Assembly (NCBI GenBank): GCA_000990355.1
Contig: LBSX01000002.1
Coordinates: 6,000 to 69,999 of the forward strand
Origin: Candidatus Magasanikbacteria bacterium GW2011_GWC2_37_14
GTDB lineage: Bacteria > Patescibacteriota > Patescibacteriia > Magasanikbacterales > UBA922
Length of the DNA: 64,000 nucleotides
Direction: 5' to 3'
Part shown: in pieces, positions 1-64,000 of the stretch
How the letters are laid out: every line of letters starts with the position of its first letter
Numbering within the stretch: position 1 is the first letter of the stretch
Made by a program: the position numbers and the translations under genes
The notes under the pieces: generated by a model
Told to the model about the DNA's origin: nothing
The model's database searches: none
Seen by the model: the letters and a program-made list of their open reading frames with translations, nothing else

Positions 1-2
1 CT

Positions 3-572
3 TTGTTAAAAAAAGAATTCGATATTCATCGAGCCAAAAATCAACAACATCCTTTGCAAGAAAAATATGGCATAGATGCTGTACCAGCACAACACGAAAA
101 ATTAAATGAATGGCGCGAGAATTTTGTAGGTATTCAGTATGAACATCCGGAATTAGGAATCACTATTACTGGGGCAATTGATGATTTATGGGTAAATTCA
201 GCTGGTGAATATATTGTGGTAGATTATAAATCTACTTCCAAGGCCGAAAAAATTGAAGCCTTGGATCAAGAGTGGCAAAATGGTTACAAAAGACAAATGG
301 AAGTTTACCAATGGCTTTTGCGAAAAAATGGTTACCAGGTTTCTAATACTGGATATTTTGTGTATTGTAATGGCGATACCGACAAAGAAGCTTTTGATGG
401 TAAATTAGAATTTGAAATTACTTTAATTGTTCACGAAGGTAATGATAGTTGGGTAGAACAAAGAATTAAAGAAGCTCATGAATGTTTAAAAATTGATAGT
501 TTGCCTAACCCGGGCAAAGCTTGTGATTATTGCGCTTATCGCCAGGGAGTGAAAGAAGTTTTGAGTGTTTAA
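3..572 (+). CDS. PD-(D/E)XK nuclease family protein (Cas4/RecB-like), 5'-partial
   Basis: The ORF runs off the window start. It carries a D...EYIVVDYKS nuclease motif and a C-terminal C-x5-CDYC cysteine cluster of the kind seen in Cas4/AddB-type nucleases. Confidence 0.45.
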   Translation: MLKKEFDIHRAKNQQHPLQEKYGIDAVPAQHEKLNEWRENFVGIQYEHPELGITITGAIDDLWVNSAGEYIVVDYKSTSKAEKIEALDQEWQNGYKRQMEVYQWLLRKNGYQVSNTGYFVYCNGDTDKEAFDGKLEFEITLIVHEGNDSWVEQRIKEAHECLKIDSLPNPGKACDYCAYRQGVKEVLSV

Positions 573-574
573 TT

Positions 575-1072
575 ATGCAGTTACCATATAGAAAACCAGG
601 AAAATATAGTCAAATAAAAATTGATCTTCTTTTAACAGAAGAGAAATTTAATGAACTTAAAAAAGATTTAGAAAAATTAAAAAGAAAACAACCTCAGGCA
701 GCTGCCGAAGTGGTTCGTTTGGCGGAGCTTGGTGATTTTTCGGAAAATGTAGAGTACCAATTAGCCAAGGGTAAGTTAAGGGGGATAAATAATGCTATTC
801 TAAAATTGGAATATCAAATAGATCATGCAGAAATAATTAAACCAGAAAAACAAAAAAATACAGTGCAAATTGGTCACGAGGTTTGGGTGCTCGTGAGTGG
901 CCAAGAAAAAAGATTCCAAATTTTGGGTTCAAGCGAGACTAATCCCGAAAAAGGGATTGTGTCTTATTCATCACCACTTGGTTTGGCGCTTTTGGGGCAT
1001 AGAGTCGGGGAGCATGTAAGAGTGAGTTTAGGTGAGCGGGAAATAGAGTACCAGATTTTAAAAATTGAGTAA
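575..1072 (+). CDS. greA: transcription elongation factor GreA
   Basis: LSENAEY-like motif (GDFSENVEYQ), a C-terminal FKBP-like domain and typical length. Start placed at the internal ATG at 575 (MQLPYRK). Confidence 0.8.
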   Translation: MQLPYRKPGKYSQIKIDLLLTEEKFNELKKDLEKLKRKQPQAAAEVVRLAELGDFSENVEYQLAKGKLRGINNAILKLEYQIDHAEIIKPEKQKNTVQIGHEVWVLVSGQEKRFQILGSSETNPEKGIVSYSSPLGLALLGHRVGEHVRVSLGEREIEYQILKIE

Positions 1073-1075
1073 ATC

Positions 1076-1104
1076 TTGACAATTCTTTGTAAATAGTGTA
1101 TACT
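1076..1104 (+). promoter_or_regulatory. sigma70-like promoter upstream of the cold-shock gene
   Basis: TTGACA (1076-1081), 17-nt spacer, TATACT (1099-1104). It lies about 85 nt upstream of the csp start, so the gene would have a long 5'UTR. Confidence 0.5.
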
Positions 1105-1188
1105 AAAAATCTACAAAATATCCTTAGAAAACTAGTCGACCTTCTTCAGTGATATATAATTTGTATTTTATTCATTACATTTCATACT

Positions 1189-1389
1189 ATGAAAGGTGCA
1201 ATTAAGACCATCGTTGCTGAAAAGCATTTTGGTTTCATCACCCCTGAGGATGGTTCTAAAGACGTTTTCTTCCATGAATCCGGTTTAGTAGACCTTCAAT
1301 TTGGTGACTTAAAAGCTGGTGATATGGTAAGTTTCGACGTTGAGCAGTCCGACAAAGGACCACGCGCTATCAACGTTGTTCGCGCTTAA
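1189..1389 (+). CDS. cold-shock protein (CspA family)
   Basis: 66 aa with the RNP1-like KGFGFI motif (here HFGFITPEDGSKDVFFH). Confidence 0.9.
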   Translation: MKGAIKTIVAEKHFGFITPEDGSKDVFFHESGLVDLQFGDLKAGDMVSFDVEQSDKGPRAINVVRA

Positions 1390-1405
1390 TCATTCAGATT
1401 AAAAA

Positions 1406-1434
1406 CACCCCGCATTTTGCGGGGTGTTTTTTTT
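1406..1434. terminator. rho-independent terminator (bidirectional)
   Basis: acaccccgc-atttt-gcggggtgt stem-loop followed by T8, with an A-run upstream. It sits between the convergent csp gene and the minus-strand 1500-2129 gene. Confidence 0.8.
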
Positions 1435-1443
1435 AATATTTTC

Positions 1444-1497
1444 CCTCCCCTATGAGGGGAGGGGTAGCCTGCCTGCCGGTAGGCAGGGGTGGGGTTT
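1444..1497. repeat. two GC-rich palindromic hairpin modules (family B)
   Basis: ccctcccctatgaggggaggg and gcctgcctgccggtaggcagg. Near-identical modules recur at 37929-37947, 38421-38450 and 47248-47274. Confidence 0.6.
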
Positions 1498-1499
1498 GT

Positions 1500-2129
1500 T
1501 TATTTCTTCTTTTTTGCAACAACTTTTTTTACAGCTGCTTTTGTTTTAGTTTTCTTTTCTTTTGTAGCTTCTTTTTCAACTACTTCTTTAACAACAGTTT
1601 CTTTGGTTTTTTTTGTTTCAGGTTTGCTTTCAGTAACAACTCCCAAAAACTTCATTAATTTATCAATTTTTACATGAAGTTGCTTGATTTGTTCTGTTAC
1701 GTCGCCATTATCTCTACTACCTCTGTTTTCGTCTTTTTTAAAGCAATTACTACAATATACAGGTTTATCAGTTGGTCGAAAAGGCACTTGGCAATTGTCG
1801 CCACATTTAGCGCAAGTAGCATCATGCATCTGGCGATCAGCACCAAAGTTTGGTCTTTCGCGACGGTCGCTGGCAAAATTACTTGGTCTACTGCCGCCAC
1901 CATTGTCTTGCTGTTTGCCAAAGCAATTACTGCAAAACACTGGACGTTCACCAGATGGTCTAAATGGTAATTCACAGTTGTCTCCACATTCACTGCAAAC
2001 AGCCTTAAAACGAGCTGGTTTATCTCCATCACGGTCAAATCTACCTCCACCGCCAAATGATTTACCGCCACCAAATTTACGGCCAAAACCACCACTAGAT
2101 TTTCGATCGTCTCTATTAAAATTTTTCAT
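1500..2129 (-). CDS. Gly/Arg-rich protein with two CxxC..CxxC zinc-ribbon repeats and a Lys-rich C-terminal tail
   Basis: N-terminal GGFGRKFGGG repeats, a twice-repeated C-x2-C-G-x2-C-x2-PFRP-x5-PV(F/Y)CSNCF motif, and a KKTKTKAAVKKVVAKKKK tail that resembles histone H1 or HU tails. Confidence 0.55.
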   Translation of the reverse strand: MKNFNRDDRKSSGGFGRKFGGGKSFGGGGRFDRDGDKPARFKAVCSECGDNCELPFRPSGERPVFCSNCFGKQQDNGGGSRPSNFASDRRERPNFGADRQMHDATCAKCGDNCQVPFRPTDKPVYCSNCFKKDENRGSRDNGDVTEQIKQLHVKIDKLMKFLGVVTESKPETKKTKETVVKEVVEKEATKEKKTKTKAAVKKVVAKKKK

Positions 2130-2207
2130 ATTTCAATATTTTATATTAATTAAACAACAAGTGACCTAAGCTTACCACAGAATGGTATAAAAAACAAGGG
2201 GCGTGGT

Positions 2208-3380
2208 CTAAAAATGATTTGTTTGAGCTTCTTGATATAATTTTTCAAAAGCAAGAATAGTGGTAGAGACATCGTGTTTTTTAATAATTTCCAAACTTTC
2301 TTGGCCAAATTTTTGGCGTAAGTCACTATTTTCTAGTAATTGTTTAAGATAATTAGCCAATTCCAAATAGTTATTATCATTAAACAAAAAACCATTTTCA
2401 TTAGGGTAAACTAATTCTGGTAAAGCCAAAGCATTGGCAGCTACCACAGGTAAACTAGTAGCCATAGCTTCCATTGTTACCAAACTTTGTAATTCTGCAG
2501 TGCCAGCCATTACAAAAATATTTGCCAAAGGATAAACAAAAGGTAAGTCTTCGTCACTTACATATCCCAAAAATGTTACATTATTACTAATATTTAAATT
2601 TTTAGCCAAATTTTCCAAATTTTGTCTTTCATTACCATTGCCAGCAACTATAAAATGTATATCAATATTTTTTTTCAATTCTGCAACAGCGCGTAATACT
2701 GTATCAACATGTTTTTCTGGGGATAGACGATTAACTACTAAAATAGTTGGTTTGTTTGGTAAATTATGGCGTTTTTTTAAATAATCACTATTATTATTTG
2801 GATTAAATTTTTTCATGTCTATACCACAAGAGAGAGGAATAATTTCTTGAGTTAGGCCAATTTTTTTTAAAACATTAGCTGCTGTTTTGGTAGGTGTAGT
2901 AATAATGGGTAACTTGGAAAAATTTCTTTTAAAATGCCACCAGAGTAAATTATTTAAAAGTTTTTTTATTTTTTTTGGTAAAGCCACATAATGGGTTAAA
3001 TTATCTGGCATGAAGTGGTTGGTGGCCACAATTGGCAAATGATTTTTTTTGGCAATTTGTATTAAAGCATTTTCCACGAAAAAATGTCCTTGTACGTGAA
3101 TTACGTCAGGTTTAAAGTTTAAGACAACTGGTTCTAGATGTTTTAACAAACCAAAGGGTAAACTAAAACAATAATCTTTATGAAAGCCCGAGGGCCAAGA
3201 ACTAACCCCTAAAATATTAACTTGATTATGCGTAGAGTAAATGTCATTAAAACTTTTGCCAGGGGCAATTACTAGCACTTCGTGGCCTCGCAATACTAAT
3301 TGTTCGGCCAAGCGTTGCGTAAAATAAGAAGCACCGTCGATGTTTGGATAATAAGTATCTGCGCCGATAATAATTTTCAT
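2208..3380 (-). CDS. glycosyltransferase family 4
   Basis: GT-B C-terminal E-x7-E signature (MEAMATSLPVVAANALALPELV). Confidence 0.8.
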   Translation of the reverse strand: MKIIIGADTYYPNIDGASYFTQRLAEQLVLRGHEVLVIAPGKSFNDIYSTHNQVNILGVSSWPSGFHKDYCFSLPFGLLKHLEPVVLNFKPDVIHVQGHFFVENALIQIAKKNHLPIVATNHFMPDNLTHYVALPKKIKKLLNNLLWWHFKRNFSKLPIITTPTKTAANVLKKIGLTQEIIPLSCGIDMKKFNPNNNSDYLKKRHNLPNKPTILVVNRLSPEKHVDTVLRAVAELKKNIDIHFIVAGNGNERQNLENLAKNLNISNNVTFLGYVSDEDLPFVYPLANIFVMAGTAELQSLVTMEAMATSLPVVAANALALPELVYPNENGFLFNDNNYLELANYLKQLLENSDLRQKFGQESLEIIKKHDVSTTILAFEKLYQEAQTNHF

Positions 3381-3383
3381 AAT

Positions 3384-3977
3384 TTATTTGATAAGTTTTT
3401 TCTCTAAATAATTACCAATAAATAAATAGCCAATAAAGATTAAAATAATTATAACCGAAAAAATAATTGTGCCATAAGTTAAATAAGAATTAATTTTTTC
3501 TGAAAGTTGGCCAAGGTAATATCCAATGATTAAAAAAAATAAGGTTTTGGGTATGGTAGCCATTAAATCATATAAGAAAAAAAGCCACCAGTTTATTTTA
3601 ATTATACCAGCGGCTATAAGTATTGGTACTCCGGCCATGTGGGTGATTTTTCCAATGATTAGGGTTTTTCTAGGATGATTGTGAAAAATGTGTTTTAAAA
3701 AATTTAGACGTTTTTCTGACAATTTAGTAAAATTAGCATATTTTTCTGCGAGTTTTTTTCCACCCCAATAACCAGCTAAATAATAAAGACTGTCACTTAC
3801 CATTTCTGCGGCTATAATAATTACAAAAGCCAATAACCAATTAAACAAATCGTGAGCTAATAAAAAACCCACAAACATAGTTATTAGTGGGCCCTCAATA
3901 ATTACAAAAATAAAAACCAGCAAATAACGGTATATAGGTAAAAGTGTGGCAATTGTTGTTAGAGTTAAGAGGTCCAT
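3384..3977 (-). CDS. DedA/VTT-family membrane protein
   Basis: Multi-TM protein with a VTT-like VIIEGPLIT...LLAHDLF region. Start placed at the internal MDLL to avoid overlap with the upstream gene. Confidence 0.55.
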   Translation of the reverse strand: MDLLTLTTIATLLPIYRYLLVFIFVIIEGPLITMFVGFLLAHDLFNWLLAFVIIIAAEMVSDSLYYLAGYWGGKKLAEKYANFTKLSEKRLNFLKHIFHNHPRKTLIIGKITHMAGVPILIAAGIIKINWWLFFLYDLMATIPKTLFFLIIGYYLGQLSEKINSYLTYGTIIFSVIIILIFIGYLFIGNYLEKKLIK

Positions 3978-3991
3978 TTTAATGTTATACA

Positions 3992-6583
3992 TTATATAGC
4001 AAATAAAAACCCATAACTCAAAGAAGTATAGGCCATATCTTGCCAAACAGTAAATTCATTCATATCCGGCATGCGGGCCCAAGGAGCATATTGTCGAAGG
4101 GCAGGAATATTTTTTGGGGTGGGATAAAAATTATTATACACCAAACAACCCCAAGCATCGGTAGGTTCACAATCGCCGTCATAATCTCGTGCATGGGGAC
4201 CATAAATAGGTAATCCAGGGACTGGTTTTTCTTGTTGGTCATACATAGAATTCAAATGTAGTGGAAATTCGGGATTTCTAATTCCTAATCCAGTTATCCA
4301 AGAAAGACCCAAAGGATTTTCTCCTAATTGATAATCAGCATTTAAAGAAATTGCGTCGATATATTTTTGATCTTTGGTAAAATAATATGCCATTGCAGTG
4401 CCAACAATACTTCTCATAGAGTTTGATCCCGAGCCCCAAGCAATTGCGTAATTAAAATTAGTAGAATTTTTATATTTATTTTCCATAATTTGTTCTACTT
4501 CGTCATTGCCAATTTCAATAATTCTATTTTTTACTTGTTCTTGAAAATCTCTGTCAACGTTGGTGCCATTGGCATTGCTATAACCCCAAAAAGAATAAAT
4601 ATTTGCAAACCAAGTAGGACCACGATAGGTTGGGTACAATTGTTTAAATACATTTTGATATTTTGTTTCATTGGTTAAAGCAAATAATTCTCCGGCGGCG
4701 TACATTTTTTCTCTTTCTAGTTCATTCAGTTTGTCTTCGTTACTTCTTTCTACAGGCGCTGTCGTGCCAAGGCTAGTTTGTTTTTCTGCCCAATCCCAAG
4801 CTTTCAAGGCTTTATTTTTTAAATCAGTGGCTTTGTTTTTTCCGGCGGGATAATTTTCCAAAATTCTCGCTAAATGTGCAGCTGCTCCGGCAAATTTATA
4901 AGAAGTCCATCTGTTTGGAGCATATGTCCAGTAGGGAAGTGTGTCACCCTCACATGTAGAAGAACCTGGGTGAGCATAACTCTCAACGCCAGCTCTTACT
5001 CCGCCGTCTGATTCTTGTAAAGTTTCCCATAATTTTATTCCCCATAAAGCTTCATCCAAAACATCTGGAATTTGGTTTCCACTTTCCGGAATATTTAATT
5101 GATTGTCTGTAAATTTATTAGGAAACATTTCTTGTAAGGTTGTTAAATCTTCGACAATTAGTAAATGCATTGGTCTTAAATCAAAATCACCAGCATCAAA
5201 CCAACCACCACTAATATTTATCGGGTTATTTTTGGAAGTATTTTTAGAAAATTTTTCACCAAAATCTTCCAATATATTTGTTTCAAATACTTGGTTCAGG
5301 CACATTTTATGAATCCAGTTGGTATATTTTGATTCTAGGGCTGTGCCAGCCCGTTGGTGGTACAAACCGCGAATTGCTGTATAAAAGGCTGTAAAAGCAG
5401 AATCTAGCCCTACGCTAAAGACAAGAGATCGACCAATTCCTTCTACCTCAAGATAATAATTACCTTCGTTTAAATCACTTAAATCTAATTCATATAAAAT
5501 TTCTCCACTTAGATTGTCCGATCCTAAGTTTGTTGATTTTCCCGAACTGACCAATTGTTTGGAACTGGCATTATACACTTGATAATTTAATTGTGTCGGC
5601 AATATTAAAGCACCGCCAGAACCTAACCAATAACCAACATAAGCATAGCGTTCTTTTGCTTTTAAAGAAAAACCATGTTGATTAATTTTAATAGCTTTGG
5701 CAATTTGCAAATCTTTGCCAGGCATTAAATTCCAAGAAGAAAATTGTTCATTGGAAAAATAACCAATTGTTCCGTTATAAACATATTTTTTACCTGTTGG
5801 GTTAATAAGTTCTACTGTATAATTTTGATCATTTTTTAATTCTTTAGGTAAAGTTAAATACAAAGTATGTCTTAAAACAACGTCGGCTTGGTTTTGGCCG
5901 TTATAATCTCTGTCTTCAGCATCTAATACTGCCGAAAATCGATCAATTTTTGTAGGATGAACAATATTTTTGTAATTTATATCACTAGTAGAAATAATAT
6001 TCCAATTGTTTGCATTCATTATAAAATTTAAATCAATTTCACCATCAAAAATTACTTCCGCTATTTTATTAGTAATTAGTCCAATTGAATTATTTTTTAT
6101 TACGACTTCAGAAGTAGTAAATTCACTGTCTGGATATATTTCCGAGTTGTTTATGGTTAATATTCTGTCCCAGCGATAGCCCAAATTATTAAAAGCAGTT
6201 TCATTAGCAATGTGTTTTTTTAATAAAATTCCTTTTTCACTGTATTCTAAGCGATAAACTTTATTACTATTAGCATATTTTATAATTGTAAATTCTGGGT
6301 GATGGTCAGTGTAATTTATTTCACCGGCAGTTTCGTATTTATTTAATAATTCGACATCAATATTTTCAATCCAATTCCAAGGGTATTTTAAAGAGTTAAA
6401 AATATTTTCAGATTTTATCCAATATTTTTTATTGTTCAATAATATATACACCTTTGGGTCGTTGGGAATTTTTACCAAAGCGCCATGCAGGGTGTTATTA
6501 ATAGAAAATGCTTTTGGCACAAACAATACAAAGGCAAAAACTAAGTTTAAAACAATTAAACTAAATATTTTTCTTTTATTCAT
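3992..6583 (-). CDS. large secreted glycoside hydrolase, GH9-like
   Basis: N-terminal signal peptide. GGWFDAGDFDLRPMH resembles the GH9 GGWYDAGDH motif, and C-terminal LGENPLGLSWITGLG.RNPEFP resembles the GH9 NP...SYVVGYG...PHHR region. Confidence 0.5.
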   Translation of the reverse strand: MNKRKIFSLIVLNLVFAFVLFVPKAFSINNTLHGALVKIPNDPKVYILLNNKKYWIKSENIFNSLKYPWNWIENIDVELLNKYETAGEINYTDHHPEFTIIKYANSNKVYRLEYSEKGILLKKHIANETAFNNLGYRWDRILTINNSEIYPDSEFTTSEVVIKNNSIGLITNKIAEVIFDGEIDLNFIMNANNWNIISTSDINYKNIVHPTKIDRFSAVLDAEDRDYNGQNQADVVLRHTLYLTLPKELKNDQNYTVELINPTGKKYVYNGTIGYFSNEQFSSWNLMPGKDLQIAKAIKINQHGFSLKAKERYAYVGYWLGSGGALILPTQLNYQVYNASSKQLVSSGKSTNLGSDNLSGEILYELDLSDLNEGNYYLEVEGIGRSLVFSVGLDSAFTAFYTAIRGLYHQRAGTALESKYTNWIHKMCLNQVFETNILEDFGEKFSKNTSKNNPINISGGWFDAGDFDLRPMHLLIVEDLTTLQEMFPNKFTDNQLNIPESGNQIPDVLDEALWGIKLWETLQESDGGVRAGVESYAHPGSSTCEGDTLPYWTYAPNRWTSYKFAGAAAHLARILENYPAGKNKATDLKNKALKAWDWAEKQTSLGTTAPVERSNEDKLNELEREKMYAAGELFALTNETKYQNVFKQLYPTYRGPTWFANIYSFWGYSNANGTNVDRDFQEQVKNRIIEIGNDEVEQIMENKYKNSTNFNYAIAWGSGSNSMRSIVGTAMAYYFTKDQKYIDAISLNADYQLGENPLGLSWITGLGIRNPEFPLHLNSMYDQQEKPVPGLPIYGPHARDYDGDCEPTDAWGCLVYNNFYPTPKNIPALRQYAPWARMPDMNEFTVWQDMAYTSLSYGFLFAI

Positions 6584-6632
6584 ATCTTTTATTTTACTCT
6601 AATAAGTGAGTAAAAACAATTTATTTATAAGA

Positions 6633-6666
6633 TATAAAAAAATAATGGCCCAATAAAGCCATTATT
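6633..6666 (-). terminator. rho-independent terminator (minus strand)
   Basis: aataatggc-ccaataaa-gccattatt stem. On the minus strand it is followed by a T6 run and lies directly downstream of the small ORF at 6693-6806. Confidence 0.6.
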
Positions 6667-6692
6667 TCATTTATTTTACAATTTTTGTAAAA

Positions 6693-6806
6693 TTATGCTT
6701 GAGGTTCAACTGGAGTTTCTTCTGGGGTAGGTTCTACTGGAGTTGCTGTTTCCTCGACTGGAGTAGTGGCTGTAGTTTCGTCTGTAGTAGGTTCGTCTTG
6801 CATCAT
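6693..6806 (-). CDS. candidate small ORF, 37 aa, Thr/Pro/Glu-rich (MMQDEPTTDETTATTPVEETATPVEPTPEETPVEPQA)
   Basis: Not in the ORF track because it is under 60 aa. It is bracketed by a consensus promoter and a terminator on the same strand. It could equally be a non-coding RNA. Confidence 0.3.
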   Translation of the reverse strand: MMQDEPTTDETTATTPVEETATPVEPTPEETPVEPQA

Positions 6807-6856
6807 ATGTGTGATACTTATGTATAAAGGCCAACTAGTGTTAGTCAGTGGAATCA

Positions 6857-6885
6857 ATTATATCACGTTTTGATTATCTTGTCAA
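6857..6885 (-). promoter_or_regulatory. consensus sigma70 promoter on the minus strand
   Basis: Read on the minus strand: TTGACA, 17-nt spacer, TGaTATAAT (extended -10). Plus-strand coordinates are tgtcaa 6880-6885 and attata 6857-6862. Confidence 0.6.
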
Positions 6886-6945
6886 TGATAAATTTTACCT
6901 TACACTACTTGGCTCGGGGTCACGAACGACGTTCGAACCAGCTTG

Positions 6946-7404
6946 TTAGAATTTTAAAAGACTGGCAATACACAAAACTACCCCAGCACCAAAAAGACAA
7001 CCAGCCATTTTACCAACCGCGGATTTAAGCATTGTCCTTTCTTCAGACACAAATTGAAGTCTTAATTTTTCGGCAGAATAGCCCTCAAAGATCCCCGCTA
7101 TTCCGTCTGTTATGGCATTTCCGACAACACCGCCAAGGATAGCCCCTGTTACCCCACCAAAATGACCGCCAAAGATTGCCATTATCGCTAGAATACCATT
7201 ATCTATCAATCCGAAGTATATATCCGGCAAAACGGATTTTATATTTATTTTAAAAGGTAAAAGAGAGAGAAGACAAAGTATGGACAATAAAATCAACACA
7301 AGACCTATCCAGTGACCGTCGTTAACAAGATATATGCTAACCGCACCGATTATAATACAAAGTGCAAGTATGTTAACGATAGCTAAAAAGAACTTCTTAT
7401 TCAT
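6946..7404 (-). CDS. small membrane protein with a glycine-zipper segment
   Basis: TM helices plus a GGVTGAILGGVVGNAITDGIAGIFEG glycine-zipper-like segment. Confidence 0.45.
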   Translation of the reverse strand: MNKKFFLAIVNILALCIIIGAVSIYLVNDGHWIGLVLILLSILCLLSLLPFKINIKSVLPDIYFGLIDNGILAIMAIFGGHFGGVTGAILGGVVGNAITDGIAGIFEGYSAEKLRLQFVSEERTMLKSAVGKMAGCLFGAGVVLCIASLLKF

Positions 7405-7406
7405 AT

Positions 7407-8585
7407 TTATTTATTAATGTTTAATCTTTTTTTGTACTTGTTTGGCTTATTAGCAACAATCTCCTTGTATATCGTCATCAATTTTGTTGTCATGTTTTTT
7501 GAACTAAATTGTTTTGAGCTTGCAAGCGCTCCTGCGGACAGTTTTTTCCGCAGAACATCATCACTTAAAATAAGCTGAATTTTTTCAACCATTTCTTTTT
7601 CAGAATTAACCAAATACCCATTAACGCCATCCTTAATGATTTCCGGAGCTACTCCGACAGGGAACGTTACGGGAATAATTCCTTGTGACATGCCTTCAAC
7701 CATACTCAAACAAAACCCTTCATAACGGGAAGTAACCAATAATATACTACCACAGAGGGCACTCAATTTTTCTTTAATTTCTGGTTTATACAGGTTTGTA
7801 TAAACAGTGTGAAGATTTATAGACGATCTTAACCAAGAACTAATGTTTTTATTAGCCGTCATTAGAATGCTAAGTTTGGGCACATCTCTAAACGCTCGAT
7901 AAGCATAAATAAGACGATCTAGCCCTTTTAATTTGAGGGTAAACACATTTTGGCCGATACGTCCCAAATAAACAAGAAAAGGGGCTGTTGTGGTCGTTGT
8001 TGGACTGTTTTCAAACCAAAAATCTTCTATCGCATTATGGACTACATGAATTTTTGTTTCATCAATTCCGCTGTTTATCAAATCGTTCTTTACTATCTCC
8101 GAGGTTGCCACAATAGCCGTGACTCGTTTAGCGACTAAATTTTCGATATCCGCTATATCTCTTAGTGGTCTTCTGGTTTTTATATTAAGTTCATTAATAA
8201 TTTTGGCTTGTTTTAATTCGTTCCAAATTTTTCTTAATTTTGGTTCAGTTTGGTTTGTGTGAGGTGTTGCGTGGATAAAACCACTCGTTGTTGAACCAAA
8301 ATGAGAAACGATAGGGGTTGAAAAAGATAAGAATGCAATCGTTGTGTATGTAGTTCCTTGGATAATATCACAGCTCAAAACTTTATTTCTATGTTCTAAC
8401 AAACTAAAAAAGAATAATATATTGTTGAAACCTTTCATGTGGTGTGGAGCGTCTACCAATTTTACTTTAGGATAAAAATGTATCATTTCGACGCCCTCTC
8501 CTTCTAATTTGCAAGAAATCAGGCTGTTTATACAACCTGCCCCAGTTTTTAATTTTTTATCTTGGTGAATAAAGGCGATTTTCAT
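7407..8585 (-). CDS. glycosyltransferase family 4
   Basis: E-x7-E signature (EGFCLSMVEGMSQGIIPV). Confidence 0.75.
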   Translation of the reverse strand: MKIAFIHQDKKLKTGAGCINSLISCKLEGEGVEMIHFYPKVKLVDAPHHMKGFNNILFFFSLLEHRNKVLSCDIIQGTTYTTIAFLSFSTPIVSHFGSTTSGFIHATPHTNQTEPKLRKIWNELKQAKIINELNIKTRRPLRDIADIENLVAKRVTAIVATSEIVKNDLINSGIDETKIHVVHNAIEDFWFENSPTTTTTAPFLVYLGRIGQNVFTLKLKGLDRLIYAYRAFRDVPKLSILMTANKNISSWLRSSINLHTVYTNLYKPEIKEKLSALCGSILLVTSRYEGFCLSMVEGMSQGIIPVTFPVGVAPEIIKDGVNGYLVNSEKEMVEKIQLILSDDVLRKKLSAGALASSKQFSSKNMTTKLMTIYKEIVANKPNKYKKRLNINK

Positions 8586-8690
8586 ATGGTAAGTCTATCA
8601 TAAAATATGATATACAACTAGGTACATTATGCCATGCAGTTTATTTTCCAGTTCAAACGTCTTGCCTCCACCTAAGGCAACTTGCATAAA

Positions 8691-9737
8691 TCAATTAGCC
8701 TTGATTTCTCCCACAATCGCTTCCAAAATATCATGAAAAGTAATAATCCCCATAATTACATCTTTATTTTTACTATTTTTATCTGTAACCAGAGCCATAT
8801 TTAGTGATGAACGTTTAAGACGTTCAATAGCCACTAATGCAGGAGTGTCAACATCAATTTTTATTGCGGGTTGGGATAAATTTCTAAGATTAATTTTTTC
8901 TTCCACATTGCCTTTAAAATAATGAGACAAAATATCTTTTACTTCTAAAATACCAATAAAATTGTCTAGAGTGTTTTCACACAGTAAAAAGATAGAACGG
9001 TCACTGGTGGATATTTTACGTTTAATCTCATCATAGGAATCATTGGTGTCTAACCATATTATCGCGTTTCGTAATGTCATAAAATCTTTAATCGGGCGAT
9101 TACCTAAATGAAAAATACTTTCCACCATTTTTTGTTCGGCTCTTTCAAATACCCCACTTTCTGCACCCTCAGCTATTAGAAGTTTAATTTCATCTTCTGT
9201 AACAATCTGTTCAGGAGCTGGCTTAATATGAAGTAACTTAAGCAATATCGTAGTTGATGAACTTAGCAGATTCACTAAAGGGGTGGCAATTTTCATTATT
9301 ATTTTTATTGGTCCAGCAACTCTTAATGATAATTTTTCAGGATTTGATAGAGCAATTTGTTTTGGCACAAGCTCGCCAATTATTAATGATAAATATGTAA
9401 TAACTATAACCACTACTGCCACGCTGATTAGCTCGCTATATCCAGTAATAGGAGGAAATACTGACAAAAATTTTTCCAAGTGTTCAGCCACAGTCGCCCC
9501 GCCAAAAGCACCAGCGAATATTCCGATAACTGTAATGCCTATTTGGATTGTAGAAAGCATTTCAGGAGATTTACGTGTCAAAAATAATGCATTTTGTGCT
9601 TTTTTGCTTCCTTGTTTAGACAAGTGTCTAAGACGGCTTTTTTTAACGCTTAACAAGGCTATTTCTGACATGGAGAAATAACCATTTAAAATAATCAAAG
9701 CAATTATTAAGAGAATTTCAATTAAGACATTTGGCAT
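8691..9737 (-). CDS. CNNM/CorC/TlyC-family protein (DUF21 TM domain, CBS pair, CorC_HlyC)
   Basis: N-terminal DUF21-like TM region, CBS-like middle region and a C-terminal transporter-associated domain. Start placed at the internal MPNVLIE. Confidence 0.75.
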   Translation of the reverse strand: MPNVLIEILLIIALIILNGYFSMSEIALLSVKKSRLRHLSKQGSKKAQNALFLTRKSPEMLSTIQIGITVIGIFAGAFGGATVAEHLEKFLSVFPPITGYSELISVAVVVIVITYLSLIIGELVPKQIALSNPEKLSLRVAGPIKIIMKIATPLVNLLSSSTTILLKLLHIKPAPEQIVTEDEIKLLIAEGAESGVFERAEQKMVESIFHLGNRPIKDFMTLRNAIIWLDTNDSYDEIKRKISTSDRSIFLLCENTLDNFIGILEVKDILSHYFKGNVEEKINLRNLSQPAIKIDVDTPALVAIERLKRSSLNMALVTDKNSKNKDVIMGIITFHDILEAIVGEIKAN

Positions 9738-9830
9738 ATTAATAAGTTTACCATTTACAACAAAATATAACAATTGATTTTATATTGTATCGAACTTAAT
9801 GAATTAATTTGAATCTCAGCTGTAGTCAAC

Positions 9831-9859
9831 AAAAATAAGGCTTTAATTAGGCCTTATTT
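9831..9859 (-). terminator. terminator downstream of tRNA-Asn
   Basis: aataaggc-tttaatta-gccttatt hairpin, followed on the minus strand by a T-run. Confidence 0.5.
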
Positions 9860-9865
9860 TATAAG

Positions 9866-9937
9866 CTCGGGAGGTGGGGATCGAACCCACGACCATCACG
9901 TTAACAGCGTGCCGCTCTACCGCTGAGCTACTCCCGA
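9866..9937 (-). tRNA. tRNA-Asn (anticodon GTT)
   Basis: Manual cloverleaf: acceptor TCGGGAG/CTCCCGA, D-arm GCTC/GAGC, anticodon loop CTGTTAA, T-arm GTGGG-TTCGATC-CCCAC, discriminator G. CCA is not encoded. Confidence 0.85.
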
Positions 9938-9944
9938 ATATAAA

Positions 9945-10097
9945 ATGTCTGTGTATTCACAGAAACTATGAACACATTAAATACCTTATACTTAAAGTGC
10001 GAAGCGGTACCACTGCCTGCCCGCCAAGCTTGCTGGTGATTGCGCCGGATGGTTGTGGTGTGAACCGAGAGGCGGGGGCTACTCCCGAATATAAATT
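9945..10097. repeat. GC-rich structured island bounded by an 18-19 bp direct repeat that duplicates the tRNA-Asn 5' end
   Basis: gctactcccgaatataaa occurs at 9927-9944 and again at 10078-10095. The roughly 130 bp between them is GC-rich with internal inverted repeats (gcccgcc / ggcgggggc). Confidence 0.4.
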
Positions 10098-10220
10098 GTT
10101 GGTATACTGTAAAATTGTGGTGAAATTATAACAAATAAAAAAACCAGTGTCAATAAGGATTATTAACAAGACGGCCAAAATTTTTGATTTATTTAAATTT
10201 AATGCTAAAATATATCTACT

Positions 10221-10778
10221 ATGTCAGACAATAAATATTTAAACATCGTAAACGAAGCTGGCCAAATTATTGGTGAAGATTCTCGGGAAAATATTCATAA
10301 AAATGGTTTGCTACATCGCGAAGTTCATGTTTGGTTTTATACCCCTCAAGGTGAGATTATTTTGCAACACCGTGGTAAAAATGCCGAGACTTTTCCTGAT
10401 TTGTTATATGTTACTGTGGGTGGTCATGTAGAAATAGGAGAGGATTTCGAGCAAGCCGCTCTAAAAGAAGTACAAGAAGAAACAGGTGTAAAATTAAAAA
10501 TTAGTGATTTAGTTTTGGTATATAAAGCTCACGCGCCAATTGATACTGACACTGTTACTCATAAAATAAATAATACCATAAGAGCAGTTTACGTTTATTG
10601 TTATCGAGGAGCAATCAAAGATTTACAAACAGAAAAAGGTGTAGGGCAAGGTTTTGAAGTATGGCCTTTGACAAGAATATTAAATATTTCAAATGAAGAC
10701 CGAATAAAATTAATTTTTAGTATTTTAAAAGAACCAGCTTTGGGAATTTTAAAAAAGATTCAAACAATGATAAAATAG
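10221..10778 (+). CDS. NUDIX hydrolase
   Basis: Nudix box GGHVEIGEDFEQAALKEVQEETGV. Confidence 0.8.
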   Translation: MSDNKYLNIVNEAGQIIGEDSRENIHKNGLLHREVHVWFYTPQGEIILQHRGKNAETFPDLLYVTVGGHVEIGEDFEQAALKEVQEETGVKLKISDLVLVYKAHAPIDTDTVTHKINNTIRAVYVYCYRGAIKDLQTEKGVGQGFEVWPLTRILNISNEDRIKLIFSILKEPALGILKKIQTMIK

Positions 10779-10806
10779 ATTTAATTTAATTCATAAGTAT
10801 AAAACT

Positions 10807-11205
10807 ATGAAAGGCTACAAAAACAATATCGAAAAATTAACTCTAGAAAATGAAAATTTTCGCCAAGTGCTTTATACTGGCAAAAATTGTCAATTAGTCT
10901 TAATGACTTTAAAACCAAATGAGGAAATTGGTATGGAAGTGCATAGTGAAAACGACCAGTTTTTTCGTTTTGAAAGTGGAACTGGTAAAGTAGTAATTGA
11001 TGGCAATGAACAAGTAGTGGGCGATGGTGACGCGGTAATTGTACCAATGGGTGCAGAACACAATATTATAAATACCTCAACGACAGAAGCCTTAAAACTT
11101 TACACTATTTATGCTCCACCACACCATGCCGATGGTACAATACACCCTACCAAAGAAATAGCTTTGGCCGATGATGAAGAATTTGACGGTGTTACAACTG
11201 AGTAG
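10807..11205 (+). CDS. cupin-domain protein
   Basis: Cupin-2-like motifs (G.EVHSEN ... VIVPMGAEHNIIN). Confidence 0.65.
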   Translation: MKGYKNNIEKLTLENENFRQVLYTGKNCQLVLMTLKPNEEIGMEVHSENDQFFRFESGTGKVVIDGNEQVVGDGDAVIVPMGAEHNIINTSTTEALKLYTIYAPPHHADGTIHPTKEIALADDEEFDGVTTE

Positions 11206-11207
11206 TT

Positions 11208-11402
11208 ATGAATGGACAAAATCGTGCTGACATAAAAATTGGCTTGGCAGTGGAAATAGTTTTGAAAGCTGATCAAAGAACTGGTAAACTGACCAAGGGG
11301 ATTGTTGCAGAAATTTTAACGAGTTCAAGTTTTCACCCACATGGCATAAAAGTGAGATTGGCAGACGGTCAAGTGGGTAGGGTGGCCAAGATAATTGATT
11401 AA
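11208..11402 (+). CDS. YwbE-family protein (DUF2196)
   Basis: 64 aa; KDQRTGKLT...HPHGIKVRL..GQVGRV is characteristic of the YwbE family. Confidence 0.7.
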   Translation: MNGQNRADIKIGLAVEIVLKADQRTGKLTKGIVAEILTSSSFHPHGIKVRLADGQVGRVAKIID

Positions 11403-11410
11403 TAATATTT

Positions 11411-12049
11411 ATGATTTATTTAATTGGCGCACCGCCCAGATGTGGCAAGACCACTTTGGCCAAAAAAATGTCTAAGCAAATGAGAATTCCTTGGCTGTCT
11501 TCTGATACTCTGGATTCCATAACCCAAGTATTAACAACAAAAGGAAAATTTGCTAAAAAATTTCCTTATTCTTTTTTGCGAAAAAAAGGCAGTGCCAAAA
11601 ACAATGATTCGTTTTATAATGTCTACTCACCAGAAAAAATAGTTAGTGTTTTAAAAAAAGAAGCCGAGGCAGTTCATTTAGCGATTGATACTGTAATTGC
11701 TTGTGAAATAGCCGACGGCAATGATTATATTATTGAAGGTTATCATTTATTGCCTGGTTTTGTTAATAAAATGATTAAAAAGTATGGTAAACAAAATATT
11801 CGGGCAGTTTTCTTAACTAAGTTTGATGCGAATAAATTTGCCGTAGATGTTCACAAAAGTACCACGCCCAATGATTGGTTACTGGTTTTAACTAAAAAGC
11901 CAGAAACTTTTATTAAAGTTGGCAAAATGGTTTCTGCTTTTAGTAAATATTTTGAGCAGGAGGCAAAAAAGTTTGGTTTACAGACTTTTAATACTGATAT
12001 AAATTTTATTAGACAGATTTTTGAAGCTATAAAATGTTTAAAAGCTTAA
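11411..12049 (+). CDS. P-loop NTPase / small kinase-like protein
   Basis: N-terminal Walker A GAPPRCGKTT, and a size of about 210 aa, typical of small nucleotide or sugar kinases and zeta-like ATPases. Confidence 0.5.
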   Translation: MIYLIGAPPRCGKTTLAKKMSKQMRIPWLSSDTLDSITQVLTTKGKFAKKFPYSFLRKKGSAKNNDSFYNVYSPEKIVSVLKKEAEAVHLAIDTVIACEIADGNDYIIEGYHLLPGFVNKMIKKYGKQNIRAVFLTKFDANKFAVDVHKSTTPNDWLLVLTKKPETFIKVGKMVSAFSKYFEQEAKKFGLQTFNTDINFIRQIFEAIKCLKA

Positions 12050-12052
12050 TGT

Positions 12053-12493
12053 ATGAGCGATATTATATATTCAACAATGAAAAATTCAGAAGAAATTGAA
12101 TTTTTACGAGACAGAAGATCATTTAATTATTCATTCAACAAAGTTACAATGGATTCGCTAGAAAAGCATTTTAGACTAAAAGACAGCTTGTATTTGTTGG
12201 CTAAAAAAGAAGAAAGATTTGTGGCTTTTTGCTCTATTGATCGAGGGTGGTGGGAAGAAAATTTCTTTTTTATTCGTGAAATTTTGGTAGATCCAGACTT
12301 CCATAAGAGAGGAATAGGTGAAAAATTAATGAGTATGTGTATAGAACATGCAAAAAACTGTGGTACCGTGGGCGTTGTGACTGAAACAGATTTTGTAAAT
12401 ATTCCCATGCAAAAACTTTGTGAAAAACTAGGTTTTACGAAATGGGAAAATCCGCAATGGAAAGAGGGGATAACTTATAAATTGATTTTTTAG
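12053..12493 (+). CDS. GNAT family N-acetyltransferase
   Basis: Acetyl-CoA-binding motif A (R/Q-x-x-G-x-G/A), here KRGIGEKLM. Confidence 0.75.
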   Translation: MSDIIYSTMKNSEEIEFLRDRRSFNYSFNKVTMDSLEKHFRLKDSLYLLAKKEERFVAFCSIDRGWWEENFFFIREILVDPDFHKRGIGEKLMSMCIEHAKNCGTVGVVTETDFVNIPMQKLCEKLGFTKWENPQWKEGITYKLIF

Positions 12494-12494
12494 T

Positions 12495-13460
12495 ATGAAA
12501 ATGAACAGCAATACAATAAAAATTATCAAAGCCGAACCAAAAGATGTGTTGGGTATTGCAGAAGTAAAAAAAGTTACCTGGCTTGCAACATATCCCAATA
12601 AAAAAGCTGGGATAACAATTGAGGATTTACAAAAAAGTAATTTTTTTGATATAGAAAAAATTAAACGGCGACAAAAAGAGATAAGAGAAAATATAAATCG
12701 TCAATTTTGGGTTGCCAAAGATGATAAAAAGACAGTTGGTTTTTGTGGGGCAATGAGAGAAAAAGAAAAATATGAAATTGGTGCTATCTATGTTTTACCA
12801 GAATATCAGGGTCAGGGGATTGGTAAGATGTTCATTGATAAGGCATTTGTCTGGCTTGGTGGTAATAGAGATATTATCGTTAAAGTGGTAAGCTATAATA
12901 AACAGGCGATTAATTTTTATAAAACAGTAGGCTTTAAGTTGGCTAAAGGAGTTAAAAAGTCTGAATGGCATAAATTGGCGTGTGGCAAATTACTTCCCGA
13001 GATTGAGATGTTAAGAAAGGGTGTAAAATGCAAACTTGCAACAATAAATGATACAAAAATACTTTTGAAACTAAACAGCCTTCTTGACCTAGAAGAAAAA
13101 AATAAAAAGGAAAAAATAAGTGAAGCAGTTAAAAAGAAATTAATTTGGGTTGCTGAGTGTGATAAAAAAATTGTCGGGTATGTTCTTGTTAGACTGTTTG
13201 ATAAAATGCACGAACAACTACCAAATTCTGTTTTTCTTTCTGATTTGTGTGTGCTAGATAACTATCGCGGGCAGGGTATTGGTAGAATGTTGGTACAGAA
13301 AACATTGGATAAAAAATATCCTAAACAATATCATTATTTTTCATTAACACACGATCCAAAAGAAAAAGATTTAACTAATTTTTATAAAACTTTTGGTTTT
13401 AAAGTGAAAGGAAAAACTAAAGCTGGGAATGTTAAGTTGGTTAAAAATATAATTGTATGA
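12495..13460 (+). CDS. tandem GNAT acetyltransferase (two GNAT domains)
   Basis: Two Q/RGQGIG motifs (QGQGIGKMFI and RGQGIGRMLV), one in each half. Confidence 0.7.
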   Translation: MKMNSNTIKIIKAEPKDVLGIAEVKKVTWLATYPNKKAGITIEDLQKSNFFDIEKIKRRQKEIRENINRQFWVAKDDKKTVGFCGAMREKEKYEIGAIYVLPEYQGQGIGKMFIDKAFVWLGGNRDIIVKVVSYNKQAINFYKTVGFKLAKGVKKSEWHKLACGKLLPEIEMLRKGVKCKLATINDTKILLKLNSLLDLEEKNKKEKISEAVKKKLIWVAECDKKIVGYVLVRLFDKMHEQLPNSVFLSDLCVLDNYRGQGIGRMLVQKTLDKKYPKQYHYFSLTHDPKEKDLTNFYKTFGFKVKGKTKAGNVKLVKNIIV

Positions 13461-13870
13461 AAAATAATTACGACTGGGAAAGTGTTGGTTTGGATTTTGG
13501 AAATTGGGATGAAGAAAAAATATGGGCGTTAAATTTGACTGTTGTAGAAATAGACATTAATGAATTGTTGTGGCATTTTGATGCTCCTTGGTGGCCAAAT
13601 GATACCGATGAACGGTGGACTGTTACTCCTTGGGATGTGTTGAATAAAACAGTAGATAGTAAAAAACAACAAGATATTACAGATCAAGTTGATCTTTCTT
13701 ATCCTATTGATATCTTTAAGAATAAAGGTAAGTGGCTTATTTTGGATGGGATTCACCGTCTGGTAAAATCATATAAACAGGGTTTAAAGAAAGTTAAGGT
13801 ACATATCATTCCACCAGAGAGGCTTCCTGAAATTTTGTCCGGTTTACCAATTGAGTTACCTAATAGTTAA
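13457..13870 (+). CDS. hypothetical protein with a ParB/sulfiredoxin-like DGxHR motif
   Basis: Trp-rich N-terminus, and C-terminal LILDGIHRL resembling the ParB/Srx DGHHR signature. Weak evidence. Confidence 0.3.
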   Translation: MKNNYDWESVGLDFGNWDEEKIWALNLTVVEIDINELLWHFDAPWWPNDTDERWTVTPWDVLNKTVDSKKQQDITDQVDLSYPIDIFKNKGKWLILDGIHRLVKSYKQGLKKVKVHIIPPERLPEILSGLPIELPNS

Positions 13871-13879
13871 TTTCTTTTT

Positions 13880-14464
13880 ATGAAAAAAATAATTCCAATA
13901 ATAAATTGCGCCACCCGACTGGCATTAGTAAATAGAACGGTTGGTTATCGTGACGGCCATTTTGAGAATGACGCCGAACATAGTTATCAACTAGCCTTGG
14001 CTTGTTGGGCGGCAAATAAACAATATAATCTTGGCCTAAATGATGAATTAATACTTAAATTTGCGTTGATACATGATTTGGTTGAGGTGTATGCCGGTGA
14101 TGTAGATGCTTTTGGCGATCCACAACAAATTGTTTTGAAAAAGGAAAATGAGAAAAAAGCCTTCGCGAAATTAAAAACAGAATTTGGTCAATTTGAGGAC
14201 ATCATAGGTATGATTGAAAAGTATGAAGAAAGAAAAGAAATTGAAGCCGAGCTGGTTTATGTATTTGATAAGCTGATCACGGATGTTAATATTTATAATA
14301 GCAAAGGAGATTATTATAAGAGTAGAAAAATTGGCGTAGACGGGTGGAAAAGTTGGTTTTTAAATAAAATAAATTACGATTCATTAGATCTGAAGCTTAA
14401 GCCACTAGTAGATGAATCAATAAAAGAAGTAGAGGAAAATTTTAAGAGTAGTTTTTATGGATAA
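13880..14464 (+). CDS. HD-domain phosphohydrolase (YfbR-like 5'-deoxynucleotidase family)
   Basis: H...HD...D pattern (EHSYQLA ... LIHDLVEVYAGDV). Confidence 0.65.
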   Translation: MKKIIPIINCATRLALVNRTVGYRDGHFENDAEHSYQLALACWAANKQYNLGLNDELILKFALIHDLVEVYAGDVDAFGDPQQIVLKKENEKKAFAKLKTEFGQFEDIIGMIEKYEERKEIEAELVYVFDKLITDVNIYNSKGDYYKSRKIGVDGWKSWFLNKINYDSLDLKLKPLVDESIKEVEENFKSSFYG

Positions 14465-14499
14465 TACTATAATAAATGAAATTTTTTAAATAATTAACT

Positions 14500-15159
14500 A
14501 TGAAACTACTTCTTACATCCGCTGGTTGGGGAGAGAGCCCGGTGATTGGTCAGAAATTTTTGAAATTGGTTGGAAAAAAGCCTTCTGAAATTAGGATATT
14601 TTTAGTGGTGACCCCAATTAAATATCTTAAACGAAATAAATATATTTTGAACCAACTGTTGCAGTTCAAAGGAATTAAGATACCAGAGAAAAATATTACT
14701 TTTTTCAAATTAGATAGAAAACTCGCACCAGATGATTTGAAAAATATAGATGTTGTTTTTGTCTTTGGGGGAAACACTTTTGAATACTTAGACAGAATTA
14801 AAAAAACTGGCTTAGATAAAATTATTAAAAGTTTTGTTAAAAAAGGTGGTGTTTATTTGGGATTAAGTGCTGGCAGTTATGTTGCTTGTCCCACAATTGA
14901 AATGGCGACTTGGAAAAATGCTGACCCTAATTTGATTGGTCTTAAAAATTTAAAAGGTTTGGATATCGTGCCTTTTTTGGTTACCGCTCACTTTGAAGAA
15001 AAATGGCGTGAGGTCATTGAGCAGAGTGCTAAGAAAACAAAATACCAAACTATTGCCTTAACAGACAAACAAGCAATTTTGGTAAAAGGGAAAAGCATAA
15101 AGATAATTGGTAGTGGCAAGAAAAATATTTTTAATGGTAAAAAATACCAAAGTAATTAA
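14500..15159 (+). CDS. S51 peptidase (peptidase E-like)
   Basis: LLLTSAG, FVFGGNTF and the GLSAGS nucleophile motif. Confidence 0.6.
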   Translation: MKLLLTSAGWGESPVIGQKFLKLVGKKPSEIRIFLVVTPIKYLKRNKYILNQLLQFKGIKIPEKNITFFKLDRKLAPDDLKNIDVVFVFGGNTFEYLDRIKKTGLDKIIKSFVKKGGVYLGLSAGSYVACPTIEMATWKNADPNLIGLKNLKGLDIVPFLVTAHFEEKWREVIEQSAKKTKYQTIALTDKQAILVKGKSIKIIGSGKKNIFNGKKYQSN

Positions 15160-15241
15160 AATGAAATTAATTTTATAAATTCCTTCTATCGTGCTATAAT
15201 TTATTAAACACAGTTTATTAATATAAATTAAACTAATATTT

Positions 15242-16564
15242 ATGTTAGAATCAATCGCTTTTAAACTATTTTTGTCAATACTAATTGGTGCCGCTATTGG
15301 TCTAGAAAGACAAAGTGGAGCTACACAAGAAGCACCTGGTGGTATTAGAACTTTTTCCATTGTCTCATTAATGGGTGCTTTAGGAGGAGTACTCCTTACT
15401 TCGGGTGCTAATGTGTTGTTTGCCATAATGAGCGCATTTGTGGCACTGTTAATTTTGGCTTATTATGTTATTTATTCATTAAAATCAAACAAACTTGGTT
15501 TTACCAACGAACTGGCAGTATTTTTTGCATATCTTTTGGGCTTTTTAGTAACTGCCTCTAGTCTATCATTACAAGTTGTGATTGCAATTTTTGTAGTTGT
15601 GCTTTTAATTTTATCTTTTAAACACAAAGTTAAGCACTTCATGGCTAGAGTTTCTCGGAGTGAAACAGAGTCTTTTATTAGTTATGCTATTATTGCTTTG
15701 GTAGTTATGCCATTTTTACCGAATACCGCTATTCATGTTAGTGATATTCCACTTTTACAAACTATTCTAAATGGTTATCAAATAAATTTAGGCGCTTTTG
15801 GTAGTATGGAAATATTTAATCCTCGAAATATTTGGTATATTGTAGTTTTGGTAACTGGTATTGATGTTTTTGGTTATTTATTGGGTAAATTATTTGGCAA
15901 CAAACGTAGTTTTGTTCTTACTAGTTTAATTGGTGGCTTTATTTCTTCTACTTCTACAACTATAGCGATGGCCAATAAAAGTAAAAAAGGTGGTGTGGTT
16001 AATCATTTGGTAGGGGCGACGTTAATTGCCAATATGGCCAGTATTTTTCCAATTTTTTTATTGGTTGGGCCAATAAATGGAGCCTGGTTAGCGACAATTG
16101 TTCCGACATTGGTTTTAGTTATTTTAAGTGCAGCTATTTTAGGAGCTGTTTTTCTCTTAAAAAAGACTGAAAAAAAAGATGAGGCAAATAAATTGGATAC
16201 TTCTGCAGAAAAGAAGGGTAAAGTGTTTTCATTAATGCCAGCTTTAAAATTTGCTCTTATTTTAATTGCAGTAAAATTTGTTACCAAAATTTGTTTAGTG
16301 GTTTTTGGTAACTCAGGATTTATAATTAGTTCAATGATTGCTTCGCTCGCTGGTTTAGATGCCATAGTTATAAATTTGGCAGACATGGCGGGTAAGACTA
16401 TTACTTTTCATACAGCTTTATTCACTCTTATCTTGGTAAGTGCTACCAACATGGTTGGCAAAATGGTCTATTCATTTATTCAAGGAAAAGGCTCATTTGC
16501 TCTCAAATTATCACTCTCCTTAGCTGTGGTTATTGGTGTAAGTTTTATAGGTCTATTTATTTAA
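15242..16564 (+). CDS. MgtC/SapB family membrane protein with a C-terminal DUF4010 domain
   Basis: N-terminal LIGAAIGLERQ...GIRTF MgtC signature, followed by a multi-TM C-terminal domain. Confidence 0.7.
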   Translation: MLESIAFKLFLSILIGAAIGLERQSGATQEAPGGIRTFSIVSLMGALGGVLLTSGANVLFAIMSAFVALLILAYYVIYSLKSNKLGFTNELAVFFAYLLGFLVTASSLSLQVVIAIFVVVLLILSFKHKVKHFMARVSRSETESFISYAIIALVVMPFLPNTAIHVSDIPLLQTILNGYQINLGAFGSMEIFNPRNIWYIVVLVTGIDVFGYLLGKLFGNKRSFVLTSLIGGFISSTSTTIAMANKSKKGGVVNHLVGATLIANMASIFPIFLLVGPINGAWLATIVPTLVLVILSAAILGAVFLLKKTEKKDEANKLDTSAEKKGKVFSLMPALKFALILIAVKFVTKICLVVFGNSGFIISSMIASLAGLDAIVINLADMAGKTITFHTALFTLILVSATNMVGKMVYSFIQGKGSFALKLSLSLAVVIGVSFIGLFI

Positions 16565-16595
16565 TTGACTTTGCATTTATAAGAAAAAATATTTA

Positions 16596-16625
16596 AACAT
16601 CTCAACCTAACTGAGATGTTTTTTA
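16596..16625 (+). terminator. rho-independent terminator
   Basis: aacatctca-acctaac-tgagatgtt followed by T6. Confidence 0.7.
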
Positions 16626-16654
16626 ACCCTTTTATTTTCAATTAGTGCTGGGGG

Positions 16655-16683
16655 TTGACAAACAATTAAATTTTCGCTATAAT
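16655..16683 (+). promoter_or_regulatory. consensus sigma70 promoter for typA
   Basis: TTGACA (16655-16660), 17-nt spacer, TATAAT (16678-16683), about 15 nt before the typA ATG. Confidence 0.6.
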
Positions 16684-16697
16684 TAGGCAATTCTTAT

Positions 16698-18512
16698 ATG
16701 CAGATTAGAAATATTGCCATTATTGCCCACGTAGACCACGGTAAAACCAAATTAACCGATGGTTTGTTGCGTTTTACTGGCATGGTTACGGACGAAAGTG
16801 TAAGTATGGATTCTAATGCTTTGGAGCAAGAACGTGGCATTACAATTTATTCCAAAAATACTTCTGTTTTTTATAAAGGAACAAAAATTAATATTGTGGA
16901 CACTCCTGGTCACGCTGATTTTGGCTCCGAAGTAGAACGTGTACTTCGTTCCATTGATTCAGTATTATTGGTTGTTGATGCACAAGAAGGTCCGATGCCT
17001 CAAACAAAATTTGTCTTAAAAAAATCATTAGATTTGGGTTTAAAGCCGATTGTGGTGATTAACAAAATAGATAAAGCCGCCGCTCGACCCGAATGGACTC
17101 ATGATAAGGTTTTGGAATTATTTATGGATTTGGGTGCCAATGATGCACAATTAAATTTTACTACTGTTTATGCCATTGCAAAAAATGGCATTGCCAAAAG
17201 AAATTTAGCCGATGAAAGTAATGATTTAGCACCTTTACTTGATACAATTTTAGAAGTTGTTGAACCAGCCAAGGTAGACACCACATTGCCATTTACTTTT
17301 CAACCTTTTAATTTGGCTTATGATAATTACTTGGGTCGTTTAGGTATTGGCCGTATTTATCAAGGCACTTTAAAAGCTAATGACCGAGTGTTTGATAAAA
17401 AAGTTGACGGTGAAATAATTTCTGGTAGTGTAAATAAAATTTTTACTTTTGAAGGCATGGCTCGCAAAGAGGTAAGTGAAGTGATTGCTGGCGACATTGT
17501 CATGGTTGCCGGTCTTCCCGAAATTTATATTGGTGATACTGTTTGTGCCAACAAAGATCAAGAAACTTTACCAGCGATTAGTGTAGATGAACCAACCATT
17601 TGTCTTAATTTTTTGGTAAATAATTCTCCTTTTGCCGGACGTGAAGGTAAATATGTAACCAGTCGCCAAATTAAAGAACGTTTGGAAAAAGAATTAGAGG
17701 TAAATGTAGGTTTAAAAATTGATTTTTCGGCTACTGACTACTATAAAGTTTATGGTCGTGGTGAATTGCATATTGCAATTTTATTAGAAAATATGCGCCG
17801 CGAAGGTTTTGAAGTACAAGTTTCGCAACCACAGGTAATTATTAAGGAAATTCCTTCGGCAAGCTCAGGACAAGTAATTAAATGTGAACCTTTTGAAGAA
17901 ATTACCGTAGATATTCCCGATAATTGTGTGGGTGGAGTAATTGAAAAATTATCCAAACGTAAAGCGGTAATGACAGAAATGCGTCCTGAAGGTAATCATA
18001 CTCGTTTACTCTTTATTATTCCTACTCGCGGACTCTTGGGTTATCGCAATGAATTTATTGTGGATACTCGTGGTGAAGGAATTTTATGTAGTGAAATGAT
18101 TGGATTTCAACCCTATGTTGGTGAAATAGAAAAACGCGATGTAGGTTCCATGATTTCTGGTGAAACTGGTAAAGTGTTGGCTTATTCATTGGCCAATTTA
18201 CAAGATCGCGGTGTATTGTATGTAGCACCAAATGTAGATGTTTATACTGGACAAGTAATTGGCAATACTGCCAAGGGTCAAGATATGACCGTTAACCCTA
18301 TTAAAGGTAAGCATCTCACCAATATGCGTTCTTCCAATTCAGATATGGCAGTGCAATTAACTCCGCCAATGGATTTATCACTAGAAAGAGCCATGGAAGT
18401 AATGGCTGAAGATGAATTTTTGGAAATTACTCCCAAAAGTATTCGCTTGCGTAAACAATTTTTAACCGAAAATGATCGGATTCGGCAAGAAAGAAAAGAA
18501 GCTAAAGAATAA
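16698..18512 (+). CDS. typA: translational GTPase TypA/BipA
   Basis: G1 [11 protein letters not shown]3 [12 protein letters not shown], and the EF-G-like domain order. Confidence 0.95.
17852..17875 (+). repeat. 24-bp GC-rich in-frame repeat (family C), copy in typA
   Basis: tccttcggcaagctcaggacaagt matches 20168-20191 in nifS at 23 of 24 positions. It encodes PSASSGQV. Confidence 0.6.
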
Positions 18513-18539
18513 ATCGCCAAAACTGGCGATTTTTTTTTA
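18513..18539 (+). terminator. rho-independent terminator after typA
   Basis: atcgcca-aaac-tggcgat followed by T9. Confidence 0.75.
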
Positions 18540-18578
18540 TTTATGCTAAACTGTGCTAGTTATAACTAAATTTATTTT

Positions 18579-19163
18579 ATGTCAAAAGAAATCGTTTTGG
18601 ATATTGAAACCATTGGCGATATTCGTGATTTTAATAGTTTAAAAGTTACTGTTGTTTCTATTTATGAATATGAAACCGATAAATATACTAGTTTTGTAGA
18701 ATCTGAATTAGGAAATTTGTGGCCAATTTTGGAAAAAAGCGAACGGATAATTGGTTACAATAGTGAACATTTTGATTTGCCAATATTAAATAAATATTAT
18801 GCTGGGGATCTTTTAAAATTTCCCCAATTAGATATATTAAAAGTAATCAAAGAAACTAGTGGTTCACGTTTTAAATTAAATGATATTGCTAAAGCTACCT
18901 TGCAAATCGAAAAAAGTGCCGATGGTTTACAAGCCATGAAATGGTGGGAAGAGGGGAAAGTGGATGAAATCAAAAAATATTGTGAGCAAGATGTAAAAGT
19001 TACCAAAGAGATTTATGAATATGGTCGCAAAAATAAAATGTTGTATTTCTTTACTCTCACCGGCGACCTTACACCAATTGCGGTGAATTTTGAGCCAATA
19101 CCACAATCCACAACAAAAAATGGTAGTACCGTCTCCAATATCAATTTAACCCTGCCCTTGTAG
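18579..19163 (+). CDS. DEDD-family 3'-5' exonuclease (RNase H-like fold, YprB-like)
   Basis: Exo I LDIETIG, Exo II YNSEHFDLPIL, Exo III YCEQDV. Confidence 0.55.
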   Translation: MSKEIVLDIETIGDIRDFNSLKVTVVSIYEYETDKYTSFVESELGNLWPILEKSERIIGYNSEHFDLPILNKYYAGDLLKFPQLDILKVIKETSGSRFKLNDIAKATLQIEKSADGLQAMKWWEEGKVDEIKKYCEQDVKVTKEIYEYGRKNKMLYFFTLTGDLTPIAVNFEPIPQSTTKNGSTVSNINLTLPL

Positions 19164-19193
19164 TTGACATCTCATACTTAGATAGTATATAAT
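19164..19193 (+). promoter_or_regulatory. sigma70-like promoter for the Rrf2-nifS-nifU-fdx operon
   Basis: TTGACA (19164-19169), about 18-nt spacer, TATAAT (19188-19193). The spacer contains an ATACT-n5-AGTAT inverted repeat that could be an operator. Confidence 0.45.
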
Positions 19194-19219
19194 GAATTTA
19201 CTTTTATATACTTATTTAT

Positions 19220-19630
19220 ATGTTACAATTCAACAAAGAAGTAGACTATGCTTTGCAACTGCTTTTGGCATTAAAAAGTTTACCCGAAGGCCAGCTTTTG
19301 AGTTTAAGAAATTTTTCTAAAGGTAGTAAAATTTCTTTTTTATTTTTACAGCGTATCGCCTTTAAATTAAAAAATTCAGGAATTGTTAAGTCCGTAAAGG
19401 GGGCGCAAGGGGGTTATTATTTAGCCCAAAAACCACAAAAAATTACTTTTAAGAATGTGGTTGATTCTTTGGAAGGGGAATGTGTGGTAGCCAATTGTTT
19501 GCGAGCAGGTTTTTGTTGTGAAAAACAAAAGACTTGCAAGGTGCACGATGTTTTTTTCAATATCAACACCAAAATTTTGGAATATTTAAGTGCTATAAAT
19601 CTAGGTACAATTGCTAATTATGACAAATAA
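19220..19630 (+). CDS. Rrf2-family transcriptional regulator (IscR-like, Cys-containing)
   Basis: N-terminal Rrf2 helix-turn-helix region and a Cys cluster CLRAGFCCEKQKTCKVH for an Fe-S ligand set. Confidence 0.8.
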   Translation: MLQFNKEVDYALQLLLALKSLPEGQLLSLRNFSKGSKISFLFLQRIAFKLKNSGIVKSVKGAQGGYYLAQKPQKITFKNVVDSLEGECVVANCLRAGFCCEKQKTCKVHDVFFNINTKILEYLSAINLGTIANYDK

Positions 19631-20927
19631 TTTACCTAAAAAACCAAAAACAAAAAAATTAGTATATTTGGATCATGCCGCTACTACATATGTAAGTCAA
19701 GAGGTAGAAAAAGCCACAAAGCCTTTTATAACCAAGATTTTTGGGAACCCCAGTAGTTTGTATGAACTAGGTAGAATTGCTAATGGTGAATTAAATGATT
19801 GCCGACGTAAAGTGGCGGAGATTTTACACGCCCTGCCTGACAATATTATTTTTACGGGTGGTGGTAGTGAATCAGATAACTTGGCTATTTTTGGTGTTTG
19901 TAGAAAAATTGGTAAAGGTCATATTATTGCTACCAGGATAGAACATCACGCAGTGCTTTATCCTTGCCAACAATTAGAAAAAGAAGGTTTTACTGTTACT
20001 TACCTAGAACCAGATTCACAAGGTTTTATTTCACCCAAAAAAGTTTTAGCGGCAATTAAACCAGACACAATTTTGATTTCTATAATGTATGCTAATAATG
20101 AAATTGGTACTGTAGAACCAATTGCTGATATTGGTCGCGAGATTTTAAAATATCGTAAAGCCAACAATCCTTCGGCAGGCTCAGGACAAGTTCAGTATCC
20201 TATTTTTCATACCGATGCTTGCCAAGCCGGTGGAGTGCTGGAATTAGATGTAGAAAAATTACATGTGGACCTAATGACACTTAATGGTAGTAAAATTTAT
20301 GGACCAAAAGGTGTGGGTTTGCTTTACAAACGTCGTGGAGTAAATATTCAACCACTTATTTTTGGTGGTGGTCAAGAAATGAATTTGCGTAGTGGTACTG
20401 AAAATTTAGCTGGCATTGTAGGTTTTACCAAAGCTTTGGAAATTGCTCAAGAAAATCGTCACGAAGAAAATATGCGTTTAGTAGATTTGCGCAATTATTT
20501 TTTTGATCAAATACAAAAGAATATTAAAAATATTAGACTCAATGGTCCCCAACTTCACTCTGATAAAAATCAGAGTTACACTGGGCAAGCTGGTTCTGAA
20601 GTTCTAAACAGATTACCTAACAATCTAAATATTACATTTATTGATGTAGAAGGTGAGGCAATGCTTCTTTATTTAGATGCTTACGGAATTTGTTGTTCTA
20701 CTGGTTCGGCTTGTACTTCAATGTCATTAGAACCTTCACATGTTCTTACCGCTTTAGGTTTGCCCTATGAATACGCTCATGGTAGTTTAAGATTTACTTT
20801 GGGTTATTGTAATACAAAACAAGATATTGATTATGTAATGAGATACTTACCAGCAATTGTAGAAAAATTACGGGAAATGAGTCCGGTGCAGATGGGGAAA
20901 GTTCAACATGCCAAATATAAAAAATGA
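19620..20927 (+). CDS. nifS: cysteine desulfurase (NifS/IscS type)
   Basis: PLP-lysine region GSKIYGPKG and active-site Cys loop CCSTGSAC. The ORF could start 9 nt earlier, at 19611. Confidence 0.9.
   Translation: MTNNLPKKPKTKKLVYLDHAATTYVSQEVEKATKPFITKIFGNPSSLYELGRIANGELNDCRRKVAEILHALPDNIIFTGGGSESDNLAIFGVCRKIGKGHIIATRIEHHAVLYPCQQLEKEGFTVTYLEPDSQGFISPKKVLAAIKPDTILISIMYANNEIGTVEPIADIGREILKYRKANNPSAGSGQVQYPIFHTDACQAGGVLELDVEKLHVDLMTLNGSKIYGPKGVGLLYKRRGVNIQPLIFGGGQEMNLRSGTENLAGIVGFTKALEIAQENRHEENMRLVDLRNYFFDQIQKNIKNIRLNGPQLHSDKNQSYTGQAGSEVLNRLPNNLNITFIDVEGEAMLLYLDAYGICCSTGSACTSMSLEPSHVLTALGLPYEYAHGSLRFTLGYCNTKQDIDYVMRYLPAIVEKLREMSPVQMGKVQHAKYKK
20168..20191 (+). repeat. 24-bp GC-rich in-frame repeat (family C), copy in nifS
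   Basis: tccttcggcaggctcaggacaagt, same reading frame as the typA copy. It encodes PSAGSGQV. Confidence 0.6.
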
Positions 20928-21024
20928 CAAATTACTAATATCTAATACCTAATGAAATGACAAATTTTAAAATTTAACATTAAGAATTTCATTAGAAATT
21001 AGTAATTAGACATTAGAAATTATT

Positions 21025-21705
21025 ATGCTTAATAAATCAATCAAAAAAGAAAATTTGGAAAACCCAGTTGACATAAGAAACACTGACGGTTCTGGTTGGT
21101 TGTATTCTGATATTGTAAAAGACCATTTTTTCAACCCGCGCAATTTTATGCAATATGGTGAGGAAGAAAAGTTTAAGTTTAATGGTCTGGGCCGAGTTGG
21201 TTCACCAGCTTGTGGTGATGAAATGGTGTTGTGGATTTTGGTAGATGAAAAAAGTGAAAAAATTATTGATTGCCGTTGGCGTACTTTTGGTTGTGGTTCA
21301 GCGATTGCTTCTACTAGTGTTTTAAGCGAAATGATTATTGAAAATGACGGAATGAAACTAGAGGAGGCTTTGAAAATCAAGCCTCAAGACATTTTAGAGC
21401 GTTTAGGTGGTTTGCCAGCGAGAAAGGTACATTGTTCGGTTTTGGGGGATAAGGCCCTTCAAGAGGCAATTAATGACTATTTTAGGCAAACTGGACAACA
21501 CAATCGCATAATTACAGCGGGTAAAAAGGTTATTGACAAAGTTTTAAATATTACGGATAATGACATTGAAGAAGCAGTTTTGGAAGGGGCACGGACTTTG
21601 GAAGATTTACAAAAAAAATTAAAAGTTGGTGTTGGTGATCCAGAAGCCATTCCTCAAATTGAAGAATTATTAAAATTTTATTTTGAAAAATATTATGAAG
21701 TGTAA
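21025..21705 (+). CDS. nifU: Fe-S cluster scaffold, NifU/IscU N-terminal domain with a C-terminal extension
   Basis: Three conserved Cys in the GSPACGDEM, FGCGSAIASTS and HCSVLGDKALQ contexts. Confidence 0.85.
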   Translation: MLNKSIKKENLENPVDIRNTDGSGWLYSDIVKDHFFNPRNFMQYGEEEKFKFNGLGRVGSPACGDEMVLWILVDEKSEKIIDCRWRTFGCGSAIASTSVLSEMIIENDGMKLEEALKIKPQDILERLGGLPARKVHCSVLGDKALQEAINDYFRQTGQHNRIITAGKKVIDKVLNITDNDIEEAVLEGARTLEDLQKKLKVGVGDPEAIPQIEELLKFYFEKYYEV

Positions 21706-21880
21706 AGTAGACAAAGACCTGTGTATTGGCTGTGCCACTTGTACAATTTTGGCTGCCAATAGTTTTAAAATGAATGACGACAACAAAGCTGTGGAAATTA
21801 ATCCTCCAGGTGATGACGCCGAAGCTTTAAAAGATGCCAAAGATAATTGTCCGGTTGCTGCCATTACTATAGAAGAATAA
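21695..21880 (+). CDS. small ferredoxin ([4Fe-4S]/[3Fe-4S] type)
   Basis: CIGCATC...CP motif, about 60 aa. Overlaps the nifU stop. Confidence 0.7.
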   Translation: MKCKVDKDLCIGCATCTILAANSFKMNDDNKAVEINPPGDDAEALKDAKDNCPVAAITIEE

Positions 21881-21888
21881 ACAACAAA

Positions 21889-21916
21889 AACAGCTTGCAA
21901 AAAAGCTGTTTTTTTG
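21889..21916 (+). terminator. rho-independent terminator after the ferredoxin gene
   Basis: aacagctt-gcaaaa-aagctgtt followed by T7. Confidence 0.75.
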
Positions 21917-21929
21917 TTAAGCTTATTAT

Positions 21930-22649
21930 ATGGAAAATATTGGAAAACTTTATATTGTTGCCACCCCAATTGGCAATTTAGGCGACATTACTTTACGCGC
22001 TTTGGAAACATTAAAAAGTGTTGATTTTGTTTTGTGTGAAGATACCAGAGTTACCCAAAATTTACTAAATCATTTTGCTATTAAAACAAAAAGTATTTCC
22101 TACCACCAACATAGCGGTGTAGAAAAAATAAGTGAAATTATTAAATTATTAGAGACCGGTAAAAATTTAGCTCTTGTAACCGATGCTGGCACTCCCGGTA
22201 TCTCTGATCCTGGGAATTATTTGATAGCTGAAATTGTCAAAAAATGTCATGCTGAATTTATTTCAGCATCTCAGGGGATCCTGAAACCAGTTCAGGATGA
22301 CAGTATTGTACCAATCCCAGGTGCTTCGGCAGTCATTACTGCTTTATCAATTTCTGGTTTTTCAACAGATAAATTTTTATTTCTGGGTTTTCCGCCACAT
22401 AAAAAGGGTCGCAAGACGTTTTTTGAAGAATTAGCAAAAGTAGAACACACAGTTTGTTTTTATGAATCAAATCATCGAATTAAAAAATGTTTAGGAGAAT
22501 TAGCCGACGTTTTGGAAGAAGATAGACAAATGTGCGTGTGCCGTGAATTAACAAAAAAATTTGAAACTATTTATCGTGGAACAATAAAAGAAATATTAAC
22601 AAAAAATATTTCCGAAAAAGGCGAATTTGTAATAGTAATTAGTAATTAA
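21930..22649 (+). CDS. rsmI: 16S rRNA (cytidine1402-2'-O)-methyltransferase RsmI
   Basis: YIVATPIGNLGDIT...CEDTR tetrapyrrole-methylase-fold signature of RsmI. Carries an in-frame 19-aa insert; see the mobile element at 22245-22302. Confidence 0.9.
   Translation: MENIGKLYIVATPIGNLGDITLRALETLKSVDFVLCEDTRVTQNLLNHFAIKTKSISYHQHSGVEKISEIIKLLETGKNLALVTDAGTPGISDPGNYLIAEIVKKCHAEFISASQGILKPVQDDSIVPIPGASAVITALSISGFSTDKFLFLGFPPHKKGRKTFFEELAKVEHTVCFYESNHRIKKCLGELADVLEEDRQMCVCRELTKKFETIYRGTIKEILTKNISEKGEFVIVISN
22245..22302 (+). mobile_element. MITE-like palindromic element (family A, GTCAT...ATGAC termini), in-frame inside rsmI
   Basis: tGTCATgctgaa-tttat-ttcagcatc...gatcctgaa-accag-ttcaggATGACa: two 8-bp-stem hairpins with inverted termini. 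Same termini as the 34082 and 63252 copies. Confidence 0.6.
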
Positions 22650-22650
22650 T

Positions 22651-24135
22651 ATGAAAAATTTTTATTTAACAACTACACTTCCATATGTAAATGCCGAACC
22701 TCACATTGGTTTTGCTTTGGAAATTATTCAAGCTGATGTAATTGCTCGTTATCATAAGTTGCTAGGTGAAGAAGTAATTTTTAATACTGGTACTGATGAG
22801 CATGGTTTAAAAATATATCGTAAAGCAATAGAACTGGGTGTTGAACTACAAAAATATTGCGACGAATATGCTGCCAAGTTCGATGCTTTAAAGCAAGCCT
22901 TAAATTTAAGTTATACTCATTTTATTCGTACTACCGACCCACATCATCTCAAAGCTGCTCAGGAATTTTGGTTACGTTGTGAAAAAAATGGTGATATTTA
23001 TAAAAAGAATTATAAAGTAAAATATTGTGTAGGTTGTGAATTAGAAAAAACTGATTCCGAATTGGTAGACGATAAATGTCCAGTGCATCCAAATTTAAAT
23101 ATTGAATTAATTGAAGAAGAAAATTATTTTTTTAAATTTTCTAAATTTCAAAAGCCATTACTGGAACTTTATAAAAAGAATCCAAAATTTGTTATTCCAG
23201 CCAATCGTCAATTAGAAATAAAAAACTTTGTGGAAAAAGGTTTGGAAGATTTTAGTATTTCTAGATTAAAAGAAAAAATGCCTTGGGGTATTCCAGTGCC
23301 AAATGATGCTGATCATGTAATGTACGTTTGGTTTGATGCTCTTATAAACTATATATCTACATTAGGTTGGCCAGAAGATGAAAATAATTTTAATAATTTT
23401 TGGCCAGGAATTCAAGTAGCCGGAAAAGATAATTTACGCCAACAATCGGCAATGTGGCAAGCAATGCTGTTGTCTGCAGGGTTGCCAACGTCAAAACAGA
23501 TATTTATTCATGGTTTTATTACCTCCGAAGGACAAAAAATGAGTAAGAGTTTCGGTAATGTTGTTGAACCTTATAAAATTGTAGATAAATATGGCACTGA
23601 TGCCACGCGTTATTTCTTGCTTGGTGGTTTGCCTTCATATGAAGATGGTGATTTTTCTATTGAACGTTTTGAAGAATTTTATACTGCTCATCTTGTAAAT
23701 GGAGTAGGGAATTTATCAAGTCGAATTTTGACGATGATTGAAAAATATTCAGAATCAAAAATACCAGCTCAAATAGCAGATAACAAATATCAGTTAACAG
23801 AATTTTGGGCAAGTTATGATAAATTTATTAATGAATATAGATTTGAATCAATTGTTGAATTGGTGAATAGTCTTGTTGGCCAACTTGATGGAATGATTTC
23901 AACAGAAAAACCATGGGAAAAAGCGAAAAAAGGTGAAGATATTTCTGGTTTACTTTATCAACTAGCTGAAGGTTTGCGTCATATTGCTGTAGCACTTTTA
24001 CCAATTATTCCCGAAACTGCAGAAAAGATTTTAAAACAATTAGGCACAGAAGATACTTCGCGCGACTGGGGAAAATTAGAAGAAGGTGGTATAATAAAAA
24101 AAGGCGTGATACTTTTCCCAAGACTGGAAAAATAA
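22651..24135 (+). CDS. metG: methionyl-tRNA synthetase
   Basis: HIGH-like PHIGFA, KMSKS (KMSKSFGN) and CxxC zinc knuckles. Short form without the C-terminal dimerisation domain. Confidence 0.9.
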   Translation: MKNFYLTTTLPYVNAEPHIGFALEIIQADVIARYHKLLGEEVIFNTGTDEHGLKIYRKAIELGVELQKYCDEYAAKFDALKQALNLSYTHFIRTTDPHHLKAAQEFWLRCEKNGDIYKKNYKVKYCVGCELEKTDSELVDDKCPVHPNLNIELIEEENYFFKFSKFQKPLLELYKKNPKFVIPANRQLEIKNFVEKGLEDFSISRLKEKMPWGIPVPNDADHVMYVWFDALINYISTLGWPEDENNFNNFWPGIQVAGKDNLRQQSAMWQAMLLSAGLPTSKQIFIHGFITSEGQKMSKSFGNVVEPYKIVDKYGTDATRYFLLGGLPSYEDGDFSIERFEEFYTAHLVNGVGNLSSRILTMIEKYSESKIPAQIADNKYQLTEFWASYDKFINEYRFESIVELVNSLVGQLDGMISTEKPWEKAKKGEDISGLLYQLAEGLRHIAVALLPIIPETAEKILKQLGTEDTSRDWGKLEEGGIIKKGVILFPRLEK

Positions 24136-24265
24136 TTTTCATTTTACAATTTACAATTTTCAATAAATTATCAATTTTCAATTACCAATTTGGAAATTGT
24201 TTCATTGAAAATTTATTGTAAATTGATTATTGATAATTGTAAATTTTATTTTTTAATTTTTTATG
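24136..24265. repeat. AT-rich TTTNCAA heptamer array containing a 22-bp block identical to one upstream of atpF
   Basis: ttttacaa/tttacaa/ttttcaa... repeats. ttgaaaatttattgtaaattga at 24205-24226 is identical to 31141-31162. Confidence 0.45.
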
Positions 24266-24267
24266 TT

Positions 24268-24810
24268 ATGAGTTTATTCGACATAATATTATTAATCATC
24301 ATTGGTGGTTTTACCATGTTTGGTTTTTGGTTTGGTTTGATTCACACTCTTGGTTCACTCTTGGGTACAGTGTTTGGGGCTTATTTGGCTGCCAGATTTT
24401 ATGAACCAATGGCTGGGTGGCTGATGAATATTACCGGTTGGGGTGGTAATATTTCCAAAGTTTTAATGTTTATTATCGCCTTTATAATTATCAACCGTTT
24501 GGTTGGTTTTGCTTTTTGGATTGTGGAAAAAATTACCAATGTTATTACTTATCTACCATTTATTCAAGGAATTAATAGACTTCTTGGCATGATTTTGGGT
24601 TTGGCCGAAGGTTTAATTACTTTGGGTTTAATTTTTTATTTTATTGAACGTTTTCCTCTTTCCGATACTTTTATGCAATGGATGGCTAATTCGGTAGTAG
24701 TACCATACACACTCTCTATTGCCGCTGTTTTAATTCCACTACTCCCTGAAGCCTTAAAAATGCTAAAATCTACAGTGGATTATGTAGAGCATACGCTGAT
24801 TAAATTGTAA
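24268..24810 (+). CDS. cvpA: CvpA-family membrane protein
   Basis: MSLFDIILLIIIGGFTMFGFWFG is a CvpA-like N-terminus, with four TM helices. Confidence 0.55.
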   Translation: MSLFDIILLIIIGGFTMFGFWFGLIHTLGSLLGTVFGAYLAARFYEPMAGWLMNITGWGGNISKVLMFIIAFIIINRLVGFAFWIVEKITNVITYLPFIQGINRLLGMILGLAEGLITLGLIFYFIERFPLSDTFMQWMANSVVVPYTLSIAAVLIPLLPEALKMLKSTVDYVEHTLIKL

Positions 24811-24814
24811 AACA

Positions 24815-24840
24815 AAGCTCCGTTCGCGGAGCTTTTAAAA
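24815..24840 (+). terminator. putative terminator
   Basis: aaagctccg-ttcg-cggagcttt followed by a T/A-run. The T-tract is weak. Confidence 0.5.
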
Positions 24841-24842
24841 TT

Positions 24843-26696
24843 ATGAGGAAATATTTACTAATGTTTATTTTATTATTTATTACTGGTTGTACCGGTGTTT
24901 CTTTAGTTAACGAACAAAACACAACAACAAATAATAAAATAAATTATCAATACAGCAAACCTTGGGATAAAGAATTGTTTGATAATTTTTATAAAAATAA
25001 ATTATCACCAACCTCAACTTTACCAAGTATTAAAGGTGGAATTATTCCTCATCATTTATTGGCAGGTAACTATATTGCCAGTTTTTTGGCTACCTTGGAA
25101 AAACAAAAACCCAGTGTCGTAGTTCTAATTGGTCCTAATCATTTTAGCGAAGGTCGGGGACAAGTAATTTCTTCAGTTTGGGATTGGCAAACTCCTTATG
25201 GTGTTTTGAAAACAAATGAAGAATTATTGAATAAATTGCACGACGAAAAATTTATAACTTTTGAAAATAATGTTTTTAAAACCGAACATAGTATTAATGG
25301 ACCAATAGCATTAATTAAAAAAATTCTACCCAAGACAACTATTATACCGCTTATTTTAAAAAATAATTTAAGCAACAAAGAATTGGATAATTTATCAATC
25401 AAATTAAAAGAAATTTTACCGGCTGACGCAGTAATTATTTCTTCCATAGATTTTTCACATTATCAAACATTAAACGCGGCTAATCTCCATGATGAATTTA
25501 GCGAAAGTGTAATCGCTAGTTTTGATTATACACGATTAAAAACTTTGGAAATTGATTCTGTACCTTCGTTATATGTGCTTTTAAAATTAATGGATAGTTA
25601 TGGTACTAAGAAAATTGTTCAGGCTTGGCACAGTAATAGTGCCGAAATTACTGGTCAACCAGATTTAGCACAATCTACTAGTTATTATTTACCACTATTT
25701 GGTAAAGGAGAAGCGAATACAGAAAAAGTTGCTAGTTTGTTATTTTTTGGCGACATGATGTTGGATAGGAACGTGGCCAAAAGAATAAGTGAAAATGGAG
25801 CAGATTATATTTTTACAAAATTAGCTGGTGAAGAAAATCGCTTTTTAAAAGGCGTGGATATTATTCATGCAAATTTGGAGGGGCCATTTGCCAATTATCG
25901 TCGACCCACGACCAAAGAAATTGCTTTTCAATTTAATCCGGAATTAATAAGTACTTTGAAAAAATATAATTTTAATTTGTTTTCAGTTGCCAATAATCAT
26001 ACTTTGGATATGGGTAGTGCCGGTTTGGCAGAATCAAAAGAAAATTTAACTAATGCTGGTTTGGAATTTTATGGTGATGGCTATGATATTGGACAGGATG
26101 CAACTCTTTTTAAAGAAATTGGAGGAGTTAAAATTGGTTTTGTGGGTTTCAATGACACCTATTTCCCACTGAGCGAAGAAAAAATTATTAATAAAATTAA
26201 ATTAGCCAAAGCCCAAAGTGACCTGGTAGTGGTAAATATTCACTGGGGATCAGAATATAAAGTTTTAAAATCCAATCAACGCCAACAATCTTTGGCGCAT
26301 TTAATGATTGATAACGGGGCTGATATAATTATTGGTCATCACCCACATGTAGTACAAGAGATGGAGATTTATAAAGATAAACCCATATTTTATTCTTTGG
26401 GAAATTTTGTTTTTGATCAGTATTTTTCCCAAGAAACCCAAGAAGAAATGGGTGTCGGTTTAGTCTGTCATTGCGAGGACGAAGGACAAAGCAATCCCAA
26501 TGATGTAAAAATAAGTCAGTGTCAGAAAAAATCTTTATCAATTTATGTCTTTCCTTTACAAAGTGTTAACAGCCAAATCAGTCAAATGCCACCTGAAAAT
26601 GGCAAAATTTGGTTTAAAAATTTTGTTGACAGTAGTCGTTTGAACGGCTATAATTTTGATACTAATAAACATTTAAATTTAATTTATGAAAAATAA
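24843..26696 (+). CDS. lipoprotein: N-terminal Memo/extradiol-dioxygenase-B-like domain fused to a C-terminal CapA (PGA_cap) metallophosphatase-like domain
   Basis: Lipobox LFITGC. CapA-like block FFGDMM...ANNHTLDMG...NIHWGSEY...IIGHHPHVVQ. The N-terminal GIIPHHLLAGNY region resembles Memo/LigB-type folds, but weakly. Confidence 0.55.
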   Translation: MRKYLLMFILLFITGCTGVSLVNEQNTTTNNKINYQYSKPWDKELFDNFYKNKLSPTSTLPSIKGGIIPHHLLAGNYIASFLATLEKQKPSVVVLIGPNHFSEGRGQVISSVWDWQTPYGVLKTNEELLNKLHDEKFITFENNVFKTEHSINGPIALIKKILPKTTIIPLILKNNLSNKELDNLSIKLKEILPADAVIISSIDFSHYQTLNAANLHDEFSESVIASFDYTRLKTLEIDSVPSLYVLLKLMDSYGTKKIVQAWHSNSAEITGQPDLAQSTSYYLPLFGKGEANTEKVASLLFFGDMMLDRNVAKRISENGADYIFTKLAGEENRFLKGVDIIHANLEGPFANYRRPTTKEIAFQFNPELISTLKKYNFNLFSVANNHTLDMGSAGLAESKENLTNAGLEFYGDGYDIGQDATLFKEIGGVKIGFVGFNDTYFPLSEEKIINKIKLAKAQSDLVVVNIHWGSEYKVLKSNQRQQSLAHLMIDNGADIIIGHHPHVVQEMEIYKDKPIFYSLGNFVFDQYFSQETQEEMGVGLVCHCEDEGQSNPNDVKISQCQKKSLSIYVFPLQSVNSQISQMPPENGKIWFKNFVDSSRLNGYNFDTNKHLNLIYEK

Positions 26697-28638
26697 AATT
26701 CTCTTGGTGGCATCTCTGCTTAGTGTTGCTTTAGTGTTTTCTGGTTGCCAATTTACTGACAATTTTAAAACTTTTTTTGCCAAAAAAGAAGCACCTGTGG
26801 TGGTAATACCTAACGATCCAAACACTAACTCTATCAATGAAGTAGCTGGTGAAAGTACTGAAATGGAAGTAGTAGAAGCTGTTTGGAGTGGTAAAGCAGA
26901 AAAAGTTTCTCTTGAAGAAACTAATACCTTATTAAATAAATTATATCCCAACTATCAAAAAACTGTTGAGTGGGTTAATAACTACAAAAAACTTTGTAGT
27001 AAAAATTTAAAAAATGAAATTTGTTCGCAAGCAGTTTCTCCAGATTCAATGACTAACCCAGAAATAGTTTTGTATAAAGTTGGTAAAACGAAAGTTGGTA
27101 ATTTTGATATTTATTACCTAACAGTACCAATTTTACCAATCATGGAAATGGGAACTCCCCAACAAAGTTGGCTGGCATATTTTGACAGTGTAAATAACAA
27201 AATGGTTGGTTTGCAGGCAAATAAAGAAATGGCCTTCAGTTACCCAACTTATGGAATTGATACTTTACCAAATTACGTAACAGGACCAAACAATTTCAAT
27301 TTAGGTCCAGAATATAAAAATGTGGAAATTTTTTCAGAAAATAAATTTTTAAGTTTACAAACAGAATTTTTAACTTTAGACGAGACTACCATCGAATTAC
27401 CTGGGGGCAATGTAAAGTTGACTCCCCTTGGTTTTTATAAGACAGGCTGGTCTAGTTGGTCAAATATTGAAATGCTGGGTGATTTTGGTTTAGATGATCC
27501 TTTGATTGGAAAAACTTACGAAGATAAAATAAATTCTTCAACTGATTTTATGGATGGTAAAATTTTACCAGGATTAAAATATCAAAATGGTTGTTTTTAT
27601 CGAGTTTTGACAAATGGTTCATTATTTTTTTATAAAGTCCAACCTTATTTCTTTAAACAAACATTGGAATCAATGGCATTGCAAACATACCCAGAAAGTT
27701 TTGTGGCAACAATTGAATGGAAAAATAAAAGTAATGAAAAAGATTTTTACTTTGCTTATGGCGAGTTAGGTGGTTGTGGATCTATTGTTTTTAACTGTAA
27801 AGAAATAGTAAATAATAAACCGTGGTTTAGTGAAAATGACTTGGTAGAAATTGGTAAAACTGCGAGCGCAGAAAAAGTTTATGAATTAAAAAACAAAAAG
27901 GATAATGAGTTCTACAAAGAATTTTTTCAAAATTACGGATCTGTAGTTTATGATAATTATGGAGAGTCTGAAAAAATACCCGAGGCAACTCGTTATGCTA
28001 ACTTTCTAAGTGATCAGCCAGTATTTTTTTGGAAAGATAACTGGGGAAATTGGCGTGTTTATCAAAAAATTAAATATAGGCCAATGGCAGAATGTGGTAA
28101 GCCAGTAATTTATTTATATCCAGAAGAAACTACTGATGTAAGCGTAAAAGTAGCACCAACTGGTGGATTAACGATTACCGAACCAATGTATAATAATGGT
28201 TGGTTGGTAAAAGCCACACCAAATAGTGAATTGTTTAATTATGCTAACCAAACTAATTATCCTTATTTATTTTGGGAAGGTAAAGCTAATGATTTTGTAA
28301 CTCCAGATTATGGCTATGTAATTAAACGTGAACAAGTTGCAATGAAAATGAAGGAAATCCTTGGTAAATTGGGTTTGAACACTAAAGAAACTGCTGATTT
28401 TCTAGAATTTTGGCAACCAAAGTTGGAAGTAAAACCATATGTGTTTGTAACCTTTGTACCACAAAGAGAGTTTGATAAAATGGCACCTCTAACAATTTCA
28501 CCAAAACCGGATAAAGTTATTCGTGTGTTTATGGATTATGAACCATTAGAAAAATTTATTAATGTTCCTGAGCCACAATTTAGCACTCCAATACGCACTG
28601 GGTTTACGGTTGTGGAATGGGGTGGTAGGTTGCACTAA
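26686..28638 (+). CDS. large hypothetical lipoprotein
   Basis: Signal peptide with lipobox VFSGC. No recognisable catalytic motif. Confidence 0.5.
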   Translation: MKNKILLVASLLSVALVFSGCQFTDNFKTFFAKKEAPVVVIPNDPNTNSINEVAGESTEMEVVEAVWSGKAEKVSLEETNTLLNKLYPNYQKTVEWVNNYKKLCSKNLKNEICSQAVSPDSMTNPEIVLYKVGKTKVGNFDIYYLTVPILPIMEMGTPQQSWLAYFDSVNNKMVGLQANKEMAFSYPTYGIDTLPNYVTGPNNFNLGPEYKNVEIFSENKFLSLQTEFLTLDETTIELPGGNVKLTPLGFYKTGWSSWSNIEMLGDFGLDDPLIGKTYEDKINSSTDFMDGKILPGLKYQNGCFYRVLTNGSLFFYKVQPYFFKQTLESMALQTYPESFVATIEWKNKSNEKDFYFAYGELGGCGSIVFNCKEIVNNKPWFSENDLVEIGKTASAEKVYELKNKKDNEFYKEFFQNYGSVVYDNYGESEKIPEATRYANFLSDQPVFFWKDNWGNWRVYQKIKYRPMAECGKPVIYLYPEETTDVSVKVAPTGGLTITEPMYNNGWLVKATPNSELFNYANQTNYPYLFWEGKANDFVTPDYGYVIKREQVAMKMKEILGKLGLNTKETADFLEFWQPKLEVKPYVFVTFVPQREFDKMAPLTISPKPDKVIRVFMDYEPLEKFINVPEPQFSTPIRTGFTVVEWGGRLH

Positions 28639-28640
28639 TT

Positions 28641-29771
28641 ATGATGATTGACACTCACTGTCATATACAATTCAATTCATATAAAGACGATTATGAAGAA
28701 GTAATAAAAAGATGCACTGAAAAGGGTATGATTTTGAATTGTGTGGGTTCACAAATTGATACTAGTAGACGAGCAGTAGAGTATGCGGAAAAGTATGAAA
28801 ATATTTATGCCACCATTGGGCTTCACCCCGTGCATTTGTTTTCCAGTGAAGTAGATGAAGAAGAAACAAAATTTAAAACGCGTGAAGAAAAGTTTGATTA
28901 TGAAGAATATAAAAAATTAGCAGAACACCCCAAAGTGATTGGCATAGGGGAGTGTGGCTTAGAATTATTTCATCTTCCAAAAGATGCTAACAAAGATGAA
29001 ATTTTGGCAAAACAAAAAGAAGGATTTTTGTTACAATACAAATTGGCACAAGAATTAGCCTTGCCAATGGTAATTCATGTACGTGATGCTTATGATGAAA
29101 TGGTAGAGTTTCTAACTGTCATTGCGAGGAGGTCAACAGCCGACGAAGCAATCCCCAGTCAGAATGGGATTGCCACACCTCGTTCGGGCGAGGTTCGCAA
29201 TGACATTTGTGGAGTAGTGCATTGTTACTCTGGTAATTGGGCTCAGGCCTCTAAATTCATTGATTTAGGCCTGTACCTAGGCTTTACTGGGATTCTAACC
29301 TATCCAACAAGAAAAACCAACCCAAAGCCTACAGAAGACCTTGTAGAGGTAGTTAAAAATTGTCCTATAGAGCGAATTTTAATCGAAACAGACGCTCCTT
29401 ATCTAGCACCGCAGAAATATCGTGGACAGCGTTGCGAGCCATGGATGGTAGAAGAAGTTGCTGTAAAAATAGCAGAAATAAAGGGAATAAGTGTAGAAGA
29501 AGTTCGAGAACAAACAGTAAAAAATGCTTTGAAATTGTTTAAAAAATTAGATATTTGGCATTTTCATACTTGTCCCCAAGCAAATCTAAAAATCCCCTTG
29601 ACCAAAGAGGGGTTTTTTAGTAAAATATGTGCGTTCTTCAATAAACAATATTCAAGAAGTATATGGCTCTTTTACCTACTGATTCCAAGGATCGTCAATA
29701 TATGTTACTTGGTTTGCGCATTGCTGGTGATTTTGGTGCTACAATTGCTGTTCCAATTGTTCTTTTTGTAA
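28641..29771 (+). CDS. tatD: TatD-family metal-dependent hydrolase (with a MITE insertion and an unusual C-terminal read-through)
   Basis: HxH (DTHCH), GECGLE, HCYSG and ETDAPYL TatD motifs. There is no in-frame stop until 29771, so the ORF overlaps the atp promoter and atpZ. Confidence 0.8.
   Translation: MMIDTHCHIQFNSYKDDYEEVIKRCTEKGMILNCVGSQIDTSRRAVEYAEKYENIYATIGLHPVHLFSSEVDEEETKFKTREEKFDYEEYKKLAEHPKVIGIGECGLELFHLPKDANKDEILAKQKEGFLLQYKLAQELALPMVIHVRDAYDEMVEFLTVIARRSTADEAIPSQNGIATPRSGEVRNDICGVVHCYSGNWAQASKFIDLGLYLGFTGILTYPTRKTNPKPTEDLVEVVKNCPIERILIETDAPYLAPQKYRGQRCEPWMVEEVAVKIAEIKGISVEEVREQTVKNALKLFKKLDIWHFHTCPQANLKIPLTKEGFFSKICAFFNKQYSRSIWLFYLLIPRIVNICYLVCALLVILVLQLLFQLFFL
29117..29205 (+). 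mobile_element. MITE-like element (family A-related) with 11-bp perfect terminal inverted repeats, in-frame inside tatD
   Basis: tGTCATTGCGA...TCGCAATGACa plus an internal gcaatccc/gggattgc hairpin. Adds about 29 aa between the conserved TatD motifs. Confidence 0.55.
29598..29626 (+). promoter_or_regulatory. sigma70-like promoter for the atp operon (overlapping a hairpin)
   Basis: TTGACC (29598-29603), 17-nt spacer, TAAAAT (29621-29626). The spacer forms a cccct-tgaccaaag-agggg-T6 stem-loop. Confidence 0.5.
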
Positions 29772-29920
29772 TAATTGGCCAGTGGTTAGAAGGTAAATAC
29801 GGTTATGCGCCTTGGTTTACAATTAGTGCTTTCCTTTTAGCAGCTGTTTTGTCTGGAATTAGTATTTATAAAAAAGCAAAAAAATACGGCGAAGAATATA
29901 AAAATTTTGATAAAAAGTAA
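29663..29920 (+). CDS. ATP synthase protein I / AtpZ-like small membrane protein
   Basis: 85 aa with two TM helices, immediately upstream of atpB. Confidence 0.5.
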   Translation: MALLPTDSKDRQYMLLGLRIAGDFGATIAVPIVLFVIIGQWLEGKYGYAPWFTISAFLLAAVLSGISIYKKAKKYGEEYKNFDKK

Positions 29921-29923
29921 TTT

Positions 29924-30712
29924 ATGTCCGGAACGATTCACATACCAACATTAGCCCCAGACGTACTATTTCAAATTGGTAATTTTAACATTACCAATAC
30001 TATGATTAATGTTTGGTTGGCAATGCTAATTTTTTTGGTCTTGGGAATTTTAATTAAAAGAAAAGTTAGTTTGCGCCCGGGAAAATTACAAAATATTTGC
30101 GAATTTTTTTTAGAAAGTGTTTTAAGTTATTTTGATCAAGTAACAGGAGATAGAAAAAAGACAATACGTTTTCTGCCAGTTGTCGGTTCTATCTTCTTTT
30201 TTATTTTGTTGTCTAATTGGTTAGGACTTTTGCCTGGTACTGGTAGTATTACTTGGGGTCATAAAATGTTGCTTCGCCCTGCTAATACTGATTTAAATTT
30301 AACAGTAGCTATGGCGTTAGTATCGGTTATTGCTTCGCATGTCTATGCCTTTATTGCGCTTGGTGTTTTTACACATTTGGGAAAGTTTATTCAAATAAAA
30401 AATTTGTTCAAGAGTATAAAAAAAGGACCGATTGCTATTTTTACGGCGATTATTGAATTTGCAGTTGGACTTATAGAAATTATTTCCGAATTGGCCAAAG
30501 TTTTGTCCTTATCATTGCGGTTGTTTGGAAATATTTTTGCAGGTGAGGTTTTGATTTCAGTTATTTCGGCATTAATTGCTGCTTTGGTGCCAACTCCGTT
30601 TATGCTTTTAGAATTATTGGTTGGTTTGATTCAAGCAGCTGTGTTTGCTATGTTAACGATTGTGTACTTAACGGTTGCTACGAGCGCCCCTCATGGAGCA
30701 GAGGAACACTAA
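29924..30712 (+). CDS. atpB: F0F1 ATP synthase subunit a
   Basis: LSLRLFGNIFAGE signature with the conserved Arg. Confidence 0.9.
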   Translation: MSGTIHIPTLAPDVLFQIGNFNITNTMINVWLAMLIFLVLGILIKRKVSLRPGKLQNICEFFLESVLSYFDQVTGDRKKTIRFLPVVGSIFFFILLSNWLGLLPGTGSITWGHKMLLRPANTDLNLTVAMALVSVIASHVYAFIALGVFTHLGKFIQIKNLFKSIKKGPIAIFTAIIEFAVGLIEIISELAKVLSLSLRLFGNIFAGEVLISVISALIAALVPTPFMLLELLVGLIQAAVFAMLTIVYLTVATSAPHGAEEH

Positions 30713-30794
30713 AATAATTAATTAATGTTGTTTTGATTAACGAGATTAAAAAACTAATTTCCTCTCGCTTAATTAAGACATAAATAATAAAAAT

Positions 30795-31016
30795 ATGGAA
30801 CATGCCTCAATTGTGGTATTGGCCAAAGCCTTTACTATGGGTATCGGTGGTATGATGCCAGCCTTGGCTATCGGTAAATTAGTAGCCAAAGCTATGGAAT
30901 CAATCGGTCGTAACCCAGAATCAGCTGGTAAATTATTTGTGCCAATGTTACTTGGCGCTGCGTTTGCCGAAGCGATTGCTATCTACGCTCTTGTAGTAGT
31001 ATTCACTTTAAAGTAA
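30795..31016 (+). CDS. atpE: F0F1 ATP synthase subunit c
   Basis: 73-aa hairpin proteolipid with GLGAAFAEA (here LGAAFAEAIAIYAL) and the conserved Glu. Confidence 0.9.
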   Translation: MEHASIVVLAKAFTMGIGGMMPALAIGKLVAKAMESIGRNPESAGKLFVPMLLGAAFAEAIAIYALVVVFTLK

Positions 31017-31020
31017 AATG

Positions 31021-31172
31021 TTTCGACCCAATGGACTGAATGGTCTGTTGGGATGGGAACGTTTTAAATTTACAATTACTCAATTTACAGTTTTCAATAA
31101 ATTTACAATTACTCAATTTTCAAATTGATAAATTGTAGGATTGAAAATTTATTGTAAATTGAAAATTAAAAA
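31021..31172. repeat. AT-rich TTNCAA heptamer array and roughly 35-bp tandem duplication upstream of atpF
   Basis: aaatttacaattactcaattt occurs twice (31066-31086 and 31103-31123), and the 22-mer at 31141-31162 is identical to 24205-24226. Confidence 0.45.
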
Positions 31173-31751
31173 TTGAAAATTATGAATATCATTGAAATAG
31201 CTAACGCCTCTACTGAAGAAACTGTAGTAGAGCATACAACAACACCAAATAACGAGAGTGTCGCTGCATCTCTAGGCTTAAATGGCCAGTTATTTGTTTT
31301 CCAATTAATTAATTTTGCGATAGTCGCAGGAATTGTTTGGTTTTTAATTTTAAAGCCTTTAACTTCAAAATTAGAGGAACGAAAAAATATTATTGATGAA
31401 AGTCTTGAGAAAGCAAAAGAAGTAGAAGCTAATTTAATAATGAGTAATGAAAAATTTACTGAAAAAATTAGCGAAGCCAAAGCTGAAGGTAATAAAATTA
31501 TTACCAAAGCAACTACCGATGCTGAAGAATTGGCAGTTTCTATGAAAGCCAAAGCCAAGGTTGAAATTGAAAATTTAGTAGAACAAGCAAGAGGAAAAAT
31601 TAAGGATGAAAAAGAAGAAGTAATGCAGGGTATTAAAAAAGAAACTGCTAGTTTAATTATGGCTGTGGTAGAGAAAGTTTTAAATGAAAAATTAACCGAT
31701 AAAAAAGATCAGCAATTGATTGAAGAATCATTAAAAAATTTGCATAAATAA
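31173..31751 (+). CDS. atpF: F0F1 ATP synthase subunit b
   Basis: N-terminal TM helix followed by a long charged coiled-coil, in operon context. Confidence 0.8.
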   Translation: MKIMNIIEIANASTEETVVEHTTTPNNESVAASLGLNGQLFVFQLINFAIVAGIVWFLILKPLTSKLEERKNIIDESLEKAKEVEANLIMSNEKFTEKISEAKAEGNKIITKATTDAEELAVSMKAKAKVEIENLVEQARGKIKDEKEEVMQGIKKETASLIMAVVEKVLNEKLTDKKDQQLIEESLKNLHK

Positions 31752-31782
31752 TTTGTCCCCACAAGGGAGGGAAACAGAATGT

Positions 31783-32172
31783 ATGAAAAAGAAATTAAGT
31801 ACAAAACAATTCGCCGTAGCCCTTTACGAAATTACCGAGGGATTAAAAAGTGAAAAATTGGATGAGGCCTTGCGTCAATTTGTTTTGTTGCTAATAAAAT
31901 ATCACAAATTAAAACAAGGTGCACGAATCATTGTTGAATTTGAAAAATATGCTAAAAAGAAAGCTGGTATTGTAGAAATAGAAATTACCTCAGCCCGAAA
32001 ATTATCTGGTACTACTCTAAATCATATTAAAAAAATATTTGGCGAGCATATTGAATCAGTGGAAAATATTGACGAAGCGCTTTTGGGTGGAATGAAAGTT
32101 AAAACCGAAGATAAAATTTTGGATGCAAGTTTAAAAACACAGTTAAATAATTTTAAAAATAGTTTGATTTAA
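31783..32172 (+). CDS. atpH: F0F1 ATP synthase subunit delta (short)
   Basis: OSCP-like C-terminal region in operon position. Start chosen at the internal MKKKL. Confidence 0.65.
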   Translation: MKKKLSTKQFAVALYEITEGLKSEKLDEALRQFVLLLIKYHKLKQGARIIVEFEKYAKKKAGIVEIEITSARKLSGTTLNHIKKIFGEHIESVENIDEALLGGMKVKTEDKILDASLKTQLNNFKNSLI

Positions 32173-32176
32173 TAAT

Positions 32177-32560
32177 ATGGCGGGAAAACCAAAACAAACA
32201 GATTACTCAGAAAGAATGAAATGGGCATTAAATTTTTCGCAACAGCTGTATGATTTAGAGTCTGGTACTAAAATTGCAGTTGATACTGGATATATTACTT
32301 TTGATGAATTAGTAATTACGACCTTCATTAATGATTTATGTAATGAACATGATCCCTATCCTGTGGCATCTGAACAGAAAAAAATATTTGGATTAGTTGC
32401 TCAATTATATTCTAAAACAGAAGATAAAATTTTGGAAATTTGGGAGAGAAGAAACTTGATTCCTAGAGCCGCTGAAACTGTTGAACAATTTAAACAGATG
32501 TTGGAAAAGAACCGTGAATTTATGGAAGGAAGAAAACAGGGTAGAGTAATTTTTAAATAA
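32177..32560 (+). CDS. hypothetical protein inserted between atpH and atpA
   Basis: 127 aa with no motif I recognise, tightly packed in the atp operon. Confidence 0.45.
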   Translation: MAGKPKQTDYSERMKWALNFSQQLYDLESGTKIAVDTGYITFDELVITTFINDLCNEHDPYPVASEQKKIFGLVAQLYSKTEDKILEIWERRNLIPRAAETVEQFKQMLEKNREFMEGRKQGRVIFK

Positions 32561-32592
32561 AATTGTTATATTATTTTTATTAATCATTTGAT

Positions 32593-34080
32593 ATGTCAAC
32601 AAATACTATAGTAAACGAACTAAAAAAACACATTGCCGCTTTTGAAAAAACTGTCCAAGTAGAAGAAATTGGCACAGTAATTGAAGTCGGTGATGGCATT
32701 GCCCGCATGTCTGGCCTAACCAAGTGTCAATATCAAGAAATGTTGGAATTTACTGGTGGGGTATTTGGTGTGGCCTTAAATTTGGAAGAAGAAACTGTAG
32801 GTGCGGTTATTTTGGGTGATTACAAACAAATTAAAGAAGGTGATAGTGTAAAACGCACTGGCCGTATTTTGTCGGTACCAGTTGGTAAAAATGTGATAGG
32901 CAGAGTAGTAAATGCTTTGGGACAACCAATCGATGGAAAGGGCGATATTAAGTCAGACAAATTTTATCCAGTAGAAAAAATTGCTCCCGGCGTAATGACT
33001 CGCGAAGGTGTACACGAACCAGTACAAACTGGTATTAAAGCAATTGATGCCATGATCCCAATTGGGCGTGGACAACGCGAACTTATTATTGGTGATCGTC
33101 AAACTGGTAAAACTGCAATTGCGATTGATGCAATTATTAATCAAAAAGGCCAAGACATGAAATGTATTTATGTGGCGATTGGCCAAAAAGAATCCAAAGT
33201 TGCTAGAATCGTAGCCAAATTACAAGAAGCTGGAGCTATGGAATATACCACTGTCGTGGTAGCTGGTGCTTCGGATCCTGCTTCAATGTCTCTTTTTGCT
33301 CCTTATGCTGGAGTAGCCATGGCTGAATATTTCGCTGATCAAGGTGAAGATGTTTTGATTATTTATGATGATTTAACTAAACAAGCTTGGGCTTATCGTG
33401 AAATTTCCTTACTCCTTCGTCGTCCACCAGGACGTGAAGCTTATCCCGGTGATGTATTTTATTTACATTCTCGTTTACTTGAACGCGCTTGTAAATTAAA
33501 TGAAAAATACGGTGGCGGTTCAATTACTGCATTACCAATTATCGAAACTCAAGCAGGGGATGTAACTGCTTATATTCCTACCAATGTAATTTCAATTACT
33601 GATGGACAAATTTTCTTGGAAACCGATTTATTCTATCGTGGTATTCGTCCAGCTTTAAATGTAGGTATTTCTGTATCTCGTGTAGGTGGTTCTGCACAAA
33701 TCAAGCCAATGAAGAAAGTTGCTGGTAAATTAAAATTAGCCATGGCACAATTTCGTGAATTAGAAGCATTCTCTGCCTTATCATCCGACCTAGATGTCGA
33801 CACCAAGCGCCAGATTGACTTGGGTCAACGTATGACAGAGCTTTTAAAACAGCCACAATATTCACCAATGGCAGTAGAAGACCAAGTGGCGGTAATTTAT
33901 GCAGTATCTAACGAATTCTTTAATAAATTTTCTGTTAAAGAAATCAAAGACACAGAAAAGAAATTTTTGGAATTTTTGCATAAAAGCAAAAAAGCTTTGT
34001 TGGACAAAATTGCCAAAGGTGATTGGGAAGAAGACACAGAAAAAGAATTAAAAGAAGCTTGTTTGGAGTTCGCCAAGTAA
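32593..34080 (+). CDS. atpA: F0F1 ATP synthase subunit alpha
   Basis: Walker A GDRQTGKT and the alpha-type C-terminal domain. Confidence 0.95.
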
Positions 34081-34081
34081 T

Positions 34082-34176
34082 TGTCATGCTGAATTTATTT
34101 CAGCATCTCTTCGATAGATTACTTTTTGCTAAAATAATTAAATTAAGAAAGATCCTGAAACGAGTTCAGGATGACA
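34082..34176 (+). mobile_element. MITE-like element (family A), intergenic atpA-atpG
   Basis: 95 bp: tGTCATgctgaa-tttat-ttcagcatc, a variable core, then gatcctgaa-acgag-ttcaggATGACa. Its right end AGGATGA lies 6 nt before the atpG ATG. Confidence 0.6.
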
Positions 34177-34182
34177 GACAAT

Positions 34183-35136
34183 ATGCCCGTAAATACCAAA
34201 GCAATTAAAAGAAGAATTAAATCTGTTAGCTCGACCAAAAAAATTACCCGAGCTATGGAAATGATTTCCGCAGTAAAAATGCGTAAAGCTATTGAAGCAG
34301 CAATTAATACTCGTACTTATGCTACTTTGGCTTGGGATTTGCTCGTAAAATTAGCTAAAGTTAAAAAAGATAATTTAGTTCTTTTGGAAGTTCGTCCTGT
34401 AAAAAAGTTATTAGTAATTTTAATAACTTCTAATCGCGGACTTTGTGGTAGTTTCAATGCTAATATTATTAAAAAAACTGCTGCTCAGTTGGCTGATCCT
34501 AAGAATATTAGTCGTCAAAGAGTAGAAAATGGCCATTTAGAGCCAGCAAATATTGTAGAAGTGGATGTTGTAGGTGTGGGTAAAAAAGGTGCTGATTTCG
34601 CCAAAAAAATGGGTTATAATTTGATTGCTAGTTTTTCCGATTTTTCTGATACCTTAAAATTAAACGATGTTTTACCAATTTGTAAAATGGTGATTGATGA
34701 GTATAGTAAAAAAAATTATGACAAAGTTGTGGTGGCCTACACCGATTTCAAATCCACCGTTAATCAAGTAGCCAAGCTACGTCAAGTTTTGCCAATTTCC
34801 GAACTTGATTTAGAAAAGATGATTACCGATCTAGGTACAGAAATTGCCGAAAAAAATAAAATTACCGAACTTGAACTAGATAATTATATTTTTGAACCAA
34901 CACAAGATGATGTTTTGGAAATTATTTTACCACGTTTGGTAGAAACACAGATTTATCAAGCAACATTAGAATCTGCAGCTTCCGAACATAGCGCTCGCAT
35001 GATCGCTATGAGAAATGCTAGTGATGCTGCTTCCGACATGATTAAAGAATTAACCTTAACATTTAATAAAGCACGTCAAGCTGGCATTACACAAGAAATT
35101 GCTGAAATTGCTGGTGGGGCAGCAGCTTTAGAATAA
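34183..35136 (+). CDS. atpG: F0F1 ATP synthase subunit gamma
   Basis: N-terminal IKRRIKSV..TKKITRAMEM and C-terminal MI..RNAS.A signature. Start chosen at MPVNTK; the track start at 34171 lies inside the MITE terminus. Confidence 0.85.
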   Translation: MPVNTKAIKRRIKSVSSTKKITRAMEMISAVKMRKAIEAAINTRTYATLAWDLLVKLAKVKKDNLVLLEVRPVKKLLVILITSNRGLCGSFNANIIKKTAAQLADPKNISRQRVENGHLEPANIVEVDVVGVGKKGADFAKKMGYNLIASFSDFSDTLKLNDVLPICKMVIDEYSKKNYDKVVVAYTDFKSTVNQVAKLRQVLPISELDLEKMITDLGTEIAEKNKITELELDNYIFEPTQDDVLEIILPRLVETQIYQATLESAASEHSARMIAMRNASDAASDMIKELTLTFNKARQAGITQEIAEIAGGAAALE

Positions 35137-35145
35137 TTTTTATAA

Positions 35146-36546
<1,401 letters not shown>

Positions 36547-36548
36547 TT

Positions 36549-36980
36549 ATGAATACGTTAAAGTTCAAAATTGCCACACCAGAAAAAGTCGTTTATGAAA
36601 ACGAAATTTTTCAGGTTTCTATTCCTACTACTACCGGAGAAATTACCATACTACCTAATCATTCACCCCTCGTTTCTATTTTGCAAGCAGGTGAATTAAG
36701 ATTTAAAGACAATGAAGGCGAACATTTAATGGCTGTTTCTGGTGGATTTTTGGAAATTCGCGCCAATAATGAATTAATAATTTTGGCAGATAACGCCGAA
36801 CGTGCTGAACATATTGATATTGACCGTGCTGAAGAAGCTCGAAATAGGGCTGAAGAACAAATGAAAGCTGTTAAAACTGGAGAGGATATTGATTATGCTA
36901 AGTTACAGGCAATAATAGAGAGAGAAGTGAATAGAATGAGAGTTGGTAAAAAATATAAAAATATAAAAATTAACAGTTGA
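36549..36980 (+). CDS. atpC: F0F1 ATP synthase subunit epsilon
   Basis: About 140 aa with a beta-sandwich N-terminal region, in operon position. Confidence 0.8.
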   Translation: MNTLKFKIATPEKVVYENEIFQVSIPTTTGEITILPNHSPLVSILQAGELRFKDNEGEHLMAVSGGFLEIRANNELIILADNAERAEHIDIDRAEEARNRAEEQMKAVKTGEDIDYAKLQAIIEREVNRMRVGKKYKNIKINS

Positions 36981-37037
36981 CACCTTTTTTAGAGTATTTT
37001 ATAATATAATTATTAATTATAATTTTTAATTTATAGT

Positions 37038-37160
37038 ATGGCAGATTGCCCACAATGTGGTATGCCCATGGACGAAGATATTTCTTGTCCAAAGTGCGAT
37101 GCTTGCGATCAGTGTTGTAAATGTTTTGAAGGAGAAGAAACCTTGGAAGAAAATGAATAA
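37038..37160 (+). CDS. candidate small Cys-rich protein (40 aa, 9 Cys: MADCPQCGMPMDEDISCPKCDACDQCCKCFEGEETLEENE)
   Basis: Not in the ORF track. CxxC pairs suggest a zinc ribbon. A strong terminator follows it. Confidence 0.4.
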   Translation: MADCPQCGMPMDEDISCPKCDACDQCCKCFEGEETLEENE

Positions 37161-37165
37161 AATTC

Positions 37166-37194
37166 AAAACCCGTTTTTTAGGCGGGTTTTGTTA
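37166..37194 (+). terminator. rho-independent terminator
   Basis: aaacccg-loop-cgggttt followed by a T-run. Confidence 0.6.
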
Positions 37195-37399
37195 TCCACA
37201 GTTTAAGTGGTCTTGACAGTTTTCATACTAAATTAGTATACTATACTTAGTTTAAGTCACTTTTTAATTATAATTATATGTGTGGTGGATGTTCTTGCTA
37301 AATTAGCCAAAAATATCCCGACTAAGTCGGGATATTTTTTTATTGCCTTTTTTATACTTGGATGCTAGAATAGTGTACATATACAAGCTAAAAGAGAGC

Positions 37400-40384
37400 A
37401 TGAAAGATCTGAATTTAGAACAAAAACAAGCAGTAGAATACACCTCTGGTCCGCTTTTGATTGTCGCCGGAGCTGGTACTGGTAAAACTACAGTAATCAC
37501 CCAAAAGATTACTTTTTTGGTTAAGCAAAATTTGGCCAAACCCGAAGAAATTTTGGCTTTAACTTTTACAGAAAAGGCAGCCGGGGAGATGCAGGAGCGC
37601 GTGGATCAACTATTGGATTTGGGTTATTCAGACATGCAGATTTCAACTTTTCATGCTTTTTGTCAAAAACTTTTAGAATTTCATGGGCTAGACATTGGCT
37701 TGTCAAATCAATTTAAATTATTAACTCCCACTGATGCTTGGCTCTTGGTACGTAAAAATTTAGATAAATTTAATTTGGATTATTATCGACCCCTGGGTAA
37801 TCCTACGCGCCATATCCATGAATTAATTAAACATTTTTCTAAGTGTAAGGATGAATTAATTACGCCAGCAGAATATTTAAAATATGCGGAAGAAGTGAGT
37901 TTGGATGATGATGCCGACCCCACCCCATCCTCCCCTACAAGGGGAGGGGAACGTAAGCGTCTCACTGAAATAGCTAATGCTTATCATACTTATAATCAAC
38001 TTTTGCTGGATAATAATTGTCTGGACTTTGGTGATCTAATTTTTTATGGCCTTAAATTGTTAAAAGAACGGCCAAATATTTTAAAATTATTGCAAAATAA
38101 ATATAAATATATTTTGGTTGACGAGTTTCAAGATGTTAATTATGCACAGTATGAATTGGTAAAATTGTTTACGACTAATGGAAATCAGTTAACAGTTGTG
38201 GGAGACGATGACCAGTCAATTTACGCCTTCCGCGGAGCATCGGTTTCCAATATCTTACGTTTTAAAGATGATTTTCCTAATGCCAAAGAAATTGTTTTAA
38301 CAGAAAATTATCGTTCAGGCCAAGAAATATTAGATTTAGCCTATAAATCAATACAAAATAATAATCCCGATCGTCTAGAGATTAAATTAAATATCAATAA
38401 ACAATTAAAGTCAGTAGTTAGTAGCCTGCCTGCCGGCGAGGCAGGTCTAAAGTCTGAAGTCGAATACAAGCATTTTAATACTTCAACTGAAGAAATTAAT
38501 TTTGTAATTAATAAAATTTGTGAGATTTGTAAAGATGAATCTGTAGTTTTGTCAGATTTTGCAATTTTAATTCGCGCCAATAGTCAGGCCGAACCGTTTA
38601 TTAATGCTTTTGAAAAAGTTGGTCTGCCTTATGAGTATCTGGCTTCGTCTGGATTATATCGCCAGCCATTAATTTTAGATTGTATTAACTTTTTAAAAGT
38701 ATTGGACAACTATCACGAATCCAGTGCTATTTTTCGTTTATTACATTTACCTTTTTTAAAATTTAATCCAGATGATTTACAAAAAATAACCTATTTTTCT
38801 AAGAAAAAAAGCATTTCTTATTATGAAACTCTAAAACGTGGATTGGAAATTAATTTATCAAAAACAGGTATTGAAATAGTCAATAAATTGTTAAATATAA
38901 TAAACAGTGGCACACAAATGGCCAAGGAAAAAAAACCTATAATAATTTTATTAGATTTTTTAGAACAAAGTGGTTATTTTAAATATCTTGCCTTGGAAGA
39001 TGAACAAGGTAATAGAGAAATAATTAAACAAATTAAAGAGCTACGAAGTTTTTTTGAAGAAGTTAAACACTACGAAGAATCAGTGCCTCAAGCACGCGTG
39101 TCAGATTTTTTGGAACATTATAATTATATTTTAGAGTCTGGTGATGAAGGGCAAATGTTTAAAAATCTAGAAGAAACAGAAGCGATAAAAATTTTAACGA
39201 TTCATTCTGCCAAGGGCTTAGAATTTAAATATGTTTTTGTTGTTAACTTGGTGGAAGAACGTTTTCCTAGTCGTAAACGTGGAGAAGCTATTGAATTGCC
39301 TGTATCATTAATTAAAGAAAATCTATCAGAAGTGGATTACCATGTTAATGAAGAAAGACGTTTATTTTATGTGGCCTGTACCAGAGCCAAAGAAAAATTA
39401 TTTTTAACTAGCGCGGATGATTATGGTGGGGTGAGAAAGAAGAAAGTTAGTAGGTTTATTGATGAATTAAATTTAAGTATGGAAGCAAGGCAACAATATA
39501 ACAATGTAACTATTGACACATTGCCACATTGTCACACTGTTGACAAAAAAGATATTAATCAGTCTAAAAGTACTACAATTTTATCTGACACCTTTTCCTA
39601 CTCCCAAATCAATTCATATCTTCGCTGTCCTTATCAGTATAAATTAGCCCATGTATTAAAAATTCCTACCACAGGCAATGCTAGTTTTAGTTTTGGTTCA
39701 ACTATACATAATACTTTACAAAAATTTTATAACCAGGTTATTGAATTAAATAGTATTAAACAAGATTCGTTGTTTGTTCAACATACTACAACTAAACAAG
39801 TTGGAGAAATAAAAGTTCCAACATTGGATAATTTACTAAAATTTTATAAAGATTCTTGGCAAGATGACTGGTATCAAAATAAACAACAACGAGAGGAATT
39901 TTACAAAAAAGGACATAAAATATTGGAAATATTTTATTCTTCAGAGCAAAAAAATGGCTGGACTGTGCCAGTTTTTCTAGAGAGCGGTTTTAAAATTAAA
40001 ATAGGAGATTATTTTATAAATGGACGCATAGATCATATTGATAAATTATCGGCTGGTGCTTTAAAGATTATTGATTATAAAACCGGTAAAGCTAAAGAAA
40101 AAGTAGTTGGCGATGATAAAAATCAACTGCTAATTTATCAAATTGCCGCGGAAATTTTACCTGAATACAAAAATATTGGCCCAGTTAGTGAATTAACTTT
40201 TTATTATTTAGAAGAAAATCTTACAACGTCTTTTGTTGGCGACGATAAAGACAAAACAAAACTACAAGAAAAAATTATCAAAACAATTGGGGAAATAAAC
40301 GATTCTAATTTTGTTGCCACACCCAGTGAACACATTTGTCAGCATTGTGATTTTAGAGACATTTGTCAGTTTAGACAATTATAA
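37400..40384 (+). CDS. UvrD/PcrA-like SF1 helicase fused to a C-terminal PD-(D/E)XK (RecB/Cas4-like) nuclease
   Basis: Motif I AGAGTGKT and motif II DEFQD. C-terminal region with IDYKTGK and a Cys cluster CQHCDF..C. Contains two short GC-palindrome inserts. Confidence 0.85.
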   Translation: MKDLNLEQKQAVEYTSGPLLIVAGAGTGKTTVITQKITFLVKQNLAKPEEILALTFTEKAAGEMQERVDQLLDLGYSDMQISTFHAFCQKLLEFHGLDIGLSNQFKLLTPTDAWLLVRKNLDKFNLDYYRPLGNPTRHIHELIKHFSKCKDELITPAEYLKYAEEVSLDDDADPTPSSPTRGGERKRLTEIANAYHTYNQLLLDNNCLDFGDLIFYGLKLLKERPNILKLLQNKYKYILVDEFQDVNYAQYELVKLFTTNGNQLTVVGDDDQSIYAFRGASVSNILRFKDDFPNAKEIVLTENYRSGQEILDLAYKSIQNNNPDRLEIKLNINKQLKSVVSSLPAGEAGLKSEVEYKHFNTSTEEINFVINKICEICKDESVVLSDFAILIRANSQAEPFINAFEKVGLPYEYLASSGLYRQPLILDCINFLKVLDNYHESSAIFRLLHLPFLKFNPDDLQKITYFSKKKSISYYETLKRGLEINLSKTGIEIVNKLLNIINSGTQMAKEKKPIIILLDFLEQSGYFKYLALEDEQGNREIIKQIKELRSFFEEVKHYEESVPQARVSDFLEHYNYILESGDEGQMFKNLEETEAIKILTIHSAKGLEFKYVFVVNLVEERFPSRKRGEAIELPVSLIKENLSEVDYHVNEERRLFYVACTRAKEKLFLTSADDYGGVRKKKVSRFIDELNLSMEARQQYNNVTIDTLPHCHTVDKKDINQSKSTTILSDTFSYSQINSYLRCPYQYKLAHVLKIPTTGNASFSFGSTIHNTLQKFYNQVIELNSIKQDSLFVQHTTTKQVGEIKVPTLDNLLKFYKDSWQDDWYQNKQQREEFYKKGHKILEIFYSSEQKNGWTVPVFLESGFKIKIGDYFINGRIDHIDKLSAGALKIIDYKTGKAKEKVVGDDKNQLLIYQIAAEILPEYKNIGPVSELTFYYLEENLTTSFVGDDKDKTKLQEKIIKTIGEINDSNFVATPSEHICQHCDFRDICQFRQL
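37913..37950 (+). repeat. GC-rich palindrome (family B), in-frame in the helicase gene
   Basis: gaccccacccc...cctcccctacaaggggagg is near-identical to the module at 1444-1464. Encodes PTPSSPTRGGE. Confidence 0.6.
38421..38450 (+). repeat. GC-rich palindrome (family B), in-frame in the helicase gene
   Basis: gtagcctgcctgccggcgaggcagg is near-identical to 1466-1487. Encodes SLPAGEAGL. Confidence 0.6.
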
Positions 40385-40418
40385 ATAATCGTGCTAAAAT
40401 AGCCTTATAACCAAATTT

Positions 40419-40673
40419 ATGAAACAATTGAAAAATAATGCCTCAGTAAATGACGAATTGATACTTTTAGCCGAAACAATTTTAGCCGAAGTTTTGGGTT
40501 TAGAAAATGCTATTTTTGTAAAACCTTTGTTTTTAAAAAATCGTACTCTTACGGTTGCGTGCACAAAAGTTGATTTAGCCCCTAGTATTAGAGAAAAACA
40601 GCAAATAATTGTCGAGAAAATTAATGAAAAATTAGGTAAAAACGAAGTAGACAGAATTCGTTATTTGTTGTAA
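40419..40673 (+). CDS. DUF721/DciA-like small protein
   Basis: KPLFLKNRTLTVACTKVDLAP...VDRIRY resembles the DUF721 pattern (V.V.SS.W..EL....I...LN..G...V.RIRF). Confidence 0.5.
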   Translation: MKQLKNNASVNDELILLAETILAEVLGLENAIFVKPLFLKNRTLTVACTKVDLAPSIREKQQIIVEKINEKLGKNEVDRIRYLL

Positions 40674-40681
40674 GATAATCT

Positions 40682-41104
40682 ATGAATTTAAGGCAATATT
40701 TTATAACTATGCTCATTGGCACAATTTTGTGCTGGCTAGCTTGGAGTATAGTAATTATCAATGTAAATCCTGCTGTTGACAGCGGATTGGGTTTTTTCTT
40801 TTTCTATCTCAGTTTGGGATTAGCCTTGTTGGGAACAATCTCTCTGTTAATTTTTGTAATATATTATTTTTTTTCAAAAAAAGAATTACCTTTATTTCGT
40901 TTTGTAAAAAAAAGTTTTCAGACAGCATTGTTTTTAACTTTTTTATTAATTATAATTTTGTATTTACAAGGTAAAGGCTATTTAAGCTGGTGGAATATAT
41001 TATTATTATTTATTATTGTTATTTTATTAGTTATTTTTAAAAAACTGAGTAAAACTTATGAAACAGAGCCAATTATTTACGAAAACAACCAAAAACATTC
41101 CTAA
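40682..41104 (+). CDS. hypothetical membrane protein
   Basis: Four predicted TM helices and no other motif. Confidence 0.4.
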   Translation: MNLRQYFITMLIGTILCWLAWSIVIINVNPAVDSGLGFFFFYLSLGLALLGTISLLIFVIYYFFSKKELPLFRFVKKSFQTALFLTFLLIIILYLQGKGYLSWWNILLLFIIVILLVIFKKLSKTYETEPIIYENNQKHS

Positions 41105-42302
41105 AGATGAACTGGCCAAAAATGCCGAACTTTTAATTCGTGCTGGTTTTATTCACAAAGAAATGGCAGGGGTTTATTCTCTTATGCCATTGGGTTTTAG
41201 GGTAATCAAAAATATTAAAAATATAGTTGCCGAAGAAATGGAAAAAATTGGTTCTGAAGAAATAATAATGTCTACTTTACAAAATAAAGAAATTTGGCAA
41301 AAAACCGACAGATGGGATGATGAAAAAGTGGATGTTTGGTTTAAATCACAATTAAAAAATGGTAACGAAGTAGGCTTTGGTTGGTCTCACGAGGAACCAA
41401 TTACCGAAATGATGAAATCATTTATAGTTAGTTACAACGACTTACCAAGATTTGTACATCAATTTCAAAATAAATTAAGGAATGAAATAAGAGCAAAAAG
41501 TGGAATTATAAGATGTCGGGAATTTATTATGAAAGACATGTATGCTTTTTGTGCTACAGACGAAGAAAACATGAATTTTTATAATAAAACCACTGAGGCT
41601 TATCTAAAAGTCTTTAAAAGAGTAGGTTTAGGTGATATTACTTATGTAACTTCAGCATCGGGGGGGCTCTTTACCGATAAATTTAGTCATGAGTTTCAAA
41701 CTATTTGTGAAACTGGTGAAGACATTATTTATATAAATAAAGAAAAAAATATTGCTGTTAACAAAGAAATTTACAACAAAGAAAATCTAGAAAAAATGAA
41801 AATGGAGATGAAAGATTTTGAGGAAAAGAAAACAGCCGAGGTAGGAAACATTTTTAATTTCGGCACTAATAAGTGCGAACAAATGGGTCTTTATTTTAAT
41901 GATAAAGATGGAAGTAAAAAACCTGTATATTTAAGTTCCTATGGGATTGGTATTACTAGACTTATGGGAGTTTTGGTGGATGTTCACCATGATGATAAAG
42001 GTATAATTTGGCCAGGCGAAGTTGCTCCATTTGATTATCATCTTATTTCTTTGGCCAAAACTGATGAAGAAAAAAAAGAAGCAGAAAAAGTATACGAAAA
42101 ATTAAAACAAATTGGCAAGGAAGTATTATTTGATGATAGAACAAATAAAACCGCTGGAGAAAAATTTGCTGACAGTGATTTAATAGGTATCCCTGTGCGT
42201 TTAATATTAAGCACTAAAACGTTGGAAGCTGGTGGTTTAGAAATTAAAAATAGAAATGAAAATGAAAGTAAAATAATTAAAATTGGTGAACTACTCCATT
42301 AA
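41058..42302 (+). CDS. proS: prolyl-tRNA synthetase (short form lacking the editing insertion)
   Basis: N-terminal MKQSQLF..LIRAGFI...GVYSLMPLGFRV pattern with class II motifs. Confidence 0.8.
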   Translation: MKQSQLFTKTTKNIPKDELAKNAELLIRAGFIHKEMAGVYSLMPLGFRVIKNIKNIVAEEMEKIGSEEIIMSTLQNKEIWQKTDRWDDEKVDVWFKSQLKNGNEVGFGWSHEEPITEMMKSFIVSYNDLPRFVHQFQNKLRNEIRAKSGIIRCREFIMKDMYAFCATDEENMNFYNKTTEAYLKVFKRVGLGDITYVTSASGGLFTDKFSHEFQTICETGEDIIYINKEKNIAVNKEIYNKENLEKMKMEMKDFEEKKTAEVGNIFNFGTNKCEQMGLYFNDKDGSKKPVYLSSYGIGITRLMGVLVDVHHDDKGIIWPGEVAPFDYHLISLAKTDEEKKEAEKVYEKLKQIGKEVLFDDRTNKTAGEKFADSDLIGIPVRLILSTKTLEAGGLEIKNRNENESKIIKIGELLH

Positions 42303-42305
42303 AAT

Positions 42306-43358
42306 ATGTTTTTAAATAATTTATTTAAAAAATTTAACAAAGAAATTGGAATTGATTTGGGTACTGCAAATACTTTGGTGTTTGTAAAAGACAAGGGAAT
42401 TATAATCAATGAACCCTCGGTAGTAGCTATAAATACTCGCACCGAACAAATTTTGGCCGTTGGTAATGAAGCCAAGAGTATGTTGGGTAAAACTCCACCT
42501 CATATTACAGTTACCAAACCACTAACCAATGGTATTATTTCTGATTATGAAGTAACTGAAAAAATGCTTAAATATTTTTTGGATAAGGCCAATGAAGGAA
42601 ATTATTCGTTTTTTAATCGGCCAAGAGTAATCATTTGTGTTCCTTTAGAAGTAACAGAGGTAGAAATTAAGGCTGTTGAAGATGCTACATTAGCAGCAGG
42701 TGCAGGAGAAGTGTTTGTTGTTCAGGAACCTATGGCAGCTGCTATTGGAGCACGCATGCCAATTCAAGATCCTGTGGGTAATATGATAGTTGATATTGGT
42801 GGAGGAAACTGTGAAGTAGCAGTAATTTCATTAAACGGTGTGGTAGCTTGGAAATCAATTATTATCGCTGGTGATGAAATGAATAGAAACATTACACAGT
42901 ATGCACGTGAAGTATTCAATTTATTTATTGGAGAAACACAAGCAGAACAAATAAAAATTAAAATAGGTTCTGCTATTGATGATGGAAATCCAACAGAGTT
43001 TGCTATGCGTGGTCGCGATGTTGTTACTGGATTACCAAGAGAAATAATGGTGACCGACACTCATATTCGCGAAGCTTTATCTCGCTCAGTAAACAGTATT
43101 GTTGAATCTATAAAAATGACATTGGAAATTACCCCACCAGAACTTACCGCCGATATACATGAAAGAGGCTTACTTTTAACGGGAGGTGGTTCATTATTAA
43201 AAGGTTTGGACAGAGTCATTGCCGAATCAACAGAAATACCAGTTAGAATTGCTGATGATCCATTGAGCGCTGTGGTTAGAGGTACAGGAATACTTCTAGA
43301 AGAAAAAGAATTACTAAAAGAAATTGCTTTACCTTCGGCCAGAATTAGTAAAAAATAG
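42306..43358 (+). CDS. mreB: rod shape-determining protein MreB
   Basis: IGIDLGTANTLV actin-fold phosphate-1 motif. Confidence 0.9.
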   Translation: MFLNNLFKKFNKEIGIDLGTANTLVFVKDKGIIINEPSVVAINTRTEQILAVGNEAKSMLGKTPPHITVTKPLTNGIISDYEVTEKMLKYFLDKANEGNYSFFNRPRVIICVPLEVTEVEIKAVEDATLAAGAGEVFVVQEPMAAAIGARMPIQDPVGNMIVDIGGGNCEVAVISLNGVVAWKSIIIAGDEMNRNITQYAREVFNLFIGETQAEQIKIKIGSAIDDGNPTEFAMRGRDVVTGLPREIMVTDTHIREALSRSVNSIVESIKMTLEITPPELTADIHERGLLLTGGGSLLKGLDRVIAESTEIPVRIADDPLSAVVRGTGILLEEKELLKEIALPSARISKK

Positions 43359-43363
43359 TTTTT

Positions 43364-44158
43364 ATGAAAAATAAATCTAAAACTTTTTTGGCTATAAGTG
43401 TTGTTATATTGTTAACAACATTTTTTCATTATATTGGTTTGTTAAAACCTTTGGAAAATTTAATTAGAAGTTTTATAAGTCCAGTATCCAAAGTAATGTA
43501 TGATTTAAGTTTAGAAATAAAAGGACAAAATCAAAATTTTTCAACAGTAGAAGAATTAAAAAATGCTTATATAATTTCCGAGGAGAAATTATTAGAAAAA
43601 GAAATTTTTGACTCTCAAATTAAATTAGTCTCAGCCGAAAATGAGGAGTTACGCAAAGAACTTAATTTTCTTAAAAAGAATAGTTATCAAACATTGGGAG
43701 CAGATGTAATTGGTAAAAATATTGATTCATTGGGTAATACTATCATTATAAACAGAGGGGAAGATTCAAATTTAAAAGTTGGGCAATCAGTTGTTGTTAG
43801 TGAAGGAGTTTTGATTGGAAAAATAATTAAAGTAGAAAAAAGTAATTCTGTAATACGTCTTATAAATGATAATCAAAGTAAAATTGCTGCCACAATATTA
43901 AATGAAAATAAAAGCATTGGTTTAGTTGAGGGCGGTTATGGTATAAGTATTTATCTTAATTTTGTGCCCCAAACCGAAAAAATTATTATTGGTGATGTTG
44001 TCGTTACTTCGGGGTTAGAAACCAATATACCAAAAGGATTACTGTTGGGTAAAGTAGAGGCAGTTGAAAAGGAAGCTTATCAACCTTTTCAAAAAGCTAT
44101 ACTTACACCTTTTGTTGATTTAGAAAAAATTTTTGTTGTTAGTGTTATTTTAATATAA
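43364..44158 (+). CDS. mreC: rod shape-determining protein MreC
   Basis: N-terminal TM, coiled-coil, and a C-terminal GDVVVTSG..P.GL.LGKV motif, following mreB. Confidence 0.75.
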   Translation: MKNKSKTFLAISVVILLTTFFHYIGLLKPLENLIRSFISPVSKVMYDLSLEIKGQNQNFSTVEELKNAYIISEEKLLEKEIFDSQIKLVSAENEELRKELNFLKKNSYQTLGADVIGKNIDSLGNTIIINRGEDSNLKVGQSVVVSEGVLIGKIIKVEKSNSVIRLINDNQSKIAATILNENKSIGLVEGGYGISIYLNFVPQTEKIIIGDVVVTSGLETNIPKGLLLGKVEAVEKEAYQPFQKAILTPFVDLEKIFVVSVILI

Positions 44159-44163
44159 CAAAT

Positions 44164-44709
44164 ATGCCCAGTTGGTTAAGATTTATTTTCATAATTTTGT
44201 TTATTGTTTTTATCACAAGTTTGCACGTTGGAGCTGTTTATCTTTTACCATACCCACTATCAAAAATGAATGTTTTATTTTCTTTTTTTATTATAATGTT
44301 ATTATGGCAAAATTCTGGTAAAATTGTCTGGATGGTTTTTTTTTCACATTTTTTAATAGAACTTTTTACTGTCAGCCCTTTCGGTATAATATTGTTTTCT
44401 AGTGTAATCGCTTTTTTAATAAGTTATTGGCTGTACCAAAATGTGTTTACAAATCGATCATGGTATGCAGCTTTAGTTTTATCTGTTTTTACGTTATCTA
44501 TATACAGAATTTTATATATAACATTATTATTTTTAGGTCAATTGTTGGGATGGCAAAACAACACACCATTACGTTTGGTTTTGGTAACTTCTTTTTGGGA
44601 ATTATTAACTACAACCGGATTTTTAATAATTATTTACTTTATATTTTCTCGTTTTTCAAAAAAATTAAGTTCAGCTGTTGTAATTGAAAGTTCAATATAT
44701 GGTAGATAA
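44164..44709 (+). CDS. mreD: MreD-like membrane protein
   Basis: Polytopic small membrane protein in the mreBCD position. Confidence 0.45.
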   Translation: MPSWLRFIFIILFIVFITSLHVGAVYLLPYPLSKMNVLFSFFIIMLLWQNSGKIVWMVFFSHFLIELFTVSPFGIILFSSVIAFLISYWLYQNVFTNRSWYAALVLSVFTLSIYRILYITLLFLGQLLGWQNNTPLRLVLVTSFWELLTTTGFLIIIYFIFSRFSKKLSSAVVIESSIYGR

Positions 44710-46687
44710 AAAATCATATTTTTTTGGTGAACCATTGTTTTCTGGTAAAAAATTAGAAGGTAAATTTAGAAATACATGGGTAGAAGAGTCTTTTTATTTT
44801 GAAAAGACTTTTGGTAAACAAAAAGAATTGGCTGGCACTACAAAAGAATATTTAGGAAATAACTTTACTAAAAATAAATATTTAATTAGTCTATTAACTA
44901 TAATTGCTGTATTTTTTTTAATTCTTTTCCGATTAATTTATTTACAAGTCTTTTCTGGTTCCGACTATAGAATTTTAGCAGAAAATAATCGTCAAAGAAT
45001 AATTCCTATTCCAGCTGAGAGGGGTTTAATCTACGATAGAAACAACATACCTCTTACAAAAAATATTCCAAATTTTGTTTTAACTCTTATTCCACAAACA
45101 TTACCAAAAGACGAAAACAAAAAAAATGAAATTATTAACAAATTAGCAGAATTAACAGCTATACCAAATGATGAAATTAAAATGATTATTGAAGAGTATG
45201 GTAATTATACATACGAATCTGTAGTAATAAAAGATAATATAGAATATGAAAAAGCCTTGTCAATCCTTATTGCTCTTGGAGATTTGCCTGGTATAGAAAT
45301 CAAGCAGGGTAGCAAACGTTTGTATATAAATAAAGAAGAAGTTATTTCTACCTCTACCCCAAGTTCTTTAGCCCATGTTTTGGGATATATTGGAAAATTA
45401 AACAAAAAAGAACTAGATAATTTGCACAGTAAAGGCTATTTACCATCAGATGTGATTGGAAAGGTAGGAATTGAAAAAACTTTTGAAACTTATTTACGAG
45501 GTATTTATGGTAAAAAAAGAATAGAAGTTAATGCCACGGGCAAAGAACAAAGCATTTTGGCGGAAGAAGCTCCAATACCAGGCAAACATTTAATTCTTAC
45601 CATAGACAAAAAAATTCAAAATAAACTAGAAGAAATAATTAGTAGTTATTTAAAAAATTTTCCATCCAAAAGGGCTGCTGCAGTAGCAATAAACCCACAA
45701 AATGGTGAAGTGTTAGCACTAATTAGTTTACCAGCGTTTGATAATAATGATTTTTCTGGTGGAATTAAATCAGTGGTTTATAATAATTACTTAAACGATA
45801 AAAATCAACCTCTTTACAATAGAGTAATTAGTGGTCTTTATCCATCGGGTTCTTCAATCAAGCCAGCAATCGCTGCTATAGCATTAGAAGAAGGAATTAT
45901 TACATCAGTAACTTCTTTTTTAAGTACCGGTGGTTTACAAGTGGGGGATTGGTTTTTCCCAGATTGGCAAGCCGGAGGTCATGGTAATACAAATGTTCGT
46001 AAGGCAATTGCTTGGTCAGTGAATACTTTCTTTTATTATATTGGGGGTGGTTACCGAGATTTTACTGGTTTAGGTGTAGAAAAAATTGTTGAATATTTAA
46101 AAAAGTTTGGATTTTCAACTCAAACAGGTATTGATTTACCAGCAGAAAATCAAGGTTTTTTACCTAGTAAAAAATGGAAGGAAGAAACCAAAAAAGAAAG
46201 GTGGTATGTTGGTGATACTTACAATGTTTCAATCGGACAAGGTGATATTTTAGTAACTCCATTACAAATTGCCAACATGACAGCTTTTTTTGCTAATGGT
46301 GGTGTTTTATACAAACCACAGATAATTAAATCCATTATTGACCCTGTAACAAATTTAGAAACAGAAAAAATTATTCCACAAATCATTAATAGAGATTTTA
46401 TTAAAAAAGAAAATATTAATACTGTAAAGTTAGGAATGAAAGATTGTGCCGATTATGGTTCTTGTCGTCGTTTAAGTTTGCTTCCTTTTTCGACTGCTGG
46501 AAAAACTGGCACAGCGCAATGGAACAAAAACAAACCAAACCATGCCTGGTTTACTTCCTTTGCTCCATACGAAAACCCACAAATTGTAGTAACTGTTTTA
46601 GTAGAAGAAGGTGGAGAGGGTAGTAGTATTGCTGTACCAATAGTTTATGATTTTTACAAATGGTGGGCAAACAATGGTTTAAAATAA
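44684..46687 (+). CDS. mrdA: penicillin-binding protein 2 (transpeptidase)
   Basis: SxxK (SSIKP), SxN (SVN) and KTG (KTGTAQ), with an N-terminal TM anchor, following mreD. Confidence 0.85.
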   Translation: MKVQYMVDKKSYFFGEPLFSGKKLEGKFRNTWVEESFYFEKTFGKQKELAGTTKEYLGNNFTKNKYLISLLTIIAVFFLILFRLIYLQVFSGSDYRILAENNRQRIIPIPAERGLIYDRNNIPLTKNIPNFVLTLIPQTLPKDENKKNEIINKLAELTAIPNDEIKMIIEEYGNYTYESVVIKDNIEYEKALSILIALGDLPGIEIKQGSKRLYINKEEVISTSTPSSLAHVLGYIGKLNKKELDNLHSKGYLPSDVIGKVGIEKTFETYLRGIYGKKRIEVNATGKEQSILAEEAPIPGKHLILTIDKKIQNKLEEIISSYLKNFPSKRAAAVAINPQNGEVLALISLPAFDNNDFSGGIKSVVYNNYLNDKNQPLYNRVISGLYPSGSSIKPAIAAIALEEGIITSVTSFLSTGGLQVGDWFFPDWQAGGHGNTNVRKAIAWSVNTFFYYIGGGYRDFTGLGVEKIVEYLKKFGFSTQTGIDLPAENQGFLPSKKWKEETKKERWYVGDTYNVSIGQGDILVTPLQIANMTAFFANGGVLYKPQIIKSIIDPVTNLETEKIIPQIINRDFIKKENINTVKLGMKDCADYGSCRRLSLLPFSTAGKTGTAQWNKNKPNHAWFTSFAPYENPQIVVTVLVEEGGEGSSIAVPIVYDFYKWWANNGLK

Positions 46688-46800
46688 AATGATATCCACA
46701 GTATTCTTTGCTCTTTTTTGTTTTTTTTTCTATACTACTCATTATCCGCAAGTTGCGGTTTATTTTATTAAGATTTTATATGCAAGATGATATTCAATAC

Positions 46801-47244
46801 ATGTCCGAAGAAAAATTAGCAGAATTAAAAAAAGAACTAATTTATTTAAAAAATGAAAAATCAATACAATTACGTAAACGTATAGATGAAGCTCGACAAA
46901 TGGGTGATTTATCAGAAAATGCTGAATATCACCAAGCTCGAGAAGATTTGTCTTGGGCATTATCACGAGTAAATGAAATCCAGTCAATTTTAGGTAATGC
47001 CCAGATCATTGTTAACACTGTTGGCAAGGGCGTTTCTCTTGGCTCTTTTGTAAAAGTAGAAGATAAAAGTGGTAAAGAAAAAGAATTTACTATTGTAGGT
47101 GCGCAAGAAGCAAACCCTTTAATTGGTAAAATTTCCAATGAATCACCACTTGGTAACGCTCTTTTAGGTAAGAACAAAGGTGACAAAGTAGAAATAAATA
47201 CTCCAGGTGGTATCCAGATATACAAAATCCTAAAAGTTGGCTAA
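46801..47244 (+). CDS. greA: transcription elongation factor GreA (second paralog)
   Basis: GDLSENAEYHQA motif. Start could be at 46780. Confidence 0.75.
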   Translation: MSEEKLAELKKELIYLKNEKSIQLRKRIDEARQMGDLSENAEYHQAREDLSWALSRVNEIQSILGNAQIIVNTVGKGVSLGSFVKVEDKSGKEKEFTIVGAQEANPLIGKISNESPLGNALLGKNKGDKVEINTPGGIQIYKILKVG

Positions 47245-47247
47245 AAT

Positions 47248-47274
47248 TAGTCTACCTACTGGCAGGCAGGCTAA
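47248..47274. repeat. GC-rich palindrome (family B, inverted orientation)
   Basis: tagtctacctactggcaggcaggcta is the reverse complement of the tagcctgcctgcc(g/a)gtagg module. Confidence 0.5.
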
Positions 47275-47396
47275 ATATTCTACAAATACCTCAAAAAAAT
47301 GGGGTATTTGTGTTTTTTGTGGTTTTTTGCTAAAATAAAAGATAATAAATCCCTGTAAAAAGGATCTTTTTTCACTACAAATAACTAGCTAATTTT

Positions 47397-49484
47397 ATGG
47401 AAAAAATAACAAACATCAACGACGAAAAAACTATTAGAATTGGTAAATTAAACGATTTAAAAAAACTTGGAGTAAATCCTTATCCAGCCAAAGCGCATAA
47501 AAAAAATACTTTAGAAGAAGCATTAAGCATGACCGATGGTGAGAAAGTTTGTTGTGCTGGTAGAATTATTACTTTTAGAGAAATGGGTAAATTAACTTTT
47601 TGTCATTTACAAGATGCTAGTGCAAAAATGCAAATTGCCTTAAAAGATGGTGAGATTGATAAAGAAAGTTATCATTTGTTTTTAAAGAAAATTGATTCTG
47701 GTGATATTATTCAAGTAGAAGGAGAAAGATTTACTACCCACAAAGGCGAAGCTTCTATTTTAGTTAAAAAATGGACCTTGCTTAGCAAATCACTTCTACC
47801 TTTACCAGATAAATTTCATGGATTACAAGATGAAGAGATTCGTTTGCGTAAACGATATTTAGAAATGATTGACAATCCCGAAGTAAAAGATATTTTTATT
47901 CGTAAAAGTAAATTTTGGAATAGTACTCGTCAATTTTTATTAAAAGAAGGATTTTTGGAAGTCGAAACCCCAGCCTTGGAAGTAACTGCTGGTGGAGCCA
48001 GTGCTACTCCATTTGTTACACATCACAATGCCCTAGATATTGATGTTTATTTACGAATTTCTATGGGTGAACTTTGGCAAAAAAGATTAATGGTTGCTGG
48101 TTTTGAAAAAACATTTGAAATTGGTAGACAATTTAGAAATGAAGGCATGAGTCGTGAGCATTTGCAAGATTATACACAAATGGAATTTTATTGGGCCTAT
48201 GCGGATTACAACATGGGTATGGAATTAGTAGAAAAATTAATTAAATATATTGCCAAAGAAACATATAACACACTAAAATTTACGATTGGTGATTTTGGTG
48301 AAATTGATTTAGGTGAAAAATGGGAGCGTTATGATTATGTTTCTATAATTAAAGAAAAAACTGGCGTAGATGTTTTAAAGACTAATGATAAGGAATTGAA
48401 AATTGAACTTAAAAAATTAAAAGTAGCCTATGAAGAAACCGAGGGTCGTAGTAGTTTAATTGATGCTTTATGGAAATTTTGTCGCCGGTCATTAAAAGGT
48501 CCTGGTTTTTTAATTAATGTACCTGTAGCTGTGTCTCCTTTAGCCAAAAGAAAAACCGATAACCCAGAATTAACCGAAAGATTTCAAATTATTATTGCTG
48601 GTTCTGAATTGGGCAATGGTTATTCCGAATTAAATGATCCAATCGATCAAGCAGAAAGATTTAAAGAGCAGGCCAGCATGCGTGAAGCCGGGGATAATGA
48701 AGCACAAATGCATGACACAGACTTTGTAGAAGCTTTGGAACATGGTATGCCACCAACCTGTGGTTTTGGTTTTTCCGAACGTTTATTTTCGTTTTTAGAG
48801 AACAAACCAATTCGCGAGTGTGTAATTTTTCCTTTGATGAGACCAGAAAAGGGTGATTTAGAAAAAATCAGTGTTGTCAGTAAAAAAAACAATGATGTTT
48901 TATTAAAACTTCCAATTACTCGTGAGGAGGCGTTATGTGCTATAAAAAAGTATACTAAAAAACCAGCAAATTTAAATCATTACCTAGAATCAGAAGTGGT
49001 AATGCGTGCTCTAGCAACACATTTAAAACAAAACGTGGAATATTGGGGTATGCTTGGGTTACTTCATGATATTGATTGGGAAATGACTGAGGATGACTCT
49101 ATAAAACATTTGACTAAAGCTCCAGAATTGTTAAAAGGATTAGGTTTTGATGATTATTTTATTGAAATTATTTTGTCTCATGGTTATGGTTGTAATTGTG
49201 CTGGGTTGAATGATAAAAAACGTTCAAAACAATTAGAATTTGCTTTGGCCTGTGCTGAGACAGTAACTGGGTTAATTTACAGTGTATCTTTAATGAGACC
49301 GGATAAAATTGCTACTTTAGATGCTAAATCGGTAATGAAGAAATTTAAGGATAAGAAATTTGCGGCTAAAGTAGATCGTGAGGTAATTAAAGAATGTGAA
49401 AAGATCGGTTTGGGTGTTGAGGAATTTTTACAATTATCAATCGAAGCTATTCGTTCGATTGCTGGTCAAATTGGTTTAAAATAA
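47397..49484 (+). CDS. lysS: lysyl-tRNA synthetase (class II) with a C-terminal HD-domain extension of about 195 aa
   Basis: N-terminal OB fold and class II catalytic core (FRNEG, GGAxA). The C-terminus carries H...LLHDIDW...H...D, an HD phosphohydrolase signature. Confidence 0.85.
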   Translation: MEKITNINDEKTIRIGKLNDLKKLGVNPYPAKAHKKNTLEEALSMTDGEKVCCAGRIITFREMGKLTFCHLQDASAKMQIALKDGEIDKESYHLFLKKIDSGDIIQVEGERFTTHKGEASILVKKWTLLSKSLLPLPDKFHGLQDEEIRLRKRYLEMIDNPEVKDIFIRKSKFWNSTRQFLLKEGFLEVETPALEVTAGGASATPFVTHHNALDIDVYLRISMGELWQKRLMVAGFEKTFEIGRQFRNEGMSREHLQDYTQMEFYWAYADYNMGMELVEKLIKYIAKETYNTLKFTIGDFGEIDLGEKWERYDYVSIIKEKTGVDVLKTNDKELKIELKKLKVAYEETEGRSSLIDALWKFCRRSLKGPGFLINVPVAVSPLAKRKTDNPELTERFQIIIAGSELGNGYSELNDPIDQAERFKEQASMREAGDNEAQMHDTDFVEALEHGMPPTCGFGFSERLFSFLENKPIRECVIFPLMRPEKGDLEKISVVSKKNNDVLLKLPITREEALCAIKKYTKKPANLNHYLESEVVMRALATHLKQNVEYWGMLGLLHDIDWEMTEDDSIKHLTKAPELLKGLGFDDYFIEIILSHGYGCNCAGLNDKKRSKQLEFALACAETVTGLIYSVSLMRPDKIATLDAKSVMKKFKDKKFAAKVDREVIKECEKIGLGVEEFLQLSIEAIRSIAGQIGLK

Positions 49485-49489
49485 AAATT

Positions 49490-49909
49490 ATGAAAACCGT
49501 AATGATCTTTGGCACTTTTGATATTGTCCATGCTGGACATTTGCATATGTTTAAAGAAGCCAAGAAATATGGTGATTTTTTAGTCGTTGTGGTTGCACGT
49601 GATCAAAATGTAGAAATAATTAAGGGTTTAGGGTCATTACATAGTGAAGAAGAAAGATTGTTGTTTTTAGAAAATATTAAATTAATTGATCAGGTTTTGT
49701 TGGGAGACAAAACTGATGTTTATAAAGTCGTAAATGAAATTAAACCAAATATAATTGCTTTAGGTTATGATCAAAAAATTTATGTAGACAATCTTGAAAA
49801 GGCTATCACCAATTTCGGGTTGAATACTAGAATAGTACGATTAGCACCTTATCAAGAAAATCGTTTAAAAAGTAATAAAATTCGTAAATATATTGAACGT
49901 TTAGTATAG
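49490..49909 (+). CDS. HxGH-type nucleotidyltransferase (cytidylyl/adenylyltransferase-like, FMN adenylyltransferase-like)
   Basis: GTFDIVHAGH motif; 139 aa. Confidence 0.6.
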   Translation: MKTVMIFGTFDIVHAGHLHMFKEAKKYGDFLVVVVARDQNVEIIKGLGSLHSEEERLLFLENIKLIDQVLLGDKTDVYKVVNEIKPNIIALGYDQKIYVDNLEKAITNFGLNTRIVRLAPYQENRLKSNKIRKYIERLV

Positions 49910-49912
49910 ATT

Positions 49913-50941
49913 ATGCAAAAAGTTTTAATTGCGACAACCAACCAAGGAAAATTTAATGAAACCAAGGAATTTTTGAGTGATTTGGCTTTTAATTTTATTA
50001 GTTTAAATGATTTGAACAAAAAAATTTCTCCACCAGAAGAAAACGAAGATAATTTGGAAAAAAATGCCATGTCTAAAGCGGTTTATTATGGAGAAAAAAC
50101 CGGTTTAATTACACTTTGTGATGATTCTGGTTTGTTTGTTAAAACTTTAAAAAACTTTCCCGGTATTTATTCAGCGCGAATTGCAAAAACCGATAAAGAG
50201 CGTTGTAAAATTATTTTAGAAAAATTAAAAAATAAAAAAAGCCGTTCTGCTATTTTTGCTTTAGTTTATGCACTCTATAACCCCAGCAATCAGGATCTAT
50301 ATTTAGCCAGTGGTATGACCAAGGGCAAAATTACCGAAAAGGAAATTGGCAAAAATGGTTTTGGTTATGACCAAATTTTTTATGTAAATGAAAAAAAGAA
50401 AACTTACGCTCAAATGAAAATTCAAGAAAAAAATTCTTGTTCGCATCGAGCTAAGGCCTTAAACAAAGTAAAATATTTTTTATTAAATCAGTTTGACCCA
50501 AAACATATTGTCGTTCCTTTTGGTATTATTGTAAAAGAAGGCAAAATGTTAATATCTCTACGTAATGATCCTCATCGTCCAAAATCCCACAAAAAATGGG
50601 AAATGCCTGGTGGGGGAGTAGATTTTGGAGATAATGTAGAATCTACATTATTAAAAGAAGTAAAAGAAGAAACAGGTTATAAAATAAAAATTATTAAGCA
50701 ATTGCAAGGAATTACTGTTAAAAGTGTTGCATACCCAAATTACAAATATCAAGTTTTTTTAGTTCCTTTTGTTTGTAAAATTATTAGTGGTAAATTAGCA
50801 TTGAACAGTAATGAAGTTTTGACTACAAAATGGATTAAACCAAATGATTACAAAAATTACAAATTTTTAGAAGGTAATAATATCATGTTAAAAAAATTAT
50901 TACCGCAATTAAAACAAGTTATTAAAGATTTTAAATTATAA
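49913..50941 (+). CDS. Ham1/RdgB non-canonical NTP pyrophosphatase fused to a C-terminal NUDIX domain
   Basis: N-terminal KVLIATTNQGKF...SHRAKAL (ITPase family), and C-terminal Nudix box GGGVDFGDNVESTLLKEVKEETGY. Confidence 0.7.
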   Translation: MQKVLIATTNQGKFNETKEFLSDLAFNFISLNDLNKKISPPEENEDNLEKNAMSKAVYYGEKTGLITLCDDSGLFVKTLKNFPGIYSARIAKTDKERCKIILEKLKNKKSRSAIFALVYALYNPSNQDLYLASGMTKGKITEKEIGKNGFGYDQIFYVNEKKKTYAQMKIQEKNSCSHRAKALNKVKYFLLNQFDPKHIVVPFGIIVKEGKMLISLRNDPHRPKSHKKWEMPGGGVDFGDNVESTLLKEVKEETGYKIKIIKQLQGITVKSVAYPNYKYQVFLVPFVCKIISGKLALNSNEVLTTKWIKPNDYKNYKFLEGNNIMLKKLLPQLKQVIKDFKL

Positions 50942-50944
50942 AAT

Positions 50945-52183
50945 ATGCTAGATATTAAATTCATTCGTGAAAATGTGGAATTAATCAAAACTAACTGCGC
51001 TAATCGACATGTAAAAGTTGATATTGAAAAATTAGTAGAATTTGACGACAAAAGACGAGGGATGCTAAAAAGAATTGAAGATTTAAGAGCTAGTAGAAAT
51101 CAAAATTCCAAGCAAAAACCAAGTGAAGAAGAAATTGCTAAAATGAAGATTGTTGGAGAAGGCATAAAAGCCTTGGAAGTGGAAATGCAGACAATTGACG
51201 CTGAATATTTAAATTTGTTAAAACAAATTCCAAATTTATCCCATCCAGAGAGTCCAATTGGCGGTGAAGCAGATTATAAAGTAATTTGTGAAAGTGGTAA
51301 GCCACCTAAATTTGACTTTGTACCCAAAGATCATGAAACCCTAATGACAAGTTTAGATTTAATTGATTTTGAACGAGGAGCTAAAGTGTCGGGTTCTAAG
51401 TTTTATTTCGTAAAAAATGACGCTGTACGGCTCAATTTTGCCCTTTTGAGCTATGGTATGGATATTGTGAATAAATATGGCTACACCCTAATGGAAACCC
51501 CGGATTTGGCCAAAAATGAGATTTTGAGCGGTACTGGTTATAACCCTAGGGGTAATGAAACAGCAATTTATTCTGTCGAAAATACTGACCTAAGTTTAAT
51601 AGCCACTGCCGAAATCACTGTTGGTGGTTATCATGCCAATGAAGTTTTGGATTTGTCTAGTGGACCAAAAAAATATGTTGCCTTATCACATTGTTTTCGT
51701 ACCGAAGCAGGGTCCTATGGCCAGGAATCCAAAGGCCTGTATCGCGTTCATCAATTTACTAAATTAGAAATGTTTGTTTTTTGTAAACCAGAAGAAAGTG
51801 AAAAATATCACGAAGAAATATTAAATATTGAAAAAGAAATTTGTGATGGCTTAAAATTAAATTATCGCGTGATTGATATTCCGACAGGCGATTTGGGCGG
51901 GCCCGCTTATCGCAAATTTGATCTAGAAGCTTGGATGGTGATGAAAGACGGCTATGGTGAAATTACTTCTACTTCCAATTGTACAGATTATCAAGCACGA
52001 CGATTAAATATTAAATACAAAAATGAACAAGGCAATAATGAATATGTTCATACTTTAAATGGTACTGCTGTAGTCTTGAGCCGTTTTCCTCTGTCAATAG
52101 TTGAACAATACCAGCAAGCTGATGGGAGTGTTAAAATTCCTGCAGTGTTGGTAAAATATTTGGGTAAAAAAATTATTAAATAA
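50945..52183 (+). CDS. serS: seryl-tRNA synthetase
   Basis: N-terminal coiled-coil arm and class II motifs (FRTEAGS, GDLGGPAYRKFDLE). Confidence 0.9.
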   Translation: MLDIKFIRENVELIKTNCANRHVKVDIEKLVEFDDKRRGMLKRIEDLRASRNQNSKQKPSEEEIAKMKIVGEGIKALEVEMQTIDAEYLNLLKQIPNLSHPESPIGGEADYKVICESGKPPKFDFVPKDHETLMTSLDLIDFERGAKVSGSKFYFVKNDAVRLNFALLSYGMDIVNKYGYTLMETPDLAKNEILSGTGYNPRGNETAIYSVENTDLSLIATAEITVGGYHANEVLDLSSGPKKYVALSHCFRTEAGSYGQESKGLYRVHQFTKLEMFVFCKPEESEKYHEEILNIEKEICDGLKLNYRVIDIPTGDLGGPAYRKFDLEAWMVMKDGYGEITSTSNCTDYQARRLNIKYKNEQGNNEYVHTLNGTAVVLSRFPLSIVEQYQQADGSVKIPAVLVKYLGKKIIK

Positions 52184-52184
52184 A

Positions 52185-52955
52185 ATGACTAAAAAAACTT
52201 TGATAATTCTACCTGGATGGGGTGGAAACAAAGAAACGTGGAAAAATTTTGCAGAACTTGCGAGCAAAGATTTTGACGTACATATTATTGAATTGCCGTG
52301 TTTTGGCGATGAACCCTGCCCAAAAACAGTTTGGGATATTGAAGATTATGTTGAGTTTGTTAAAAATAAACTTCTTGAGCGTCATTCCCGCGAAGGCGGG
52401 AATCTTAAATTGGTGAAAGATCCCCGTTTTCACGGGGATGACGCAGTGCTATTAGGTCACTCATTTGGTGGACAAGTAGCCACGGTCTTTGCTTCCAAAT
52501 ACCCAGAGATGATTGAAAAACTTATTTTAACAGCACCGGCTGTTTTCCGCCCTAAAAAAACTTTTCGACGAGTAGTTTTCAATATTGGAGCAAAATTTGG
52601 TAAATTAATTTTTAAAATTCCTTGGATAGAAAATGGTTCCCTCTGGGCCGAAAAAATTTATCACCAAGCAATTGGTGCCAAAGATTATCATGATAGTTCG
52701 GGCATTAAACGAGAAATTTTTAAAAATATTATTCGTCAAGACAGGGGAGTGGAAGCTAGTAAAATTACTATACCAACTCTAATTGTTTGGGGTACAATGG
52801 ATGGTTATCTACCAGTTGCTGATGCTAATCAATTGAATAAATTAATAAAAAACTCTAAACTTGAAATAGTTAATGGTGGAAGACATGGATTACACCTACA
52901 AATACCAGAAAAACTTTTATATTTAATAAAATCTTTTCTTGAAAAAAATATATGA
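52185..52955 (+). CDS. alpha/beta hydrolase
   Basis: GHSFGG nucleophile elbow. Contains an in-frame palindromic insert just upstream of it. Confidence 0.7.
   Translation: MTKKTLIILPGWGGNKETWKNFAELASKDFDVHIIELPCFGDEPCPKTVWDIEDYVEFVKNKLLERHSREGGNLKLVKDPRFHGDDAVLLGHSFGGQVATVFASKYPEMIEKLILTAPAVFRPKKTFRRVVFNIGAKFGKLIFKIPWIENGSLWAEKIYHQAIGAKDYHDSSGIKREIFKNIIRQDRGVEASKITIPTLIVWGTMDGYLPVADANQLNKLIKNSKLEIVNGGRHGLHLQIPEKLLYLIKSFLEKNI
52380..52443 (+). mobile_element. MITE-like element (family A-like, GTCAT...ATGAC termini), in-frame in the hydrolase gene
   Basis: cGTCATtcccgc-gaag-gcgggaatc...gatccccg-ttttca-cggggATGACg: two subterminal hairpins. Encodes RHSREGGNLKLVKDPRFHGDD. Confidence 0.55.
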
Positions 52956-54532
52956 TTAACACCATAAACATAATTATTCTTGTTTTTTGGTTGATTAGTG
53001 CATTAGCTGATTATTTACAACTCACTTATTATTGGCAATTGAAAGAATGGCGCTGGGACAGAGCCAAAGATTTTTTATCCACTATACAAGGAAGACAATT
53101 GATTTTTCAACGACGTATCTCATTACGTATTATTTTAATTATTGTTGCACTTTTTTTACCATTCAATTTATTAATTTTTAAATTTTCTATAATTTTTATT
53201 TTGACATTAGATTTTTTAAATGCGTTTTACAAATTTTACTCTAGAAAGTTACTACATCCTGTTTTTACAAAAAAAGCCTTGTTAATTTTATTATTCACTT
53301 TCTGTTTAGAAGGTGGACTTTTCTTAAAATCACATGATTGGGAGATTCTACTCTTCTTATTAATGATAAGAGCTTTTTTACTTGGTTTTGTTATCTATTT
53401 TGTCAATTTATTTACTATTTTGGTTAAAAAATATTATATTAAAAAAGCTACAAAAAAAATAGAGAAACAAAAAAACTTAATAGTAGTTGGCATAACTGGT
53501 AGCTATGGAAAAACTACAGTAAAAAATTTCTTATATCATGTTTTAGAAAAAAAATTTAAAGTTATAAAAACGCCACGCAATATTAATACTGAAATTGGTG
53601 TAGCTAAATTTATTTTAAAAAATGATTTTAAAAATTCAGAAATTTTTATTTGTGAAATGGGTGCTTACAACGAAGGTGATATTCAAGCTATTTGCGATAT
53701 GGTACATCCGAAAATTGGTATTTTAACGGCTATAAATGAACAGCATTTATCATTATTCGGCGATATCAAAATTACACAAAAAACCAAATATGAACTTTTA
53801 AAATCTTTACCAGGAAACGGTTTGGCAATAATTAATTCGGACAACAACCTTTGTCGTGGTTTAATTCATGAATTAAATTGCGAAGTACATACTTTTGGCT
53901 ATAACGAAGAATACAAACCAACCTTTCTTCTAAAGAATATTAAATCTACAAATCAAGGAATTCTTTGTGAAGGAATTTTTTCTAATCAAACCATAATTAT
54001 TGAAGCTTCTATTGTAGGAGAACACAACTTTATGAATATAGCGCCCTGTTATTTAGTAGCAAAATTTCTAAAAATGTCCGATGATGACATAATCAAAAGT
54101 TGCAAAATTTTATCAATGCCCGATGGATCATTTCATATAAAAAATTATGGTTTGGCAATTATTATAAATGATAGTTATAATTCTAACCCAGACGGTTTTA
54201 AGGCTGCTTTGGGTGTAATGCAAAAATATTCATCACAAAAAAGAAGAATCGTAATTACTAGAGGAATGTTGGAGCTAGGTGGAAACAGTGAAGAGCTTCA
54301 TGAGTGTATTGGTGAAGAGATTTCTTTGGTAGCTGAAGAGTTAGTAATTATTACTCGTGACAATGAAGAAGCCCTGCGAAAGGGAGTTGGCACTAAATAT
54401 AAAACAGAAATAAAAAGTATTTTTGATCCAACAGATCTATTATCTTATTTTAGATCATTAAAAGACAAGGAATGTGTAATTTTATTGGAAAATCGTATGC
54501 CCATAGATATTATTAAAGAATTGGAAAAATAA
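52952..54532 (+). CDS. murF: UDP-MurNAc-pentapeptide synthetase MurF with an N-terminal polytopic membrane domain
   Basis: Mur ligase motifs GITGSYGKTT, NINTEIGV, EMGA...GDI, TAINEQHL, NSDN. The first 170 aa or so are hydrophobic TM segments. Confidence 0.75.
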   Translation: MINTINIIILVFWLISALADYLQLTYYWQLKEWRWDRAKDFLSTIQGRQLIFQRRISLRIILIIVALFLPFNLLIFKFSIIFILTLDFLNAFYKFYSRKLLHPVFTKKALLILLFTFCLEGGLFLKSHDWEILLFLLMIRAFLLGFVIYFVNLFTILVKKYYIKKATKKIEKQKNLIVVGITGSYGKTTVKNFLYHVLEKKFKVIKTPRNINTEIGVAKFILKNDFKNSEIFICEMGAYNEGDIQAICDMVHPKIGILTAINEQHLSLFGDIKITQKTKYELLKSLPGNGLAIINSDNNLCRGLIHELNCEVHTFGYNEEYKPTFLLKNIKSTNQGILCEGIFSNQTIIIEASIVGEHNFMNIAPCYLVAKFLKMSDDDIIKSCKILSMPDGSFHIKNYGLAIIINDSYNSNPDGFKAALGVMQKYSSQKRRIVITRGMLELGGNSEELHECIGEEISLVAEELVIITRDNEEALRKGVGTKYKTEIKSIFDPTDLLSYFRSLKDKECVILLENRMPIDIIKELEK

Positions 54533-54534
54533 AT

Positions 54535-55782
54535 ATGTCTTTTTTACAAAAACAAATTTTTACTGGTTTTGCCCCTAATCTTACTAAAGACGATTTAATT
54601 TTGTCTTTAAAATATTTATTTTTACCTTGGTACTGGAAAAATATTCAAAAAGGTAATGAAACAAACAAGGCCGAAGAATATTTAGAAAAATATTTAAACG
54701 TAAACAAGATCATTACTTTTGATAGTGGTCGAACAGCACTTTATTTTGTTCTACAAACACTTGGCAGTACACGGAATAGTGAAATTCTAGTCCAGGCTTA
54801 TACTTGTATGGTAGTAATCAATGCTATTCGTTGGACTGGCGCTACTCCTGTTTATGTAGATGTGAATGATGATTTTAACATGAGTGAAGATGATTTAATA
54901 AAAAAAATAACACCCAAAACCAAAATATTAATTATCCAACATACTTTTGGTAAACCAGCTAATTTAGAAAAGTTATTAATTGTTGCTAAAGAACATAATA
55001 TAAAAATTATTGAAGACTGTGCACACTCACTTGGCGCTAAATATAATAATCAATATCTGGGTACTTTTGGTGAAGCAGCTATAATTAGTTTTGGACCAGA
55101 CAAAATTATCTCATGTATTCGAGGTGGGGGAGTAATTACCAATAATAAAATATTAACAGAGAGATTAATTGAAATTCAAAAACAATTACCAAAAACCCCG
55201 CTTAAAAAAGTTATTCAACATTTGGTTTATTATCCGATATTTTATTTTTGCAAACCATTGTATAATCTTTTGCTTGGTAAAATAATTTTAAAAATTGCTA
55301 AAACCTTAAAATTTTATGGAAGAATTATTTATAACGAAGAAAAAATAGGCTTGCCCGTAACTGCTTACCCAGCACAATTGCCAAACTGTTTAGCTCAAAT
55401 TTTAAATCAACAATTAGTAAATTTGGACAATAATTTAAAACATCGCCAAACTTTGGCTAAATATTATCACGATAATTTAATTAACAATTTATTTATTAAA
55501 CCAAATTGGGATAACGATTCTGTTTGGTTGCGTTATACAATTTTAACTAATAATCCTGACAAATTACACAAGTTTTCTAAAACAAATGATATTATTTTAG
55601 GTAATTGGTACGATGCCCCGGTGGCTCCCAAAGACATTGATCTATCAATCGCTGGCTATACATTAGGAAATTGCCCTAATGATGAAAAGCTTGCTCAAAT
55701 GTCTGTAAATTTACCAACTGACCCAACAATTAGTAAAAAAGATGCTAAACGTATAGTAGACTTGTTAAATAACTATGTATAA
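54535..55782 (+). CDS. DegT/DnrJ/EryC1/StrS-family PLP-dependent aminotransferase
   Basis: IEDCAHSLGAKY...FSFGPDKII is the PLP-Lys region typical of sugar aminotransferases. Confidence 0.75.
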   Translation: MSFLQKQIFTGFAPNLTKDDLILSLKYLFLPWYWKNIQKGNETNKAEEYLEKYLNVNKIITFDSGRTALYFVLQTLGSTRNSEILVQAYTCMVVINAIRWTGATPVYVDVNDDFNMSEDDLIKKITPKTKILIIQHTFGKPANLEKLLIVAKEHNIKIIEDCAHSLGAKYNNQYLGTFGEAAIISFGPDKIISCIRGGGVITNNKILTERLIEIQKQLPKTPLKKVIQHLVYYPIFYFCKPLYNLLLGKIILKIAKTLKFYGRIIYNEEKIGLPVTAYPAQLPNCLAQILNQQLVNLDNNLKHRQTLAKYYHDNLINNLFIKPNWDNDSVWLRYTILTNNPDKLHKFSKTNDIILGNWYDAPVAPKDIDLSIAGYTLGNCPNDEKLAQMSVNLPTDPTISKKDAKRIVDLLNNYV

Positions 55783-56776
55783 AATAGAAAAAATAACAAA
55801 TCATGAAATTTGGGAAAATTTCAATTTACAACAACTGAACACTTTGTTTGTCCAGTCTGTCCAATATGGTAAATTTTATGAAAAAATTGGTGAACAATTT
55901 TGGATTTTTGGTATTTTTGAAAATAATATTTTAATTGGGGGGTCGTTAGTAGTAACTGTCCATGCTAGACGAGGAAATTTTCTTTACTTACCCTATGGTC
56001 CAATTGGTGAAAGGGGATTAAAAGATTTTTTTTCTTATTTAAAAGAATTTGCTAAAAAAAATAATTATGACTTTATTAGAGTTAGTCCTTTTATAGAAGA
56101 TTCAATAAAAAATAAAGAATTATACAAAAATTTGGGTTTTAGATCATCCCCAATACACGTATTAGCCGAAACAACCTGGTTATTAGATTTAGCCACAACT
56201 CAAGAAGAATTATTACAGCAAATGGACAAAACCCATCGTTATTTAATTAAGCGTTGTGAAAAAGAAGGGGTAAAAATTGAAAAATCCGATGATATTAATA
56301 AATTTAATAAATTACATGATGAAACAGCCAAAAGACATAAATTTATTAGATTTTCTAATAAATACATAACTAATGAATTCAATTCTTTTACTTTAAAAGA
56401 TCAATGTTTAATATTTAATGGTTTTTTGTCAACAAACGAATTAGATTCTTCAGCTGTAATTATTTATTATGGTAATATGGCCGCCTACAGACATGGTGCT
56501 TCATTAAATTTAAATCACAAAATTTCAACCTCGTATTTACTCCAATGGGAAGCTATAAAAGAAGCAAAAAAAAGAGGAATAAAATATTATAATTTTTGGG
56601 GTATTGCCCCAGAAAATGCTAAAAAAAACCACCCATTTAAAGGTATCACTCATTTTAAAAAAGGTTTTGGTGGTTATCAGAAAGATCTGTTACACTGTCA
56701 AGATTTACCAATTTCTTATAAATATTGCTTTGCCTGGATTATAGAAACATTGCGAAGAATTAAAAGAAGATTTTAA
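55775..56776 (+). CDS. FemAB-family / GNAT-fold peptidyltransferase-like protein (tentative)
   Basis: About 330 aa, the size and composition of FemX/FemAB-type lipid II aminoacyl transferases, in a wall-synthesis cluster. The motif match is weak. Confidence 0.45.
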   Translation: MYKIEKITNHEIWENFNLQQLNTLFVQSVQYGKFYEKIGEQFWIFGIFENNILIGGSLVVTVHARRGNFLYLPYGPIGERGLKDFFSYLKEFAKKNNYDFIRVSPFIEDSIKNKELYKNLGFRSSPIHVLAETTWLLDLATTQEELLQQMDKTHRYLIKRCEKEGVKIEKSDDINKFNKLHDETAKRHKFIRFSNKYITNEFNSFTLKDQCLIFNGFLSTNELDSSAVIIYYGNMAAYRHGASLNLNHKISTSYLLQWEAIKEAKKRGIKYYNFWGIAPENAKKNHPFKGITHFKKGFGGYQKDLLHCQDLPISYKYCFAWIIETLRRIKRRF

Positions 56777-56781
56777 TATTT

Positions 56782-57780
56782 ATGTTTTTTAATCCATATA
56801 AATTCAAGAAACAAGTCAAAAGGGGAGTAAGAAGTGCCTCTTGTTTGGTATTTTCCAAAGACACTGGCCTGCGAAAAGCCACTTGGCAATATCATAAACA
56901 AAATTCATGCAAAATCAAACAAAAATCTAAAATTTTTGAGAAATTGAAAATTGTTTTATTGACTGTTAGTTTATTTGGCACTTTTGCTATATTAATTTAT
57001 CATCCTTTTTTTAATATTAATAAGATTACTCTGCAAGGAGAAGAAAGAATAAATAATGATAAGCTACAAGAAACTGTTAAGGGTATTATAAATTATTATC
57101 ATTTTGGTATATTACCAAAAAAAAATTACTTTTTAGTTAATTTAAGTGAAGTAAATGATATTTTAAAAGAACGCTACCCAATAGAAACAATTGCCACAGA
57201 AAAAATTTTTCCCAACGAATTAAAAATCACTATTAAAGAAAAAATATCACAAATTATTTATGATAATGGACAAAAATACTATTATTTGGATACTATAGGA
57301 CAAGTAATTGAGCCATTACGCTTAGTAGGTGATGATGAATGGCAAAAAACTACATCAATTTTGAATTCCACTTCAACCACTGGCACACCAATCTTAGTAG
57401 AAGAAATAAATAAAAAACATACTCCCAATGTAACGCAAATTAAAAAAGAAATGGGCGATTATCCTATCATTTACGATAAAAGAACTAACATAGATATTAA
57501 TCAAACAAATTTAAATGAACAAATAGTTAGTGACACCATAAGTTGGTTTAATCAATTAAATAAATATACAAATTTAAAATTTGAATACCTCTTAATAGAG
57601 AGCAACCCCTTAGAAGGGGAGATAATAACTAACAAGGGTTGGAATATAAAAATTAGGTTTGGTAATAATCCAGAAAATGATTTTGTTAAATTTCAGCATC
57701 TATTACAAAAAGAAAATGTAGATCAAAATAATTTAAAATATATTGATTTGCGATATTTAAATAAAATTTATTGGCAATAA
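56782..57780 (+). CDS. FtsQ/DivIB-like cell-division protein (POTRA domain)
   Basis: Single N-terminal TM helix, then a POTRA-like ITLQGEERI...FPNELKITIKEK. Confidence 0.5.
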   Translation: MFFNPYKFKKQVKRGVRSASCLVFSKDTGLRKATWQYHKQNSCKIKQKSKIFEKLKIVLLTVSLFGTFAILIYHPFFNINKITLQGEERINNDKLQETVKGIINYYHFGILPKKNYFLVNLSEVNDILKERYPIETIATEKIFPNELKITIKEKISQIIYDNGQKYYYLDTIGQVIEPLRLVGDDEWQKTTSILNSTSTTGTPILVEEINKKHTPNVTQIKKEMGDYPIIYDKRTNIDINQTNLNEQIVSDTISWFNQLNKYTNLKFEYLLIESNPLEGEIITNKGWNIKIRFGNNPENDFVKFQHLLQKENVDQNNLKYIDLRYLNKIYWQ

Positions 57781-57805
57781 TTTTTGTTAAACACTGGTAG
57801 GGAAT

Positions 57806-57826
57806 AGAGGCAAAGAGCCTCTTTTC
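57806..57826 (+). terminator. rho-independent terminator
   Basis: agaggc-aaaga-gcctct followed by T4. Confidence 0.5.
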
Positions 57827-57838
57827 CAAAGGTATATA

Positions 57839-58040
57839 ACGTCGCACAATGTATATTATACGACGCTATATAGTAAGTAAAACCCTTCTTTCTACTACTT
57901 TCGATAATCCTAAACTAATCTTATTATTTACACCTCATTTGCGTCGTATAATATCAACCAGATTGTACAACAAAAAGTTGTCGCACAATCTGGTTATTCA
58001 ATAGCACGTATAATATTTATTTTATAAAATATTTTCTAAT
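57839..58040. repeat. structured intergenic region with nested inverted and direct repeats
   Basis: 13-bp perfect inverted repeat atattatacgacg (57853-57865) / cgtcgtataatat (57942-57954). GTCGCACAAT is repeated at 57841 and 57980. There is a long hairpin aaccagattgtacaac-aaaaa-gttgtcgcacaatctggtt. The whole region is bracketed by terminators. Confidence 0.5.
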
Positions 58041-58044
58041 AATT

Positions 58045-58067
58045 AAAAGGCCGTTTAACGGCCTTTT
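58045..58067. terminator. bidirectional rho-independent terminator
   Basis: aaaa-ggccg-tttaa-cggcc-tttt, downstream of the minus-strand M23 peptidase gene. Confidence 0.7.
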
Positions 58068-58096
58068 ATAATACATTTATACCCTTAATTTAGCAT

Positions 58097-59338
58097 TTAA
58101 GGCAAATAATTGAGTGGATTGACTGGTATGCCATTGGAACGCACCTCAAAATGCAAATGTGGGCCAGTAACAAATGGTCCGGCCCCAACAGTGCCACGTG
58201 TACCTCCAGAATATGCAATTACATCACCACGAGTTACAAACTGATCAGCTTTTACAACAATCTTGCTTAAATGACCATATACTGTGGCCAAACCATCAGA
58301 ATGAACCAACATTATATAACTATAACAACTAGCCAAGCTACAAACCTTTGCCATGGCTACATAACCACTAGCAGCTGCTTTTACTGGTGTACCTTGGGAA
58401 GCTCTAATGTCTGCTCCTGTATGCTCAAATACATTACGATAAGGATAATCGGGATCATGAAAATTTGAAGTTACGTAATGACTTTGTACTGGCCAGCCAA
58501 AAATAGTGTCAGCATCTCCAGAATCATCAATTTTTTTCTCAGCCTCTAGTTTTTTTCTTACTTGTTTTTCAATTCCAGCAATTTCACCTTCAATTTGTTG
58601 ATACTGTGTACGTAAACTACCCAATAAAGTATTATATTTAAGTTCGGATGACTGTACTTGTGCCAATAAATTACTTTTAAGATTTGCCTGATCTTCCCAA
58701 TCTTGTTTTTTTTGTTTTAATTCTTCTTGAGTTTTTTCGTAAGTTAATTTTTGTTCAGTAACTTTTAATTTTTTTAGGTCCAATTCCCCTTTTATAATTC
58801 GTAAGCCTCTTACACTTTGGCCCAAGCTATCTTGTACAGTACGTAAATATTGAAATTGATTATAAAAATCAGAAAAATTATTATAAGTAGCAATAATTTC
58901 TAAATAATTTTTATCACCTTGATAATAAATCGAACGAATCAAACCACCTAAAATCTTTTTCTGTTTGGCCAAACTTGCTTCTTTGTCTTGTATAGATAGT
59001 TGCAAAGCTTCTATTTCTAAATTAAGAGAAGCAATTTTTTGTTCGGTGACTTGTACGTTCAAGGCTAATTCTGCGACACGATTATCAATAATTGCCATTT
59101 GATTTTTTAACGAAACTGCTTCAGAACGTTTTTGACTAATTTTATTTTTATAATCCTCAATACTTTTTTCTAATTCTTTAATTTTGTTTTGTTTTTCGGC
59201 AATTTGTTTATTTAAAGTATCAATTTCTGTGCTATTACCACCAGTTTCCACAACACTTCGGCTTGGCTCAGCATAAACAAAAAATGGCACTATCAAAATG
59301 CTGATTAAAACAATAAAAATAGCCAGAAATTTCTTCAT
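58097..59338 (-). CDS. M23-family peptidoglycan endopeptidase with an N-terminal coiled-coil (EnvC-like)
   Basis: Signal/TM segment, long coiled-coil, and a C-terminal M23 domain (HTGADI...GPHLHFEV). Confidence 0.8.
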   Translation of the reverse strand: MKKFLAIFIVLISILIVPFFVYAEPSRSVVETGGNSTEIDTLNKQIAEKQNKIKELEKSIEDYKNKISQKRSEAVSLKNQMAIIDNRVAELALNVQVTEQKIASLNLEIEALQLSIQDKEASLAKQKKILGGLIRSIYYQGDKNYLEIIATYNNFSDFYNQFQYLRTVQDSLGQSVRGLRIIKGELDLKKLKVTEQKLTYEKTQEELKQKKQDWEDQANLKSNLLAQVQSSELKYNTLLGSLRTQYQQIEGEIAGIEKQVRKKLEAEKKIDDSGDADTIFGWPVQSHYVTSNFHDPDYPYRNVFEHTGADIRASQGTPVKAAASGYVAMAKVCSLASCYSYIMLVHSDGLATVYGHLSKIVVKADQFVTRGDVIAYSGGTRGTVGAGPFVTGPHLHFEVRSNGIPVNPLNYLP

Positions 59339-59367
59339 GACTATATTATAACATAAATAAATTTCTC

Positions 59368-60834
59368 TCACAATTTTGCAATTGCTTGATTAATACGTCG
59401 TAAACTTTCATCTTTACCTAAAACTTCCGCAATTTCATATGGCCCAGGAGAATTTTTTTGTCCGGAAAGTGCCACACGCATAGGCCATAAAACGTCGCCA
59501 GTGCCTATATTTTCTGCTTTTAGCCACTCCCCTATTACCAATTCAAGTTTTTCCTTTGAAAAATCACTCAATTTAGCTAAAATTTGGCTTAATTTAGCCA
59601 AATTTTCCTTAGTTTTGGCTTTATCACTTTTTTTCCAAACCAATAATTCGGCTTCATATTCCCCTAATTCAAAAACAAATTTTACATTTTCTACTAACTC
59701 TACCAAGGTAGTAGCTCTTTCTTTTTCAAGTCCTACAACTTTATCAAGTGCTATCTGACATTTGTTATCTGAAATATGATACTTTTCTTCAAACAAAACT
59801 CCACATCTCTTAACTAACTCTTCATTGCTCATTTTTTTCAAATATTCCCTATTGTACCAATCCAATTTTTCCAAATTAAATACTGCCCCAGCTTTATTTA
59901 CTTTTTCCAAAGAAAATTCTTTAACCAATTCTTCTAAACTAAAAATTTCCCGTTCATCGCCTGGATTCCAACCCAAAAATGCTACGAAATTTATTACTGC
60001 CTCAGGCAAATACCCTTTTTTAATATAATCTTCTACCGCCACATCACCTTGACGTTTACTAAGTTTGGAACGATCTGGATTTAAAAGTAATGGTAAATGA
60101 GCAAACAATGGTGGTTGCCAGCCAAACATTTTATAAAGTTCAATATGTTTTGGTGTAGAAGAAAGCCATTCTTCGCCACGAACGATGTGGGTGATCTTCA
60201 TTAAATGGTCATCCACAACCACTGCTAAATGATAAGTGGGGAAACCATCAGACTTTAAAATTACTTGATCGTCAACAAGCTTATTCTCAAAACTTACTTC
60301 GCCACGAATTAAATCAGTAAATTTAGTAACACCTTCTTTGGGCATTTTCATTCTAACTACTGCCGACTCCCCTGCTTCAATCATTTTTTTTGCTTCTTCT
60401 AAACTAATATTACGACAATGACCATCGTAACCACTTGCTTGTTTATTTAATTCTTGAATTTTTCGCACCTCATCCAAACGCTCTTTGGAACAAAAACAAT
60501 AATAAGCATGGTTGTTATTTATAAGCTCATTTACAAATTGACGATAGATAGACAATCGTTCCGATTGAATATATGGACCTTTACCGCCAATTTGAACAAT
60601 TTTATTGTTCAAATCAAATTTTACACCTTCGTCTGGTTCAATTCCCGCCCATTTTAAAGTTCGTAGTAAACTTTCCATAGCACCATCAACCAATCTTTCT
60701 CTATCTGTATCCTCAATTCGTAAAACAAACTCCCCGCCGTTTTGTTTGGCAAGTATAAAATCTGTTAATGCCATTTTAAAATTTCCAATATGTAAAAAAC
60801 CTGTTGGTGAAGGTGCAAAACGTGTACGAATCAT
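59368..60834 (-). CDS. gltX: glutamyl-tRNA synthetase
   Basis: RFAPSPTGFLHIGN (HIGH region) and KLSKRQGD (KMSKS). Confidence 0.9.
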   Translation of the reverse strand: MIRTRFAPSPTGFLHIGNFKMALTDFILAKQNGGEFVLRIEDTDRERLVDGAMESLLRTLKWAGIEPDEGVKFDLNNKIVQIGGKGPYIQSERLSIYRQFVNELINNNHAYYCFCSKERLDEVRKIQELNKQASGYDGHCRNISLEEAKKMIEAGESAVVRMKMPKEGVTKFTDLIRGEVSFENKLVDDQVILKSDGFPTYHLAVVVDDHLMKITHIVRGEEWLSSTPKHIELYKMFGWQPPLFAHLPLLLNPDRSKLSKRQGDVAVEDYIKKGYLPEAVINFVAFLGWNPGDEREIFSLEELVKEFSLEKVNKAGAVFNLEKLDWYNREYLKKMSNEELVKRCGVLFEEKYHISDNKCQIALDKVVGLEKERATTLVELVENVKFVFELGEYEAELLVWKKSDKAKTKENLAKLSQILAKLSDFSKEKLELVIGEWLKAENIGTGDVLWPMRVALSGQKNSPGPYEIAEVLGKDESLRRINQAIAKL

Positions 60835-60839
60835 ATTAA

Positions 60840-61238
60840 TTAATAAACATCATCATGATTTAATTGTTTAACATCTCTTAAAAATCTATTGAATCTTTTT
60901 AAAACAAAACTACGAACATTTACCGGTACATCTTCATATTTTAATATTTGTAACTTAATATTCTTTGGCACTTTATCTTCTTGTTTCAAATATTCTCTAA
61001 GTAAGTCATCGAAATTTTCTATAACAAACTCTGTATCAGCCTGTCTGCCTTTTTCAATATCAGTTAATATGTTATCTGGAGTATGTGTAGCCAACCTAAT
61101 CGTTCCTTCGTGCAAAATTGGTGCCACTAGTGGTCTATGACCAACATCACATTGTTCTAAATGAAGTATATCATGAAGAAATCCGTCATTGGGAAAAAAT
61201 TGACGACCCCCACCAATATCTTGGCCTTTTTCAGGCAT
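60840..61238 (-). CDS. hypothetical protein
   Basis: 132 aa with His/Asp-rich motifs (FLHDILH...GHRP...ILHEG) but no family I can assign. Confidence 0.35.
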   Translation of the reverse strand: MPEKGQDIGGGRQFFPNDGFLHDILHLEQCDVGHRPLVAPILHEGTIRLATHTPDNILTDIEKGRQADTEFVIENFDDLLREYLKQEDKVPKNIKLQILKYEDVPVNVRSFVLKRFNRFLRDVKQLNHDDVY

Positions 61239-61242
61239 AAAA

Positions 61243-62070
61243 TTAAATCTTACTTAATAAAATTCCACAAGCTACAGCCACATTAAGTGATTCGGCTTGC
61301 CCTGCCTTCGACCCGAGCTCAGGCCGAGGGTAGCCTGCCGAAGGGCAACCTAGAATAGTATACTTATTATCTAGCATTTTTTCAACTTCTGGTCGTATTC
61401 CGTGCGATTCACTACCAAAAACATAAATATTCATATTTTTCTTATTAACTTTGTCCAACTTATCACCATTCATTACCATGCCATTAAGCACATAACCATT
61501 TTTTTGAAGCTTTGTAAGGTCTTGAACAACATTAGTACTCTCTAAAATATTTAGATGAAAAATAGAACCCATAGTACTCCGCACAGCTTTAGGATTGTAT
61601 AAATCCACGCAATCTTCGGATAATAATATGCTTTTAACACCAAACCAATCTGCAGTGCGAATAATTGTTCCCAAATTTCCTGGGTCTTTAACCCCGTCTA
61701 AACAAATAATTGTCCCGTCAAAATCATTTAAAATTACTTTTGGTTGTTTTATAACAGCCAAAATCCCAGGAAAAGTCTCAGTGGTTTTAAGTTTCTTGGC
61801 TTCTTTTTCGTTACAATATTCAATCAAAATATCATTTTTGGTAGCCAGGTTAATTAAATCTAAAAAATCTGGCTCACTATCCTTTGTTTTTTCAATTACT
61901 AACAAAACAACATTCGCTTGAGCAAGCATTGCTTCTTTTACACCTTTAACACCTTCAACAATAAATTCACCCTGTGCTTGGCGAAATTTCTTTTGCTCTA
62001 TCTTATTTAAATGTTTTAGACTTTTTTGTGAAAGCATAAATAATAAATAAAAACTACTGTCGCCTTCCAA
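61243..62070 (-). CDS. SpoU/TrmH-family RNA 2'-O-methyltransferase (RlmB-like)
   Basis: Motifs ICLDGVKDPGNLGTIIRTA and ESLNVAVACGILL. Has a C-terminal in-frame GC-rich insert. Confidence 0.8.
   Translation of the reverse strand: MEGDSSFYLLFMLSQKSLKHLNKIEQKKFRQAQGEFIVEGVKGVKEAMLAQANVVLLVIEKTKDSEPDFLDLINLATKNDILIEYCNEKEAKKLKTTETFPGILAVIKQPKVILNDFDGTIICLDGVKDPGNLGTIIRTADWFGVKSILLSEDCVDLYNPKAVRSTMGSIFHLNILESTNVVQDLTKLQKNGYVLNGMVMNGDKLDKVNKKNMNIYVFGSESHGIRPEVEKMLDNKYTILGCPSAGYPRPELGSKAGQAESLNVAVACGILLSKI
61293..61350. repeat. GC-rich palindromic insert inside the spoU-like gene (related to families B and C)
   Basis: ttgccctgccttcg...gagctcaggccgagggtagcctgccgaagggcaa. Shares gtagcctgcc with family B and ccttcg...gctcagg with family C. 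Encodes about 12 extra aa (GYPRPELGSKAGQA) before the ESLNV motif. Confidence 0.55.
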
Positions 62071-62888
62071 ATCCTTTTAATTCTTTGTGGTTGTTTGATT
62101 AAGCGATACAACCATTCTAACCCAATTTGACGTAAAAATAAAGGGGCGCGTTTAACAGTTCCGGATATATAATCAAAAGCTCCACCCACACCCATGGCAA
62201 TTCTGACACTTGGTAAGTCTTTTAAATTTTCATTAATCCACTTTTCTTGTTTACCATGACCAAAGGCGACAAAAAGGATGTCTGGGGCCGACATAATAAT
62301 CTGTTGAACAATTTCGTCATTTTCTTCTTTATCATAACTAATCTTGTAATCTTTTAATCTTTTAATCTTCATCCCCTTGTTTAACCCAACGATCTGTAAA
62401 TTTTTAAATTTTTTTCTTAATTCGTCACCTGTCTTTCTTATTACCTCTTCGCTTCCCGACCCTAATAAATATACACTTTTATTCGTTTTCTCTGCGAAAG
62501 CACAAATATCATGCATTAAGTCTATACCAGGGTAACGCGTTATCCTCCTCTTTCTAAGAGGAGGTGGCCGAAGGCCGGTAGAGTTTGCCGGAGTTTCATC
62601 AGCTTCGGCAACTCCCCCCGCCTGCCTTGACGGCATGTCGGGCAGGCCTACCCCCTCTTGGAAAGAGTGGGGCAACCACATTGCTAGCTTTAAACCCGTT
62701 CCATCACAAACATTCAAATCTCCACTATTTAAAACAGTTTTAAAATAGTTGTCTTTTTGCGCGTCAACCAGTATTTCTGGATTAGGGGTAAAAATTTTAT
62801 GCGATTTGTTTGAATTCAAAAATTCAGTAACTTTTTCAAGTACTTCTGTTATTGATAAATTGTCTATTCTTACATTAAGAACGTTCAC
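62016..62888 (-). CDS. WecB/TagA/CpsF-family glycosyltransferase (GT26)
   Basis: N-terminal pattern including DG.G. Carries an insert of about 40 aa in the middle. Confidence 0.65.
   Translation of the reverse strand: MNVLNVRIDNLSITEVLEKVTEFLNSNKSHKIFTPNPEILVDAQKDNYFKTVLNSGDLNVCDGTGLKLAMWLPHSFQEGVGLPDMPSRQAGGVAEADETPANSTGLRPPPLRKRRITRYPGIDLMHDICAFAEKTNKSVYLLGSGSEEVIRKTGDELRKKFKNLQIVGLNKGMKIKRLKDYKISYDKEENDEIVQQIIMSAPDILFVAFGHGKQEKWINENLKDLPSVRIAMGVGGAFDYISGTVKRAPLFLRQIGLEWLYRLIKQPQRIKRIWKATVVFIYYLCFHKKV
62543..62690. repeat. cluster of four GC-rich hairpin modules, in-frame inside the tagA-like gene
   Basis: cctcctc-tttctaa-gaggagg; ggccgaaggcc; gcctgcc-ttgacggcatgtcg-ggcaggc; cccctctt-ggaa-agagtgggg. 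Encodes GVGLPDMPSRQAGGVAEADETPANSTGLRPPPLRKRRI. Confidence 0.55.
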
Positions 62889-62898
62889 AATGGATAAA

Positions 62899-63207
62899 TT
62901 ATTTATTACTTTTTTCTGATTTCAAAATATAAATAGACACAACCACAATCACAATCGTAATAATCACCGCATAAATAAATTTGGCCAAAAGTCCCCCACC
63001 AGAAGCAAGGGGAAAATATCTTTCAATTAATCCTTTTATAGCTTCATTCCAGGCCAAACCAGCCACTAACCCAAATCCAGCCAAAACATAAGTACCAATT
63101 TTTTGTTTAACTTCTGTCCCAACTTTTTTTGTTTCTTTTTTGAAATTGTCTAGCATACGTTCAATGATTAATATATTAATATTAGCAAATTTGACAAAAA
63201 AAATCAA
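62899..63207 (-). CDS. small hypothetical membrane protein
   Basis: Two TM helices. The real start is probably internal (MLDNFKK). Confidence 0.4.
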   Translation of the reverse strand: MIFFVKFANINILIIERMLDNFKKETKKVGTEVKQKIGTYVLAGFGLVAGLAWNEAIKGLIERYFPLASGGGLLAKFIYAVIITIVIVVVSIYILKSEKSNK

Positions 63208-63251
63208 GCTGGTATAATATTAGCACTCAAAGGTAGTGAGTGATAACTCAC

Positions 63252-63346
63252 TGTCATGCTGAACTTGTTTCAGCATCTATCCTTGTAAACACATTTCTAA
63301 AAAATTATAACTTTATGAAAGATCCTGAAATAAATTCAGGATGACA
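63252..63346 (+). mobile_element. MITE-like element (family A), immediately upstream of clpB
   Basis: 95 bp, with the same termini and hairpin modules as 34082-34176. Its right end AGGATGACA lies 6 nt before the clpB ATG. Confidence 0.6.
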
Positions 63347-63352
63347 ACCATT

Positions 63353-64000
63353 ATGAACCCACAAAATTTTACCCACAAATCACAAGAAGCATTGCAACGT
63401 GCTTCACAAATTGCTAGCGATAATGGTCACCCTCAAGTAGAACCACCTCATCTTTTTGCTGCATTACTGGAAGATGAAACTGGTGTGGTAGTTTCAATTT
63501 TTAAAAAATTAAATATAAATTTGGAAGAATTAAGAACCGAAATTAACAAGATGGTTAATTCTATTCCCAAACAATTTTCTGGTCCTCAGCCGGGGAATTT
63601 AGGGCAAATATTACTTGGACCAGGAATGGTGTATATTCTGCAAAATGCGCAAAACGAAGTACAAAAAATGGGTGATGAATACATTAGTGTAGAACATTTG
63701 CTCTTGGCTTTTTTAACCAATAAAAACCCAATTAGTGATGCTTTGTCACGCCAAGGAGTACAATATAATGAGATTTTAAAAACTTTAGCCAAAATCCGTG
63801 GCACGCAAAAAGTTGACTCCCCTGCCCCAGAACAAAAATATCAAGCCTTGGAAAAATATGGCAAAAATTTAACTGATTTGGCCCGCAAAGAAAAACTAGA
63901 TCCAGTAATTGGCCGAGATGATGAAGTGCGTCGGGTAATGCAGGTATTAACTCGTCGTACCAAAAATAATCCTGTCTTGATTGGTGAACCTGGGGTTGGT
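63353..64000 (+). CDS. clpB: chaperone ClpB, N-terminal part (3'-partial, runs off the window)
   Basis: Clp N-domain repeats, then the first AAA+ Walker A GEPGVG at the window edge. Not in the ORF track because it has no stop. Confidence 0.85.

What the first reader, a model, noticed from the sequence alone, without database searches (positions are those of the whole stretch)
29117..29205. tatD carries an 89-bp element with perfect 11-bp terminal inverted repeats (TGTCATTGCGA / TCGCAATGACA)
This is the clearest MITE-like signature in the window: a perfect TIR, an internal hairpin (gcaatccc/gggattgc) and elevated GC. It adds about 29 aa (ARRSTADEAIPSQNGIATPRSGEVRNDI) between conserved TatD motifs, and the gene stays open. 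The same tatD ORF also lacks a stop codon at the expected C-terminus and reads through the atp promoter hairpin into atpZ. That is either a genuine extension or a sequencing or assembly issue.
Basis: seen in the sequence. Interest (0 to 1): 0.7.

Follow-up and report, generated by a model that had tools for sequence, protein, structure and literature searches.

The report
Palindromic repeat inserted in-frame in tatD
The 89-bp palindrome in tatD is a real copy of a widespread bacterial hairpin repeat (the "CGTC-tagged" REP kind that includes the Rickettsia palindromic elements), inserted in-frame so that it probably adds a floppy 29-residue surface loop; the kind is known, but it had not been reported in this group of ultra-small bacteria.

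Summary
Window 29117-29205 is TGTCATTGCGA...TCGCAATGACA, a perfect 11-bp inverted repeat. It has an inner 8-bp hairpin and about 60% GC in a 33% GC genome.

The in-frame part is 87 nt (29118-29204), which is 29 codons. It lies in the loop between a helix and the strand carrying the invariant His194 of an otherwise intact TatD.

It is not a classical MITE. Related copies show no target-site duplication. The anatomy matches the CGTC-tagged REP superfamily of Di Nocera et al. 2013, which includes Rickettsia RPE-4 and RPE-6:
- outward TGTC/CGTC tags
- stems that start with AT
- CCN tails
- a head-to-head dimer

No transposase is linked.

Three observations add to what is known:
- This TatD loop, and one loop of an alpha/beta hydrolase in the window, are insertion hot spots holding at least five hairpin-repeat families in Magasanikbacteria relatives.
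- At least five other genes in the window carry in-frame hairpin inserts.
- Against a 91%-identical orthologue, the element's arms show 0 changes in 70 positions, while fourfold sites differ by 40%.

The missing tatD stop codon is real in the deposited sequence. Its cause is unresolved.

The parts
29117..29205 (+). Whole element: a head-to-head dimer of two CGTC-type REP units with the tags outward (TGTC...GACA). The 87 nt at 29118-29204 are read as 29 codons of tatD.
   Evidence: family anatomy and PMC3733652
29117..29156 (+). Left unit: tag TGTC (29117-29120), closing stem ATTGC (29121-29125) / GCAAT (29148-29152) around a 22-nt interior with a GTC..GAC mini-hairpin, then tail CCCC (29153-29156).
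   Evidence: The same GAGGAGGTC-loop-GAC(C)GACGAAGCAATC arm occurs in at least 120 metagenome loci.
29166..29205 (-). Right unit, in inverted orientation: tag TGTC on the minus strand (29202-29205), closing stem ATTGC (29169-29173) / GCAAT (29197-29201), and an own hairpin CCTCG-TTCGGG-CGAGG (29178-29193).
29148..29173 (+). Central hairpin GCAATCCC / GGGATTGC with a 10-nt loop. This alternative pairing joins the two units. Six of the 8 differences from the orthologue fall in or at the top of it.
28641..29771 (+). tatD ORF (TatD_DNase domain at aa 3-301). The normal C-terminus is expected near 29545-29570. Instead the ORF continues for about 70 codons through the terminator/promoter and into atpZ.
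29543..29548 (+). A6 run. With one A fewer the frame would read ...LFKN followed by TAG, a C-terminus of normal length.
   Evidence: read; compared with orthologue ends; inference
29594..29626 (+). Terminator-like hairpin CCCCTT..AGGGG plus a T run, overlapping a TTGACC-17-TAAAAT promoter-like site for the atp operon. This stretch is conserved in two relatives.
26465..26506 (+). Truncated second copy of the same family (cTGTCATTGCGAGGACGAAGGACAAAGCAATCCC, then AATGAT). It is read in another frame (CHCEDEGQSNPND) inside the Memo/PGA_cap ORF 24843-26696.
52380..52443 (+). Canonical CGTC-1-type head-to-head dimer: CGTC-ATTCCCGC-GAAG-GCGGGAAT-CTT...GAT-CCCCG-TTTTCA-CGGGG-AT-GACG. It is in-frame in the alpha/beta hydrolase ORF 52185-52955 (RHSREGGNLKLVKDPRFHGDD). 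It belongs to the same superfamily and shows the phenomenon is not confined to tatD.
   Evidence: peptide match to R. conorii CGTC-1 inserts (CHSRESGNP, DSRFRGND)

Best explanation
The element is a head-to-head dimer of CGTC-tagged repetitive palindromes. This is a REP/REPIN-like, non-autonomous hairpin repeat of the superfamily that contains Rickettsia RPE-4 and RPE-6.

Shown:
- It sits in the coding sequence of tatD in a Candidatus Magasanikbacteria genome.
- It lies exactly in the loop between helix 151-164 and strand 191-194.
- It has stayed stop-free and in-frame since before this genome split from a 91%-identical relative.

Inferred:
- It is transcribed and translated with the gene. It adds a disordered 29-residue loop on the face of the TIM barrel opposite the active site, so the enzyme tolerates it.
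- It spread as selfish or neutral DNA by a mechanism that leaves no target-site duplication. Candidates are single-strand hairpin transposition by a still unidentified enzyme, or recombination or copying between hairpins.
- Selection keeps only copies that land in permissive loops in an open frame.
- Its arms are held constant at the nucleotide level. The cause could be whatever recognises the repeat, a need for the hairpin, or gene conversion from sister copies.
For: 1. Insertion in an intact gene.
- The gene matches Pfam TatD_DNase at E = 7e-70.
- Solved TatDs align on both sides of the segment and skip it.
- 46 of 120 close homologues have a short loop.
- Catalytic and invariant residues are present.
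- The AF2 model has pLDDT 92 overall but 56-69 and coil for residues 165-190. That stretch lies between helix 151-164 and strand 191-194, and the fold matches TatD structures with TM 0.9.

2. Repeat family.
Hosts include Alpha-, Gamma- and Deltaproteobacteria, Bacteroidota, Cyanobacteria, Chloroflexota, Planctomycetota, Zixibacteria, Patescibacteria and others.
- The arm variant found in the window also hit the 120-locus limit in metagenomes.
- A truncated second copy and a canonical CGTC-1 dimer lie in the window itself.

3. Anatomy matches CGTC REPs (PMC3733652).
- In 70 related copies position -1 is C in 50 and T in 20; position +1 is a purine in 68.
- Stems start with AT, tails are CCN, and the tags face outward (an HH dimer).
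- The paper reports intragenic dimers that encode 20-30 aa.

4. No target-site duplication in 65 of 70 copies.
- No RAYT-like gene was found in 0.98 Mb of window plus loci.
- No gene family beyond common housekeeping families recurs near copies; only the six largest clusters were identified by Pfam.
- This agrees with the paper's statement that CGTC repeats lack a transposase.

5. Long in-frame persistence and nucleotide-level constraint.
- Against L001, tatD fourfold sites are 59.8% identical, yet the element has only 8 differences in 87 nt.
- All 8 lie in two hairpin loops, and the other 70 positions show none.

6. Independent recurrent insertion.
- TatDs with this type of element are 82-90% identical in the core to TatDs with another element or none, but only 58-77% identical to each other outside two small groups of close relatives (the window's own orthologue, 92%, and a three-member clade, 80-82%).
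- L250 and L251 (86% nt identity downstream of the loop) carry different dimers, with the junction shifted by one codon.
Against: - Each unit has only a 5-bp closing stem (ATTGC/GCAAT) around 22-23 nt. The published CGTC families have 8-9 bp stems and 4-5 nt loops.
- I could not see the consensus figure of the 2013 paper, so I cannot say whether this 'ATTGCGAG' type is one of its four families.
- Filled and empty sites do not differ by a clean insertion. The element replaces 3-5 codons of the loop. The insertion event itself is therefore not reconstructed.
- Translation of the insert is inferred, not shown.
- The near-perfect conservation of the arms is more than a purely neutral passenger would show.
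- The lost stop codon raises the possibility that this particular tatD is decaying.
Confidence: 0.75

Rival explanations
1. The hairpin has been taken over by the host. As RNA or DNA it may pause ribosomes, set mRNA stability or processing, or bind a protein. On this view its arms are conserved because of that function, and the peptide is a by-product.
For: - 0 of 70 arm positions changed while fourfold sites diverged 40%, and amino-acid identity of the insert (83%) is lower than that of the rest of TatD (93%).
- The fold is strong (-41 kcal/mol, z = -3.75).
- The 2013 paper argues that many REPs act as RNA elements.
Against: - 46 of 120 close homologues do without any insert, and others carry unrelated repeats in the same loop.
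- In another clade the same type of element has clearly decayed (P0029, P0035 and P0053; right end TCTCGCGATGAC in L126).
- Only one orthologous pair was available.
- There is no covariation, because the stems simply do not vary.
Confidence: 0.15
2. It is a classical MITE: a deletion derivative of an insertion sequence, moved by a DDE transposase that recognises the 11-bp terminal inverted repeats.
For: It has perfect terminal inverted repeats, falls in the 70-300 bp size range, occurs in many copies, and encodes no protein.
Against: - No target-site duplication in 65 of 70 copies.
- No transposase family recurs within 8 kb of about 120 copies, among the clusters checked.
- The ends carry the CGTC/TGTC tag and AT-start stems of REPs.
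- The arms hold independent, non-complementary hairpins, which is heterodimer architecture.
Confidence: 0.07
3. The segment is not translated. It is removed from the mRNA or bypassed by the ribosome, like the GC-rich 'byp' elements of yeast mitochondria or the gene 60 hop of phage T4.
For: It is a stable GC-rich hairpin inside an AT-rich coding sequence. The comparison with those systems is from general knowledge.
Against: - The length is exactly 29 codons with no stop.
- The orthologue keeps frame and openness despite 8 substitutions.
- All 47 long inserts seen in homologues are in-frame in called proteins. Ascertainment favours this result.
- Two of the three frames of the element are open in either orientation. 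That fits selection of readable insertions.
Confidence: 0.02
4. It is an assembly artefact or chimera in a metagenome-assembled genome.
For: The genome is a MAG, and the nearby loss of the stop codon could be an assembly error.
Against: - The same insert at the same codon is present in two independent assemblies from other samples (L001 from JGI, L002 from ENA).
- Related inserts occur in dozens of other TatD genes.
Confidence: 0.01

Closest known systems
CGTC-tagged REPs (Di Nocera, De Gregorio & Rocco 2013, BMC Genomics 14:522; PMC3733652)
   Same: - Unpaired terminal tag CGTC/TGTC.
- Stems that begin with A-T pairs.
- A short CCN tail.
- A predominant head-to-head dimer with the tags outward.
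- Dispersed copies in many phyla, some of them in-frame inside genes, where dimers encode 20-30 aa.
- No target-site duplication and no linked transposase.
- The window's hydrolase insert (52380-52443) is a textbook CGTC-1 unit with an 8-bp stem and a GAAG loop.
   Different: - The tatD element's units have a 5-bp closing stem around 22-23 nt with their own mini-hairpins, not the 8-9 bp stems and 4-5 nt loops of the published families.
- Its two arms pair better with each other than within a unit.
- The host phylum (Patescibacteria/CPR) is not among the five phyla listed for CGTC repeats.
- Hot-spot turnover in one protein loop was not described. The paper notes only that different REPs lie at about the same site in two Xanthomonas recB genes.
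Rickettsia palindromic elements (RPEs; Ogata et al. 2000, cited from memory; summarised in PMC10969869 and PMC3733652)
   Same: - Palindromic repeats inserted in-frame in many unrelated housekeeping genes.
- The inserts are compatible with the protein fold.
- RPE-6 and RPE-4 are CGTC-1 and CGTC-4 repeats.
- Peptides such as VIPAKAGI, CHSRESGNP and DSRFRGND recur in the CPR inserts.
   Different: - RPE-1-type elements are about 150 bp and specific to their lineage.
- Rickettsia is an obligate intracellular alphaproteobacterium.
- Here several families share single hot-spot loops.
REPINs and RAYT transposases (GTAG-tagged REP doublets; Bertels & Rainey 2011 and Nunvar et al. 2010, cited from memory)
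   Same: - Two inverted REP units form one long hairpin.
- The element is non-autonomous and leaves no duplication.
- Its sequence persists for a long time.
   Different: - The tag is CGTC/TGTC, not GTAG.
- No RAYT-like gene was found in 0.98 Mb searched.
- The literature reports none for CGTC repeats.
Bacterial MITEs found inside genes (ERIC, Coxiella QMITE1, Correia/NEMIS; reviewed in PMC10969869)
   Same: They are small, hairpin-forming, non-coding repeats that are sometimes fused in-frame to host ORFs.
   Different: MITEs have IS-derived inverted ends and target-site duplications. Neither feature is seen here.

Membership tests
CGTC-tagged REP superfamily (PMC3733652) | Unpaired terminal tetranucleotide CGTC (variants TGTC and CCTC are allowed) | tested here: met
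   TGTC lies at 29117-29120, and TGTC on the minus strand at 29202-29205. In 70 related copies position -1 is C in 50 and T in 20, never a purine.
CGTC-tagged REP superfamily (PMC3733652) | Stem whose first two pairs are complementary A/T residues | tested here: met
   ATTGC...GCAAT in both units (29121-29125/29148-29152 and 29169-29173/29197-29201).
CGTC-tagged REP superfamily (PMC3733652) | Stem of 8-9 bp and loop of 4-5 nt | tested here: not met
   The tatD units have a 5-bp closing stem enclosing 22-23 nt. The hydrolase insert at 52380-52406 does meet this feature, with an 8-bp stem and a GAAG loop.
CGTC-tagged REP superfamily (PMC3733652) | Short unpaired tail, consensus CCA | tested here: met
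   The tail is CCC(C) at 29153-29156 and GGG at 29166-29168. By eye, most relatives listed have CCA or CCAG; this was not counted.
CGTC-tagged REP superfamily (PMC3733652) | Mostly head-to-head dimers (tags outside) | tested here: met
   Both tags are at the outer ends.
CGTC-tagged REP superfamily (PMC3733652) | Multi-copy, dispersed family within a genome | tested here: inconclusive
   Only 64 kb of this genome is available. It holds one full copy, one truncated copy and one CGTC-1 dimer. Other genomes have 2-5 matches per 8 kb locus, and metagenome contigs L210 and L248 hold two copies each.
CGTC-tagged REP superfamily (PMC3733652) | No associated transposase gene | tested here: met
   No RAYT/TIRYT hit by tblastn in the window plus 129 loci. 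Neighbouring genes are only common housekeeping families, among the six largest clusters checked.
MITE | Terminal inverted repeats | tested here: met
   11 of 11 nt are perfect, and 13 of 14 with the flanks.
MITE | Target-site duplication flanking the element | tested here: not met
   None at 29117/29205 (flanks ctaac|...|tttgt). None in 65 of 70 relatives. None at the filled/empty pairs.
MITE | A parent insertion sequence with the same ends | not testable with these tools
   No IS library could be searched. No transposase recurs near about 120 copies, among the clusters checked.
REPIN-RAYT system | GTAG-tagged REP doublet flanking, or co-occurring with, a RAYT (Y1 HUH) gene | tested here: not met
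   The tag is TGTC/CGTC, and there was no RAYT-like hit. The whole genome could not be searched.
Rickettsia palindromic elements | Palindromic repeat inserted in-frame in a housekeeping gene, lying in a loop compatible with the fold | tested here: met
   29 codons with no stop, in an alpha-to-beta loop modelled as a low-confidence coil.
Rickettsia palindromic elements | Sequence membership in one of the named RPE families | tested here: inconclusive
   No RPE consensus was available. The link is only at superfamily level, through RPE-6 = CGTC-1 and RPE-4 = CGTC-4. The window's hydrolase insert encodes HSREGGN..PRFHGDD, which resembles R. conorii CHSRESGNP and DSRFRGND.
TatD_DNase (PF01026), host gene | Full-length domain match and metal-binding residues | tested here: met
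   E = 7.4e-70 with profile positions 1-253 of 253 matched. H6, H8, E104, H146, H194 and D251 are invariant across 110 sequences and present here. The model has TM 0.87-0.91 (normalised to the target) to the closest solved TatD structures.

The most novel reading that the evidence does not exclude
In Magasanikbacteria and related CPR bacteria, single alpha-to-beta loops of enzymes behave as 'cassette' sites. Several families of hairpin repeats invade them and replace one another. These include CGTC-type REPs of at least three sequence types, CCCCTCC-type hairpins and short AT-rich hairpins. Their arms are maintained at the nucleotide level. This would imply an active, hairpin-directed insertion or replacement machinery with regional target preference, possibly the still unknown mobilising enzyme of CGTC repeats. 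The alternative is random insertion filtered by protein tolerance.
Probability: 0.2. Interest if true: 0.7.

Novelty: new member of a known kind. Interest (0 to 1): 0.45.

Why it matters
In-frame palindromic repeats are a known way for selfish DNA to lengthen proteins, with Rickettsia as the classic case. This window shows the same superfamily at work in the Candidate Phyla Radiation, whose genomes are small and streamlined, and in at least six genes within 64 kb.

Three consequences follow:
- Length differences and 'extra loops' in CPR proteins, and many tiny hypothetical ORFs with motifs such as VIAS..KQS or ..ARNDK, can be read as repeat insertions. They need not be lineage-specific protein features.
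- The hot-spot loops offer many natural filled, empty and replaced alleles of one site. That is the material needed to work out how CGTC repeats move, and no transposase is known for them.
- The contrast between untouched arms and saturated synonymous sites gives a testable sign that the repeat, not the peptide, is what is conserved.

Tried and rejected
- **Rfam.** Searches at gathering and permissive thresholds on the element and on a Bradyrhizobium copy gave only chance-level hits.
- **Full-text search by sequence.** Searching for the DNA words and the peptide words (GTCATTGCGAG, RFARND, VIASEAKQS and others) returned only unrelated primer matches.
- **Linked transposase.** All-against-all clustering of 2,779 ORFs near about 120 copies found recurring clusters; the six largest were ABC transporters, short-chain dehydrogenases, response regulators, alpha/beta hydrolases and EF-G, and the smaller ones were not identified.
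- **RAYT/TIRYT search.** Queries taken from the 2013 paper's supplement gave no tblastn hit in 0.98 Mb.
- **Target-site duplication.** None was found.
- **Reconstructing a clean insertion.** I compared three filled/empty pairs at the DNA level. In every case the element replaces 3-5 codons, so the exact breakpoints stay undefined.
- **A covariance model was considered and dropped.** The conserved stems do not vary, and the variable parts do not align.
- **Insert as an ancestral TatD feature.** Rejected on phylogenetic patchiness.
- **Element family as contamination or adaptor artefact.** Rejected, because copies occur in complete isolate genomes such as Bradyrhizobium, Pedobacter, Sphingomonas and Sporomusa.
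Full report
**1. The observation**

The sequence at 29117-29205 reads TGTCATTGCGAGGAGGTCAACAGCCGACGAAGCAATCCCCAGTCAGAATGGGATTGCCACACCTCGTTCGGGCGAGGTTCGCAATGACA.
- The outer 11 nt are a perfect inverted repeat, and 13 of 14 nt pair when the flanks are included.
- GCAATCCC/GGGATTGC forms an inner hairpin.
- GC reaches 0.57-0.62 against a window mean of 0.327.

On its own the inverted repeat is only suggestive. An 11-nt repeat with at least 5 G/C within 100 nt is expected 0.34 times per 64 kb in first-order Markov simulations. The other evidence is stronger:
- The stretch folds far better than shuffles: -41 kcal/mol as RNA (z = -3.75) and -23.6 kcal/mol as DNA (z = -4.07).
- Its terminal word occurs three times in the window against 0.29 expected.
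- It is an insertion relative to homologues (section 2).

The part that is read is 29118-29204. That is 87 nt or 29 codons, VIARRSTADEAIPSQNGIATPRSGEVRND.

**2. The host gene**

ORF 28641-29771 is a TatD-family hydrolase (PF01026, E = 7e-70, whole profile matched). The window comes from Candidatus Magasanikbacteria bacterium GW2011_GWC2_37_14, whose annotated protein is 100% identical.
- Solved TatD structures align on both sides of the segment and skip it.
- An AlphaFold model built on 110 homologues has mean pLDDT 92.4. It places the insert as low-confidence coil (pLDDT 56-69, residues 165-190) between helix 151-164 and strand 191-194, which ends in the invariant His194.
- The model matches TatD crystal structures with TM about 0.9.
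- In a TIM barrel the catalytic residues sit at the C-terminal ends of the strands. This is established knowledge. A helix-to-strand loop is therefore on the opposite face, which is the expected place for a tolerated insertion. This step is an inference.

**3. What the element is**

Hosts include:
- Alpha-, Gamma- and Deltaproteobacteria (many Bradyrhizobium)
- Bacteroidota
- Cyanobacteria
- Chloroflexota
- Planctomycetota
- Zixibacteria
- Nitrospirales
- Patescibacteria
- Helicobacter rodentium and Sporomusa

Seventy-two full elements of 68-179 nt share one plan:
- Y|GTCATTGCGAG
- a variable arm, often with its own small hairpin
- GAAGCAATCC(AG)
- a variable spacer
- GGATTGCTTCG
- a second arm
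- CTCGCAATGAC|R

The specific arm variant of the window (GAGGAGGTC-loop-GAC(C)GACGAAGCAATC) also hit the 120-locus limit in metagenomes.

Other properties of the family:
- Element GC stays at 0.42-0.66 whatever the host GC (0.37-0.72). In low-GC hosts most copies are intergenic.
- Position -1 is always a pyrimidine (C in 50, T in 20) and position +1 is a purine in 68 of 70.
- 65 of 70 copies have no target-site duplication.
- No recurring neighbour gene beyond common housekeeping families was found, although only the six largest clusters were identified.
- No RAYT-like Y1 transposase was found in 0.98 Mb.
- Rfam has no matching family.

**4. Match to the literature**

Di Nocera, De Gregorio and Rocco (BMC Genomics 2013; PMC3733652) defined 'CGTC-tagged' REPs by these features:
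- An unpaired CGTC tag, often TGTC or CCTC.
- A stem beginning with A-T pairs.
- A 4-5 nt loop.
- A 3-nt CCA-like tail.
- Mostly head-to-head dimers with the tags outside.
- Presence in five phyla.
- No associated transposase.
- A minority of copies in-frame inside genes, where dimers encode 20-30 residues.

They equate Rickettsia RPE-6 and RPE-4 with CGTC-1 and CGTC-4. Their table of intragenic copies lists VIPAKAGI, SFPRKRES, CHSRESGNP, DSRFRGND and WIPAFAGMT.

How the window compares:
- The tatD element has the tag (TGTC on both outer ends), the AT-start stems (ATTGC/GCAAT), the CCC tail and the head-to-head arrangement.
- Its units have only a 5-bp closing stem around 22-23 nt. It is therefore a variant in geometry.
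- I could not see the paper's consensus figure, so I cannot say whether this type is one of its four families.
- A second element in the window, at 52380-52443, is a textbook CGTC-1 dimer (CGTC-ATTCCCGC-GAAG-GCGGGAAT-CTT...). It is in-frame in an alpha/beta hydrolase and encodes RHSREGGN...DPRFHGDD.

'MITE-like' is therefore the wrong drawer. REP, REPIN or RPE-like is the right one.

Neither that paper, a 2025 REP survey (PMC12306157), nor a combined full-text search links such repeats with CPR/Patescibacteria.

**5. Hot spot**

Among the 120 closest TatD homologues, the alignment stretch spanning the end of the helix, the loop and the start of the strand varies as follows:

| Stretch length | Number of homologues |
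|---|---|
| 17-22 residues | 46 |
| 23-29 residues | 27 |
| 33-61 residues | 47 |

About three-quarters of the sequences with a sizeable insertion (47 of about 61) have it in this one block.

At least five repeat types occupy the loop:
- The VIA[RS]..KQS..IA..ARNDK type, as in the window.
- The CGTC-1 VIPAKAGI..RGND type.
- A VIPTE/CHPERSEGS..RDSSA..(QNDK/LGMTK) type.
- A PL.RGG/PPYEGG type.
- An EKSF..KDSS type.
- Short hairpins such as ELRTKNSEL and ILNLKSSI.

One protein, P0010, has one type nested inside another.

The types do not follow the TatD tree:
- Proteins with the window's type are 82-90% identical in the core to proteins with another type or none. They are only 58-77% identical to one another outside two small groups of close relatives: the window's own orthologue (92%) and one three-member clade (80-82%).
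- At the DNA level, L250 and L251 are 86% identical downstream of the loop. They carry two different CGTC-type dimers whose junctions differ by one codon, so they are independent insertions.

Filled and empty sites never differ by a clean insertion. The element replaces 3-5 codons.

The alpha/beta hydrolase shows the same picture. It has one hypervariable loop, just before the ..LLGHSFGG strand, and that loop holds the same repeat families.

**6. The phenomenon is genome-wide**

Besides tatD, in-frame GC-rich hairpin inserts lie in five other genes of the window:

| Gene | Position of the insert |
|---|---|
| Memo/PGA_cap | 26465-26506, a truncated copy of the tatD type read in another frame |
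| UvrD/PD-(D/E)XK helicase-nuclease | about 37915-37955 |
| Alpha/beta hydrolase | 52380-52443 |
| SpoU methylase | about 61290-61345 |
| WecG/TagA glycosyltransferase | about 62540-62680, five small hairpins encoding about 45 residues |

**7. Constraint on the arms**

The only orthologue with the same insert (L001/L002, two independent assemblies) compares with the window as follows:

| Region | Nucleotide identity | Amino-acid identity |
|---|---|---|
| tatD outside the insert | 86.0% | 93.2% |
| Fourfold degenerate sites outside the insert | 59.8% (52 of 87) | not applicable |
| The 87-nt element | 90.8% (8 differences) | 82.8% |

- All 8 differences in the element fall in the two hairpin loops. 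The remaining 70 positions are identical.
- At the neutral rate that has a probability of about 1e-12 to 1e-16. On third codon positions alone it is about 1e-4.
- The flanks differ right up to the element's edges.

The nucleotide sequence of the arms is therefore conserved, not the peptide. Possible causes are selection on the repeat itself, gene conversion from sister copies, or a younger age than the flanks suggest. I cannot separate these. In another clade (P0029, P0035, P0053) the same type has visibly decayed. This rests on one orthologous pair.

**8. The stop codon**

In the window the frame after ...KNALKLF continues KKLDIWHF... to 29771.
- It crosses a terminator-like hairpin and an overlapping TTGACC-17-TAAAAT site. 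Both are conserved in two relatives.
- It then runs into the atpZ/AtpI-like ORF (PF09527).
- The relatives stop 5-7 codons after LF.
- The window lacks about 13 nt present in L001 at that point.
- One A fewer in the A6 run at 29543-29548 would give ...LFKN-TAG (read).
- The deposited protein carries the extension.

Without reads I cannot tell a mutation from an error. If the loss is real, transcripts ending at the terminator would have no stop codon. This is an inference.

**9. Verdict**

- It is imprecise in class: a CGTC-tagged REP dimer, not a MITE.
- The kind is known. The host lineage, the multi-family hot spots and the arm conservation are new observations of moderate interest.

Noticed in passing
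window 52380-52443: A canonical CGTC-1-type REP head-to-head dimer lies in-frame in alpha/beta hydrolase ORF 52185-52955, just before the GHSFGG nucleophile strand. Homologues show one hypervariable loop there, with the same repeat families as the TatD loop.
   Followed up: yes
window 62540-62680 (minus strand, ORF 62016-62888): The WecG/TagA glycosyltransferase carries an in-frame array of about 45 residues (LPHSFQEGVGLPDMPSRQAGGVAEADETPANSTGLRPPPLRKRRI). It is made of five small GC-rich hairpins, and local GC reaches 0.70.
   Followed up: partly
window about 61290-61345 (minus strand, ORF 61243-62070): The SpoU methylase has a GC-rich (0.68) stretch encoding CPSAGYPRPELGSKAGQA immediately before the conserved ESLNV motif. 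This places it in the C-terminal part of the domain, and the Pfam match stops short there.
   Followed up: partly
window 37915-37955 (ORF 37343-40384): The UvrD/PD-(D/E)XK helicase-nuclease contains the hairpin CCTCCCCT-aca-AGGGGAGG in-frame (..DPTPSSPTRGGERK..). The 2013 paper notes that REPs often sit in UvrD and RecBCD-type genes.
   Followed up: partly
window 26465-26506 (ORF 24843-26696): A truncated copy of the tatD-type element lies in a Memo/PGA_cap fusion protein. It is read in a different frame (CHCEDEGQSNPND) and lies after the end of the PGA_cap domain match.
   Followed up: partly
window 29543-29771: tatD has lost its stop codon. Its ORF reads through a terminator hairpin that overlaps the atp promoter and then into atpZ. 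An A6 run is a plausible site of a one-base error or mutation.
   Followed up: partly
window 9925-10104: Next to tRNA-Asn (9865-9937, minus strand) there is a 120-nt stretch with GC 0.67. The 19 nt gctactcccgaatataaa at the 5' end and leader of the tRNA are repeated at 10078-10096. There is no Rfam hit and no unusual fold. It could be a second small RNA gene sharing the promoter and leader, or a remnant.
   Followed up: partly
window 20920-21024, 24128-24251, 31082-31167: Long, imperfect AT-rich inverted repeats built from 7-nt-like units (AAATTGT / ACAATTT) lie in intergenic regions. Similar units appear at the 3' end of tatD in relatives and, translated, as KIENCKLKI-type loop inserts.
   Followed up: no
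window 1429-1518: Intergenic GC-rich hairpins CCCTCCCCT-atg-AGGGGAGGGG and GCCTGCCTGCC-ggta-GGCAGGGG follow a terminator at 1401-1431. They are of the same type as the 'PL.RGG' inserts seen in proteins.
   Followed up: no
window 57856-57951 and 57956-57995: An intergenic 11-nt perfect inverted repeat TTATACGACGC/GCGTCGTATAA, 74 nt apart, is followed by an 18-nt hairpin and a terminator at 58044-58068. This could be a small RNA or a regulatory region.
   Followed up: no
loci L006-L125 and L130-L249: The arms of the 'ATTGCGAG' elements often hold unrelated small hairpins (GGCCCC-aaa-GGGGCC, GCCC-gtta-GGGC, GGTC-loop-GACC). The left and right arms are often not complementary to each other, so small stem-loops appear to be added in a modular way.
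   Followed up: partly

Follow-up and report, generated by a model that had tools for sequence, protein, structure and literature searches.

We find that the gene for a WecB/TagA/CpsF-family (GT26) glycosyltransferase carries a GC-rich insert. It is most probably a BIME-/REPIN-like mosaic of REP elements that has become fixed, with the reading frame kept, where a surface loop of the functional, TagA-like enzyme tolerates extra length, and that is translated with it. The gene lies in the window (the whole 64-kb stretch of DNA that was analyzed) beside a SpoU/TrmH-family gene whose own insert is probably a smaller-scale case of the same phenomenon. The two genes and their inserts comprise the following features.

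62016..62888, minus strand: intact GT26 WecB/TagA/CpsF-family glycosyltransferase gene (290 aa; PF03808)
62544..62678, minus strand: insert in the GT26 gene, a mosaic of five GC-rich hairpins (135 nt, ~44 extra residues)
62651..62672, minus strand: hp1, pyrimidine/purine hairpin CCCCACTCTT-tcc-AAGAGGGGG
62620..62651, minus strand: hp2, GTAG-tagged REP-like unit, GTAG + GCCTGCC-(14 nt)-GGCAGGC
62578..62614, plus strand (opposite to hp2): hp3, GTAG-preceded hairpin, GTAG + AGTTTGCCGGAG...CTTCGGCAACT
62566..62576, no strand assigned: hp4, mini-hairpin GGCC-gaa-GGCC
62544..62564, no strand assigned: hp5, pyrimidine/purine hairpin CCTCCTCTT-tct-AAGAGGAGG
61243..62037, minus strand: SpoU/TrmH-family RNA 2'-O-methyltransferase gene (264 aa from the ATG at 62037)
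61294..61350, minus strand: insert in the SpoU gene, a GC-rich imperfect palindrome that adds 14 aa (CPSAGYPRPELGSK) to the loop before ESLNV

Five hairpins interrupt an intact glycosyltransferase gene

The sequence at 62543-62690 is as described in the original prediction, which had counted four consecutive palindromes there. RNA folding of 62530-62700 (minus strand) gives five consecutive GC-rich hairpins with an energy of −78.1 kcal/mol, compared with a shuffle mean of −59.3 (z = −4.55; none of 200 shuffles was equally good), and DNA folding of the same interval and strand gives z = −4.52. The GC content of the insert is 0.61, against 0.33 for the 64-kb window. Its reading frame is kept without stop codons, and the inserted peptide is rich in Pro, Arg and Gly. 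One stretch of it reads GVGLPDMPSRQAGG.

The stem of hp2 is a perfect 7 bp (GCCTGCC/GGCAGGC), and that of hp3 has ~10 bp with one bulge. GTAG stands directly 5' of both, at 62651-62648 on the minus strand for hp2 and at 62578-62581 on the plus strand for hp3. Together they form a head-to-head heterodimer with the GTAG tags facing outward and a C6/G6 spacer of 5 to 6 nt, flanked by hp1, hp4 and hp5. Note that hp5 is the quasi-inverted partner of hp1, and that the entire insert can alternatively fold as a single long hairpin. We rejected an intein, a self-splicing intron or a known structured RNA, as the insert has 44 aa (intein blocks have at least ~130 aa) and matches neither a Pfam domain nor an Rfam family. 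Rfam searches returned only tRNA for the whole window at the gathering score, and only noise (E above 0.7) for 61000-63500 at a permissive E.

The host gene is assigned to GT26 by its Pfam domain, its TagA fold and its pocket residues. PF03808 (Glyco_tran_WecG) matches with E = 3.8e-49, and the match picks up again at residue 113 (profile position 20), past the insert. A Foldseek search with the AF2 model retrieved the TagA/TarA structures 7mpk, 5wb4 and 5wfg (target TM ~0.9, E ~1e-15). The conserved pocket residues of TagA are Thr37, Asn39, Asp65 and Arg83 (PMC6493773), and T34, N36, D62 and R118 of our protein align with them. The insert (residues ~71-115) falls between catalytic Asp62 and Arg118, and pLDDT values below 50 are confined to inserted residues 75-112, which are thus predicted to form a disordered loop.

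Alignment with other family members shows the segment to be an insertion, as originally predicted. The loop from the CDG to the RxPG motif is 54 aa long here; 98 of 117 close GT26 homologs have a loop of 10 or 12 aa, and the net insert is therefore ~44 aa (132 to 135 nt). The nearest ortholog (L001/P0002, 76% identical outside the insert) lacks it. With most orthologs in the same state, the insert is not a conserved domain, which was one of the two ways in which the prediction could have failed. The other, that the genes are pseudogenes, does not hold either. Compared with L001, dN/dS is 0.15 for the GT26 gene and 0.13 for the SpoU gene, the range across both genes is 0.13 to 0.17, and the reading frames and catalytic residues are intact, indicating that both genes are under purifying selection.

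The claim of a comparably GC-rich insert in the adjacent SpoU gene, just before ESLNV, was also borne out. Here 20 aa separate the YTI motif from ESLNV; of the 96 SpoU orthologs in which the motif was found, 89 have 6 aa in this loop. The PF00588 match (E = 2.5e-31) is broken at the insert. The protein has the SpoU_methylase domain and the C-terminal ESLNV that define SpoU/TrmH members of the SPOUT group, and residues E260, S261, L262 and N263 are invariant in 20 orthologs. The open reading frame of 275 aa includes an 11-codon upstream extension from a TTG; the true start is probably the ATG at 62037. In the structural model (mean pLDDT 85.5), pLDDT is below 50 at residues 247-260, the insert, and low also at residues 1-10. 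Disorder, which the prediction had proposed to look for, is therefore predicted for the inserts of both proteins.

The hairpin modules recur in the window and in many metagenome contigs

Modules of the GT26 insert, and hairpins of other families, occur at further positions in the window.

1443..1487, plus strand: two-hairpin module, CCCTCCCCT hairpin + GTAG + CCTGCCT hairpin + G-run; intergenic, with convergent genes on either side
22246..22301, plus strand: GTCATGCTGAA...TTCAGGATGAC inverted pair, in-frame in a TP_methylase (RsmI-like) gene
29119..29204, plus strand: GTCATTGCGA...TCGCAATGAC composite palindrome of a different hairpin family, in-frame in a TatD-family gene
37929..37947: CCTCCCCT hairpin in the UvrD/PD-(D/E)XK helicase-nuclease gene
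38421..38445, plus strand: GTAG + CCTGCCT hairpin, in-frame in the same helicase-nuclease gene (37343-40384)
52379..52444, plus strand: GTCATTCCCGCG...CGGGGATGAC inverted pair, in-frame in an alpha/beta-hydrolase gene
63253..63355, plus strand: inverted pair of GTCATSCTGAA hairpins, intergenic, upstream of a Clp ATPase gene

Besides hp2, the window has three more copies of GTAG+CCTGCC (expected 0.03), making four copies of GTAG+(G)CCTGCC in 64 kb. GTAG directly precedes the hairpin copies at 1464, 38421 and 61330; those at 1468-1487 and 38425-38445 have 7-bp stems. The sequence GTAGCCTGCC occurs three times (expected 0.03), one of them within the SpoU palindrome (61330-61339, plus strand), and GTAGGCCTGCC occurs in the GT26 insert. 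Pyrimidine/purine hairpins of the hp1 type recur at 1443-1463 and 37929-37947. Altogether, there are at least seven in-frame inserts in 6 of the ~60 genes of the window (GT26, SpoU, TatD, helicase with two, hydrolase and RsmI-like).

The repeats also extend far beyond this genome. At least 119 metagenome contigs, with GC contents from 0.29 to 0.71, carry the exact CCTGCCTGCCGG GTAG hairpin (a 24-25-mer, as at 1464 and 38421), whose 24-nt form is closely related but not identical to hp2. In these contigs it is often preceded by the same pyrimidine-rich hairpin and followed by a G-run, as in L087, L111, L113, L117, L145, L169, L170, L174, L184, L186 and L200. In the window and in the metagenome loci, copies run both with and against transcription, and modules turn up between genes as well as inside unrelated ones, on either strand and in several reading frames. 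Two copies of the GTAG-CCTGCC unit lie in one viral contig, which is uninformative on phage carriage. The hp3 pattern was matched only in L002 (see below) among all fetched loci, and hp4 had no other copies in the fetched data. A further 14 matches to the hp3 pattern in viral contigs share no flanks with hp3 and look like chance matches. The whole five-hairpin composite was seen only in the GT26 gene, and any mobility as a unit is therefore hypothetical.

Other Magasanikbacteria lineages have hairpin repeats of unrelated kinds in this GT26 loop, and the peptides at the site are quite different there. In the GT26 tree, expanded loops appear at scattered positions, and each has sisters whose loop is not expanded. 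They hold at least four hairpin types that are unrelated to one another, as DNA sequence confirms for L203-L206, L006 and L010. The GTCATTCCCGCGAAGGCGGGAATC hairpin in the GT26 loop of L204 is an exact member of another widespread family, and the GTCATTCCCGCG...CGGGGATGAC pair of the hydrolase gene is also present inside the GT26 gene of another lineage (L043, 2903-2964). This reuse by unrelated repeats across lineages points to the loop as a permissive insertion hotspot. The Trp of an FGLW motif tends to accompany insert-bearing GT26 loops. We considered this Trp as part of the element, and dropped the idea because the GT26 subfamily that it marks (FGLWLATGRRAE) is found without inserts as well.

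Sequence constraint and alternative explanations

A contig from an unrelated sample (L002; Logan SRR22387951) carries homologous inserts at both the GT26 and the SpoU site, although its flanking synonymous sites are saturated relative to the window (dS ~1.6). Because they are shared at synonymous saturation, the inserts are not recent local events. The local hopping that had been suggested from the clustering of the two inserts is thereby rejected, and the clustering itself (three of ~10 hairpin sites within 2.06 kb) is compatible with chance (p = 0.26). The accompanying suggestion of a hotspot survives in a different sense, as a property of the GT26 loop itself.

Between the window and L002, the GT26 insert is 81% identical and its flanks 66 to 74%; within the insert, paired positions are 85% and unpaired positions 69% identical. 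The insert has pS of 0.39 and pN of 0.27, against ~0.7 and ~0.22 in the flanking gene, giving pN/pS of 0.69 compared with ~0.31. Constraint in the insert thus appears to act on nucleotides rather than on the peptide. The stems of hp3 are conserved in L002 while its loop differs, other hairpins stand in place of hp2 and hp4, and the GTAG tags read GAAG and GGAG; because of the GGAG reading, our tag assignment for hp3 is tentative. The SpoU insert of L002 is shorter (5 aa), and that of the window looks like a nested 27-nt addition to it. These differences suggest that hairpin turnover is modular. In a neighbor-joining tree (without a support test), the nearest relative lacks the GT26 insert and a more distant relative has it; for this pattern, the insert must either have been lost precisely or have been acquired or transferred a second time.

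The hairpins could instead be cis elements of the operon, acting in mRNA stabilization or processing, in translational pausing for folding, or in transcription or replication pausing. This we regard as unlikely. In its favor, the stems vary less than the synonymous sites of the host gene, the fold is very stable at −78 kcal/mol, and in other bacteria a role as RNA elements or gyrase sites has been ascribed to REPs (PMC3733652). However, stems could be equally conserved if the copies were acquired recently or had undergone gene conversion with one another. Furthermore, the copies do not keep to one orientation relative to transcription, no Rfam family matches, and the nearest relative does without the insert.

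We think it quite improbable that the insert is a lineage-specific disordered linker or regulatory loop, selected for example for membrane or partner binding, in which the hairpins are incidental. Its position between D62 and R118 (the equivalents of TagA D65 and R83), its retention in intact genes by two lineages through long divergence, and a Pro/Arg/Gly-rich composition like that of many disordered linkers would fit such a role. Yet the closest ortholog and most others lack it, and it is the stems that are conserved, while the peptide is poorly conserved, with a pN/pS more than that of the flanks. Selection for the peptide is also hard to reconcile with modules that lie between genes and within unrelated ones, on either strand and in several frames, and with the quite different peptides at the same site in other lineages.

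An origin on the spot, in which template switching or slippage produced the quasi-palindromes within a loop prone to indels, is less probable still. It would accord with the variable length of this loop across the GT26 family, with the absence of a detected transposase or target-site duplication, and with hp3 and hp4 having no further copies in the fetched data (hp3 in L002 excepted). Against it, hp1 and hp2 match the module elsewhere in the window, a close variant of that module with the CCTGCCTGCCGG hairpin recurs in many unrelated contigs, and the same loop elsewhere holds exact members of widespread hairpin families, such as that in L204. Sequence of 61% GC would also be hard to generate locally in a genome of 33% GC. 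Lastly, this is a metagenome-assembled genome and palindromes can confuse assemblers, but an assembly or sequencing artifact or decaying pseudogenes can be dismissed, given identical proteins under several database sources whose longest contigs differ (92,280 for the GT26 entry and 92,104 for the SpoU entry), the homologous insert in an unrelated sample, and the preserved frame, lack of stop codons and low dN/dS.

Proposed route of spread

The core module of the insert is a pyrimidine-rich hairpin followed by GTAG, the GCCTGCC...GGCAGGC hairpin and a G-run. A second GTAG-preceded hairpin on the other strand completes the head-to-head pair, with further stem-loops flanking it. If the insert is a REP mosaic, as we favor, the repeats would spread as DNA, most likely either as single-stranded hairpin intermediates handled by a trans-acting HUH/Y1 (RAYT-/IS200-like) enzyme or by recombination between copies. 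Selection would then remove all insertions except those that keep the frame in loops tolerating extra residues, which would explain why different repeats occupy the same GT26 loop across lineages.

Searches with E. coli RayT (phmmer) and with the Y1 protein of L119 (jackhmmer) found no RAYT/Y1 transposase among the ORFs of at least 70 aa in the window and ~200 fetched loci, except in L119. The Y1_Tnp gene of L119 (PF01797, E = 9e-10) has no counterpart elsewhere in the ~1.1 Mb of DNA fetched, and it is flanked by a different repeat. With no such gene in the window or near other copies, the mobilization step is purely inferred.

A more far-reaching version, which we hold to be doubtful, is that a cross-phylum REP-like set, with identical 24-mers in contigs of 29-71% GC, persists and spreads in CPR bacteria without a resident RAYT. 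Since intergenic space is almost absent from CPR genomes, the repeats would recolonize the same protein loops again and again, with their stems actively maintained. They would then be a functional RNA or DNA signal within coding sequence, or a recurrent source of disordered loops.

In several metagenome loci, the copy lies directly behind the GTAG of a partial tRNA 5' end, and the D-arm GTAG of tRNA genes may thus offer these repeats a natural target. Deleting the hairpin from these tRNA-like contexts does not restore a tRNA, and we discarded tRNA restoration on that ground.

Relation to known palindromic repeats

The closest known kinds of element are intragenic GTAG REPs/BIMEs and Rickettsia palindromic elements (RPEs). 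As described by Di Nocera et al. 2013 (PMC3733652) and for REPINs (PMC3116915), GTAG REPs are likewise short stem-loops, rich in GC, of which one end bears an unpaired GTAG. They are similarly interspersed, in inverted pairs with short spacers, and mixed with unrelated stem-loops, and occur as inverted dimers and clusters (PMC3733652). In some species they lie inside genes, where clusters can encode 20 to 82 aa, notably in UvrD/Rep helicases (PMC3733652), and the window copies likewise include some in a UvrD-like helicase. REPs are imperfect palindromes of 20 to 40 bp with stems of 6 to 13 bp, have GTAG or a close variant unpaired at one end, and are commonly paired in inverted orientation or grouped with other stem-loops; hp2 and hp3 share these features. 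REPs also have many interspersed copies per genome; the count here, four copies of GTAG+(G)CCTGCC, covers the 64-kb window.

REPs are typically extragenic, whereas this copy and most copies in the window lie in ORFs, though intragenic REPs are documented for the superfamily (PMC3733652). A REPtron, in which a cognate RAYT is flanked by the same REPs, was found neither within the window nor in the ~200 fetched loci. PMC3733652 distinguishes 24 GTAG families, and the units with the CCTGCC...GGCAGG stem are candidate members of this superfamily by their architecture. The sections of that paper covered here do not mention CPR bacteria of the Magasanikbacteria group, and we found no description of REP or palindromic-repeat insertion in CPR/Patescibacteria in the literature searched.

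RPEs, as summarized in PMC3733652, are likewise palindromic repeats inserted in-frame in probably functional genes of a small AT-rich genome, and are translated into peptides where the fold tolerates them. The GT26 insert is an in-frame palindromic repeat in a functional gene at a structurally tolerant site and is thus RPE-like in behavior. It differs in being a mosaic of 11-37 nt hairpins, whereas RPE-1 is a single longer element, and in belonging to hairpin families that are common to contigs of very different GC. RPEs, with members RPE-1 to RPE-8, were originally reported by Ogata et al. in 2000. In-frame palindrome insertion is an already known kind of event, as in Rickettsia, and our findings reveal no new kind of system.

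MITEs (Correia/NEMIS, ERIC, Nezha) are also small, non-autonomous, hairpin-forming and sometimes intragenic. They typically measure 70 to 300 bp, however, and the hairpin units here are far shorter. We rejected a MITE, as alignment of filled and empty sites shows no IS-type terminal inverted repeats of 15 to 30 bp and no target-site duplication, and the ends are self-contained hairpins. The GC clusters of yeast mitochondrial genomes are GC-rich palindromic mobile elements of a very AT-rich genome and occasionally lie in-frame in coding sequence. These belong to eukaryotic organelles, have no sequence or mechanistic link to our repeats, and serve as an analogy only.

A small, gene-dense, streamlined CPR genome is thus peppered with palindromic repeats, and its enzymes tolerate them even between active-site residues (the equivalents of TagA D65 and R83) and beside the ESLNV of SpoU. 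For annotation and structure prediction in CPR genomes, this means that unexplained low-complexity "domains" may be translated repeats, and in alignment-based phylogeny such inserts need masking. The repeats also bear on how REP-type elements move without an evident transposase. Finally, one loop reused by unrelated repeats provides a natural map of insertion-tolerant sites.

Insertions in two functional genes

The minus-strand ORF 62016-62888 (290 aa) is a GT26 glycosyltransferase gene (Pfam Glyco_tran_WecG, E = 3.8e-49) that carries an insertion. Its loop between the CDG and RxPG motifs spans 54 aa, versus 10 or 12 aa in 98 of the 117 closest orthologues with locatable motifs, which does not fit a conserved domain; the Pfam match picks up again only at residue 113. 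The nearest orthologue (P0002, locus L001) shares the gene order, has a short loop, and is 76% identical outside the insert. DNA alignment of the two leaves a clean in-frame gap of ~132-135 nt, and the reading frame is kept across the insert. The AlphaFold model is confident except in the insert (pLDDT < 50 at residues 75-112) and superposes on TagA/TarA crystal structures (target TM ~0.9). By sequence alignment to TagA, the insert lies between Asp62 and Arg118.

The original prediction also placed a GC-rich insert before the ESLNV motif of the adjacent minus-strand SpoU/TrmH methyltransferase, and this is borne out: the YTI-ESLNV loop has 20 aa, whereas 89 of 96 orthologues have 6 aa there; the extra residues derive from a GC-rich imperfect palindrome (61294-61350). 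In the SpoU model, pLDDT falls below 50 only at residues 247-260 and in a spurious N-terminal extension. The mechanically called ORF (61243-62070) begins at a TTG within the 3' end of GT26; judging from the alignment of orthologues and the low pLDDT of residues 1-10, translation probably starts at the ATG at 62037 instead. From there the two genes overlap by ~20 nt, and those of L001 overlap likewise.

The inserted peptides are predicted to be disordered. Purifying selection acts on both host genes (dN/dS against L001, 0.15 for GT26 and 0.13 for SpoU; against L002, a more distant insert-bearing relative, 0.17), and both yield confident models outside the inserts, which speaks against pseudogenes.

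Hairpin architecture

The in-frame GC hairpins proposed for the GT26 gene are real and stand in a window of 32.7% GC. Folded as mRNA, 62530-62700 forms five successive GC-rich hairpins rather than the four palindromes first counted, at -78.1 kcal/mol, versus a mean of -59.3 kcal/mol for 200 dinucleotide shuffles (z = -4.55; 0 of 200 as good). As DNA, the segment scores z = -4.52, and its outer hairpins are able to pair together. Because these energies beat those of shuffles, the cluster exceeds chance.

Elements of the GT26 insert (62544-62678), in plus-strand order
62544-62564: hp5, CCTCCTCTT...AAGAGGAGG
62566-62576: hp4, GGCCgaaGGCC
62578-62614: GTAG, then hp3
C-run: spacer between hp3 and hp2
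62620-62651: hp2, then CTAC (GTAG on the minus strand)
62651-62672: hp1

In this order, two GTAG-preceded hairpins (hp3 and hp2) stand face to face with their tags outside, flanked by hp1 and hp5, which are similar pyrimidine/purine hairpins.

An interspersed repeat family

The insert is composed of modular repeats belonging to an interspersed family. An intergenic element at 1443-1487 (CCCTCCCCT hairpin, GTAG, CCTGCCT hairpin, GGTGGGG) is built in the same way as the insert's hp1-GTAG-hp2-G-run half. The window contains GTAGCCTGCC three times, versus 0.03 expected by chance: at position 1464, in a gene for a UvrD-type helicase-nuclease (38421), and in the SpoU insert (61330). A single GTAGGCCTGCC lies in hp2. 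At least 119 metagenome contigs (GC 0.29-0.71 among the matches listed) carry the exact unit GTAGCCTGCCTGCCGG(N1-2)AGGCAGG, often as part of the same hairpin-GTAG-hairpin-G-run module or nested within a different hairpin repeat, in its loop.

The GT26 insert belongs to a known kind, the intragenic REP/BIME, and is RPE-like. According to Di Nocera et al. 2013 (PMC3733652), GTAG REPs have 6-13 bp stems with an unpaired, sometimes degenerate GTAG at one end; head-to-head or tail-to-tail dimers and clusters are frequent; and some families are common to distant organisms. The authors describe intragenic copies encoding 20-30 aa (clusters, up to 43-82 aa), for which repair genes, UvrD/Rep helicases among them, are frequent hosts, and relate rickettsial intragenic repeats to RPEs. 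Our insert shares the structural features of GTAG REPs, although it is intragenic, contrary to the family name. No Y1 transposase gene was found in the window or beside other repeat copies; the sole Y1_Tnp gene to emerge, that of L119, has another kind of repeat on its flanks.

That L119 locus (5000-6450, on a 58% GC contig) holds a RAYT-like gene (PF01797, E = 9e-10) preceded by ~120-nt tandem units and followed by copies of GCGCCGGCACGGAGGCCGGCGGTAC, and looks like a REPtron. A GTAG-CCTGCC hairpin lies 2 kb from it (3625-3648).

Evolution of the inserts

L002 (P0004) is 66% identical to the window's GT26 outside the insert, with saturated flanking synonymous sites (dS ~1.6). At the identical GT26 site it has a homologous composite, with hp1, hp3, and hp5 kept in order and other small hairpins in place of hp2 and hp4; its SpoU site likewise holds a homologous insert, though a shorter one. 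Both inserts are thus old, which argues against the local hopping first suggested. Immediately downstream of SpoU in L002 lies a 23S_rRNA_IVP/bAvd-like gene (3058-3414), possibly a diversity-generating retroelement accessory.

Between the window and L002, pS is 0.39 in the insert versus ~0.7 in the flanking gene, whereas non-synonymous differences are not rarer (pN 0.27 versus 0.22); within the insert, identity is 85% at paired and 69% at unpaired positions. Low pS without low pN, together with the higher identity of paired positions, therefore indicates that stem nucleotides rather than the peptide are conserved. Alternatively, the element could be younger than the split of the two lineages. 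Stem conservation and a younger element both point to a DNA-level element; that conserved stems serve an RNA-level or DNA-level role seems improbable.

Different lineages have filled the same GT26 loop independently. A neighbour-joining tree shows the expanded loops dispersed, each with unexpanded sister sequences, and the expansions of other lineages belong, at the DNA level, to other hairpin families.

GT26 loop expansions in other lineages
L204: GTCATTCCCGCGAAGGCGGGAATC
L206: GTCATTGCGAGG...GCAATCC
L205: GTCATCCCGAGCGAAGC...GGGATC
L203: three hairpins

Repeats thus recurrently land, or survive, in this loop, and in this sense the proposed hotspot holds across lineages, but the grouping of three sites into 2.06 kb of the window does not reach significance (p = 0.26). 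Inserts occur in 13 of 23 members of a subfamily with loop FGLWLATGRRAE (including P0029, P0038, P0043, and others) versus 5 of 94 of the rest. A second GT26 site, at residues ~140-160 between the NKG and YD motifs, holds hairpin repeats in L043 (2903-2964) and L030 (2933-2951); the L043 pair, GTCATTCCCGC/GGATCCCCG, is the same as in the window's hydrolase gene.

We suggest that the repeats spread as DNA hairpins, by a RAYT/IS200-like single-strand mechanism or by recombination between copies, that selection would retain in-frame, loop-located insertions, and that the translated peptide may be a neutral passenger. This is a genuine, well-supported case of palindromic repeat DNA inside working genes, in a group (CPR/Patescibacteria) for which our non-exhaustive literature search found no paper linking it to REP-type repeats.

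Other repeats and flanking sequences

GC-rich and AT-richer hairpin families both occur in the window. In-frame repeats of other families are typically inverted pairs that start with GTCAT and end with ATGAC.

Other hairpin repeats in the window
22246-22301: in-frame inverted pair, RsmI-like methylase gene
29119-29204: in-frame, TatD-family gene
34083-34106: single intergenic copy, 3 nt past the stop of ORF 32593-34080
37929-37947: in-frame, second hairpin of the helicase gene
52379-52444: in-frame, alpha/beta-hydrolase gene
63253-63276 and 63331-63355: intergenic inverted pair, 5' region of a Clp ATPase gene

The loci 22246-22301, 34083-34106, 63253-63276, and 63331-63355 together comprise five hairpins: three are GTCATGCTGAA-nnnnn-TTCAGCATC, and the other two have the related form GTCATCCTGAA-nnnnn-TTCAGGATC. 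A 100-nt tract of ~60% GC (9990-10091) adjoins a tRNA (9866-9937). It matched no Rfam family, even when E was set permissively, and may represent a small RNA that lacks annotation or a further repeat.

GTAG-CCTGCC hairpins often have several tandem heptamers (GTAGTTA/GTAGTCG) 5' and TCAACAGCCCC 3', as in, for example, L103, L125, L134, L138, L150, L161, L164, and L198; the window's helicase copy (38408-38464) has a short form (AGTCAGTAGTTAGTAG...). Together these look like a larger composite repeat. In several contigs, a partial tRNA 5' end (acceptor and D-arm) runs up to its GTAG, and the 20-nt CCTGCC hairpin follows directly: L126 2685-2708, L154 7456-7479, L095 643-666, L084 784-807, and L101 73-96. 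In the first three, intact tRNA genes follow shortly downstream; L126 reads agttcgggatGTAG[hairpin]ctcagcccgg, followed 8 nt on by an intact tRNA-Pro whose first 24 nt are the same. Removing the hairpin does not restore a tRNA. GTAG may be a target site here, or the arrangement may be a tRNA-linked composite repeat. Another recurrent 3' flank, GA(T/C)TCGAA(G/C)C, resembles a tRNA T-arm (L122, two copies; L157, L180, L089, and L124).
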